The position numbers and the translations under genes are program-made. DNA of 64,000 nucleotides from Thalia democratica (taxonomy: Eukaryota): the NCBI GenBank assembly GCA_965202585.1, contig OZ241834.1:7564001-7628000 (forward strand), given 5' to 3'. Position 1 is the stretch's first letter. Each line of letters begins with the position of its first letter. This document shows positions 1-64,000 of this stretch, piece by piece. Below the pieces are notes generated by a model. That model was not told the DNA's origin. It did no database searches and worked only from the letters and a program-made list of their open reading frames with translations.

Positions 1-1419
1 AAAAAAAAGTTGTATATCGAAGTTATAGTTAAATAACTAACTTCAACCAAAAAGTTACAAACACTAGATTGTTACTATAAGTTATATTTAGATGAACTTT
101 AAAAGCCCAATTAATTATCATACTTTACAACGTTGCAACTCACACTACATGACTAATATGTTGGCGCATGAGTGAATTTTTCTCTACAGCTACGCGAACT
201 TGATGAGCAAGCAAAAAAATAATTAGCAAAATAATTTGAAATATTTTCAAGAAACTGCTGGGGCGTGCTAAATACACTACGACCAGAAAATTAAACAATT
301 CAAACAAGGAAAACAAAAAAAAACGAGCAAAGTTTTTATTGCGCATCGAAAAGTTTGAACAACTTTTTTTTGTCAAACTTCAAGTAGTTTTTACATGCTA
401 AATCTTTTTGTATAGAACTTGTAATCCGGACAAATCCGAGAGCGAATATTTTTTTATTCATTTGAAATTTACAACAATGGCTACTTTTGAACATTTTACT
501 TTGTAAAAATCAATAAAGAATAATTGTATGGCGCCGATAAGTTTAAAACCAGCCACGAAATAATAAAACACAAAAAAATATTCTTATAAATCCTTAACAA
601 ATAGCCTGTGAGAGAATAAAACCTTGCATGTACTGATATATAAGTAATTTAGTATCGATTGATTGAAATATTCACAATAGCTTTTGAACAGTTGACCATA
701 TTTAAAACTCAACTCTATGTATTGATTTCATTAGGAATATCAACACAAAATATTGCTGTTTTATTTAGGCTTTTTAACATACAACATTTAAGTGTAAATT
801 CAAAAGTAAATATTAAAAATCAAACTTTAGAACTTTAAAAATTAAACACACTTTTGATAAAAGACTATAAAGTATTTAGATTTTATTTGTTGTAATCTCC
901 CCAAAATTACCTAAAATGTTTTATTAACTTAAAACTTCACATTTACAAAGTTTAAAGTTTTTAAAGATATTAAGAAACAAAATTTTTTATTTAGATTTTC
1001 TTTTTATTTTTAAGAACACTTATCATATTTACTCAAAGTTGCATGATAAAAGAAACAAATTGGTTGCTAAAAAAATTTTATAAAAAAAATTTTCAAACAC
1101 TTTAGACATGAAAGTAGTTTATAAGTGTGTTTCGAAAAATTTTCTACTTAATAAAATAATGCAGTGTATTTGTCGACATTTTTTATTTAAATTTTGTCCC
1201 GAATAAAATTAAATGTCAATACTTTTTTGGTATTTAAACTACTATTTGAAATAAGTTGCAACTAAGTAAAAACATAATAACAGTTATTCTAAAAAAATCA
1301 CAGTTTTTTCACAATGTATTAATATTCACAAGTTTTATAATTATATGAAAGATAGGATTAAATACTGAATTTTTATCAACTTAAAATTAATCAGAAATAC
1401 ATTCAAATACTTCTCACAC

Positions 1420-4400
1420 CTGTTGAATGGGAGCTTTCGAAGTTTGTGCTTCTTCGACCAGCCTGACGATCTGACTGAGCGCGGAGTCCTGCCCCACATG
1501 TGTAGCTTGCACCAGCAAACTCCCGTTCAAATTGATGGAACCGCCTATCACTCCGTCACCCGCCTTCTTCTGCACCGGCATGGATTCGCCTGCGGGTTGA
1601 ATTGTATTCGTATATTAATAATACATAAATCGTGATAGAAAAGTTTTTCGGATTAACTGCAAACTTTCCTGAAAAAGCTCAACTTTTGAGGTAAGTATGA
1701 AATGATTTTATGAAAAAAAGAAATGAGATTCTGTTCGTAAGGGCGGCTCTTAATACTTTGTTTTAAAATTTTTGTTAAGCTTTACTATAAACTAAGTAAC
1801 TCTTTAAACGATTATTAACGAACTATAAGTTATTTATACCTTGAGATATTTGAAGTTTTCATTCTTAAATTAAGTGTATTTATAAGGTATTTAATTTCAA
1901 CAAACCAGTAATGACGCTCTTAATAGTTTTCTAAGACTTGAGATAAGTGATTTTTAAAAATATTTTTCCTTAAATAAACTGTATACAAATCATACCAGTA
2001 ATAACGCTCTCATCGCACATGGACATCCCCTCCACCACTTTTCCGTCGACGGCCACTTTGGCGCCGGGGACGATGCGGAGAAAGTCCCCCCTCTGCACCA
2101 GTTCGACGGGTATCAGTTTCTCCTCAACCACCTTCTTGTCGCCGTCGAACACCACCAGCACGGCCTCGGTGGCTTGCAGCTGCATCAGCTTCGCCAGCGC
2201 CTCCGACGTCTTGCTCTGTTGATGTTGAAATATAAAAATATAAAAATAAATATAATATATTATACATAAATATGAATCTAATGTGCTCCGATGTCTTTCT
2301 CTGTTTTTATATTTATTTATGCCATAAACATAATGAGTTTGAAAAATCAATATAAATTAATAAAATATAAATTTTAATTCAAAATAAAACATTATATTTT
2401 GCCTCTGATGTCTTGCTCGGTTGTTATTAAAATATTAAAATATAAAGTGTAAAAAAATATATTTTTGTTATAAGCATAACAAGGTTGAAAAACAATGCAA
2501 ATAGTTTGCATTACGTGGTTAGGTAAAATTTAAGGTTTGAAAAAACATTACGTTTTATAAATATGAATCTAATGTGCTCCGATGCCTTCCTCTGCGGATA
2601 TCTTTTATGTGTTTCGTTTATATAAAATAATAAGTACATATACGAAAGAAGAAATATGGAAAGTTTTGAATTGTGTGCAGTTTCCAATAAAACAAACAAA
2701 ATAAAAACGTAAAATCAATTAATAAAAATTACCAGCTTTTTCGATGTCTTGCTCTATTCATTTTTTCATATTTTTAATTGTAATTTTTTTATGAAGTGCT
2801 TAAATTATGTGTTGTTTTATGACGAAAAAAGTATATGGCTTTACACACTAGTTTATTAATTTTAAATTTGAAATGAAAGAGATTTTTTATTGTAAAAAAC
2901 ACGTTATTACTATATTATTACGCTTTTTATGTCTTGCTTTGTTTGTAAAGTAAAAGAAACATAAATAAAGTAAAATTTTAAATGAAAAAAAAACTTTTTC
3001 AAGTATAAATACTTTTTTTAAATTATTTTCAGTTTGAAAATAATAAAACAAACATATTACTCTGAAATCTTAAAAATATTACTATGAAGAACATATAGTG
3101 ATGTAAATCAACATGAAGAAATATATCATTTATTCAAAAAAAAAAATCGTAATAAATTATTGAAGTATTTATTTAACTTTAATTAGAACAAACATGAAAC
3201 ATTTTATAAAATACAACATTTTTAACTAAATTATTTACTTTAACATTCCTAAAACCGACCATCACAATGTGTTCTAGCCATGAAAACATAAATTAAGTGT
3301 AAAAAAGGAAATAAAGTAGTTTATAAAAAAAATTAAATGACATTTTTTGGGATATAAAAGTTATGTAAATAAATATGGAAATAAATAATTATAAATAAAT
3401 CACCTTTAATAAAATTATTTTTTATCAAATTCATAAACGAACCTTTGCAATGTGTTCGAGCCACCTTCCGAGCGAAATGAACACGAAGAGCATGGGTGGG
3501 GTTTCGAAGAAGGTTTTGGGTGATCCCTGGCTCTGCTCTATCATGGCAACGATCAGTATCACCAGGGAGTAGGTGTACGCGATGCTGGTTGCCATGACGA
3601 TCAACACGTCCATGTTCGCCGCTTTATGCTTCACTGATTTCCAAGCTTGCACGTAGAAGTACCTTCCTCCGAACAACTAAAAGTTTGGTTTTGTTGAAAT
3701 TTTGTTGAAATTTTAAATAAAATAAATTATATAATCAACTTAATGTGAATTATTTAGTTTTTACTCAAAAAACTACAAGCTAAAACAATAAAAATTTATT
3801 TGAAAGTATCATAAAGCAAATTGTCAAATATAAGATACTTTCCGTAAAAAACTAAACATTAGGTATTTTCATGTTTAAGGAAATTTCTGTCAAATTAACT
3901 ACTTTTGCTTATCAAAATTTAAAAACATGTATAGACTACAGTTTTCAGCAACTTTGAATTTAGTTTAAGAAAATTACTGCAAACATTGATTTTAACCATC
4001 AAAGATCATACATTAAATTGTGTTCAAAGTTTTTTTAAAAAAACACCTTTCCAAAAATTAAACATAGAATTAGATACGCAATTCTATGTCAATTATAACA
4101 ACTACTTATTCAACCAATTATCATAACTAAACTTTAAACTTGTAGAAACAATCCGATCTGAACAGGGGTGCAGAGAAAATTCAAACAGTAAGTTTTTTAA
4201 ATTAGTTAAATACTTGACTACAAAACTGTACGGGTGCTTGTAAATGTTATGTATATAAAAGTATCATTAAGAGCAATTATAAATCAACCTGTACGGGGGT
4301 GCACAAGACGAACATGAGGACGTTCTGCAGGCTCAAGCCGGGCAACAGCATGGTCGGATGGTCGTGAGCCCCGCTAGCCATGTAGTATATCATTATGATG

Positions 4401-7400
4401 ATGACCGGCAGCCCGAATATGAGCGACGACAGGAACGTTTGCCGCCACTGAGCGATCTCGTTCTTGTGGTCCAACCCGCCCAGCTTGTTGTCGCTTGTGC
4501 GCAACACTGCCGTGAAACCGATCGACTGGAGAAAGAATTTAGATTTTAGTATTTTATAATTTTGTGTCAGTTTTACATATGCTACACAATAAAATAAAAC
4601 ACTTTAAAAATAGCTAAAACACAGTCTTGTAGTTTTTATAATGGAAATACAAATTTTTAAAATTCATCACGGAAGCTGCTTCGACTATATCAATGTTTTT
4701 ATAAGTTTATGTAGCTTATAAATTATAATACATATTTGTTATTGTGTTCTTAACGATTAATTTTTGTTCATTTAAGTGTTGAACAGAAAGTCACTCTTCA
4801 ATTTTTTCATACATGCAATAATACTGAGTAGCCAGCCACAACTTAACTTTAACATTGAACAAATTATTAATTAACAACAAAAATTCACCTCAATATGTTT
4901 GATGATGTCGCGTATTCCAATGATGCCGGTGTCGTACTTGATAAGAGCACTGGAAGTGGCCAGCGCCACAGAAACGTACTCAACTCCGTCGACTTTCTGC
5001 AGTGAAGACTCTATCTTGTGCACGCAGCTTGAACACGTCATGCCCCCGATCTGTCATGAAAAGTTAAGTGAAGTTGAAAAAAATTGTAATTTTTGGCTGA
5101 AGTTTATGTTAGAGGATTTTTGGATCGCTTAGTTATAATTACGAAAGTTTCAACGATGGTTAAAAAATAATCTTGGAAAAAAAAACATCAATTAGTAATG
5201 GTTGGAGAAAAAAAATTATAGCCTTGCATTTTATTCGTTTTGAAAACAAGCTAATTTACTCGTGAACTGCTATAAATTTAATTTTTCAAAAGAACAACTT
5301 CACCCACATTCAGTTCGACGTTTCCATTGTTGCTGTTGCTTTCCATCAGAGTCGCTCCGAATCCCAGGTCTTCGACGAAATTGACAATTTCGTCCGGAGT
5401 TACGAGTTCGGGTAAGTACCTGACGTCTGCTTTTCCCGCCATCAATCCCACCAGTATCGACACTATTCCTTCTTCCCTGCCTGCATGAGGGTGGATTTGT
5501 ATGTGTGTTTGGTTAAATAATTTACAACTTGTCAAAAGTAATTTAAAATAGTTTAATATTTTCGACTAGAGTTTCGTTACAACTGTTTTATACATAACTA
5601 AAAGTGAGCCTCATATAAGATTACAAAACAACTAAAAGAGTCTTATTTATAACAAATGCTGTGAAATTATTTTAATAACTAAATCTAAAATTAAATACTT
5701 CTGTATTTTTAAGTTTAAATTTTGGAAATTTTCATTAAACTATTCTAAAAAACTATCGTTTAATCGATAAAATAAAACAGTCAACTTATAATACGATCAT
5801 TTTTAAATATTTATAGTACCGATATCTTAAGCGAAAGACAATTATTCAACATTAAGGTATATAATCAATCAAATATTTATATTTTTGAAATCCACTAAGT
5901 TCATGAAACAACTAACCGACGTTACGTTCGATATTGTTAACACACGAAGCGCAAGTCATACCGGTTATTGAAATGAAGCACCTCGCTACATTGTCATCCA
6001 GTTGTATTGATACCTGTTACAATGTGTTGTATTTGTTTGAAAAAAATATTTCAACAAACGTTGACATGATACTAAAGTTAAACAGGCAGTACTATAGATA
6101 CTATACTTTAGAAATATGTATAATATTATAGATACTATACTATATGTTTTATATTATTAACTAACTATTATATTACTATTATATTTCCAACATATATGTT
6201 TATCTTATTTTTCTGAAACATTATTGAAGTAAAGAAGAATAAAGAAGAACCTAAACGAATCAACTACAAAACATTTCAAAAATAACTTAAAGAATAAAAC
6301 ATGAAACAAGTTGTAGACACAGAATAGGTTAGCACATAATAATATAAATTATTAACATCCATGATCATATTCCATAAATAATTAAAAAATTTAATTGTAT
6401 TTTTTTGGTATAAAAGCACTTAACTAAACTATAAGTCTAAAAACTTATAAAAAGAACTAAAAATTTACAAAACCATAATTTCATAGTAAATTTTGTAAAA
6501 TTTAAATTCTGTAATGATCTATAATACTCAAATAAAAGTTATATTTTTCCTTTTGACTTAACTAAGAAGTTTAAAATAGTAGTACTTTAAGGGCATAGGG
6601 AGGTCCAACATTTCTTCTTTTACAGAAGTTAACATTGGCTCTTATTTCAAGGCTTACAGTATATACTATAAGATACTTTTTATAGAACAAAAAATAATTA
6701 TTAACTTATGGATATGTCAAGTTTTGTAAAAAAAATCTGATACAACCGAATGGAATCAAAAAATTTCAAAAACAATTTTCTCAGTATTTTGAAAAATATA
6801 TTAAAAATATATTTTCAATGCAATTTAATTCTAATTTTCAGGAAATTTACTTTTAAACATTACAAAACAACTTGTAGGAAGCAGATTTTTTAAAATAGCC
6901 ATAAAAAAGTTACGACAAAAGCTTAAAAAAAAAAATTTATCTAAACTCCGATGAAGGACCTATTGTGCGCTCATTTATCAAAAATTACTCTGAATTTAAA
7001 TAAGTGGTAAAAAGTGACACTAATTATGTAAAAAACAAGACTAAATTTAAAAAAATTTACCCCTATGCCCTTAATATGCCTACGTACAAATTAAAGTTAA
7101 GGTTTTAAAATAGAACAAAAAAAAAATTCTTTCAAGATTTTTGCTCAACACAATTAGAAATAATTATTTACAATATATAAACTTATTGCTTTATCGTTAA
7201 AAAAAAAAAACAACTTTATTAGTACAAACAAACTTATCCTTATTACTATTCAAAAAAGTTATTAAAGATATTTTATACTTTAATTAAAAACCGTAGAAAG
7301 TGTTGTTATGTGTAATAAAAGTTGTGAACTAGTTTAATAAATATATGCTAAGAATAAAGCCATGTCAAAAAATCATGGAAAATCAAAAGCTTTAAACTAT

Positions 7401-10400
7401 TTAAACTTGCAATGACATTTTTTTAATGATACATATACTGTAAAGTTTAATAAAATATAAACAATTAAACACGTGAAAGGTAACATAACCATGCTTAACT
7501 CAACTAAGTGTGTAAAATGTATACTTAGCACTTTAGACAATTAATGCAACTAAAATCATTTATTTAAAACATCTACAGCAAAAGAACATAAAATATTTTC
7601 ATATAATTCATGAAAAACAGACAACAATTTCACAACTACCTGCTCTGACTTGACGGGCTGCACTTTCCTCGAGTGTTTCTCCTTTTTCTTCTGATAAATC
7701 CCGCCGCCAGACGGCATCAGCAGCTTCTTCTCGCTCCTCGAGTTCGAGCTCTTGCTTCTCGACTTCACCGAGCTCGAATCGTTACCCGCAGGCGGGGGTT
7801 TTATCTTCACCAGCGGGATGCTCTCCCCCTCCCTCTTGTCGGGTTTCAGCGACTCCCCCGACGGCAGCACGGCTTCGAACCCCAGCTTTTGTATCTCGGC
7901 TCCGACCTGCCTCACCGTCACCACGTCCGGGTCGTGCACGACGAACGCGCATTTCTCCACCAGCGACACCGTCACCTGCGAAATTAAATTGAGATTTTTA
8001 AGACGACCGTGAACCGACATGATGATGGTCAGAAACTTATTGGTAGTTTTTTTATTGAAACTTGGTAAATAAAAATTGTTTGGGTTGTTAAACGGAAGTA
8101 TTACTTTCAAGTTCAGTTTTACCTGCACGACGCCCGACCTCTCGCTCAGACTTCCTTCAATCTTCCTCACGCAAGAGTTGCACCGCATCCCGTTCACCAT
8201 GATCACGGACCTCTGCGAGTTCAGCGAAACTTCTGTGAACTGATTCGCGTCGCCGATTGGTTGTTTTTGTGGCGATACGACGCCGAACACTATCGAAGCT
8301 TCAAATCCGAGGTCTTCTATTGCGTCTTTGATCTGATCCAGCGATATCAGGTCCTTGTTGTACTCCACTTCGGCTTCTTTGTTCTCTAGGGAAACCTGAG
8401 TGGAATTTTCAGTGAGTTAAAATTAAAAATGGTTTTTTGAGAAAATATTTGGCGCGAGTAGTTTTTAAATAGTTAAATAGTTAGTAGGCTTTATTTGTTT
8501 AATGCTTCTAGTTTTACCAATTTTGTTTTAAAAATAGTAAAGCATCTTTGACATTTGCGTTAAAAGTATTGTTTTTATTTATTCACTGATGTAGTAAATT
8601 TTATATGATTAAAATACAACTAATTTGAACATGTAATAGTAATGTTTTCGTCTAATTTATCACAACGACTTTTATTTAAACTAAGTAATTTTGACTAACA
8701 AAATAAACTTCACACAAAGTTATGAACCATGTAGTTATAGAATTACATTTTTATAGTAAAGCTTCAATTAAAGGTAATTAAAAATATACTTGTTAAGGTA
8801 ATAAAGTGATCCACCTTGTTTAAAAGTTTTAATTATAACTTGTAGAGTTTATTCTTAGTTACCAAATACTTATACACAAATATAAAAACTAGGAGCAGTT
8901 TTCAAGCACTAAGAGATAAAAGATGAGATTTTAACTGAGTCATAATTGAAAATTAAACTAAAAAACGCAAAATAACATTAAAAAATTAAAAAAATATCGT
9001 TTTTGCACGTTATAAGAGATATTTTATAATTGTAAACAATTTATTTTAATCTCATTTAAAAATATTTTAACTGCAAGGTTGAAAAACAATTTTAAAAACA
9101 GTTAATTAGTTGTTAAGATATTGTAAGAGTATCGCTTAAACAACTTTTTACAGCTATGTATAGTCAAAGACATTAGATTCTATTTAATCTACAACAACAA
9201 AACTGATATATAACTTGAAATTTTTTAGCATTAATGCTAAGATGATATTAAAAGACATCAAGTAGATTAGCACATAGTAAAAATATTTATTTTTACTATC
9301 ATTTCTAAAATTCTATTTATTTTAAATGAGATAATTAAGAAAACATTATTGTTACTAAAATGATTAAAAACATAACGAACTACAATCAAAATAGTAAACT
9401 ATTTAGATGGTGTTCGGCTAAAAGAAGCCAAGTTTTTTATCAAAATAATAAATTTGAAACAGCTAATCCTGAAGTCATATTTATAAAGCAATTACAAACA
9501 ACCTACCAGGTAAGTATGTATATATACATATAAATAAAACTGCACAAAAATAAACTTCTCTTAGAACAACTGTTTTTGCCTTCAACACGTCAGCCAAGTG
9601 TTTTATTATATCAAAGGCAAACATCATAAGCACAGTAACAAAATTATAAAAATTAGTTATTACGCAATAATAGAATAATTAACTAGCGTATTTTGAACAA
9701 CATTAATAACACAGTTTTTATATAAGTTGTTTTCGGTAATGTAGACAACCAGTTTGCAATTCATTTCTTTTTTTTCGAGATTCTGATTTTTCAATGTTTA
9801 AAATTTGTATTTTATTTGCGTTGCATAATTAACATCCATTTTTTAAACTGTATTTGTTTGTTCTTGTTAATATTTCCCAGTAAATTTTAAACATTAGAAT
9901 ATATATATTAAAGGTTTTATACAAAGTTCTGATCGATAGTGCTCGACAAATCAAATTGGAGCTTAATATTTATTTAATTATATAAAAACTATAATTTAAA
10001 CAGCTGTTTCACACATTGAAATGTAAAATTTCATTCGATCGTCAGTAAGTTACAGTTTATTATAATAGTGAACAGAAATTTCAATTTTAGAATTTTTTTT
10101 TAGAATTTTTTATAAAAAATTGTTATAAAAATTGTTATAAAATACATAATTGTTATAAAAAATTCTAAAATCGAAATTTCTGTTCACTATTATAATAAAC
10201 TGTAACTTACTGACGATCACATGAAATTTTATATTTCAATGTGTGAAACAGCTGTTTAAATTATAGTTTTTATATAATTAAATAAATATTAGAATATATA
10301 TATATATACTAAGGCAGAAATATTAACCTAACCTTTAAAATATAAATATTCTTATAGTTGGCTTTACTATGTACCTAAACGTCATAACCTGTTTTAATTA

Positions 10401-13400
10401 TTTTTGAAAACTATATTTAGCTTTTTTTATGAGTTTTATTTGCTTAGTCGCTTTATCAATGCAGTATCAATCAAAAAACTTTTTAAATCATTGTAAAAAA
10501 GTTAAGCAAATAAACTACAAAATTAAACTTTTATAAAAGTTGTGCATGAGTTACGTAATAAAATCACAATTGCATAAAAAATAAAACATTAAAAGAAGTA
10601 AAAGACAACACTAACCCTTAAGTAATAAAAATGAAAGGTTTCACAATAAATCATGTTTACTTAGGTCAATGTTTTATCAGTGAGAGATAAAAAAAGCAAC
10701 ACTATATTAAACAAAGGAATGCAGCTTAAATGAATCTGCAGCCTTTAACTTTTCTTCAAATAACAATTACGTATGGTTTACATTTTTAGTTTAAAACAGT
10801 CTTGCAGATAGCTTTAGATAACTAAAAATAGTTAATAAATACAAACCAAAAAAAAATAATGAAATTGAAGCACTGTAGAGTTTTGTTGCACAAAAACAAC
10901 ACCAACCTTTATACTCTGCACTCCGGTGTAGCAGCCGATTTGCGACTCGATGGTCTGCACGCACGAACCGCAGGTCATCCCCTCGATCGAAACTTTTCCG
11001 TTCGAAGTTCGCTTCTTCACGCCTTCGGTGCACACTTCAGCGTCGAAACCCAGATCTTCGATGGCTTCAACGATGGCGTCGACTTGCAGAACTTCAGGGT
11101 AGAAATCGACCACCCCCTGCTTGTTTTGCAGATGAACCTGGAAATTTGTTTTTTGTTGAGGAGTTTTTATTAATATTATATAAATATAAATAAAATTAAC
11201 AACTTTAATTGGCCATACTTGAATTAAAATGTTTTAACAATACAAAGCTTTGAAAGAATTATTGTTGGTTCATATTCTAATTGACAGACTGTTTTAAGCT
11301 TTAATAAGTAATTAGTGCAATAAAAATTATTTTACATGCTTTATAGTAATAATCTCACTGATGTGTAAAAACGTTTAAGTTATTAACATGAACTCAAAAC
11401 CTTAAAAGTTTAAGTATTCACTTTGTTTTTCATCATCATCAGAATTTAAAAAATAATAATAATAACAAATAAACTAACCACAATAGAGATGATTCCAGGC
11501 ACTTTAGCCACATTTGATTGGATGGTTTGTACACAGGCATCGCATGTCATTCCATCAATGTTAACTACTATTTGTTCACCTGTTAAGCAACCACAATTAA
11601 CTTCAAATCATTTTGTATTGATAATTTTTTTGTATATGTTTACATCAAGAAATTGTTTTAATTATATTTTCACAAATTTAATAAATTTAGTGTAAATTTT
11701 TTTTAAATTATTTTGTAGATAAAATTTTATGCAAGATAATCTGTTTTCATTATCAAATTTTAGTACAGATTGAGCTAGTTTTCGGAACCAACATATACCC
11801 TTGTCTAAAAACAACTAAAATACTCAATAAATGTTTAAAACAACATATTAAGAGTAAAACTATTTACTTAATTAAAAAGTTAACACTAAATGAAATTTTT
11901 AAACACATAATAATAAATAAAGGTAAACTAAATAATATTTAATTGTTACTCTCGATCTGTTATCAGGAATAATCTTATTATTCAAACTAGACTTTTTCTT
12001 AAAATTTATTTAAGATCTAGATACTTTTTACAGTTACCAAGACTTTAACTAATTTTCGAATTATAAAGATACTAAAGCTGCAGAGTTTGAAAGGTTTCTC
12101 ATAAACAGCTTAAACTGTTATATAAATAAAAAAGACTTCATTAGAAGTACGCTTACACATAAGTTGTTACACAACGTCATTCATACTTATATAATTTACT
12201 TTCTACTAACTTAAAAACCTTTTTGTAAACATAAAATAAAAAAGCGTTGTTTTTTTTATTGCTCTCTTAAAACTTATGTTTTTTTAATAACAAACAGTAT
12301 TCGACTGTTTATAATAAATCACTTATTCCACAAGTTTAAGAGATCTAGTAGAAAAAATATTTTCGGAAAGTTTAAAATAATAAAATTAGTAAAATGATTA
12401 AAGTACTCTTTTTTAGAAAACTATTTACAAATTTAATTATAATTAAAAAAGTGTTTTATGCTCAGTAGTAGTAGATTAAACTCATAAAACAAGCTCTCAT
12501 ATGACACCATAAATCGTTTTTAAAAAGAAAATTTAACTCAAAGTTACATTTTATAATTTTAGAATAAAAATTGTATAGTTTATACATTTTAAACGCTTTT
12601 AGTTATTAATAAATTGATTTTTTAATACAAATAAAAGGTTCAATATCCTTAAAGTATATCAAAAACAATAAAAACTCGATAAAAAGTTGCTAACAGGGTT
12701 GCTGAATTTTTTTGTAAATTTCTTCCAAGTTTTCTTAATTTCTTCCAGTTTTTTCAAAAACAATTTTTTGGCGTAGTTTTAGTATAAAATTAAACTTAAG
12801 GTAAAAAAAAAAACTATCTTAAACAGTATAACAACATTAAAAATATTCTGTAAACATACTTTAAATATGTTTTTTAATGAAAAATTATTTTATGATACAA
12901 TTTTATTTAATCTATATGATAGATACTTTGTATCAAAAAGAAATTTCATTGATTTACATGTAGGAGTAGTTGAAAAGAAAGCTCCAAGTTTTTCTAGGAT
13001 TTTTATTGAGTTTGTTGGAATTTCCAAGTTTTTCCTGATTTTTTTACAAAAAATTACAAATTTCAGGTTTTTCAAAATTTGTTTTGCCTAAATTGTCAAA
13101 ATCTAGATTTTTCAGGTTATTCCAGGATTACAGGTTTTTTTTTGCAACCATGTGCTAAGTTTATTTTTAAATATCAAAAGAAAAACTTTTTTTATATAAT
13201 CTTTTTTTCAAGTTTCAAACATGGAACTGTGCTTAAAACAAACTTTCAAAATTATTTGCATCAAAACCAGCGTCTTCAATTGCTTCAACAATACTTTCCA
13301 CATTTGTAACAGACTTGTCGTAATAAACTTGACCGTTTTCTTTGCTCAGATTAACCTGTAGTAATAAGAAGTACTTTTAAGCTTTTTATTATACTAAAAG

Positions 13401-14917
13401 TTATTATTGTTGAAAATCATTTCCAAACTTATTTACACAACACCATTGAAACTCTTTGAAAAAACAAGCTAGTGTGAGTTTATGAGTAAAGCTTAAAAAC
13501 TAATTATTACTATGTAGACTTAAAATCAAGTAAGTTTAAGTTTGAAAAATTATGAATAAATATAAGAACTTAAATTTAGAATATTATTAAACTAAGTTAA
13601 ATTAAAATATATACCTTCAGTTTTATATACAAGTTTAAATATTAGTACTTATACATTTTATTTGAAAACCAAAATTTTTTTTTAGCAAAATTTAGCATCT
13701 TTACTAACATAAATCTTATAACACACTGTTATTAATTTTTTAACTTATAAAAAATTATAGCTTCAAAGAGCAAAGTTCAGCATACACTTAAGGTTATTTA
13801 AATAATTTCTAAGATTCTAAAATACTAAGTTTAGAACCTTTAGTTTATTTAAAATATTATTTGAATAAATCAAGTTTGTTATAAATTAATTTGTTAGTTT
13901 GATTTGTTTAAATTATCCCATATAGGACTAAAAAAACTAACCATTAAATTTGATTAATTTTCAAAGAGAAACTTTTGTTTATAGAATTTCAAATTCTATT
14001 TATAAGAAAAATTATATTCATTTTACTTGTTTTATCTTATACTTAGAATTTAGAATTTCTAGGTGCATTTATAAGGGCATAGAGGGTAATTATTTTGTTT
14101 TTAAGTAAAAATAGATGTAAGAATTTGGAATCACTTTTGTACAAATAGTCAAAGTTGACAACTTGTAAAAAATATTCTTATAATATATAAAAATTTTATA
14201 AAATTTATTTTTTCTCAACAGTTAATTGATTTATTTTATAAAAAGTAATTCATATACTTTAATCTTTCAAGTAAGGGTGAATGTTATATTTTATAAAAAA
14301 ATTCCCCTCTCCTTATGTACATTTAATTATGTATAAAAATACTATTGTTTAAAGGAAAATAAAATCTTGTCAAAACTGAAAACATCTTTTTTAGTACAAA
14401 TTATATTTAAAATACTTTTTTTTATTTGTCTTAACACAATACTAAATTGATAAAGGTTCACAAATTTTTTTTTTGGAAAAAGCTTTAAAGTTTTTGTGCT
14501 TTGTTATGAAAAAATTATTAAGATACATTTCAAAACGTAATATTTTTAAAATCTTTCATATTAGAATATCTATAATAATGAAAATTATTTTATACAAGTA
14601 TTTGACAACACAACTGTTTTTAATGATTTTGAAAAGTTTACTTCACACTTAACCAGCTAAAGGAAACATCTAAATTCTTTAACGTACTACTTTTTTCACA
14701 GCAAACAAAAAATCATCATTTGCAAAGCAATAAAATACATCTAATAAATGTTGTAAGTAAAAATTAACAACACAAACTTGAATTATTACAGAAATATACA
14801 AAACAAACAAACTTTAACACTGCTAACACCATCCATATTTGAAAGGATTCCTTCAATAGTTGAAACACATGACTGGCAAGTCATTCCCTTAATGGATATG
14901 AATGCCAATGTGCTCAT
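1420..14917 (-). CDS. ATP7: Copper-transporting P1B-type ATPase (ATP7A/ATP7B orthologue), 5' part; gene continues beyond window start
   Basis: Hand-spliced GT-AG exons with consistent phases: 14813-14917, 13244-13355, 11479-11579, 10907-11137, 8123-8395, 7640-7975, 5917-6013, 5308-5480, 4889-5050, 4289-4525, 3443-3676, 1996-2215, 1420-1589. Six heavy-metal-binding motifs (GMTCQSC, GMTCDAC, GMTCGSC, GMRCNSC, GMTCASC, GMTCSSC), TM segments (LCTPVQ|[38 protein letters not shown]) and the actuator domain ([25 protein letters not shown]). The CPC/DKTGT region is not in the window. Confidence 0.96.
6591..7070. mobile_element. Non-autonomous DNA transposon with TTAA target duplication (Kolobok-like)
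   Basis: TIR GGGCATAGGG...CCCTATGCCC flanked by TTAA on both sides. GG termini with TTAA fit Kolobok rather than piggyBac (CCC termini). A related end (aagggcatagagg) occurs near 14073. Confidence 0.7.
9964..10291. repeat. Long inverted repeat / fold-back in ATP7 intron
   Basis: Arms about 9964-10100 and 10160-10291 are near-perfect reverse complements; the spacer contains repeated aattgttataaaa units. Confidence 0.9.
12694..13152. mobile_element. Non-autonomous hAT-like element with 6-bp TSD
   Basis: Ends CAGGGTTGC...GCAACCATG, flanked by tgctaa on both sides; a related copy in the opposite orientation starts at 51370. Confidence 0.65.
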
Positions 14918-16679
14918 TTTTACTGGATTCAAAACAAAAAGTTAACAATTTATATAATTTTTGTGTATAATTTTTTAAACAGACTTAAATAAAAACCTGG
15001 TAAACACAATATTGGTGATTTATTTATTCTGAAATATCTAAAATCACTTATAAGTTTAATGAGCACAAAAATAGGTTTTAAATTGTTAAATGGATAAAGA
15101 AAATAACAAATTAAAAAACTTACTTTTAAAAAAGTTATAAGAAATTAAAGTAACTTTGAACTGAAAAATAGCAAAAACTGGTTTCATTTCAACTAATATT
15201 ACTTTTTAAATACTTTAAGCAAAAAAATCAAAAGCAGGAATCCAGTTCTAGCCAACTATGTTAACAACTAGTTTTATTTTTTATTCACCAAAATTAGTCT
15301 TACAAAGTTGCTTGCCCTTAGACTCCTTCTATTAGCAGTTTGTGATGTTATTTTATAGTGGTTCTAATTCAAATTTTATCAAATTTACAAACCTTTAAAT
15401 TTTACTAAAAGTTGCCTTGTGTTGCCTGTTTATAAAATTAGAGCCTAGAACAATGGAGCCCAGAGTAACTTTAATTTTTATAAATGAGTACTTCTATACT
15501 AATTACTTATAAGCAAGTTTTATTTCAGTGTTAAAATAACAGTATATTTTCTAAACAGTGATTAAGTATTTTGTAATTTGATTATTCTATAAGTTTAAAT
15601 TCAGTATATAATAGAGCTTACTTAGTGGTAATGATCACACGGCTGGATACTTTTCTTATTAGAGGACAGTTAGAGTGCATTTCTTAATAAGAACTTATTG
15701 TTAGCAAAATGACTGGTTATGAAAATTTGTTTGGTACTATTAATGACCTTTATAAAACATATTTGTAATCTTAAATTCAATGACATAGTAATTATGGTAT
15801 CACACCAAAAGTTTTAAAATTTTACAATTCTAGATATAATTTTTTTTATTTAATGATTAAAAACTTTTTTATAAATTTATAATGGTCTTTAAACAGTATA
15901 TTTACTATTATTCATAACTGAATGGGCAGTAACTTTGGCAATATCAAGGTTCTTGTTTTCAACCTATTAAAATGTGGCCTGATGACATAGTGGTCCTATT
16001 GACAGGGTTTGAAAATTTCTGAGTTGGAAGATTTAAACCCAGTGGTTGACATATATATAAAAAAAAAACATAACTAGGGTCTGTACACAAAATTTTAAAA
16101 CTTTAGACTGATTTACTCCTGACTTGATTTAGACTTATTCATACTGATAAATACCATAACCTTTGTTGGTCAGTGCCCAGTTTAACTTATAACCATATGA
16201 AACAACATAACCCACTGAATTAGTTACAGCATTATAGAATTTATAGTACTTTTTTCATATTCAAATTATTTAAATAGATACAACCTCTTGAACTTGTTAT
16301 AAAAATTTAGTCTTTGGAACCTATATTGATAAGTAACTGCTACAGACATAATTCAATTTTGTTTTCAAAATGCTAGCTCACTTGTTCTTAATTTTTAGTG
16401 CAACTTTAACTATTTCAACATTGATAAACTAACTTCATGATGCTTAGTATATCTTATTAATTTTTTCATAATTAATAATTTATAAATTGGATTGCTGGGA
16501 AGTTAAAAAAACTACTCAAAACAAAAAAAAAATCTCAAATTTCTTTTGTATACTCATTTTAACGTTTGAACTGTTTTGCCAATTTTTACTAAAAAACTTA
16601 TTGAGCCTGAAGCATCTGAACCCTGCATAACTGTTCATTTTTTAGGGTAAAAAACATCAGTCAAGCCCTAACCTTGCAG

Positions 16680-16960
16680 GCCTATGGTAGACTATGGTTT
16701 TCATAGTTAATATTGGCAGTTGGTTTAAAAAAGAGTGCATAACATTTTTTTCTTTTAGAATTAATATCTTTATTTTTTTTTTTTTTAATGGTAAAAAACA
16801 TTTAAGTAATAAACCAAAGTTTATTTATTGATCTTAAAGTTAAACTTTATTAATTAAAAACTATATCAAAGTTATTTACAAAATATATGGTATGAGGCTT
16901 GATGACTGAAAGTTCTTTCTCCATTGACCATAGTTGTGAGGGTTAATATGTTTCTTTCTC
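16680..16960 (+). repeat. Short retroposed copy of the LINE 3' end (SINE-like tail family)
   Basis: Similar to 20070-20347 (ctatgg.agactatggttt...; gatgac.gaaag.tctttctcca...gacc.tagttgtg...tttctttct). Further copies at ~20522-20595 (minus) and ~23728-23800 (plus). Confidence 0.75.
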
Positions 16961-16964
16961 TCAA

Positions 16965-19900
16965 GGGGAGGGTAAGTACTAATGTATTTTAACAAAATTA
17001 AAAATGTACAATATATATTTTTAATAAATACTCAAAAACTAATGATTGATACTTCAAAAATTCTTAATAAATTTCAAATATATAAAATTATCAACTCTAA
17101 AGACTCAATACATTTAAAGTTTGAATGCTTTATAGATAAAATCAAAGAGATAAGTGATAAAAATATTCCTATGAAAAAACTTTCAAAATCTCAATTAAAA
17201 CTCAAGTCAAAACCCTGGATTACAAAAGGTATTCATAAATCTATTAGGCATAAAAACAACCTTTACAAAATACTATGCAGAAGTAACTTTAGTAACAAGC
17301 ACCAAGTAAAAGAATATAAAGTTTACAGAAACAAGTTAACAAAAATTAAAACAATTTCGAAAAAAAAGTATTTTGAAATTAGACTTCAAAGCTGTAATAA
17401 AGATTCAGCAGAGACTTGGAAGGTAATTAATAATATCACAAAAAAACAAAAAAAAAAAACATATTTTTCCTCATAAACTTGAAATAAATGAAAAATCTTT
17501 TGTTAATTCAGATGAAATTGTAAATAACTTGAACCTTCATTTTGCCAATATTGGAAAACAAACTTATTTAAAACAGGAAATTCATCCAAAGTGTTCTATT
17601 AATAGCCCAAAAAACCACTATAACAGTTTTGTCTGGTTTGATGTACATGAAAATGAAATAATAAGTATTATAAAAAGTTTAAGTTCAGATAAAGCTAGTG
17701 GTGTAGATAATATTTCAATTAAAATCTTAAAAAAAATAAATTATCATATAGCTCCAGTTATTAGTGAACTAACCAATCAAGCATTTCATGAAGGTAATTA
17801 CCCAAATTGTTTAAAATTAGCTAAAGTTATACCTATATTTAAATCAGGTTCAAAAACACTTCCAGGAAACTATCGACCGATTTCACTTTTATCAAATATT
17901 AACAAAATTATAGAAAAAGCCATATATAGTCGCTTATACAAGTTTTTTACAAAGTTCAATATCTTAAATTCTTCTCAGTTTGGCTTTAGGGAGGGACACT
18001 CTACTACCTTAGCTCTTTCAGAGTTTGTGGAAAGTACATTGTCCTCCTTTGATAAGGGAAATGCAGTTTGTGCTGTTTTATTAGATTTGAGCAAGGCATT
18101 TGACTGTGTGGATAGAAAGATTTTGTTAGACAAATTAGAATATATTGGAATAAATGGAAAAATGCATAATTTAATAAAATCATATTTAACAGAAAGAAAG
18201 CAATTTGTTAATTTTGGAGGGCATGAATCAGATTGGGAGGGTGTAGAAGTAGGAGTGCCACAGGGTTCTGTTTTAGGACCATTACTTTTTTTGGTATATA
18301 TAAATGATCTTCAAAACAACACCAGTCTAAATGTGCTAAATTTTGCAGACGATACATTATTATATACCACATTTAAAAAAGACAATTACAAAACAGACAC
18401 TGCATACCTTAATTCAGAACTAGATAATGTATCAAAATGGTTAAAGGATAATAGGCTTAAACTAAATACTGATAAAACAAGGTACATGCTATTTCACTCT
18501 GGTAAAACAAAAGTTTTGAAAAACACAAGTTTACAAATAAAAATAGGTAATACATCCATATTAAAGGTAGAAAATTATAAGTATCTTGGTTTTACAATAG
18601 ATAGTAACCTCAATTGGTCTGACCATATTGAAGCAGTAAAAACAAAGCTATTGAAAACAATAGGTATTTTATACAAAACAAGGTACTTTTTAAATCAAAA
18701 ATCCTTATACTACATCTTTAATTCTCTTCTAATGAGTCATGTAAGATATGGTTTGTTGTGTTGGGGTAGGGCAAGTAAAACTAAAATTAATGAAATTGAT
18801 AAACTCATTAATAGAGCATTAAGATGCATTCATTCCAAAGGTTGGAATGAAAGTGTTAAAAGTATAAAAATAGATAAGAAAATATTAGATGTTAAAAACA
18901 TGTTTAAGTATGAGGTAGGAGTTTTTATGCACAAATTTAAAAAAGATACTTTACCAGTTAACTTTAAGCCTTACTTTACAAACGTTAATAAAATGCATAA
19001 TCATCTAACAAGATTTGCCGAAACAAACTATTTTTTTCCCAGAGTAAATAGTCTCTTTGGTCTTAAAACATTATCCTACCTTGGTTCTAAACTATGGGAA
19101 GAATTGCCTAGAAACTTGGTAGATCAGAGCTATCTTGGAGCATTTCAATATGGAATGAGAGAAAACTTACTTAAAAGACAATCAGAAAAATATCAAGCTT
19201 AATCTTTACCAACAGTTGAACTTATATCTTAGTATTGGTGTTTGTCTTAATCTTTTTTTTTTTTTGGGCTGATTGCTGTTGGTCTTATAAACTGGGTGAA
19301 GGTAGAGCTGGATTGGTATAGGTTGGTTTTATTATTTTTATCTTTTTATTTATTATATATACTATTTTAATTTGTTTCTTGTACATAAAATTTGATAGTA
19401 TTGTTTTGTCCTCATTGACAGAGTGATTTAACGAGTAGATGTATTATTTTACTTTTATAACTCTATTTTGTAGTTTTTTGTTTACTATATATTAATTGTC
19501 AATTTGTTTCAGAAGATTGAGATTTTAAATTTAGAAGTAAAAACTTCATATTTTTTAGACATTCTGGTTATTTAATTTTATTTGTTAAAAATTAGTTTTA
19601 GGTTTACAAACAGTTTATTTAACTCAATTAAATACTTTTATTATTACTTTATTATTTTGTTTTTAAATTTAGCTGTTTATTGTTAGAAGTGATTTTATTT
19701 TAAGTAGTTTAAACAAATTCTATCAATTATTAGTGCTAGATTTTATTGTTTAAAACTGAATTGTTTACAAATCTATAAAACAGTTAGACCAAGTTTTTTT
19801 TTTTTTTTTTTTGTTTGCTCTATTTTTATTTACCTACAAACACATATACTAGAAATTTAAAGACACTTTTTTAAAATACATGGCGCTCTTTCAGTTTTAT

Positions 19901-20347
19901 GACATTACTGAATATTTTATTTATACTGACATTACTAACTCTCCCCATCTATTCAATTTTGAGATATCTGTTGCATTTTTTGTGGTTGCTCTTGTAGAAA
20001 GGGCAACAAGAAAAATGTGAATGTACATGATCATAAAAATAGAAATCTAGGGGAGGAGACGGTGTGGAGCCCATGGAGACTATGGTTTCCATGGTCAATA
20101 ATGGCAGTAATGGGTTAAAAAAGGGTGCTTACCATTTTTAAACTTAAAAAAAAAAAAAAAATTTTTGTATATACAGTTACTTATTAAGTTTTTGTTTTAA
20201 TTCTTTCATTATTGTTTTAAAGTTAGCTCAAAGAATAGTTACAAGTAAATGGTGTGCAGCTCGATGACCGAAAGGTCTTTCTCCACACCAATCCATCGAC
20301 CTTAGTTGTGGTGTGGTGAGCGTTCACATTTTTCTTTCTTTCTTTCA
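16965..20347 (+). mobile_element. 5'-truncated LINE (APE-class, CR1/L2/Jockey-type RT), ORF2 split by one frameshift
   Basis: ORFs 16982-17476 and 17529-19202 join across an A-run at ~17441-17460. RT motifs YRPISLL, QFGFREGHST, DLSKAFD, GVPQGSVLGPLLFLVYINDL, FADDT, YKYLG. No APE catalytic domain seen. T-rich 3'UTR ending in (TTTC)n near 20335-20347. Confidence 0.92.
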
Positions 20348-22770
20348 ATATTTAGATTTTATCAATATTCTGCTCAATTAGTTCAAAGCATTTTTGTTGT
20401 TTACTATATTTAAAGCATTTCTATAAAAACTTGCAAAAACCTAACATAACTAGTAAAATAATATAATTATTTTAATTTAACTGTCATAACAGGGACAAAA
20501 ACGTAAAATGTAGATGATATAAATAAATAGAAAGAAAGAAAGAAAATTGTGACGCTCACAACTATGGTCAATGGATTGGTGTGATTGGTACTTGAATACC
20601 TTTAAAATTTTGTCCAGGACAATAGTTATTTTTTAAACATAAAATTTATTATTATTTTTTGCTAACTAGCCATGCAAAAACTACTCTAATAAAATAAATA
20701 GAGAAAATAAAAAACTCAAAAAATTAAAACCTTACTTGTAAATATAAGTTAAGAAGTAAAATGTTTTTAAAATTAAAACTAACACTAAACTATTAAGTTT
20801 TTTTAAACAACTGTGCTATACAAACTGAGTAACGACAAAATAACTTGAAATAATGACTATTAAAGATTATTTATAAGGTTTTATTAATTTTTTTTTGTTT
20901 TAAATACTAATTAAAAAGCAGGTTGTATTCTTTTTTAAAATGAGGTTCAGCTTTAAGGACTGCCTGTTTAAAATAAGAATATTAGAAATAAGAAAGAAAA
21001 ATTCAAAATACTAAAAAGTTAATCGTTTTAAGATATTAAATTATGAATACATACTTAAAGTTAAAATATGATAAAAGAATTATAAATACTAATAAAACAG
21101 CAACACTTTATTTTCTTCAGAAATTAGATATACTTCACATTTACTACACCACGTGTAAACAACAACTTTTTAAGCTAGATTTACAAGATAAACTTAATAG
21201 TAGAATAATTTTGTGTGGTCCTCATTTTAAAAACATAAAGTGTAAAATTTAAGATATAAAAATAAATAAAGCAACATCCTACGACCGGTTTCGTTTTTCG
21301 ACTAGTTAATAAGGACGAAACCGGTCGTAGGTTGTTTCGGATACTGTTGTTGATGGTCGTGTGGTAAAGTTCATTGATTGTTATTAAACTTAACTAATAA
21401 AAAAAGTTAAGTAAACAACCAACTTCCATAATAACATACAAAAGTTTCTTTTAATTTAAAGAAGTTTCATTTTTGTGCTGTGCGCTACTGGGTTTAACTG
21501 ACTAGGCTCATCTTAATCAAAAACATACTTTACAAAAATTTATTCCAGCATGTTATAAATGTTAATCTTGTTTTTAATTAGAAAAAACTTAATAAATTTT
21601 TCAGCATGAAAAATTTCAAAGATAATTTGCTTGAATTATCCAAAAGTAAAACATAGCGAGTTACACCGAATTAAATTTTAAGATGAATATCTTTTAAATC
21701 TACCTTTATACATTTAATAATTAAAAATAATCTATTCAATAAAATAGTTTTGTAAAAAATAATAAGCACTTTCGATATGTTGAATTTAAATGTTTTACCA
21801 AAGACTTTCATTAAGCAAAAGCTAGCATCGACTTATATTAAACAAAATTTAGTATTAATTAACTTTTATACTAAACTTATAGTTTTTTAAACATGTATTA
21901 AAACTTTATGAGAAAAAAATGTTTTTTAAGATTTGCTAAATGCAATATTATTGACCACTATAACTCGGATTATTTGAAGCATAAGTTAAAATTCATATAA
22001 ATTTCTCTGATTAAACATAGGAATACTACAAATTCTAATTTATGGCTAAAAAAAAGACACGTTTTACAACTTCGTTATAACGAACGAAAATCAGTACAAT
22101 AATACAACAAATAAACGAACCAAAAAAAGAACAGATTTAGAATTAATGAGTAATTTCAGCTACGCAACTTCTGGAACAGTTTAAACGGAAGTTAAATTTC
22201 TGAAGCCTCTTTTGTAGATAATTTTTAGAACGACTCTCTTGTTTACATAATTAATATCTTGTCTCAGCTTGACGACTATCAAAGTAATTAGTTCAAACTT
22301 TTAAAAAAAACTATAATTTATAATAGAAGTTTCTAAAAACAAACAGCAATAAACTATCGTTATATAGACGGTATAAATAGTTAGTAGACCTTTTAAACAA
22401 CAGTAACTTTTAAAGTTCTTATGTTCTATAATCAATATAATAGTTTTGTTAATGTACTTTTCAGTTAAAAGTAAAATTTCAATACAAAAAAAGAAATATT
22501 TTTTTGGTAAAAGTTTTACAAATTACGTTGCCTATCTTTAACTTAAATTATTTTTTCTAACGCGGTAGCTAAAATAGTTTGTTCGACCAATTATTAATAA
22601 AAAAAAAAAGGAATTTAAACTGATTATAAATAAAAAGTGTTTTTACAAAACATATATTGTTTTTAAGATTATGCTGCTTTAACTAGTAAGTTGTACATTT
22701 TCTATTCAGAAATGTATTTAAATCTATTTTACCGATTTTTTTTTAACTTATTGGTTTACTTGGTATCACT

Positions 22771-23114
22771 AAGGGGTCGGCAAACTGTGGCAAAAGTTAA
22801 TGTGTGGCCCGCTAGATATTTTTGCTTTATACTTACTTTTTTTAAATAAACACATGAAGGTTTTTTAGGTAAAAGCTCAAAATTATGCTCTAAATTTATA
22901 ACTACTTTTTACCTATGCTCTATAACTCTTAATTCATCACATTAAATAGTATATTTAGATTAGTACAGTATTGGTAATATAGATGACAAACTTGATTTTA
23001 ATGACTGTGGTACGCCGAAGACTTTTTTCTACACATTTTGGTCCAGGTTTATGTAAAAGGTTTCTGACCATTAATGTGTAATACGTTTTATACAAAAAAT
23101 CTCTGCAGACCCTG
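22771..23114. mobile_element. hAT-Charlie-type MITE, degenerate
   Basis: Ends AAGGGGTCGGCAAACT...TGCAGACCCTG resemble the CAGGGGTCGGCAAAC Charlie-type TIR; degenerate 8-bp TSD gtatcact/gtttaact. Confidence 0.6.
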
Positions 23115-23488
23115 GTTTAACTAGTTGATTAAAATTTCGTGAAAAAGTAATTTGGCAATATAATGTCAAAGGTCAAAATGTCTAGACAATATCTAATCAG
23201 AAGTAGTCTAGATTGGCGCCAGAAATTAGTTAATATAGAAGTATCAATTATATCCACACTATTTTTGTCCAAATTACACCCAAAGGTAAATGAAGGCATA
23301 CTTGTTGAATGCGTAAGTGAGTTTAACTGAAATTTTAATAGAATAATAAACTTGAATTACTTGATAATTTTGTAGTTAAATTAAGTTATTGTTACACAGA
23401 TTTTAACCAGAATTTTTTATTAAGTAACCAACTCAAGTTTGTTGTTTTGTAAACATTAAATTAATATTAGTTTAATTCCTAATAAAAT

Positions 23489-23690
23489 TTTATTTCATCT
23501 TATGTTTTTAGTAATTATTTTCTTATAAAACATTTCAATTAAAAATTGCTTAATTTTTTCAAATATATATCAATAAATACTTCAACTGCTTTTATTTCAT
23601 CTTATGTTTTTAGTAATTATTTTCTTATAAAACATTTCAATTAAAATTGCTTAAGTTTTTCAAATATATATTAATAAATACTTCAACTGC
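23489..23690. repeat. Tandem duplication, two ~101-bp units
   Basis: ttttatttcatcttatgtttttagtaatt...cttcaactgc occurs twice head-to-tail with few differences. Confidence 0.9.
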
Positions 23691-26129
23691 TTTATAATCT
23701 AATCAATAGTCTAAATAACTAAGTTATCATGGTCCAAAAGGTCTTTCTCTACACCAATCCATTGACCTTAGTTGTGAGCATTCATATTTATTCTTTCTTT
23801 CTAATAGTTCTTATGCACTTGTATAAGTAAATGGTGGTGGCAACATTTTGCGTTTTTCTGTGCCAATTTCTTTTTTTTATTATTTTACTAAAAATAAAGT
23901 CAATATTGAGTATAAGGTAAATTTAATTTTACTAGTTTTTTTTAATTATTGTTTTCCACAATTTTATGTTTGGTTATTAGTCATTATTGGAAGTGCAGGC
24001 TACTAAGTCATTGATAGCTTTACAGTTTAATTATACAAGAACTCTTGTGTTAATATAGTCTTATGTCAACAACTATCTTTTTGTGCTAATATAGTCCCTT
24101 TTTTGGCTCTCATAGTAATTGTTCAGAAAATTGTTATCTTTTTTCCTATTAAATAGATAATCAGACTAAAAGTTAACAATAAAATATTCAATTAGTTGTT
24201 TTGAACATAGATTGGTCATAAATTTGTTCGGTAATTTTATATTTTTTTATGATTCCGTTACTATAATATATTATATTCTGCTAAATATTTTAGTATTTTA
24301 CTCACAGTGCCATTTATATATAAATATATTGTCATCTTCTTACTTATCAAAAATAATCAAACCCTTTTAAAAATTATGATTATAGGAAAGATACCTTATA
24401 TACAGTAACATATAGAAAGTTTCAATAACTACCAAAACCTAAGCTATCTTTCAAACATAAATTTCAGAATTTACTTACCCCCATCTTTCAATTTTTTTTT
24501 TAAGTTTTGATGGGAACCAATACTCTAAAATAGTTTAATTTAGTCAATTTTTTATTTACGAGTTAGTCTATTTTTGTAATTTTTCAACTCCACCAGTAAA
24601 ATTAAATTTTGAGGTGAAAGTTTATACTATTAAATTTATATATACAACTTGATAGATATCTAATTTACTTTGATAATAATCTATTTTTTTTTGTGGGCTG
24701 AAACTAAAATGGTGTTAATTGAGTAGACTGTTCAATTGATTTTTTTCTAAACATAGTTAAAAATATTTTTAAACTTAATTTTATTAAGTTTTATTAAGTA
24801 TTTTTCAGTTCATATAACAAAAAAATTCAAAATTAAGTTAATAAAAATGACTTAAAATTGTATTGCTATTGTTTTTAAGTAAGAAGTGTATTTATTTTTA
24901 AGTTTTAACAAAAAAGATAAAATAGGCAATAAAAACATTCAAACTTGAGTAATGTTATTTTAGGAAAGGATTTTTTATTACTAATGGTTCAACATTTAAC
25001 TGTTTGAAAACTGTTTCTTTACAGTATTAGATTTTTACTGTGAAAATTTTGAATTACATCAAGTCTTGGTAAATTTAAGTTTTTAATAAAATAGACCATT
25101 GAATATTACCTGTCACTGAGTTGCCACTAACTCTTACTTGTTTAACATTTAAACTGACTCATCAAGTCAACTAGGCTTGACAATTTTTTTTTTGCAAATA
25201 TTAGTTCAGTTGTTATGAATTTGAACTTCTTTTGTTCAAATTTAATTATGTTATTGTTCTAGATGTTCGGTTTTTTGTGATTAGTTTTTTAGTATTACAA
25301 CTTGGACACAGTAAATTTGTTTGGGTTTTGATCTTTCTTTTTATTTTTATCAATTTAATTTTTAATCTTATAAATCTACTTAAATTTTAACTATAATATC
25401 TTAAAACCTGGTTAATCCACTTAGTTTTTGGTCACATAGGCTAGCTTTTTTGCCTGAAGAAGTGACGACCCTGCTGTCATAAGGGAATATGAAATATTGA
25501 CTAAAACTTTTTTATTTGTTTTAAATAAATTCTACTACTACAATATTATATAGAATCTTAAACAAATTTTCAACTTGCTATGGACTTAAGTCACTAATTT
25601 CCTAAAATCTTAAATATTTTAACTTATAAAATAATGAGAATTTTTATATATTGTTATTACATTCATCTAAATATATTTATTCCTACACTTAAGTCAGGTA
25701 TTGTTCACTCAAGTTAGTTTTTTTGACTCGAAGAGTAACAACTCTTTAAAAAACTATTATAAACAAAAAACACATTTTGCATATCACACGTTTAATATAA
25801 ATATTTCAGCATTGTAGCCTAAATGTCAGTTTTAAGTCATCAATACTTAAAAAGTTATTAATAATTTACAACATAATGCAAAATTTATACATTATAATTA
25901 TATTTATCCAAGAACATTAATATTAGTTATTATTATATTCACTTGACACATATAAATTAAAAGAAATAAGCACAATGCCATATGTGCTGTGTGCTAACTG
26001 TAGTTTCAAAATAGCTTAATTTCATACAGTTATGTATAAAAATGATTAACAAAAAATTAGTTGTTTTTTAATATTTATTAATTCTGTATTTATTAATATT
26101 AATTAACAGTAATAAGAAACTACTATGTG

Positions 26130-27026
26130 CAGGGTTCCCGCGCGTCAGGCTAAGTCAGGCTAAATCAGTTTTTTTGAAAAAAGTTGAAAAACGTCAGGCT
26201 AAATCAGTTTTTATGTGTAAAAATTTGAGAATCTCAGTTTTTGTCAGTTCAAATGCATGAAATTTTTTAAATTAAGATCAAATTGAGATGTGAATTAATT
26301 TCTAAATAAAGATTTAGTTATTAAAGACAAAATCAGTCAATATTTGTAAAAATAAGTGCTTAAAACCTTTTGTTAAATCTCTAAAATAATTTTAAGAATC
26401 TTCATTATTTTGTTTATAGTAGATTATATATGTCATAATTATAAAAATTCATAAAAAAGTACAGTTTAAACATTACAGTTTAGTTCATAAACTTAGCTGT
26501 TTGTCTGAATTTGTTTACATGAGCTTTGTTTTTCAGAGCTTAGTTGGAACTGTTTTAATTTCTCATATAAAGGCTTTATACCAAATACTTTTTAGATTAA
26601 TACTCTTAGCAGTTTGTTAAGTCACATTTCTGTTTTAATAAAAGCTTCTGGTCCAGTCATGTAACTTATAATTGACGAATTCAAGTACTAATTGACACGA
26701 ACCCTGTATATGGGTTTTAAGTGGTGGATGTAACTAAGCCCAAAAATTTAATAAAGGTATGAATTCATTGAAGCAGAAATTATAATGACCAGTTAAAAAT
26801 ATTCAAGTTGCTGGGTAAGCGATTGGTAGATGTTGAAAAATAATTCATTTAAACTTTTATTTTCTTTAAAAGTAGTTTTGTGAATACTTTTATTGCGTTA
26901 ATTTGCTAATTAAGACCCCGATACCCAAAATGCCTTCTGAAGGTGATTTTTTCTACTTTAAAAAAATGTCAGGCTAAATAGGTCTCTGTCAAGCTAAATG
27001 AAAAGGTATTTCGCGCACGAACCCTG
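26130..27026. mobile_element. Non-autonomous hAT-like element with 6-bp TSD
   Basis: Ends CAGGGTTC...GAACCCTG with subterminal GTCAGGCTAA repeats, flanked by tatgtg on both sides; a second right-end motif (cacgaaccctg) lies at ~26696-26706. Confidence 0.7.
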
Positions 27027-27879
27027 TATGTGAGAACGCAGGTTTTGATGCCACAAATAGTGTTCTGAAACAGCAGAAACACAACTGAGGTGATGAAGGA
27101 AAATGGTTTGTAGTTGAAATATATTTGTAGCTATTACCATTTGAATGGCCATAAAGTATTTTAACAAGAAATTATCGACTGTAGTAATAAATAACTTCTT
27201 TTTGGTACTAACTTAAAACAAAAGTTAGGGACAGAAATTCATTTGTAAACTTAAAATTTTTCAATCTACGCTTGTCAAAAGTTCATGTAGATAACTAAAC
27301 ATATCTGTGTAAACAATAAACTTATTGAAATTGTAAGTTTATGAGTCATAATAGGTAAATAAAACTATATGCTATTATAAAGTAATTTTAAAACTGTTAA
27401 TGAAAAACATAAAAAAACACAAGACTAAATTATCAGATACTAAACAAATTATAAAGTTAAGACATTTTCTAAAAAAATATATTATAATTTTACGTTGATA
27501 CCATCTTTAAAAAGGTTTTATAAAGCTTAGAAAAATTATTTAACAAATTTAAAGTACAAAGGTAAAGTACTAAAAATTGAAAGCATTTATAAGAATTTTA
27601 GTATGAGGAAACAAATTTATTTAAACTTTCTTTAAAAATAGAATAAAGCAACAAAATCAAAACTTAAAAAATTATAATAATTTAAACAAATTAGAATTAT
27701 AAACAAATTTTTGTTTGCATAAACTTGGGTTATTAGTTTTTATAAATAAAATTCTAAAACATTTCAATAATACATATTACGTCCTTTACAAACAATGGAA
27801 ATCAAAAAACTATAAAATTGTTATAGTTTTTTGATCATTCTAAGTTATTTAACAAATGTTCACCTATTGCTGATTGACT

Positions 27880-28345
27880 TTTTATTGGCTTGTTTGTCCC
27901 ATAGATCATCCAGTTTCTTCAGGCGTTGGTAACATGCTGGCCTCTTCTTATGTGGAATCGTTGAAAAGTTCTCCCAATATACACACTATCACAGTGGCAT
28001 TTGTACTTATAAATTAGTTGCATCTATCTGGATCAGGAGTGAGATCTTTAACAATCCCATTAAGGGATTTTCTAATGGAATGAGTTATTCTTAAATTTAC
28101 GGTTTATTATTTTATTTTCAGTTTCTCTAATTTGGTTTTTCAAAAGCCTAGCTTCATTTCCTAAATATGGAAGTCTTAAATAGACTGAACATTTATTTGG
28201 GCCATGTTACGTAGAGCTGACAAGTTTTGATGTAGTCCTATTAATTGTTTTTCTGATAGCTTCTGAAGGGTAACCTAAGGAGCCAAAAATACTTTTAATG
28301 TTATTTATTTCTTCATTTAGTTTCACCTTGAAACATATTTTATGT
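27880..28345 (-). mobile_element. Penelope-like retroelement fragment (RT C-terminus plus GIY-YIG), decayed
   Basis: Minus-strand translation gives EEINNIKSIFGSLGYP, PYLG and YKYKCHCDSVYIGRTFQRFHIRRGQH (GIY-YIG motif), with stops and frameshifts. Confidence 0.8.
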
Positions 28346-28689
28346 GCTCAAAAAACTAAGCATGATATTGAATTGTTTTTTTTTTGTGAGGTGGGACAAA
28401 AAGACTGCCAAGGACTGTAGTAATGTTTTGCTTGGATCAAAAAATATTCTTTTATCTGAGTCTGAGCAAAAAAAAATTTATAAACAGTTTAATGCTTAGT
28501 TTCATTATTAGCCTTGATTTTTTTTTATCGTAAAAAACTTATAAACAAGATTTATATTTTTTTGGTGTCACAATGGCATTTGATATTTACATTTATTTTT
28601 ACTTATTTTTATATGCAAAAAATTGGACTATTAGTTAAAAAATTCTCAGTTTCATCTAATTTTAGCAATTTTCAAAAAAAAAAGACTTG

Positions 28690-30720
28690 TGTTTATTACA
28701 ACAAACTGTCAAAGTGGTGTACAACCCCCCAGTACAACCCTTTAGCACTGTTTCCACTGGCAGCTCTTCCGCTCTGCAACCCACACCCCTGTTTGTTGTG
28801 CTTTAGGGTTCCGCGTTCCTCAGCAAGACCTTTGCTCTAGGAACAACAATATTATCTCCTGTATCTTCTGAATTCTATCTCCTGATTGAGCCTGTATCTT
28901 AGCTTTTTTTTCCTTTTTTAAGATTTGTAACGTTACATTTGGGACATATGTTGACAGGTATGTTATTTGGGTGTAGGTTTCTTGTTTTTCAGCAACTCTT
29001 CGTCGTGTAGTTTTTTCTAGCTTCAAAATATGGAGTGTGACTTATAGTTAGTCTCCATGAAAATGGCTTCCAAAAAGGATTTGTCAAACCCAAGCTTTAG
29101 AATCATTCTATGGCTCTTTGGGGACCAAGCATCTGTCCAGTCTAACGCGACTCCCATAAAATCTACATCCGTCTGAATGATGTAGTGTTTTTCTATCCAC
29201 TTGTTTACAAGTGGTATATTGTATTTGTCAATTTTTTTTGTCGTGAGCTTTGTCCAGGTCTTTATTAATGGAGATAATTGTGGGGTCCATGAGGATTGTT
29301 TTTGGTATTGAATTGATTATCCCTGTGTTTAGAAACTGGAATATGATGTCTGGTTTTTTAGATTGGTTGTTAGTCGAGTAAATTGTCTGCTCCAGCTTGA
29401 TGTTTGTGATGTTTTTCATCCAGTGGAGTTTTATTACAATTTTTGTGCAGATGTTGTTGTGTCTTACCGTTCTGAGTGACTTTGATTTTGAGCATTCTGC
29501 GATGATGTGGTTTAAGTTTGCAATTTTGTTTTTGCAGATGGTGCATTTTTTCATTTCTGGGTTATTGTTTTTCTGTTTGTTTTAGCAGGGGTTTCTAGAA
29601 GGTTAGCTTGGGTTCTAATTAGTGTTTGGTAGTGAAATGGTTTTATCCATTTAAGTGGTTCAGGATCCATTTGCACTTGTACTCTGGACACTTCCAGTGA
29701 TTTTTTTTCCATCAATCATTTTGAGAAATTCTTTTTTTCATCAAGCTCGATATAATTTGGATGTTTCATGGTGTTTTTCAGTTCCTTGACTTGAGCGTCT
29801 CCGTCGTATGGGCTGTCTTGTAACCATCCTTGTCTTTAAACCTAAGGTACCTGTCCAGTCTGCGACCTCAAATGGTTTTGTTTATATTTGGAATTCCCAA
29901 CCTCATTTTTTGACAGATCTGTTGATTAGGATGTTGGGACAGTTGTGCGGAAGGCAAAGCCATTTCCGCACGCATCTGTTAAAGAGGCCGTCAAATTTTA
30001 TCATCAAGTCTTTGGTGGCGTCTGTGAATTCAAAGTGGTGAAGCATTTTTGCTGTGAGGATTTCCCTGATAACCTCAAATTTTTGTTGTGACATCAATGG
30101 GCACCAGCTGATTTTTTTGAGTTTACTTTCCAAGTCTTCTATGCTGATTAGGGAAATTTTGTCTCCTGCTGTGTTGATTATGGCACCGAGATGTTTGGAA
30201 TTAGACATGCGTTCCATCTGAGGGATTTCAACGTCATTGATGATGCATGGTTCTGCCATATTGTTGATGGTGTATTTGCTTCTTAAAAAGACAAGGTGGC
30301 ATACTGCACTTCTTTTCTGCCTTTATTTGAAGACCTAGACTGTAATTTTTCTGCAAGGATTTTGATTTTTTGGTTCATTTGTGAGTTGTTATTGGCAAAA
30401 ATTACTAGGTTGTCTGCAAACGCAATATGGCCAATTCTTGTCTTTCCAAAGGAAACTTCTCCTTGATTTCTGATGGAGTGCAGGGCCTCGTCCAGCATCA
30501 GGTTGAACAGGAGTGGGTAGAGGGGTCTCCTTGAAGAACTCCTCTTTGCAGTTTGATAAGGTCACCATTTTGAAGCTCTGCTTTATTCTTGGTGTATAGG
30601 TCTTCAATTAGAATTAGTGTTTTCTTGGGATACCAATTTTGGCTAGGATTTTAATCAACTCTTGGTGTCCAAATGCTTTCAAATGCTCTTTTGGTAAATA
30701 ATGACTCTTGTTTTTTAAGC
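28690..30720 (-). mobile_element. R2-superfamily (restriction-like endonuclease) non-LTR retrotransposon, 5'-truncated and decayed
   Basis: VLQGDPLYPLLFNLMLDEAL, IAFADNLVIF, KHLGAII, VRKWLCLP, CCHC knuckle CTICKNKIANLNHIIAEC..RHN and KPDII..LMDPTI nuclease core; several frameshifts. Confidence 0.85.
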
Positions 30721-30789
30721 AAAAAATGTCTTTTGTGCTGGTGCTTGTTTGAAAAAATTATAAACATGGCTTAAAAGTTTTTTAATCTT

Positions 30790-31690
30790 CTGTAGAGTTT
30801 GTTTAGAGCCATCTTAAAAAGCTTCATGAACTATGTGCAGAGGATAGCTGCCAATACTAATAGGTTGTAGTAAGTTGTTAAGCTTTCATTTTTCTTAAAC
30901 TTTTTGAACAAAGCTCAATTAACGCTTGGACCGTCCATTGAGATCTGTACTTTTTTTTTGACGTCAAGATCATATAAAGCTTAATCAAAAGATTGCTTTA
31001 AATCCTTTGCATTGCTATATTTCAAAAACTCTGGTCCAAAATATCTGGTTTCAACTGTTTTTGTAGATTCATTCCAGAATCTTCTAATAAAATCCATCTG
31101 AATTTTTTCAATCTGATCATCGAGACTTTCATCAAATGAACTTGCAAAAAAAAAGGAGACTTTTTTACATTTTCCAAAAGCTCTGAAAAGAAGAATGGTG
31201 CTAGACCAAAATTTACTGCATAAGCAAATATTGTCCTTTGCATTGAAGCATTTTTAGCAATAGTGCTATCAGGGTAACATTTTTTGAAACAGTAAAAACT
31301 TGTTGCCACAACTATTTCCAGAAAAGTAGCTTTGGACCATTTCTAGTGCCCATAAAATATCAGCAGACCTTGTATCATGGAGAACACCAGATAAGCCAGA
31401 GGTACTACTACAAATACCACCACTAGTAGAAGGTTCAGGTGTAAAGCAACTACGGATGTCTGTGACACTTTTATGAGTTGTTAGTAACTTATTATTTTTA
31501 CTTACTACGTGGCTTCTAATAGCCGCAGCCCCCATATTAGACAAATTGATACTTTGTTTGCACATTTTGCAATAAAACTTAGTACTGTCAGTTTTGTCTT
31601 CCTGCAACCAAGATTTGTACAGTTGATTATCCAACCATGCATGACAGAATCTAGAACCTACAAATTTTACTTTGTCTTTTGGCATTGTAG
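30790..31690 (-). mobile_element. Decayed hAT-type transposase (N-terminal part)
   Basis: Zn-finger YCKMCKQSINLSNMGAAAIRSH, YAVNFGLAPFF, RYFGPEF, QISMDGPSVN and GSYPLHIVHEAF motifs; frameshifted. Confidence 0.7.
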
Positions 31691-33104
31691 TTGATAAACT
31701 TTAAATACTTTATTAACTATATATTTTTGAAAAAAATCCGTTTGTTATGTAAAAACTAAACAAATCTTATATTTATATGCCCCGTCCTATGCACCCCAGA
31801 CACATTTAAAGAACACATGGTCTTTGTTGCATTTGTTTGTAAACATTACTTTGTTTGACTTTGTTTAAATATTGTAATTTTTCAATAATTAGTGAATTAC
31901 AACTTATCAATATTGTGTTTTGTACACTTGTTATTTTGTGTTTCTTTCCACTTAAAATATTCTAAAAACAACTAAATTAAATTAATATTTTCATATCAGG
32001 TATTATATAAAAATGACTCCAGATTACCATCAGTTGGATTTTCTTTATAGCTTTTATTTGTTTAGAATTTAACTCTTTTACCATCTTAGTTTAAAAAGCT
32101 AGAGTCTTCTGCAATTATTGTTTAAATCTGAAATGCTGTACAACCAATGTTTTCAATCAGATTTGTCTGTAGACTTCCAACTTTCAATAACTTGCTTATA
32201 GGTAAGCATAAGATATGTTGTTTAGACCTCTTCTTCTTCTGAGTTCTGAATCCAACAACAACAACAACGAACTGTAATACATCCAACTTGCTGAATATCC
32301 GGCTTTGCAACAACTCCTACATATCAAATGTGTGGTCTAAATTGTTAAAATCAGCATGCTTGTCTACAACAGCACCGCCTTACTCGGGAAAACTGCAATC
32401 GAGCAGTATTTGCTGCTGATCCATATCGGTAGTAAGTCTGATGGCTCTATTTTGTGGAAACAAAGAATTTACTGAGGAAAAATTGCGCTCCCTGTGCCCT
32501 TCAATCCTTAAGGTCTTAATGCAGCTCATTCTCCAAACAAACACATTTTATAGTTTGTGCAAAACAAAACTGTAAAAGTTTTTAACTTGTTTAAGCTGAT
32601 TAAATTGAAATTTTTAATTAAGATTTGTTTTTATGATATGCCAAAAGCAGTTATGATTTATAAATTTGTAGTTTGCGTTCTTCTTTTTTCTCAACATAGT
32701 TTAAAGGACTTAGCTGTTTTTATCGAAAAAAAAAACACACCCAGGATTGGTCCTATCGTAATTTTCCGAATATTTTTGGTATAGTTTACCGAAATATTAA
32801 TAAGTTAATATTTCAATTCTTCATAAGTTTAGTAACCTGAAAAATTGAGTTGTAACTTACTGTATTAATTAAAAAAAAAAAACATTCAGCCAAGACTGCA
32901 CGTGTTGGACACTGTGAGCTTAACTTATAAAATCCGCAGGAATATAAATTTCCATAGGAATATAAATAAATTTCAAAACATTTTCTAAATTAGTTTTTCG
33001 AAAATAAGTTACAAAATGGTAGCATAGCTAGTACTTGAGAATGTGTGAGCAATTTGCCCTGACTGAGATACTTGAGAACTGAAATGTTTTTATGTTTGCC
33101 ACCT

Positions 33105-33390
33105 TCTGCTCCATACAACAGTTCACCTTCTTAGTTGATATTTCTGAATGCTCTGTAGTGAACCTGATGGTTGTATTGGAACGCAATGCGATGTTGTACT
33201 GCTTCGTTTCGAGCACCGTCCACAAGTCTCATCCAATTTGTATGAATTAATTTTTTTGCAAAACAATTTTTCAACAAAACTTTCAAGTTTACCATCCTTC
33301 TTTATCTCCCAAGCATATCCTCCTACCTTAAGCTCATCAGATTTTACTAAACGTCTGGAATTAAGAACAACACCTGATAAAGGTCATTAA
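33105..33390 (-). pseudogene. PRDM-family PR/SET domain fragment, disabled
   Basis: Minus-strand translation (*)PLSGVV..GYAWEIKKDGKLESFVE../..HTNWMRLVDGARNEAVQHRIAFQYNHQVHYRAFRNIN*EGELLYG resembles the PRDM7/9-type PR domain (NWMRYVNCAR..EQNLVAFQY...ELLVWYG). Two stops, one frameshift, no introns seen. Confidence 0.75.
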
Positions 33391-35099
33391 TGGTGTTTTA
33401 TGGAGTTGATAAACGTCATCTTTGTCAGTACAAGCTTTTAACAAGTATAATATTTTGCAAAATAACCTAAAAAATTAGAAAATGTTTAATAAGTAACACA
33501 TTGTTAAAACAAAAGCTTTCAATAAAGTTTTACTTCATTTCAATCTGGAACTCTACATGTAGCATCTACTCTGAACAACCGCTGTTTTTTGTTTCTTTTC
33601 TTCTGTTTTTTATTTTTTTCAGGTTTCTTGCAATGATTGTATCCAAGTAGAAGATCACAAGGTTGACTTTTTGTTATAAACAATTTCTTTAAAGAACTTC
33701 AGAATCAAAAACTAAATTTAAATATTTATATGATAAGTTTAAGAACAACACTTAATAAAGATCTATAAAAAAATATTTAATTTAAATTTTTTATAAAACT
33801 AATTAATTAAAAGCTTGTTCTGTTATGTTGGCTAAAGCAACAAATTTTTCTACAGTAGTGACCTTGACTTCAGAAGTCAGTTTTTTTGAATATAACTTGG
33901 ACTTAAGTACTCACTTTTCTATAAGTAAGAAACACAAATAAATAGGTTTTAATTATTAAAAGTATTGGTTAATCGTATTTTTACTGGTGTACAAGCTGCA
34001 ATTGAAAAGGTCAATAGTTAAGCTGGCTGTATCTAAAATATTTATATGTAAATTTAAAAAAGTTTAAGTTATTTAAACAGTAGCTTTAATTTTTCTTAAA
34101 CAAAGAAGAACTATTATACAGATAAAATCAATGGAAAATTATTAATTTTTTTATTGAAATTAAATTAACAAAGGGTTCATTTATGTTTTTCCTTCCTTAC
34201 TTACTTCAAAAACGTTTTTAACGTTTACCAATTCAGAAAACCGTTCTTTAATTTGTGTTCTTTAATCAGTGTTTTCTGTGTTGGGAAACCATTTTCTTAG
34301 CACGGCTTCAGCAATTGTGTTCTCATAATTCTATGTTTCATGTTTGCTCACATAATGTACACCTAACAGTATAATATATTAACGTTATGTGATATGTATA
34401 AATTAAAAACTAGATTTTGATATTCACTTATTACAACCTTCAATTTTAACTTTATGTGGCGTTAAACGTGCCATCAAAGTTTTATTTAAGATTTTATTTG
34501 CCTTGGTTGTATTAGATCATTTTTTGAAAGTCTTACAGTTTACTGATTACTGATTATGTAATTTGTACAATATGAAGTTATTATGAAAACCTTAATATTT
34601 TTTAGTAGAAGGTCTTTTCAAAGCAACCTGTTTTATCTTTACAAGAAATATATTACAACAGAGCCATTTATAAACTAATAATTTTCCCTCACTTCCTTTT
34701 TAAAACTAGTACAGTTTTTAATTAAATCCCTACCAATAGAAATTACACTTAAGGAGTTTAATCTAGACTGACCTATGGTATTTCATAAATACGTTTTTAT
34801 TCTCTTAAAGATGAATATGTCCTTTCAGTTTTAGTTGAACACATAGGTATAGTTATTAGAATTTATAGAAGTTTTATAGTTTCACAAAAACTATCAGAAG
34901 AAATTATATATAAAATCAGCTTCACTACTTCTGCACATGGGTATTGTTATAAAATGCTAATAATCCTTGCAGTTTCTTTAATTGTTTTAGTCAGGTTATG
35001 TACTTAAAAATATAACAGTATTTTCACTAAACCATCCTGATGCAATTCTTTACGTGTATAAAATGTTTTTAGTTCTCTTTTTAACTGTTTACATTCAAC

Positions 35100-36620
35100 T
35101 ACAGCATAACACTTCTTCACTACTTCTATAAGTTCTAAAGAAAAAAAGGATTTAAAGAAAGTACAGTTTAATAATTAGCCAACAATAACTGAAATTCTTA
35201 AATGCCCTAAAAACTTAAATCTTTCAGTAATATTGAGTAATATTGAAGCTGACACAAATACAGACTTCTTTTGCTGAATAAAGGCTTTTTTAACGTAATC
35301 TGTTCTTCTTGAACTTCTTATATTATTGACTGCAGTTTGAAAAGTTTCCAAATGCTGTTCAACCTTATGAACAGTTAAGTCTGTGCATTGCATGGCATAG
35401 TACAGAATTTTAACTGCAGGTATAATTTCTGAATCCAAATTCAGCCAAAAATTAAAATTATTATTATTTGCATCAAAGTCTTTATGCAGTTTTCTGCTGC
35501 GGCTATTGTGGAAGTACCAAAACGGTCTGGGTTATCTATAACAAAATCAAATCTTGTAAGTATAATTGCTGTTTATTGATTGAAACTCTGAGAACAGATT
35601 TTGAATATAGATCCACCTGGTTTTGCTTGCAGAAAGAATATATACTTAACGTTGAAATAATTATATACAGCACTGTTTTTTCTGGGGACTTTTAAAATAA
35701 AAAAGGAGGAATTTGGTTTAATTTTGCAAAAAAAGTTTGTGAACATGGTAAGCATTTTAATATACTTGCTTTACTTTTACATACACCCCTCCAATCCTTT
35801 CCTGCATGACTGAAGCACCATCATAAGTCTGCGCAACTACTTTCTTTTTATCTCCTTTAAAAAATTTTTCTAGCTCTGTCAAAGTAACATTTGCTATTCC
35901 ATCAGCATTGTCTCTGTCTAGCTGGAAAAATCCCAAAAAATGTTTTATACAACTTAGCAGTTTTGTATATATATGATGATTAATGATAATTGATTTTGGA
36001 CAGAAATGTCTGTGGTATCATCAGCAATTATAGCTATGAAAGGTGCTTCACTGACTTGAGCATAAATTTTGTTTTTATAAATTTGAAGAACACTTTCAAG
36101 TATTTCATTCTGTATAGTACAATTTGGAAACCAAATGAGTAATAGTGCTCAATCTTGAAACAGAGAGCCAAATTAAATAATAATTTATTGATGAAATTGC
36201 AACCTTACTAACCCGGTTTTACCTAAAAAAGGATCTTCAGATTCTAGGTAGCTAGTCATTAACGATCAAATTTTTATAAACATTTAAACAGCTTGATAAC
36301 AAATCATCTTGAATTGTATTGCTGTGCATCTTAATTGCTCTCTTTTGCATATCTTTATCCATAGTTGAAGTAATTCCAGCAAGCTTCTAAATACTCCTGG
36401 ATTGGCTCATTCATTTGATTCATCATGACCTTTTAATGAAAGCTGTAGACGACTACATAGAAGTATTGCGTCAAGAATGGTGCTTAATACCTTCTTCTTT
36501 TTTTAACTTCCTTATTGTGTTCTTCTATACTTTATTTATAAGGTTGACTCAAATGAGTCCTGATGCTTATCTGTAAAATGATAAAGTGTTTACTGCGTGG
36601 CAAAGCTATTGCCATAATAA
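35100..36620 (-). mobile_element. Decayed hAT transposase (ZMYM1/THAP12-related type)
   Basis: PFIAIIADDTTDIS, VVAQTYDGASVM and C-terminal helical remnants (ORF 35175-35438); many stops. Confidence 0.75.
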
Positions 36621-36999
36621 ATAAAACATAGTTTAAGGTATAAAAAGCCTTCAAAATGTTTTAACTGTAATAAAAAGGTCTTTCACAACTTGTTATTGAA
36701 AAAAATAGAATAGATGAAATTATTGAAAATTTCAATAGTATTTACTTTTCCTAAGAGTGCCAACGAAGCTAAGTTTCCAATGTGCTTATCTGTACATTCA
36801 TAATTTTTTGTTACATCAGTTAACTTGGAAAGAGAGTCAAATCTAATTTACATGAAAAATTTGTTGTAGTTGTAAAATGAGTATATTCTTTAATTTACAC
36901 AGAGAAATAGTAAATAAACATAATCTTTAGAATATCTTACTTTTTTCTGAAAATAATTTTTGCTATAAAGTTTGTTTTAGTTAAACTACAATATTTTTA

Positions 37000-39100
37000 A
37001 TTTACTGTATTATCTGTATAAATATAAAAGTATGTAGATCTGGTTTATAATTTAATTTTAAGGCTGTAGTAGTAAACCTTTTAATCTTAATTTGAGTACT
37101 GTACAAAGATTGTAGAAAATACATTGCACTCTTTCATATTTTTTAGATGTTAGCATTCTACAGCAGGCAATCGTCAACAATTTTTTTAATTCCTCTTTAA
37201 TTTTGTTGTATGTACACCAACGTTTAAACGAATGCATCATATGACATCCGCATAGATGAATTGTACTACGTATCATGTTGTCAAACAATTTTTATGCTAT
37301 TTTTCTGAAATAAAGTTTAGAAATTAGAGTTAGTATTACAATTTATTACAACTTTATTATTCTATTGAATAAAAGAATTTATTGAAAAATTAACTAACGT
37401 TCGCTGGTAAATCCAGCGTATACCATTTGTAAATAGGTTATAAGATCAGTACTATTGAATTCTTCTGTTGCTGCATTAATGTTGGGAAACTGCAATCTGA
37501 CTCCAATCTTTTGAACAGTTCACCTAAAGTATTGAATATTTTATATATCTTTATTTTATACTACTCACGAAATAATGTTTATTTATATTACCTCCTATAA
37601 CTTTTTTGTATTCCCTTGCTATATGAGACATCCATGCCTTGTAGTTTTACTTGTCTGTGTGGGCAGATATCATATCGCTAACTACAAGGCAAGGTGTGTT
37701 TCTCAAACTCAGCTTCTTTCCTTTTGACTTATGAAATCCTTTAAATAAAAAAAAACTTGAAACTAAAGTTATTAGATTAACTTATTTCTAACAAATCCAT
37801 CAACTACATAAATTGTATGGCTAAATAATACAATTATTTTAATAAATTTTAGAAAATTATGAAACAATCTGATCTTATCAACTATTTCTAAAGTTAGAAC
37901 AAATACCGCTATCACTACGACCAATTTTAGTTCTTCTATTTTTTGGCGTTATGACAATTTGGTTCTCCAGTTCTTTTCAACTCAATCTTATCTGTATTCA
38001 TTGTACCTGTCCAACTAACGTTACACTCTTCGACCGTGCAGCTTAAGTTTAGCCAGAAAGACTTAGTTTTCACCAAAAATTTGTATTTTCAACTTTTAGG
38101 TATATGGCATTGCTTTTTTTTGCCGTGTATTTTTTTGCGTATGACCTGTATTAAAAATAAGTTAATAAAGTCAAATGAGTTAACATCTAATACATCAATT
38201 ATAGTTTTTAAGTGTGATTAATAAAAAGTGAAAATAAACCACTTACATCTGTGCAACCTATCTCAGACATTTTGAATTTTTTTTTACTTTCTAAATACTT
38301 GTTATTTTCATTATAAACTAGCTTCCATTCTTCTGCAGTAACTGGTAAAGATATCTGATTCTCTTTTTCATCTGCATTAACTGGTGAGTATTCGTGAGTA
38401 GACTAAAAGCTGTATCCAGCCTTTATTTTTGTTATTAAAAATGATACATAAATAAAACCAATAAAAAACATATTTTTATGTTTATCGAACATGGTAATGA
38501 TTCAAGTCTCAAACTACTATAGTTGATAGATTCAAATACTATAACAAAAAATTGATTTCTACAATACAACCAGCTATGATTTATCCAATTCATATTTTAT
38601 CAGTGTAATTTAAAATATAAACATGCTTTATAGAAACATTATAAAGTACGATAAAATTGTTTGCATCCTCATTATTGCTGTGTAGTTGGTCATTTTTGCT
38701 AGCAATGTATGCCTTTACCAGGTCTTCATCATCTGATTTAATACCATCTCCTGACAAAGTTAGTTTTTCTTATCTTTAACACTGTTGCATCCAGCCTGGA
38801 GATTTTAATCAGTTAGATGGAGACTTTTTTTTTGTATTTGTAAGTTGATCAGATTATAAAGGGGTCCAAAATGTAGATTTTTTTAGCGTTTAAATACTGA
38901 AAAAAAAAGTTCATTACATTTAAAAACTGTTTATTAATATTTGTACAAATCTATTTTTACTTACAAACAGTCTCCAGTGTTTGTCTTTTAGTTGAAAAAA
39001 TGACAATATTGTTTCATGCATGTTTCATGAGTTTTTCTGAGATCTAATGAATGTTTTTAGTTTAAGATTTACATTTTTACTTTACTATTAATAGTTTTTT
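37000..39100 (-). mobile_element. Decayed MULE transposase of NOF-FB-like type
   Basis: PCLVVSDMISAH, ESDCSFP/INAATEEFNSTDLITYLQMVY and IHLCGCHMMHSF..IFYNLCTVL segments occur in the order recalled for NOF-like MULE transposases; boundaries approximate. Confidence 0.5.
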
Positions 39101-39529
39101 ACCTCAGTTATAATTTAAGTTAATTTTTATCACAAGGAAGATCTAAAAATATATTTTAGAGTATAATCTTGTAACCGTAGAATAAAATATGGGCGATGAA
39201 ATGACAACGATGTTCGAAAAGAATATGTACAGGACCAACCCGAATGCGGACATGTCCGAGAAAAAAGTAAACCGAAAAATATGAATGAACAAAAATAAGG
39301 CAAAAATACGAAACTTTTTTAAGGAATGTCTAGATTTTTATTTAGTTTTCAGTTTTTAAATTTTTATTCGAGTCATTAACTATCTCTTTTTAATTTTTTA
39401 ATAAAGAAAAGAATACGGCGAAACAAGGCGTTAGAAAAATATGAAAACAGTAAAAACAACAGAAAGAAGAATTGAAAAAATGAACAGGGAATCAAAAGCA
39501 TCCAGGAAAATAAATACATCCATGCATAA

Positions 39530-41230
39530 TTAGGAGGACATGCGGTACCTAAACTCGATCTTATCAATCACCTTAGTGAATAGATGACGTTTCGGAGTGG
39601 GCATATGAAGCATCATCTTCTGATGCTTTCGCTTCCTGGAACGGTTTTCCATTACGAAATCATAGGCAGCCAGTGCATAACACAATTCGCCTACAGCCCT
39701 ATAAGGGAGAAAGATTTCATAATCCTTTAACAACCATTCAATTATCATTAAATTAATCTTTTTCTTCCGCCTGAAATCTAGGATCATCTGACCCTTATGC
39801 CACTCCTCCCTCAACATATCGAGTTCATTATTACAATCTGACCTCCCCAAACGCCTCAAGAACTCCTTCTTCTTTAGCAGAAGGCGGTCGTCCTCAGTGC
39901 ACCTCACCCCATCTCCAGCACCTGCTGACTTAAAGTCCGTAGTCTGCTTAACCTTCCAATTCTCTCTATCTAATATGATCCTTTTCCCATTATGACTAAT
40001 TACTGAAGAAGCTGAATCTAATAATCTACCAGTCATTAACAATCCACCACTCTTATCTGGTAGCATGTCAAAGCCCAGCCACTCACCCATCAATAGCATC
40101 TCTGCAGCCAAAGAGGCCAAGGTTTGATCTTCTTGAATACTTATGACGTCGTGAGGAACCACCTTCTTGTCCAATCTCGAGCCGTGACTCAAGTCCTGAA
40201 CTAGAAACCTACCCATATCAGATTCAACTACATAGTCAAGATAGCCCTCATGAATCAAACTGACGGAATTATCAACTAAAACCGTTACTAAACCATTCCT
40301 TCTGTCCGTATTCTTTGCAATAATAGGCAATTTGACGACATCTCCTTTGATAGCGCTAACCTTGTGAAGACTACCTCGATCTAATGCATTCGCCCTAAAC
40401 TGTAAAACCTTCAAATCATCACCCCTCAGATTACAGTCTAATAGATCACATAACCTTCGCTGATTGATTTTTGTCTTATTCCTATTTTTCGCCCTGCGTA
40501 CGCCAACCACATTGTGTGATCCATTAATTTCAATCCATTCTGACCTTTGACCATAACCAACCCCCCCAAAACTACACTTGAACTCGACAAAGTCATCGTT
40601 ACGCTTAGAGTCCCATAAGCAAAAAAGATTGCTGGTAACTATCTTCGCTCGAGAGGTATTGTAATTTGGGGCAAGAGTGACTCTATTCTTAAAAATAGCC
40701 ACTACAATTCCAGGTCTAATCCTCCCCTGGTTACTTAGATCCAGATCAGTCAGAGTGAACGTCCATGCGAATGTCCTGTCTTCTGATGAAACAATCAAAT
40801 TATTATCGACCCTTCCTCTTACTAGAAAAACGCCAAAATGATTCCCAACGATGTTACATAGATACAGATTCGATTTGCGCTCTTCTTGGTCAATAATAAA
40901 CTGGTTTAACCTCCCTACTCTCCAGTCATCAGCGGTCATCATGCAACCTAATGACAGTCCATAATATTGCTTTAGGTCCCACCATCTATCATTAATCAAA
41001 TCGTACCAGCCGTGACTGCTCATAGAATAAAAAGGCTTCGAAAAGACTTCAACGTCCTCCTCCGAATCGACTGACTTAATCATCACGCTCAAATGGTTGT
41101 ACAACGCTTCCTTGGTAACCTCGATTCCTACATCAAGAAATTCGACGTTCATGAGATTAGCTTTGTTCATCCCAATTTTGATCGATCCAATTTTGAGACC
41201 TTCTCTGTCCAATTCAGACATCTCCGTCAA
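39530..41230 (-). CDS. Intronless ORF of unrecognised family (566 codons from TTG; first ATG at 41221); paralogue of 44893-46512; possible endogenous viral element
   Basis: 1.7-kb stop-free frame in DNA clearly more GC-rich than its flanks; roughly 70% identity (estimated by eye) to the second ORF; no family motif recognised. Confidence 0.8.
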   Translation of the reverse strand: MTEMSELDREGLKIGSIKIGMNKANLMNVEFLDVGIEVTKEALYNHLSVMIKSVDSEEDVEVFSKPFYSMSSHGWYDLINDRWWDLKQYYGLSLGCMMTADDWRVGRLNQFIIDQEERKSNLYLCNIVGNHFGVFLVRGRVDNNLIVSSEDRTFAWTFTLTDLDLSNQGRIRPGIVVAIFKNRVTLAPNYNTSRAKIVTSNLFCLWDSKRNDDFVEFKCSFGGVGYGQRSEWIEINGSHNVVGVRRAKNRNKTKINQRRLCDLLDCNLRGDDLKVLQFRANALDRGSLHKVSAIKGDVVKLPIIAKNTDRRNGLVTVLVDNSVSLIHEGYLDYVVESDMGRFLVQDLSHGSRLDKKVVPHDVISIQEDQTLASLAAEMLLMGEWLGFDMLPDKSGGLLMTGRLLDSASSVISHNGKRIILDRENWKVKQTTDFKSAGAGDGVRCTEDDRLLLKKKEFLRRLGRSDCNNELDMLREEWHKGQMILDFRRKKKINLMIIEWLLKDYEIFLPYRAVGELCYALAAYDFVMENRSRKRKHQKMMLHMPTPKRHLFTKVIDKIEFRYRMSS

Positions 41231-41499
41231 TTCTCAATTCCAAGAAAGAGAATATAAATGAGCGATCAGGTTCCTGATTACTGAAGAGTTCTGAATTGGT
41301 GCTGGACCAGTGATGCTAATATTCCTCATTTCGAATTTACAGCTGAGTACTACTTAAAACCTTACTCTTTAAGGATTAACCACTGTTATGTCTTTTTAAT
41401 CAGTTATTACTTTAAATTTATTGAAGTCATTGAAGTCAGCAGATACTGATGGCTCAGTATCTGCATGACCCGTTAACTGATTATAAGATATCTGCATGA

Positions 41500-43000
41500 T
41501 ACTATTTATAAGCTAACAAAAGTTAGCTTATATAGCTTTTACCTTGACGTTACGCTTGAATGCATTTCTACAATAAATTCTGCAAGACTTAAACTTTTTT
41601 TTCTATAATTATTGTCGTACGTATCTGACAAAATTTCGTTTTTTATTACCCTCATCCAGTTTTTGCAGATGCGTTTGTGGCCCTTAGTTTTTTGCACCCC
41701 TTCAATCCTCGACCATTCCAAAAAGGAGCTAAACCCATATAGTATGATATAAGGTACTTTGGTAGCTTAGGTGTATAAAAAATATTTGCACTTCCTGTTC
41801 CTTGTGGTAGTTTCTCACATTTTTGGAAAATACTTGAAGTACAAACGATTTTAATTTATCTTTTGTACAAACTTAAAGATACACTTACAAATTTTTTTTT
41901 CCCATAGACTGAGTGCTTAAAACTTTCATCAGAAGCATAGCTATCTTCAGCATCCTTGGCCTGAATAATATCACCTTAATTTTTAAGGATGTCTTTGGCT
42001 TTTCCATCTTGAAAAGCTATTGATTTTAAATAAATTTCTGCTCTAGTTGAGTGGTCGCTAGATTTTTCACACAAGCAGAGTGCGCACAAATTGTGAAAGG
42101 TTACTATTATTTGGTCTAAATCATCACAGTTGAACCAAAAATTTCTTTTTAAAAAGTACGTTATGTAACTAGCTTTTAAAACTTACCATTGAAGCAAACA
42201 CATGACCGTGAAACCTTTTAGCAGTCTTGTTATTAGTAGCTTTGTTGATATGGTTCGTCACTGCTTTCATGATGTTTTAAAATCAAATAGGTATGATAGT
42301 TTTTTTTTATTGTTCACTTCCTTCTTGTTATACCTATTTATTTACGTTTTAAATTGATACACGATATGTAATACATTTCATACTTACCTTGTGATGTAGC
42401 TGTGCAAGGTTTCATTATTAAATACACTCGAAATAGTGTGTAAAAATGGATAAAAAAAAATTTACTCAGATTTTCCATATAGGAACTCTACTGAACTTTT
42501 TAAACCGATAATACCAGTTTAACAGAAATGCTTGCACATCAATTGTTTTCTGTGAATTTAAATCATTTCTGCGACTGAAAGAGTAGGCTCACCTCTGCCA
42601 TGACCACCAAGTACAATGCATAATAAAAAATATTACCTGTGATGTTTAAGCTTGTTTTGTTTAACTCAACGCTTTGAATTCTAAAACTATAACTACTCTA
42701 GTAACTTAGTTGTTTTGGAAAACTTGTATATTTAAAACTTCAATCGTTACCAAACAATTTTGATAATTTGTTATTAAATCAAGTTTAACTTGGAACTTCA
42801 GCTGGTTTTTTGATCACACTCCCTGTTGCGTCAAAAAAGAGGCTTGTTTTTAACTGAATTGCTAATGGTTCCAAACCTATTGTATACAATTAAAATAATA
42901 ATTGCATTTATAGAAAAATTTACAATCTCGTACTTTCTCGGTACACATGTACACAGCAAACTTGTATTTATTTAGCTTTTCGAACACTTTCCTTTTAAAT
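41500..43000 (-). mobile_element. Second decayed NOF-FB-like MULE transposase
   Basis: LFFDATGSVIKKP (~42800-42845) followed by IMKAV and further fragments; many stops and frameshifts. Confidence 0.55.
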
Positions 43001-44029
43001 GAGTAATTTCGTTTGTACGAAAGAAAGTTATTTTGTAAAGATCATTTTTTAAAAGCTTTTAGTAAACAATTTTTATTTTGCAAAACAACCTATTTATTAA
43101 ATAAGATCATATTATCAGTTGTGAAAACAAAAGCTGTCAATAAAGTTTTACTTCTTACTAACATGGAACTTACTATGTAGCGTATACTTCAAATAACTTT
43201 GAATATCATATGTATAAATTACATATATACTTCTTAACACACTCACTTTTTTTAACTTTCAACATTAACTTCATGTAGCGTTAAACATGCCATCAAAGTT
43301 ATCTTAAACATTTTGTTTTGCCCTGGTTGTCTTGGTATAACATTAAAAAAAAATTCCACTTAAATTGGTTATGCCGTTTGTACAAAAGGAAGTTATTAGT
43401 TGTTACAAAACCTTATCGTTTTTAGTGAAAAATCTTAACTAAACAGCATCTTTTGCTTTACAACCTAAACTTTTTAACTAACTAAAGTTTATATTTATGT
43501 TTTACTTCTTACTAACCTGGAATTTTACATTTAGCATCTTCTCTAAAGAAACGCACTGTTTTTTTGTTAAGAATTAAGAATTTTGCATCAATTGTTTGCA
43601 AACAAAAGGTCACTGTGGTTGTTTAATTTTTTTATGAATGAATTTCTTCAAAAGTGTACAGAATCCCTCTTCAAATGTACTGGATTCTAAATTATATAAC
43701 TTGTTACAGTCGTAATATCAAAATCATAAGTAAGATTTTGTGGTACATAGATTTTGGTACTCACCTATCTTTAATTCAAAAATATTTGTCTTATCTTATT
43801 TTATTTTTTCATCAGTTTCCAGAATAAATTTTTTTTTTTTTTTTCTGCCAAGTGTTTCTAGCACTAGCAGTACTTAAATTTATTCTAAGAAAAGTTTTGA
43901 CTGTACAGTCATTGACATGGAGCAGCTAATCAACTAAACAAATTTAAAACCTTTCAGCTTACACTATTTAAGTTGATTTTAATGACTGTAAAAGGCTTTA
44001 ATTTTTACCAGGTCAAAATATTGTTGAAA

Positions 44030-44850
44030 CTTCTTAATATTTAAATTTCTTTTCACTTTGACTTTTACAACAAATTGGATTTTTAACTACATTTTTTAAT
44101 GTTGAAGATCTATTCAATTCATTTGAAGTTGCTATACTAACCGTCTTTGGCTGATTTTTGATATGTTGTCTTACACTTTTTGGAATGTGCTCTTTAATTC
44201 TGGTTTCAAGGTGTGTAGATGTATTACCAATATAACTGTTTGAGCAATAGCATTCAAACGCGTAAACCACGCAACCTTAATGTTTGTTGGGTATAAGGTT
44301 TAGGACTTAAAACAGAACTAGTTGAAAAAATAACTTAAGTTTAGCAGCATGATAAACTTTTTCCGTCAATTTCTCGATGTTTCTTTCAATCTTAGTCGAT
44401 TTTCACCTGCATAAGGCAAAATGAAAATAACTGGACATTTCTCAGGACCATAAGGTTTTATGTAGTTTAATTTCTTTATTTCAGTTTTAGAAACTTTATC
44501 AATCAAAAAATTAGGATAGCATTTCTTTTATAATATTAAGTTCAATCTTAAAAACTTCTGGAAAACAAATTATAATAGCTCTGTGAAATAAGGGTTTAGT
44601 TTAACCTATTTTTCATCTCTTGCTACAATAAGATTGAAAATTTAGATGTTGACCTGGGAACGAAGGATTTCTGGATACTTATGTGATAATTTTATCATCT
44701 TTTCTTTCAATTGAAACATCCAAAAAAGGTATTTGATTATTTTCCTAAGTTTCTTTGGTGAACATAATAGCACTATGTAGGTAATTTAATTTCTCGAATA
44801 ATAAAGAACTAACTGTTTCACTATCACTAATGATAAAAGTTAGTTCCTTA
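44030..44850 (-). mobile_element. Penelope-like retroelement fragment, 5'-truncated with fold-back
   Basis: FEKLNYLHSAIMFTKET*ENNQIPFLDVSIE (RT), GYPNFLID, LPYAG and VYAFECYCSNSYIGNTSTHLETRIKEH (GIY-YIG); inverted duplication 44766-44886. Confidence 0.85.
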
Positions 44851-44892
44851 GTATTCGAAAGATTAAATTCCCTACATAGTGCTATTGTAATG

Positions 44893-46512
44893 TTAGGCTA
44901 TTTTTCTTTTATGTTTTAATTTCCTACAATTATTATCCATAACGAAATCGTAAGCAGCTAAGGCGTAACACAAATCACCTGCAGTCTTATAATTGATAAA
45001 GATGTCATAATCTTTTAGCAAACAATCAATCATCATCAGATTGATTCTCTTTTTTCGTCTGAAGTTTAGAATTAATTGACCCTTATGCCACTCGTCCTCT
45101 AACATGGCAAGTTCGCCATCACAATCCGATCTGTCCAAGTGCCTTAAAAACTCTTTCTTCTTAAGTAAAAGACGATCCTCATCAGTCCACCTCCTACTGT
45201 CCCCCGCGCCCGCGAGCCCCAGGTCTGTAGTTCGCTTAACTTTCCAGTTGACTTTATCTAATATAATTCTTCTTCCGTTATGGTTAATCACCGAAGAAGC
45301 GGAATCCAGCAACTTGCCAGTTACTAGCATGCCACCTTCCTTATCCGGCAATATATCAAAACCTAGCCACTCACCCATCAATAACATCTCTGCGGCCAGC
45401 GAAGCTACACTCTGATCATCTTGAATGTGTATGACAGTAGGGGGAAGGACCTTCTCATCTAACCTTGAACCATGACTTAAATCCTGAACTATAAATCTAC
45501 GATTGTCTGACTCGACTACATAATCGAGGTAACCCTCATAAATCAGACTGACAGAATTGTCGACCAAAACTGTTACCAACCCATTCCTCCTATCAGTGTG
45601 TTTTGCAATGATAGGCAACTTAACAACATCTCCCTTTATGGCGCTGACCTTATGTAAACTTCCCCGATCTAATGTGTTGGCCTTAAACTGTAGTACTTTC
45701 ACATCTTCGCCCCTCAAATTGCAATCCAACAAATCGCACAATCTTCGCTGATTAACCTTTATTTTACTTATGTTCTTCACACTACGTATGTCAACCAAGC
45801 TACGCGAAGCGTCAATCTCAATCCACTCAGATCTCTGACCGTAACCTATTCCACCAAAACTACGCTTAAAGTTAACAAAATTGTCGTTGCGCTTATTGTC
45901 CCACAAACAGAAGAGGCTATTAGTAACTATGTCTGCTCGAGAAGCATTATAGTTAGGAGCTAATGTAACTTCATTTCTAAATATTGCCACTACAATCCCA
46001 GGTCTAACCCTTCCTTTATTATTCAGATCCAAATTTCTTAGAGTGAACCTAACGGCGAATGACCTATCCTCAGACGAAACTATTAGATCATCATCAACCA
46101 ACCCTCTAACGAGAAATATGCCAGAACGATCTCCAATAGTATTGCATAGGTAAAGATTCGAGTGACGCTCTTTCTGGTCATTAATGAACTGTTTTAATCT
46201 ATTCATCTTCCAATCATTCGTCTCTAACAACCGACCCAATGATAGCCCGTAATAGTGTTTTGAGTCCCACCACCGACTTTTGATTAGATCATACCAACTA
46301 TGACTTCTTACGGAGTAAAAAGGCTTAGAAAAGACCTCCACATCCTTATCTGAATTGATCGACTTCAACGTAGTATTTAAATGAGGAACAGGTACTGCCT
46401 CAGAGTCACTTCTAATAGTTGCATGGCTCTGGCCAGTACCCTTCTCTTGACTACGAGTACAGTGTCTCTTACTCATATTCAAGTACATATAAGAAGTAAA
46501 TAATATATACAA
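44893..46512 (-). CDS. Intronless ORF of unrecognised family (539 aa); paralogue of 39530-41230; possible endogenous viral element
   Basis: 1.6-kb stop-free frame, colinear with the first ORF from HL..KS..S..DVEVFSKPFYS to CYALAAYDFVM; N-termini unrelated. Confidence 0.8.
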   Translation of the reverse strand: MYILFTSYMYLNMSKRHCTRSQEKGTGQSHATIRSDSEAVPVPHLNTTLKSINSDKDVEVFSKPFYSVRSHSWYDLIKSRWWDSKHYYGLSLGRLLETNDWKMNRLKQFINDQKERHSNLYLCNTIGDRSGIFLVRGLVDDDLIVSSEDRSFAVRFTLRNLDLNNKGRVRPGIVVAIFRNEVTLAPNYNASRADIVTNSLFCLWDNKRNDNFVNFKRSFGGIGYGQRSEWIEIDASRSLVDIRSVKNISKIKVNQRRLCDLLDCNLRGEDVKVLQFKANTLDRGSLHKVSAIKGDVVKLPIIAKHTDRRNGLVTVLVDNSVSLIYEGYLDYVVESDNRRFIVQDLSHGSRLDEKVLPPTVIHIQDDQSVASLAAEMLLMGEWLGFDILPDKEGGMLVTGKLLDSASSVINHNGRRIILDKVNWKVKRTTDLGLAGAGDSRRWTDEDRLLLKKKEFLRHLDRSDCDGELAMLEDEWHKGQLILNFRRKKRINLMMIDCLLKDYDIFINYKTAGDLCYALAAYDFVMDNNCRKLKHKRKIA

Positions 46513-46632
46513 ATATCAATTAAATATAAAATATGAATATCAATATGTGACGAATATGAATACAAGAATATCAATAAGAACAGAAATATAAATATCAATA
46601 TTTTAAATAGAACTTAATTTTATTTAATAACT

Positions 46633-46802
46633 ACAGAAACTTTAACCTTAAATGTCACTAAAAATCAATAATAGATTATACACAACTATAAAACTACTAA
46701 ATGGCCCAACTTTTATAAATATAGAAAACTTAAACCTTAATTATCACTAAAATAGTACTGAAAATCACTAATAAAATATATACAACAATAAAACTACTAA
46801 AT
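46633..46802. repeat. Degenerate tandem duplication upstream of the second unknown ORF
   Basis: agaaact(t)aaccttaa.t.tcactaaaa ... acaac.ataaaactactaaat occurs twice. Confidence 0.6.
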
Positions 46803-48767
46803 TTATTATCAAACAAAATAACTATGAGGTTGCAAATAATAAAATGATGAAATGTAAGCAGAAAATAAATAAGGACTAACAGTTGCTTTATTTACTAAAA
46901 ATTCTTTCTTGCAGAGAAAACTAAAAAAACTTAACTTTGGCAACACACTCTCCCAAAATCTCCAAAACTCCAACTGAAGACATGTTTTAGCGTTCCTAGA
47001 GTTTTTATGACTATTTTGGCCTTTTAAGAAAAATAGCCTAACATTACACTATCATACTCTTCAACATATTTTTGATTAGTGTTTCTGCAATTTTGTATAA
47101 AATGTTTATTTGATATAAACAAAGATTTTTTAAAAACAAAAATAAAATATAAGTTTAAGTTTAATTATTATATTCTTTTCTTCTCGTTTTCTTGAAACTT
47201 TTTTATCAATAATTTTAAGACACAAACTTCATAGTAGCTGAAATATTAAAAAAAGTATTTCTTAAAAAAAATTGGTAGGGAGTATAAAATCTAAATTTAG
47301 ATTTTCAGAAGTCAAAAATTAAAGAAATTCGCTCAAGAAGTTTTTTTTCTTTTTAAGTGAGTGTTTATTAAAAATTACAATCAGTAGTATTATTGTTTCA
47401 ATATTAATTTAAAAATGTATAGTTATAAATAGTATCTTTTCTAAAAGTAAATAATAATACTTACATTTTACAACAACAAAGTTAATAAGTTTTATTTATT
47501 TATCCAAGTCTTATTTATTTTAATTAAAAGAATTCTCACTCTGTTTTACAGTTGTTAAACTTAATAATTTATAAAGTTTTTGTTCATATCTGCATTTAAG
47601 CATTCAACTAAACTTAAACAGTTTTTGTTTATTTACATTCTCTGTTAAGCAATTTTTTTCATTTAAAATTACATTGTACCTTGTTAGTACGCTACTTGTT
47701 GAATAAAGCTTGCTATTCATTCTGTAATTATTAACGTATAAATTTCAATTATAAACATTTGTTAGGTTTGAAGTTGATATAAACAATGAAAATTTGTGCG
47801 ATAATTACAATGCTTGCGTGTGGGAATATTCTTTGTTAAGGTGAGAAATTGTTATTAATTCTAAAAAAATATAATCTATTATTTAAGTTTAGCACAAAAT
47901 ATACAAGTATTGTTTCAACCATTGAAAAATATATTAGGAAAGTAGTTAATTTATAACAAGTTCATGTATTCTTTTAGTTGTACTCAAAACTGAATAATAA
48001 TTAATTTAATTAAATCTGTAACTATATTAAAAAAAAAAAAACTTCCAATAAAAGTCTTAAACAAGATTAAGTTGCCTTATGAGATATGTTTAAAAAAATT
48101 AACCCATGATACTACAACTATTACTAAAAGATTTGAAATCATTATATATAGAGATTTCAAACATATTTTTTATTGTTTTTAGGTAAAAACATTAAAAAAA
48201 AATCTACATAATTGAATATATACAACCATTTATTATTAGTGAAATTAATTTTTCAAACATAAAATAATTAAGTGTTTATTATATTAGTTAAAATTAATTA
48301 AACTTATGAAACAAATTGTTAATTAAAGTATGTCGATTTGCTTACGACTATACTTTATTTTAGTTAAATAGCATTTTTAAATATTCTTTTCTAAATCATA
48401 TCGCTCTTGTTATTGGAGAATAAACTTTTAGGTTTTTGAAATACTAGTTGAGAGTATAAAGATTAAATATGTTATTTTTAGTTAATTGCTAGCAGACATT
48501 TCAGAATTTTTGAACTCGCACATGTATATTCAATAAACAATACACAATGTTATATAAAATGAGGTTATGAGCTGATAAAAATCTTGCAACTAAGCTTGCT
48601 AGTTTTAAAGTTTACAAGTCATAACAAATAAGTAAGATAAAAAAGACGTTTCAGATTAAAATTGATTTTTATAAAAAGTATACTCAAGTTACAATGATAA
48701 TGATAATATATTAAGGTTGTTTTAACAATAAATTTTTAAAGAGCTTCACAATTAAGGAGCCTTTATA

Positions 48768-49359
48768 CAATTATGACAAAAGTTAAATTGTTAAAAAGTT
48801 TATTACTTAACAATTGTTTCACGCTAGTGCGATGATCACAAGTAAAAGTAAACAAACTAATAAGTTGCAACGGACAAACATTTTATATAGTTTTAGATAA
48901 GTAATTAGTTGATTAGGTGATTAGTTAACTAATTGAATTTTAGTAATAATCAGCAAGATAAATTATAATTAACGTAAATACAATCATAACAAAAATCAAA
49001 CGATAAAAACAAAACTATATAATGAAAACAAAGGTAGATTAAACTTAAATCTAGCATTAAAGTCTTAATTTGCTAGATTTAAGTTTAATCTACCTTTGTT
49101 TTCATTATATAGTTTTGTTTTTATCGTTTGATTTTTGTTATGATTGTATTTACGTTAATTATAATTTATCTTGCTGATTATTACTAAAATTCAATTAGTT
49201 AACTAATCACCTAATCAACTAATTACTTATCTAAAACTATATAAAATGTTTGTCCGTTGCAACTTATTAGTTTGTTTACTTTTACTTGTGATCATCGCAC
49301 TAGCGTGAAACAATTGTTAAGTAATAAACTTTTTAACAATTTAACTTTTGTCATAATTG
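48768..49359. repeat. 592-bp palindrome (two 289-bp arms, 14-nt loop)
   Basis: 48768-49056 is the reverse complement of 49071-49359; no mismatch found on reading. Confidence 0.95.
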
Positions 49360-49784
49360 GATAATGATAATAAACTTAACTAACCTTAAAAAGAACTACC
49401 AGTTATCCTTTATTACTTATTACCAGAATTCTTGATTTGTACAAACTATGTAATTAGATAGACAGCTACAAGAACTTAATTAATTCAATTTATTTCAACA
49501 GATAACTGTATTGAAATCAGCGAGTGAAGGAGCGTGTTTAGTTCTAGCCGTTGATAAAGCAGAAAAACCTAGGTTCGGTTGAACAACAAGCAACAATCTG
49601 GCAGAAGTATGAGAAGACTACTGTATCTAATAACGTTGCTATGCTGCGGAAATAGCGTTGATGTGTGTTTTTGTGATTATAGTGATATTGTTTTCTATTT
49701 CGATGTTTAATAAATAGTTATAAGTTTCTTTACTGCTTCAAATTACGGTTTACATGCGTAAAATTTTGAAAGTATACTTTAGAT

Positions 49785-51116
49785 CAGGGGTTCCCAACCA
49801 GGGGTGCTCGCACCCCTTGGGGGTGCGAGACAGTATTCCAGGGGGTGCGAGATGGCTTTTCCTTTTGTGTATGATAAATAAGGAGATTTTCAATCTTTGA
49901 TAAAGTTTACAAAATTAAAAAGTACATTTTGTTATAAAAAAAGTTGGCGCTAATTTTCTGAATAAATTAATTTTATTTAAAAAAAGTTAAATCTCTGGTG
50001 TCGACGAGTTGAAAGAGGCAATTTATCAAACTTTACATTACTCGAAGAAGTGACTGATGAAGATGAGTGTTTAGTACCAAGTGTGCGTGCAGAAATTATG
50101 AACCATTTGAAAATACTATCCAAGTCATTTGACGGATATTTTAAAAAAGGAGAACTGGGAATTTCTGAAGAATGGATGATAAATCCATATTCTTTTAATT
50201 TGAATCACATGTCCAATGATGAATCGTTAAAAGATAAAACTTATTGAATTATGCATGAACCGTTTTCTCAAAATGCAATTTAAAAGCAAAACTTTGAACA
50301 ATACTAGTGTTGTTCAATGAATATGTTTCCAAAATTAGGTGAAAAAGCACTAAGTACTCTCATTCCATTCGCAACGACTTACTTGTTAAGTCTAAATTTA
50401 TAATCTTTTTTCAACAAAAACTAAACCAAAAAACCGCTTGAATGCACAGGCAAACATACAAATTGCCATCAGCAACACAATACCACGTTTTCAGAAAGTT
50501 TTGTGCAATAAATACAAACAAAAAAGTCATTAACTTTAGAGTAGATTTAAAATTAAGTTCTTAATCTTTTCAAAATAATATTGCATGAATGAAATTTTAA
50601 TAACTTGTTAAATACCTTGTGAGTATAGCGACCTGCCATTTAGGATTTTTTTATTAAATGTATAAGATTAGTTTAGTTTTTTGTTAATGTTAATTGAAAA
50701 AAAAAAAGTTTTTTTAGAAAGATAGATTTGTTTTTTTTTTCGTTTAATTGAAAAGTAATTTTTTTTAGTTAGTTTAAAAATGAGCAAGTACAATTACAAG
50801 TGATGAGCTCTAAACTCACTTGCTTAGCTTCAGAAAACGTTTATCGTTGCAGAGGGAAGAGTGAGTTCTAGAGATGTTTTCTACCTTATAAAAAATAGAT
50901 AAAACTTGTTCGAATATAGTTTGTTATGTTTTTAAATTTTATTTCTGTTAATATAGTACACTATGATAAATATTAAAAAAAAAATTATTAATTAATGAAC
51001 AAAATGATTTTATAATCAAATTATTAATAGATAATTATAGCATATAGTGTTAGGGGTGCGAGATCAAATTAAGAGACTTTAGGGGTGCGGGGCATCAAAA
51101 AGGTTGGGAACCACTG
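49785..51116 (+). mobile_element. hAT Charlie/Buster-type element, internally deleted
   Basis: TIR CAGGGGTTCCCAACC...GGTTGGGAACCACTG, perfect 8-bp TSD ctttagat, and a transposase C-terminal remnant (IMNHLKILSKSFDGYF..WMINPY, FPKLGEKALSTLIPFATTYL). Confidence 0.92.
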
Positions 51117-51369
51117 CTTTAGATACTTTATAAATGTTATAATATAATCACAAATAATAACAAAAGAATATTCTTTAGCTAAACAAATGTAACTGTTATT
51201 TTTAACTTGGCTGTGGTAGCTTATAAATAACCTGAACATAGATTAAACTTCAACAAATAGCCAATCAAACTATAAATAATAAGTTAAGGGAAAAATTTTT
51301 CATTCAACACAATTTTAACTAAAAAAAAAAATTAGGGGTGTTTTTTTGTTAAATTTTTACTGATTTTAA

Positions 51370-51720
51370 CAGGGTTGCCCTTTTTACTTGGAATTTGACA
51401 ATTTAGGCAAAAAAACCTTGAAAAATACTATAAATTTTAAACAGAAATCACAGAAAAACTTGGAATTTTTAATAATTTTAACATGTTTGGTAGAATTTTG
51501 ATATAGCACAAAATGTCTATCATATCGATAATTTTTTTTTTGTCATCAAAGAAAAATTTTTCTATTATAAAACTCATATAAGTACTTAAGTAGTCTCCTT
51601 TCAATGTTTTTTACTATTTAACACAGTTTCTTACCTTAAACTTAAGTTTAATCTAAAAATAGACCTTTAAAAACCTGAAAGAAATTTTGAAAATTTACCA
51701 TAAGTCACTGTTTTAAAAAT
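51370..51720. mobile_element. Partial inverted copy of the 12694-13152 hAT-like element
   Basis: Starts CAGGGTTGC and matches the reverse complement of ~12900-13150 (ttgacaatttaggcaaaa, gaaaaacttggaa); the far boundary is approximate. Confidence 0.55.
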
Positions 51721-51817
51721 ATTTTGAAGGCTTTGTATAAAAAAACGTCAAGATTAATTGACTACATTTAATCATCATTAATTCTATAGCGAATTTCTAC
51801 AGGCTATAAATTAAATA

Positions 51818-52627
51818 CAGTAGACTACCGCTTAAGTACGCAAATTGAACGCGACCAAAAAGTGTGTACTCAGCACGGGTAGTGCGTACTTTTTGACAAC
51901 ATAGTACAATATGAATTTTAGTTGTTTGTTTTCTTTCTCACAACTAGCCACCAAATAATTAAGCCAAATAAACAAGTCTTTTTATTTTAAGTAACAGTTA
52001 ACACCTAATTCTAATCTACAAAATTTTTTAATAGATTTTAAAATGATTTATTTTTTCTATAAAAAGTTTCTAAATAATTAATAATACATTTATTATAATT
52101 TTTTTATTAGCTAAAAAGTGTTTGGTTTTTTTTATTTGAGAGAAAAACGTTTCAGGACCGTTTTTTGTAAGAAAATTTATACCAGTAGAAACATTTATAG
52201 TATAAGTGCACAATGATAAGATGCTCATTAACTTTTTTTAACTTTAATTTTTTGTTGTTGTTTCTTTTTATATGTTTATTTTGACTTTATAAATTTTGTA
52301 ACTAGTTTTTGTGGTTAACTAGTTTTATATTATGTCACATTGAAATAAGCCTTTCTTTTGCAGATATTCTGAAACTTTTTGAATAAAAGTTAAAACTAGA
52401 AAAATGGATGGAAAGCGTCAGAAATGACTCTATGGAACAAGTCTAAGGATAAAGGTAAAGTTGCACCGCCAAAGCCAACATATGTCTCCCGTGATAATAT
52501 GAGGGAACTTCTTAAGATTTTCAATGCTGAAATGAGAATCCAATCTCGATTTTGTCTTTCTTGATAAGTGCGTACTTAAGGCGGGGTGCGTACCAAAAAA
52601 AGTGCGTACTTAAGCGGTAGTCTATTG
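51818..52627. mobile_element. Non-autonomous Tc1/mariner-pogo (Tigger-like) element
   Basis: TIR CAGTAGACTACCGCTTAAGTACGCA...TGCGTACTTAAGCGGTAGTCTATTG flanked by TA. Confidence 0.8.
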
Positions 52628-54389
52628 TACTGATTGCTAGATACGAACAGTCTCATCTAATGTAGTTTTTAATTTCAATAAAAAGCTCTTTTCTGCCTAT
52701 ACATGTTGCATTGTCTGTCAATATTGTTTACAAAACAGTTTTTTAAGGTTGAGAAATTCATTTGAAAATTAACATTTCGACGACCTGAAAATAAGCTGGT
52801 CAGGTTACTTAGAAACGTTTTACAACAAAAAATTAAAATGTAACACAGTGATTATACAACCAGCAATTTTGTGTACTAAACTTAAACTTATAAGTACATT
52901 TTAAATTGTTTTGCAGCTTCTAGCTTCATGCCTAATGCAATTGGTGCTATTGCCATAAGTTTTTTTGTTAAGTCTAGACAATATTGAAGTTCGAAAATAA
53001 ATACAAGTTAAAAATTTTAATGTGGAAAACAAAACGTATAATAAATTATAGTTCTCTGTTTTCATTTAACACTCAAATAAATTTAGAACAGTAATGACCA
53101 TTTAAAATTTATTGATAATAAGTAGAAAACCAACCTTTTTTATTCACAACTGTATGCAGGCATCAACAAGCTGTAGAAGATTTAGTGAGTAGTTACAGCA
53201 AAAAACAATCTAAAAATCTTTTTGGAGCAGACTTCAAGAGTTATGTTCTATGTTGACAAATCATTCTTATTTTAAGGTTGAGGCAACGCAAACAGCTGAT
53301 TCTTGTCATAAAATTAGACTAGATCAAATGGACTCAAACATTAGGCGACCATCGTTTCCGATTTAAGTTCTGGTAAAAAGAAGGAACTAAAAACAATGAT
53401 TATGCAACTAACAACTAGGTTAAAGACTGGCACTGACGATTTCAGTCCATGTTAGCATATTGTAATCCTGTTTTAATATTTGTGTTAGAGCATTGAAAAG
53501 AGAACGCATGAACATAGATGACTGAGTTATCAGATTTTAAGCAAGATGGTCAGCAGAAATACATAACATGCTTTTACAGTTAGTTAGATGACATAACATA
53601 ACTATTTTTTAAATCATTAATAGCTAGGTTATATCTAAAAATTTCGATCATTCACTAAATAAAACGAAATTATTTAAGTACATTTACATAACGTTTATTT
53701 ATATTCCATTATCTAAGTAGGTCTGTGCAAGTTGTAAATCTATTTTTGTAAGTTTTTTAGATGAAATTGGAAACTAAAATTTTAATAAATTATTAAAAAT
53801 CTATACAAAGTTTGCGCTAGACTTACAGGCGTAGCTTGTAGACAGTAATTTGAAGATTTTTGTATCTAAAAATTACATTTGCATAGGTTTACTTGCATTA
53901 AAATATTTTTGCTTCGAAAGTAACGAAAAAATATAACTAAAAATAGCTTTAATATCTTACATTGAAATTCCACAAAGCAGAAATTTGAAAAATATCAACA
54001 GTTCAGTAAATCTTTTAAGATAATTAAAAAAGTACCATTTAAGCAGATTAATAAGAAGAAAAACGTAAAAACAATGAGTATAGATTGAGGTTATAATAAG
54101 TTAATAAAATTAAAAGTATGCTTTTAGCAAACTATCAAACATAAGTTTTATTTGAGACAAAGTAAACTAAATTTTAATTTAAGAAAAACTTTATGAGACT
54201 TTATTTCAAAACATTAGCTGACCAAAACAATTTAAAATTAAACAAAGTTTTACTGGTCGGGTTAGAAATGATCGCGGGTTAGAAATGATAATTAACTTAT
54301 TCTACTGTCCAGATCTCTTGGAAAAAAGCTTTTGAAATGCTGGAATGGAATTATTTAAGTTGTAAATTTTAAATGGTAAGAAAATGGTA

Positions 54390-54690
54390 GCAATCAATAA
54401 CCGAAAGGTTTTTTTGTGCACCAGGTCCTAGGACCAAATATTTTGAGCGTCTTTTTTTGTCACTAAGTAAACTATAACAAAATGAGTGAGATTTTTATTT
54501 ATAACTCAATAAAATCTTGTTAAATTTTAGTTTTTAGCTAGCTTTTTATACATCATTTAAACGCTTTTTATTTTAGATATTTAATTATATTGTTATTGTT
54601 TCATTGTTTTAATGAATGACAAAAAAAAACGCTAAAAACATTTGGTCTTAGGGTCTGGTGTCTGAAGAACCTTTCGGTTATCGAGTTGCA
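54390..54690. mobile_element. MITE-like element with ~60-bp imperfect TIRs
   Basis: ataaccgaaagg..caccagg.cctaggaccaaat..tt.agcg pairs with cgct..aaacatttggtcttagggtctggtg..cctttcggttat. Confidence 0.6.
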
Positions 54691-55995
54691 CACTATGGAT
54701 ACCTTTTAACGTATCATGTCTAGGACAAAATGTGGCTATTAGTTTTCTTATCTCTATATTTGCATAGTTTATAAAGTGTAAAGTATATGTTTTTTAATTT
54801 AGAACTATTAAAAGATTATAATGCTAGTATTTTTGTTAAAAAAGATCCTAACGAAATAAATTCCTTGGAATAAAACAATGAAAGCACAATTAAGTAAAAG
54901 TGTTCAGCGTACTTAAATATACATTTACACAAATGTGCGAAATATCTCTAAAATGAGATTTTTTTATGGTTTCTAACAAAACGAAAACTAAGTTTGTAAA
55001 TACTGATAATAAATAGTTAAGTCAAAAAAACAACAAGCTAAAACTGATAATGTACAATTTAAGTCTTACAAAAAATTGTTTGATTATGTTAAAAGATTAA
55101 CTGCGATAAATTACTAGTAAATAATAAATGAAAATAATTTAAAACGGTGAGACTGTTAAATGATTGTATCTTTTAGTAATTAACTTTTACATAAGTTATA
55201 TAAATTTTGTTCTATGTAACTCAAACTGTTAGTCATAGTTGTTTGTTACGGAAGTTCGAAACAAAAAAAAAACACACATGCAACAAAATTAAATTAGAAA
55301 ATCTATTTGCTTTTTCATTTTATTGAAAAATCAGAAAAATATTTAACAATTTTTTTATAAGATTTTCTACAGTACTTTGTGTTTTTATTTACTGATTTTT
55401 AGGTTAAAGAAAGAATTCTATTAACAATTGTAGTTTTTTTATAAACTTTCGAAAAAAAAAAGAAAAAGTTTAAAAGGTGTTTTATAGTAAATGATTACTT
55501 GGAAGAAACATTATTTATTCGTATATCTTTAGTAGAACGATTATACCGCAACACAACAAAATATTAAACAATCGATAGACTAACAACTTTAAGAAGTAGT
55601 TTATAGTTTGTATTTTATATTTGCTATTACTAAGATATTATAATAAAATCAAAAACGTACTAAAATTTCAAAGCTTAATGTCAAGACCTAAACCTTGTAA
55701 GCAGATATAAGTTATAAACAATTTTACGTATTATTTAAGTTTAGTAAAAGACATAAATTGTTAAAAGTTGTTTAATAAGGAAAATAATTTTTATTTACCG
55801 TTTTGTTGCATTACTGTTATCGTTTTTGTTTTCAATGTTGTGTATTTTTTTAATGAATAATATTTTTACCACGGCACGAATAGCAAATTTTTTCTGATAG
55901 CAAGCCTATTACTATTTTGTCAGAACGTTATTGTAAGGTTTATACAAATTTTAATTAAAGCTCACTTTAATTAATAAATTTTTTTAATTCAACAG

Positions 55996-58900
55996 ATGTT
56001 AATGTATAAACTTAGGTATAGAATACTTAAACTTTTATCAGTTTCTGTCATATTCGCAACGTGTGAATTAACTAGTAAAGAAGAAAGTTATAGAGGGTTA
56101 AACATATTTTTGCATCTTTTTTATTTGACAAGTTTTTATAAGACTCTTATAAGCTAAGCTTTTAAATACAAAGTTGTAATAAAAACGCTAAATTGCTCTT
56201 GTATAAAATATTGTTAGTATAGTTTTTCAATTAAATTCAAATAAATTTGTTTTCTTTTCGTTTTAAAAGTATTTTCACCATAACAATGTTTTTGCTTTTT
56301 TCGTTTTGCAGATTAAATTAGGTAAGCACTTAACTTAAAATATCGTTTCAACTAATTCTACGCTAAAAGTTTATGGTAATAAAAATTTCCATAGAGTTAC
56401 AATAAACTCAACAAAATAATTTTTTGCAGGTACAAAATTTTTCAAGCTGAAAACTGCACAAGTGACTGTTATGCAAAATTACTGAGCAGTTTTCCTCAGG
56501 TTACTTGTTAAAATTGATAAAATAAAATTATGTTACTATTTAAAGCACAATCATTAAAAATAAAACTGGTATTTCTAGCTATTACAAATACTTATGTTCT
56601 TTTAACAGAATGTGTAGTTATTTTCTGTGTTGTGCAGTATCAACATTTTTATTTCTAACTTAAATTGTTTAAACAAAGTAAGTATTAATATATTTTTCAT
56701 ATTAGTTCTAAGAAAACTTAATAATAAGTACCTGTTTTAATAGTCATTTCATTACTATCTTAAGTTGTTTTTTATAAAAATTATTATTTCAAATATTAAG
56801 TCAAACATAAAAGTATGTCTTCAGGAAATAAAAATAGTACGTTTTGTCAATCACTACAGTTTACAACTTAACAAATACTTGTTTATAAATGATAGAATAA
56901 CTTATACCAATAAACTTTACACAGTTGGACGAACTGTCCATTAATCCACCGACCTTTATGGTAGCTGGACCTGATTACATCAAGGTACAAAACTATTTTG
57001 AAGCAAACAGGTTTGTTGAATGTCTGAACAATATTTTTTCGAAATTGTTTGTTTAGAAATCTTGAAAAAACCAACTCCAAGGTGCATATTTGCAAGTTTT
57101 TTATAAAAAATTTTTTTAGCAGTTGTTCTATGTTCTGAACATAAGAAATAAAAACTTGAAACTTATTTAATATTTCGTTAAAACTGTTTTATGTTAACAA
57201 ATATTGAAGTATTTTCGATAATGTATTTAAAGTATTTTTATATTTAGTAGTTTATGTATCATAGTTGTGTTGATTTTTTGAAATTCGCATTTCTTTTATA
57301 ATTTAATTTTCTTACCGAATTTACCGAAAAAAAATGCTGTCAAAAACTAAACAAAAGTATATTTGTTGTCTTATTGTATGTTTTTGTTTTTATAAAATGT
57401 GTTAAACTAAATCTTATTTTATTTAACCTAAAGTTTTTGAACTTGACTTTGAAACTTCATGTATGCTAATCTTTATGCTTTAGTTAGACTGTGTTTTTGA
57501 GAAGTTGGACAAATTTAAAGTTAATATACATGTGATATGTAATTTTTAAGTTGTTTGTAATTAAACTTTTAAGCTAATCAACTATATATAACATAAACTT
57601 AAGGTATGATTTTAGGCACTTAGATCAAGACTTTTGAATAAGTAAGTTTAATATTACTAAGTTTAACTTAAAAAATTTAACTTAAATATCTTGAATATAT
57701 ACCGTTTACTATTTTAATTTTCAAATAAAGTAATTTACTTCAACGAAATTCATTTTGAATTATAAAACTTTTATACTACTTTATTTTTTACTCCATAAAT
57801 TTTAGAGTCAGTTACATAGAAACCGCCAATAATGTACAAGATCTAATAGATATGGAAAAACGCCAAAGCTTCCTCTCAAGAATGAAGAGAAGAATAGAAA
57901 CAATAATTCGTGGTAACAATCACAACAAAAAAAGTTCTGTAATTAATCAAAAAGAAGGTTTTATGAACTTTAATCAGGTAATATTTTTAATAAGAGTGTC
58001 AAAAACAAATACATAATTAGGAATATTTTAGATTCAAGAATGGATGAATAGTGTAGTGACTGAAAACAGTGAACTTTTGAAGGAGGAGATTTTAGGATAT
58101 TCTTATGAAAATAGAAAAATAAACGCCATTACAGTAAGCTATATTGTTGCAAGCTGTACTCATCCAGATTACATAAAAAAATTCTTGTGCATTATAAACT
58201 GAAAAATCCTGAAATTTAATTAAAATAAATATAATTATAAGAAAGTTAAGACTAAACTTTTATTTTTTTCGTCAGTTGTTTGTTTTTACCTTTATACGAA
58301 AGTAATTAATATAAAGTAGTATTTTATGTGTTAAAATATTGTTAATAAAATTTAATTACTTAAATAAGTATACTTTAATAGCTTTTTAAAAAACTATCTT
58401 CATTATTAACATTGTTCATACAAAGTTTAGATAATAATTTGAGCTATATATCAAAATACGTTTAAACTAGTTTTCATTTGTGTAATTTTTTTAACAAACG
58501 TTTTACTGTTTTGTAAAAAAGTTATTGTTAATACTAGTTATATATTGATATCTAAAATTTATAGTTTTTGTAATGAACACAATTTAAAATTCAAAAAAAA
58601 AAAAACTACTTTCTTAGACTTTTATTTAACTTAAATTAAATGAAGAAAAATCTATAAAAAAATAATTAGTAAACAACCGAGTTGTTTCTAAGGTAAATTT
58701 CAATGAAAAATATAAAAAGCTGTTCATAAATTGCGGGGTGCACTCCAGAGAATGGATTGGTCCTGTGTCGTGCGTCGGAATTATAAAAAAAGTTAAATAT
58801 TTATCAAGCTTTATAAATTAAAACTATAAACAATTTTTAAACTTTTTAACTTTTAGTTAGTGGAAGTTTTCACCACCGGAAACCACCAACTTCGAGAAAA

Positions 58901-61741
58901 GTTTGAAAAAATTTCATTCACCGTTCTTCCAGTGATGAACCCAGATGGATACGTGTTCAGTTGGGAAAAAGTTTTTATTATTTGATTAGTCTTCTTATAC
59001 AAACAAATCCTTATGAGTTGTTCAAACGGTAGTGAAAAAAGTGATATCGCACTACCTTTTTTCTTGGCTTAAAAACTACTAGAACAGAAAAAAACAAATA
59101 AAACAAAAAAATATTTATTCTTATTAGTTGATCATATTATGACAGTTTTAGTTTCTGATTTGGTAGTTTTTAGGACATTATGAAAAAATTACGCAGCTCA
59201 GATTTTCTCATAAATCTTCTTAAAATTAACAACTTTAAAGTGATTAAGTCAAATGTTTTTTAAGTTTTTTTTTAGATTAAAGCTCGAATTTAAACAATAT
59301 TACGTTGCAAACGAAATATAATAAATAGTTTATTTCCGGAATCTAAAATCAAGTTTATGCCAATTAAATTCGAGGAGTACTAGCGCAGTTAGCAGCTTTT
59401 TGTGTTCCAAGCAAAAGCTTTTTTTCACCGTAAAACTATCATTTGTATTAAAATAATTTACAATCAGGACAGGATGTGGAGGGGAACGCGCACCAACAGC
59501 GACACCAGGTGGGGAAAGTGCGTTGGGGCCGACCCTAACAGAAATTTTCCGACAGCGTGGAACACGCGTTTGTTTGCATTGTTTGCTTGTTTAAAACAAA
59601 TAAATTATTAGTTAAAGTTAAAATTACTTAAAAACTAGTTTGTTTGTTTTGTTAATATTATTAAGCTTAACTGGCTGTCTTATACGCATAAATGTGTTTT
59701 TTAATAAGTTGATGAAATTTATTCTGAGTCTTTTTTTTATTGAAGTAGCATAATAATATATTTAGTTTTCTTTTATGACAAAGTACGAATAAAACCTCCA
59801 AACAAAAGTTTGTTAAAAATGGACTGTATAAGATATTATAAAGTTACTAAAATCATAACTAAAAATAAAACATTTTATAAAAAAGATAAACCTGTAATAA
59901 ATAAACTTTCGATCTGTAAAAAAACGCAACTCATTTTTTAGACTTATCTTCTAAAAAAGACAAATGTGATAAATATCTGTACAGAGGCGACACACCACTA
60001 TCGGAAGTTAGTTCTTTTTTAAGCAAATATTTGACACCAATTGACAGTACTAATTAATCCTATTTACAGAACTGCACCAGAGCACTAGTCGACTACATTG
60101 ACAAGCTGGAAAATGTGAAAGGTTTTATAGATTTTCATTCTTACGGAAAGCTTATATTGACACCTCTGTCGTACACCAACAATAAAACAGAACACGAACA
60201 AACTATTGTTAGTTTTTTGTACGTTTCAAATATACATATTTTAATTTTTTAAAGTTAGTTTTTATTATGTATAACATCTTTGTAATTTATTTAAAATTAG
60301 TTTATTAGTATTTATTAGTTTATTATCAATCGTTTTTTTTTTTAGTAAAATTAGCCCAATATCAATTGTTAACTGTTTTTATTTTTTTTTATTTAAAAAA
60401 AGTAAGTTTTGAAACAACTTGGGACTGTTCTCTTTTATTTTTGGAAGATACTTTAAACATTGTACATTGTGTTTCTTACTAACAGAACAAAGCAGCAGAA
60501 AACATGGCAACAATGATAGAACAATGTGATAACCACCATTACAGAGTTGGAAAATCAGGAAAAATTTTATGTTAGTAATAAGTTATAAAAATGTTTTAAA
60601 TCTTACACGATTGCTGTAAGCAATTTTTCATGGTTATTATAATTATTGAAATTTTAAGAATTACAGACCAATAAAACTTATAATTTTTGAGTTTGAATTT
60701 TACTAAAAGTCTAACTACTCAAAGTATAACTATAGTTATATTTCAATTCCATGTAATATACTTATAAAGATTTTTTTAATAGTATTAGTATTTTAAAACA
60801 GAACTCTACTTAAAACTTTTATACTTTGCAGTTTTTTTTTCTACCTTGTTTACAATAATCATTAGAAAAGCTTTTTTTTATAGTTATAGTTCTTTAACTT
60901 TAGAATACATAGTTAAACTTATAAGAAAAGTAAAATTAAAACACTTTGTTTAACATTTAGGAAAACATTATACAGAAAATAATATTAAAATGTTTTATAA
61001 AAAACATTGTTTAAATATTTTAAGTTAAGGTATTTTTTTAGTTTCTGTGGTTTTATTCTATTGTGAATAAAATAGTTAACAGTTTTTGTTGATATTAACA
61101 TTGCTTTTAATTTTTTAAATGTGTAATTTATGCTGACAGATAAAGCTTCTGGGACGGCAGCTGATTATTTTTTTATTGAAAAAAAGATAATTTGCAGTTT
61201 TGTTGTAGAACTGCCAGGAAACAATCATTTTTCTCTGCGTGAAGAGTAAGAAACTTGATTTTGGTTATATAGAATTACTATATTAAAACAACTGAATATT
61301 TTTTAAATGTGTTTATTTTATTTTAATTCTTTTATCAAATATTTGAACATAACAAAAACAGCTTAAATCACAGTATAAAAAATCTTAGACTAAGATCATA
61401 TTAGTAGCTTAAAACACTTTTTAATACTTTATTAGAAAAATAATCTATTAAAGAAATACTTAGAAGTTTTCTAAACTTTTTATTTTGAAAATGTCTAGAA
61501 AATCAAAGGTAGTTTTTGCCTTAAAGGTAACTCAACGAATAATTAAAGTCTAAACATTAACCAAACGATTAAGTGTAAAAAACTAGTTAAGTTTATAACT
61601 TAAAAACATATTCAAAGTAAATACAAAAGAACAACTTAAAAATTTTTTAGGGAAATCCCCAACGCAGTAACTGATGCATGGAGTGCGGTGAAGTCGCTTG
61701 CAATTGATATTAGCGATGGAAGGTGTTCTAAAGCTAATTAA
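55996..61741 (+). CDS. M14A zinc metallocarboxypeptidase (carboxypeptidase A/B-like preproenzyme), complete, 442 aa
   Basis: Hand-spliced exons 55996-56096, 56430-56499, 56925-57010, 57806-57977, 58032-58133, 58693-58791, 58857-58970, 59468-59567, 59942-60006, 60070-60207, 60486-60570, 61140-61245, 61651-61741, all GT-AG and in phase. Signal-like N-terminus, prodomain (NVQDLID), HSRE, NPDGY, DPNRNF, DFHSYG, Y248 and VVEL (E270). Confidence 0.93.
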
Positions 61742-63108
61742 ATTTAGTTGTGTAATTGTTTGCCATACTTTTTCTGTATAAGCATTTTATAAATTTTCTC
61801 ACATTTGGAGTGTAAAAATTATAAATTACTTTGCTTTAAAATACTTTTAAGAAAAATACTTAAAGTGAAGAAACGGCTATAACATACTCTTAATTGACGT
61901 CTTAATTGAAACTTATTCTAGATTAAGTGGATTTGGTTTTTAATGTTAAAATACTTTTTTTTTAATTTAAATTGAGCAATTTAATTTTCGTCAGATGCAA
62001 TTTTTACTTAAAACGTTGAGCACTGCGGTCAGCTTCAAACTAAAACTTTAAGTTTTTGTTAAAGTGAAAAAATATAGTTCTTATGATACTAACATAACCA
62101 GTTTCATAAAGAGAAGTTAAGATTAAAAATTGGTTTTACAAAATAGTTGAAGCTTATTGATCGTAAATAATTTTTTTAATAAGTTTAATAAAAACTAAGT
62201 ATTGTTTCATTAACAAATTATAAAAAATAAAATAAAAAACATTTTAAAAATGATAACTGTTGTAGTGAGAAAAAAAAGTACTTTCTTCTATTAGTTGAAT
62301 AAAAATAGACTGAAGTTCTATAAACGTTTTTAAGCTGTTAACTTCATTAAAACAGGTTAATGAATAAGAAAAAATTTAGCGAAAATAATCAACTAAGTTT
62401 TTATATGGTTTAGTTAAAAATTCGTAAACAACAAAATAAAAAATGAAATATTTTTCTCTTCAATAAGTCATAGTTCAAAATGAAGTGAACTAAAAATACT
62501 TCAAATTCTAAAACAAAAAATTAAACATATATAAACTGTGATATTTATCTTCTAATCTGGCTTTAATATCTTCATTTTTGCTTATCTGCGTTTTAGAGTA
62601 TAACAAATATTCTTCCAAGTTTACAGTAATGTTAATTGTGTGAGTTAGGAACAGCCTAACAAGTATGAGTCAACAAAAAAAAATATCTTTGGCTTCACTA
62701 CGTTAAAACCAATTGTTAATCAGCTTTATAAAAAATTATAAAAATGTTTTTCAATTTTTGTATGAGGTATTTAGATTGAAACTAATTTAACTATAAAAAA
62801 GCGGACAATGATGATGTAAAAAGTGGTTATAAGATTTAGTTTTTTTGAACAGGCCCTTATCTACCTAAAACAATTGAGTTTTTTATTGTTCTTTTTAATA
62901 TTATTTATTTATAAAAAATTTTACTTAATGATAAATCTAACATAAACAAACACGTAATACAACAAAAGCTATTAGTTAAAAATGACTCACTTGGAAACTT
63001 TACTACCTTTCAAACATAACAAATTAAAACTTTTTTTAAACGAACTCAGACAGTTAGACTTCAGTTCAGTCAAAAACTAAAAAAAAAACTCAACAATTGT
63101 CAACATGA

Positions 63109-63227
63109 TCAGTCCTCGTCTGCGCTGCCATCGGAGGAAGATGAGAGGTCGCTTCTCACGCTTCTGATTCTCTCCTCCTCCATCTTTCTCTTCCATTCTC
63201 TCACTGTTATCTTCTTAGGCACGTATA
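63109..63227 (-). CDS. Probable terminal coding exon of an unidentified gene transcribed towards the carboxypeptidase
   Basis: GC-richer island with CAG acceptor at 63228-63230, reading YVPKKITVREWKRKMEEERIRSVRSDLSSSSDGSADED*; no upstream exon found in the window. Confidence 0.5.
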
Positions 63228-63484
63228 CTGTTCACGTATTGTTCAAAAACATAAATAATTTATAGTAGTAAGCTGTCTCACTTATTTATAGATGTTCATA
63301 ATTTAAATTGAGTGTATTGCTATATACAGGTCATAAAAAGGAAGTTCTTTTCGTTTACTCAAAAAGTATTGTGCCAATGATTTAATAGTATATACATATA
63401 TAGAAAATGATGCGGTTAAGTGAACTTCACACTTTCCACTAAGCTCACTTGAAGGGTAATTAGTTTAGAAAAATCAATAAAAAA

Positions 63485-63695
63485 AAACAAAACCTATGTT
63501 TCATAAAGACAAATTTTCTTTAATCTTCAGCTGGTTCAATTTAAAATAAACAGCACTTTTCAAACAAAGATACACGTCATAGTACCTTTTTTTTAATGAT
63601 TTTTGCATTTTTGTTTCGCAAAGTGCTATTTATCTAAAATTGAGCCAGCTGAAGATTAAAGACAATTTGTTTTTATGAAACATATGTTCTGGTTT
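63485..63695. repeat. Imperfect inverted repeat (MITE/fold-back-like)
   Basis: Arms ~63485-63569 and ~63610-63695, about 85% complementary by eye (tttaatcttcagctgg / ccagctgaagattaaa). Confidence 0.75.
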
Positions 63696-64000
63696 TATTT
63701 AAAACAACTTTTCTTAATAAATTATATTTAGATTATTCATAAAGAAAAAAAAAATCAGTTGTTTGAGTGGCTATTAATGTTAAACAACAGGTGTAAATAA
63801 AAAGTTCAAACAGACATCAACTAAAGTATTATTTAAAAAAAATATAAAAACGATAAAAAGCAATTTAAGTATATAGCTATTTGAAAAATTTATTAATAAA
63901 GATTTTATTAACTTTCTTAATAAAACTGTTAAAATATGTTTACGTTTTAAATAACATGATCTTTTTCTCTTTTATAGAAATTTTAATTATTGTATAATAC

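Follow-up and report, generated by a model that had tools for sequence, protein, structure and literature searches.

Two related orphan reading frames in Thalia democratica are likely recent endogenous copies of a gene from two undescribed RNA viruses, one of them probably inserted by a gypsy element

Within a window of 64,000 nt of the Thalia democratica genome, two related reading frames, ORF1 and ORF2, encode proteins of no recognised family. We interpret them as non-retroviral endogenous viral elements (EVEs) whose source was an undescribed RNA virus, represented by two strains or species (probability about 0.8), and on balance this reading leans towards a reovirus-like source. The frames probably entered the germ line separately and recently, as copies of a single gene carried by two related, distinct RNA viruses; they are probably not a domesticated pair of paralogues. 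ORF2 is part of a chimera that a host gypsy element likely assembled and inserted. ORF1 is read as a near-complete segment of the second strain or species. Coordinates are collected in Table 1.

Table 1 Features of the ORF1 and ORF2 loci (positions within the window)
Feature	Position	Strand	Description
Host repeat flank	38809..39169	.	Multi-copy, ~82% identical to other copies; ends at start of ORF1 block; continuation absent from window
Candidate whole viral segment (ORF1 block)	39171..41340	-	2,170 nt; GTAAATT 11 nt before ATG; ends ...CTACGGTTAC
ORF1 3′ tail	39171..39529	-	359 nt, U-rich, no poly(A); single-copy save one 38-nt match
ORF1	39530..41233	-	Stop-to-stop frame, 567 codons (567 aa); 563 aa from ATG at 41221; orphan protein, likely viral
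ORF1 upstream extension	41234..41329	-	ATG at 41329, 31 codons, stop 41234-41236; 599 codons in all
Penelope-like element flank	43915..44885	-	Decayed, multi-copy host element; GIY-YIG frame 44034-44276; fold-back palindrome 44766-44886
Left direct repeat CTAT	44882..44885	+	4 bp, likely target-site duplication
Chimeric insertion holding ORF2	44886..47048	-	2,163 bp, TGT...ACA ends
Inverted LTR tip	44886..44908	+	23 nt; provides ORF2 stop; truncates C-terminus
ORF2 frame	44893-46515	-	Stop-to-stop, 540 aa
ORF2 foreign coding part	44905..46384	-	~1.48 kb, ~491 codons; 73% identical to ORF1
Gypsy LTR part	46385..47048	-	nt 1-665 of 695-bp Ty3/gypsy LTR
Right direct repeat CTAT	47049..47052	+	4 bp, likely target-site duplication

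Both frames lie on the minus strand, 3,659 bp apart, and their proteins are 70% identical overall and 73% identical over a core of 493 codons. At codon positions 1, 2 and 3, identity amounted to 82, 88 and 46%, and to 33% at four-fold sites, with a saturated pS of 0.82 and a pN of 0.14. The length of the frames is not a matter of chance, because the whole 64 kb holds only five frames of at least 150 aa. The GC content of the ORFs (40–42%) exceeds that of the flanks (27%). High GC alone does not indicate foreign origin, since ATP7 exons of the host reach even higher values (GC 55%, GC3 73%), but the codon pattern does: RSCU of the two ORFs correlated with that of the ATP7 exons at r = –0.09 and –0.22, the host sample being 1,695 nt from these exons only. 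Both frames are intronless and without a parent gene in the host genome, where all six tblastn matches were copies of the ORFs themselves. A preliminary description of this DNA had noted a same-strand pair 3.7 kb apart with about 70% protein identity by eye, widely different third codon positions, no introns and a GC content above that of the flanks, all of which agree with these values. The conserved blocks that it quoted were all found, and its remark that no family could be recognised matches the lack of a Pfam hit for either ORF.

The ends of ORF2 are those of a chimera. The last 104 nt of the LTR part provide a gag ATG and ORF2 residues 1–35, joined in frame to the foreign coding part to give a fusion of 531 open codons. 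On the opposite side, the inverted LTR tip and the foreign sequence overlap by 4 nt, indicating microhomology. The donor could be assigned to Ty3/gypsy by its TG...CA LTRs, primer binding site (PBS), polypurine tract, PR-RT-RH-IN order and 4-bp target duplication; such duplications flanked five of the five fetched copies with both ends visible (a sixth stretch lacked one end). The CTAT repeat of the same length around the ORF2 insertion is a likely target-site duplication. However, the LTR start is immediately preceded by GATAG, which equals the end of the polypurine tract of the element, so that the repeat could be a coincidence (p ~0.01). The family shows LTR pairs of 100% identity, and the ORF2 LTR part differs from three other copies by 7–10 substitutions in 664 nt (1.1–1.5%), two of these three having long open gag and pol frames.

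Four 3′ fragments of the ORF2 gene are located on another chromosome, C5, and are 98% identical to the foreign part of ORF2 at the nucleotide level. They run about 26 residues past the truncated C-terminus of ORF2 and continue into a unique tail of 197 nt, which abruptly joins a 5′-cut LINE (head to tail, LINE 3′ end). This LINE is young and 96–98% identical to each of the 37 other copies listed. The C5 fragments are decaying. Poly(A) was absent from two 3′ junctions, and on both C10 and C5 the copies are flanked by host repeats that occur many times in the genome.

The ORF1 block is laid out like a viral segment, with an 11-nt leader, a single ORF of 599 codons containing one stop, and a 359-nt tail without poly(A). 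It is single-copy in the genome, and its 3′ tail showed no stable or unusual fold (z +1.0). A fragment from another assembly (P0010) is open across the place of the upstream stop. The first and last four bases of the block are inverted complements (GTAA...TTAC; cf. PMC3901712), which is suggestive only: a GTAA lying no more than 40 nt from the ATG has p ~0.26 and the terminal TTAC p ~0.02, a weak signal. An 11-mer of the block recurs on the coding strand at the edge of viral fragment L075 and also once outside recognised fragments (L012). The surroundings of ORF1 showed neither a target duplication nor the end of a retroelement; a second TGT...ACA element, bounded by an ATCT duplication, was considered but rejected as chance. 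In the crab reovirus CsRV1, segments 5 and 6 measure 2,153 and 2,020 nt and carry 607- and 539-aa ORFs of unknown function, 3′ tails of ~300 and 345 nt and 5′-AUAAAUU ends (PMC4748042 Tables 1-2). The 2,170-nt ORF1 block, with its 5′-GUAAAUU end (6/7 bases), has the shape of segments 5–6 of CsRV1 and mud crab reovirus, and the pI of ORF1 (8.96) is close to that of crab reovirus VP6 (9.03; PMC4748042). No sequence similarity between crab reovirus and the ORF1 block was detected, and the 3′ ends differ (…CUACGGUUAC vs. …AUCAACGAU).

Homology searches yielded no named relative of either ORF in Pfam, PHROGs, PDB sequences, the ESM Atlas (no usable match) or IMG/VR, all of which divergent viral proteins can escape, and phage records and JGI scans gave no confirmed relative. 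PDB sequence matches to PI3K, riboflavin synthase and Lon (E 0.1–0.5) were attributed to chance. A word search of 5.8 billion proteins, of near as well as longer or shorter lengths, returned nothing beyond three fragments, and an HMM search of 1.84 billion representative proteins returned eight (45–186 aa) on ENA contigs below 1.5 kb. These short fragments continue into unrelated sequence; P0014, placed in one fragment cluster, reads as fumarase and was dropped. As neither ORF shows detectable similarity to a named viral protein, the assignment to a virus rests on anatomy and context.

Reovirus mRNAs lack poly(A). The C5 cluster contains a 260-aa frame that matches VP3 of 7XR2 (E 7e-6), described in the available part of PMC9207676 as the inner capsid protein of mud crab reovirus. 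The G/C skew of this fragment (0.05) is unlike that of the ORFs (0.28), and the same virus is thus not required. No reovirus RdRp was detected in the genome with PF05788, PF07925 or PF02123, models with which the controls stayed silent too. We consider it rather doubtful that the same kind of capture drew on another donor, namely the C-terminal part of an L or PB2-like protein of a segmented negative-strand virus or the 3′ gene of a positive-strand virus. The absent poly(A) and U-rich 3′ tail of ORF1 would fit a bunyavirus-type mRNA, and AGTAGT, a bunyavirus end motif, occurs 25 nt before the upstream ATG. Picorna-like RdRp pieces lie ~4 kb from one of the C5 copies. A second orphan family repeats the pattern of ORF1 and ORF2 (61–66% amino-acid and 41–46% third-position identity) and has an overlapping upstream ORF (L073), suggesting a polycistronic RNA. 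However, the picorna-like pieces have a skew of only 0.01–0.04, and the ORFs show no similarity to the Mononegavirales-type L-protein fragments of this genome or to solved viral L or PB2 chains. Their CpG ratio (0.81–0.93, vs. 0.52–0.60 in the negative-strand L fragments) is not depleted, whereas negative-strand viruses, Bunyavirales most of all, are strongly depleted and dsRNA viruses higher according to the accessible portion of PMC10714974. Bunya_RdRp (PF04196) and Flu_PB1 (PF00602) found no match in the genome (controls were silent here as well), nor did the RdRp model PF00978.

It appears improbable that the host uses one or both copies as protein genes, with ORF2 acting as an LTR-driven fusion of gag residues 1–35 to the viral part. 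The in-frame join, the 531 open codons and the retention of the gag ATG within a largely complete LTR would suit such a role, yet an in-frame join has a chance of 1 in 3. In so young an insertion, the frame would stay open under neutrality with p 0.4–0.7 without and 0.1–0.4 with indels; the latter odds are 0.11–0.19 at 1–1.5% divergence, which leaves room for some selection. ORF2 and the shared C5 lineage differ by three silent and two replacement changes, more silent than neutral drift but too few to test. Among the four C5 copies, six codons vary (five replacements, one silent), one replacement being a stop in two of the four; these counts cover the C5 copies and ORF2 versus C5. The short database fragments running into unrelated sequence, the damage to both ends, the upstream stop in ORF1 and the codon usage likewise speak against host use.

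Several claims of the preliminary description must consequently be revised. It had called both frames intact, but ORF2 begins with 35 gypsy gag residues and lacks ~26 C-terminal residues present in the C5 copies, and the ORF1 frame extends 31 codons upstream past an in-frame stop. Its statement that all neighbouring transposable elements are decayed does not hold for the LTR abutting ORF2. The unrelated N-termini and unequal C-terminal lengths were indeed seen; they are, however, junction products. Similarly, the low dN/dS between ORF1 and ORF2 was confirmed, but not as evidence of host selection: the ORF2 insertion is far younger than the saturated divergence of the pair, and the low ratio was probably set in the virus. 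The amino-acid conservation thus likely arose while the viruses diverged, not from host function. Purifying selection in the host is not supported, given the end-damaged frames and the C5 copies, which collect mostly replacement changes and a stop. Of the two alternatives offered, an old duplicated, functional host gene finds no support, given the youth of the ORF2 insertion. Independent integrations from two related RNA viruses gain support from the retroelement junctions, the foreign codon usage, the saturated synonymous sites beside an LTR only ~1% diverged, and the abundance of further RNA-virus fragments in the genome.

Structure prediction was informative for one region only. The whole-protein model had a pLDDT of 28, rendering Foldseek meaningless, and the N-terminal half (pLDDT 44) contained a single confident domain at ORF1 residues ~85–185 (pLDDT 60–82). 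This sole folded part aligned chiefly with OB-fold proteins, among them SSB and Teb1 (best Z 4.6, rmsd 3.2, 73 aligned), and, since retroelements copy any mRNA, the RNA might have originated in a DNA virus or in a cellular symbiont or parasite and encoded a putative nucleic-acid-binding protein of several OB folds. We regard this as very improbable. Z below 5 reflects only a common barrel: none of 48,161 chains reached Z ≥5, Foldseek against PDB and BFVD gave nothing at E 0.001, and the structural matches listed included no polymerase, capsid or cap-binding domain of a virus. Eight short fragments in 1.84 billion proteins would be unlikely for a cellular family, poly(A) is missing at two 3′ junctions, and the saturated third positions in several lineages fit fast RNA-virus evolution. 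An assembly artefact or contamination, which the preliminary description had raised together with absence from raw reads, is very unlikely, as the ORFs sit in a contig of chromosome scale with base-level joins to host repeat families, near-identical copies occupy a second chromosome, C5-type protein occurs in independent ENA contigs, and three of 11 listed runs, from two studies (one possibly the source), hold 75–79% of the words of the stretch (four small-share rows were not used; no RNA run was among the listed holders).

For the insertion of ORF2 we propose that the gypsy reverse transcriptase would have copied most of the LTR and then switched to viral RNA or its cDNA. After ~1.5 kb of viral sequence, a second switch at the 4-nt microhomology would have led onto the complement of the LTR tip. 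The double tip would give the DNA two integrase-ready TG...CA ends, and integrase could insert the chimera with a 4-bp duplication. The C5 copies may stem from a LINE that switched template to RNA of the ORF2 strain, with local duplication afterwards. Most likely the copies make no useful protein in the host; any role would be that of candidate templates for antiviral small RNAs. It would be a bold and improbable extension that gypsy turned a captured reovirus-lineage gene into a host transcription unit in one integrase step, with a single LTR tip serving both ends and the promoter and in-frame gag start supplied by the element, that the fusion is expressed and acts against a still-circulating virus, and that ORF1 is almost the whole segment of a sister virus.

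The case for gypsy elements capturing RNA-virus sequence has mostly been built on proximity and on hybrids made in cell culture. Here a product in the germ line retains both junctions, the microhomology and what is likely a target-site duplication, and a LINE caught this viral gene a second time in the same genome. It also reveals an orphan viral protein of ~600 aa in at least two lineages (several with the database fragments) that homology-based EVE screens miss and that can serve as bait for the virus. Furthermore, when two endogenous viral copies derive from different viruses, a low dN/dS between them does not demonstrate domestication.

Our literature search found no gypsy–virus chimera with a target-site duplication, which does not by itself show that none is in print. 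In Aedes, as for ORF2, RNA-virus fragments share the orientation of Ty3/gypsy elements and cluster on one strand with viral and transposon pieces, and template switching was proposed; in the available parts of these reports the link is gypsy enrichment within 5–10 kb, whereas the ORF2 junctions are base-resolved, with both ends from one LTR tip, the viral ORF in frame with gag and a donor without a named relative (PMC5497376; bioRxiv 10.1101/127498). LCMV–IAP recombinants in mouse cells likewise show LTR-retrotransposon enzymes integrating hybrid cDNA of a non-retroviral RNA virus; as far as the accessible text goes, those were somatic and experimental, with no endogenous copy known, while ORF2 is a natural germ-line case in an invertebrate (PMC3205384). 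The EVE from Liao ning virus segment 5 in Aedes aegypti is similarly a near-intact, recent copy of one reovirus segment, but the portion of the source at hand gives 98% identity to a known virus and an unclear route (PMC2987831), whereas ORF1 and ORF2 represent two lineages of an undescribed virus, with the route shown for one of them.

Only five frames of at least 150 aa were found in the window, and two of them were the related minus-strand frames ORF1 and ORF2, located where the preliminary description had placed them (see table). The overall protein identity was 70%, as had been estimated there (73% over a core of 493 codons). Third positions indeed differed extensively, with identities of 82/88/46% at codon positions 1/2/3. 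Together with 33% identity at four-fold sites and a pS of 0.82 (pN 0.14), this indicated that synonymous sites are saturated and dS is not estimable. The GC content of the ORFs (40–42%) did exceed that of the flanks (27%), but the foreign mark lies elsewhere, as host ATP7 exons in the window reach even higher values (GC 55%, GC3 73%). It is codon use (RSCU correlation with ATP7 exons –0.09 and –0.22; ORF1 versus ORF2 0.68) and G-over-C skew (0.28) that mark ORF1 and ORF2 as foreign. The ATP7 gene itself combines very strong codon bias with an intron GC of 22–30%. The contig is chromosome-scale within an 802-Mb animal genome; one marine metagenome run contains a third of the window's words (word sharing only).

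Features of the window and of other chromosomes (C1, C5, C7) of the same assembly (L-numbers, fetched stretches)
Feature	Position	Strand	Basis or remark
ATP7-type copper ATPase gene	window 1,958-11,233	minus	many introns
LINE endonuclease/reverse transcriptase region	window 16,976-19,202	plus	open frame of 591 codons
ORF1 single-copy block	window, about 39170-41413	minus (ORF1)	bounded by host repeats
ORF1 frame	window 39530-41233	minus	frame listing of window
ORF2 frame	window 44893-46515	minus	frame listing of window
Chimeric insertion holding ORF2	window 47048 to 44886 (2,163 bp)	minus	comparison with LTR family
Perfect inverted repeat (294 bp, spacer 14 nt)	window 48,763-49,364		probably a MITE or fold-back element of recent origin
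Viral-fragment cluster	C5 15,190,001-15,280,000	minus	L007-L015
Picorna-like RdRp pieces	C5 15199191-15200202	minus	C5 cluster
Mud-crab-reovirus VP3-like frame	C5 15239046-15239825	minus	PDB 7XR2 VP3 match, E 7e-6
303-aa orphan frame	C5 15241966-15242874	minus	C5 cluster
Long rhabdovirus-like L-gene copy	C1 23,095,391-23,100,500		L030, L034, L035; several frame breaks, extends into methyltransferase region
Two overlapping copies of a Mononegavirales-type L fragment	C7 31,964,600-31,968,300		L032, L033; open over 718 and 370 codons, immediately following a Penelope-like element

ORF2 proved to be a chimera with a retrotransposon. Its start lies in a multi-copy repeat that is present elsewhere at up to 99% identity in same-strand pairs 7.3 kb apart and represents the 695-bp LTR of a young Ty3/gypsy family with identical LTR pairs, PBS, purine tract, and open gag and pol (order PR-RT-RH-IN). 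Two copies on C5 (L046, L047) exhibited 100% identical LTR pairs and open gag (520 codons) and pol (1,314 codons) frames; another (L051, C8:46,220,001-46,230,000) adjoins frames that, read by eye, look histone H3- and H1-like. In L046 and L047, gag begins within the LTR about 45 codons ahead of the PBS, and residues 1–35 of ORF2 are identical to this gag start. The insertion comprises LTR nt 1–665, followed in frame by foreign coding sequence and then by LTR nt 1–23 in reverse complement. This inverted piece shares 4 nt with the foreign sequence and provides the ORF2 stop. It starts with TGT, finishes with ACA and has CTAT on either side; 4-bp duplications were seen in 5/5 family members whose fetched sequence covers both ends. 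Since the five bases preceding the LTR start (GATAG) are identical to those that close the purine tract of the element, the CTAT repeat may be coincidence (p about 0.01). A true duplication is favoured by the flanks, which, read across the site, resemble for a few bases the Penelope-type repeat that the insertion disrupts. The LTR part differs from three other copies by 7–10 substitutions in 664 nt, an upper bound on insertion age. At 0.5–1.5% divergence, such a frame remains open with p 0.73–0.40 without and 0.44–0.11 with indels; thus, the open frame needs no selection, though selection stays compatible.

A tblastn search of the genome gave six matches: ORF1, ORF2 and four 3′ fragments on C5 with 98% DNA identity to ORF2. 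The C5 copies have C-terminal residues missing from ORF2 plus a 197-nt U-rich tail, joined abruptly and in the same sense to the 3′-terminal 900 bp of a young LINE, a junction of the form that would be expected of a LINE template switch. They thereby represent a probable second capture, from the strain that gave ORF2. Of their six variable codons, one differs silently and five by replacement, including a stop shared by two of the copies. As the window ORF2 lacks their 3′ end, the C5 copies do not derive from it, nor can ORF2 derive from them. Given that two retroelement classes copied this RNA and that tblastn revealed no parent gene in the assembly, exogenous RNA is the most likely template.

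Read on upstream to an ATG at 41329, the ORF1 frame spans 599 codons and contains one stop, at a place that is open in a fragment of another assembly. A U-rich tail of 359 nt follows the frame and lacks poly(A). The block measures 2,170 nt between GTAAATT at 41340 and the 3′ junction, and the four bases at either end are complementary to each other. Neither a target duplication nor a retroelement end was found around ORF1. Database fragments with 40–73% identity reveal additional lineages of the orphan protein.

Sequence, profile and viral-database searches returned no named homologue, and whole-protein structure prediction gave no usable model. One domain (ORF1 residues about 85–185, pLDDT 60–82) was predicted to fold into a barrel with weak matches to OB-fold proteins (best Z 4.6) and no Foldseek match. 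The class of virus is therefore argued from context. In size, ORF length, tail and 5′ GTAAATT, the ORF1 block is similar to segments 5 and 6 of CsRV1, a relative of mud crab reovirus (2,153 and 2,020 nt; ORFs of 607 and 539 aa, function unknown; tails of about 300 and 345 nt; 5′-AUAAAUU ends; PMC4748042, Tables 1–2). End complementarity extends over four bases here and over two or three in orbiviruses, as described in PMC3901712. The CpG ratio of the ORFs is near expectation (0.81–0.93), compared with 0.52–0.60 in the genome's negative-strand L fragments; a difference in the same direction between dsRNA and negative-strand viruses is reported in PMC10714974. The 7XR2 VP3 matched on C5 is the inner capsid protein of mud crab reovirus, according to PMC9207676. 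We assign a reovirus-like donor a probability of about 0.55. However, no reovirus RdRp was found in the genome with three Pfam models, for which the controls were silent too, the VP3-like piece differs in G/C skew from the ORFs, and the end motifs are individually weak. Moreover, an 11-mer common to the ORF1 end and the edge of another viral fragment was also present at one further, unexplained site. Another RNA virus as donor is conceivable, albeit rather unlikely. The recent entry of ORF2, combined with its synonymous saturation relative to ORF1, indicates that duplication within this genome did not produce the pair and, consequently, that the constraint seen between the two was exerted in their donors. 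The old duplicated, host-functional (domesticated) gene considered in the preliminary description is left unsupported by this age and saturation and by the damaged copies.

The four C5 copies lie within the viral-fragment cluster, among duplicated TE pieces, and this arrangement appears to resemble a piRNA-cluster-type trap. A second orphan family had 21 matches in the genome, including stretches on C5 (L071, L075), C8 (L072, L073) and C10 (L074), and no match in Pfam or PDB. It comprises at least three lineages (61–66% aa identity, third positions 41–46%) with a G/C skew of 0.28–0.38, similar to ORF1/ORF2. In one copy, a terminal U-rich tail adjoins a LINE end; another overlaps a GC-rich frame of 133 aa that lies upstream. 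Possibly, this family represents a further gene from the virus group of ORF1/ORF2.

The junctions, gag fusion, LINE fusion and damage are directly visible in the captures. For ORF2, we infer that during infection the gypsy reverse transcriptase would have left a nearly finished LTR copy for viral RNA or cDNA. A second switch, by microhomology, onto the complement of the LTR tip would then have yielded a product with two integrase-ready ends that could insert in the germ line. In Aedes, viral fragments of this kind are described as accompanying gypsy elements in piRNA clusters with a single-strand orientation (PMC5497376; bioRxiv 10.1101/127498); by analogy, the copies here most likely are either inert or small-RNA templates.

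Non-retroviral endogenous viral elements, including a copy of a reovirus segment (PMC2987831), an LTR-virus hybrid (LCMV-IAP, PMC3205384) and retroelement-flanked viral copies in insects (PMC12810003) have been described. In searches of open-access text, no listed title or abstract start described an insertion with both ends from one LTR tip and an in-frame gag start. The value of the locus lies in an insertion mechanism legible at base level and in a virus not previously described. In contrast to the known elements and hybrids, the donor is an orphan lineage, and the chimera is a germ-line insertion with both ends taken from one LTR tip and the gag start in frame.
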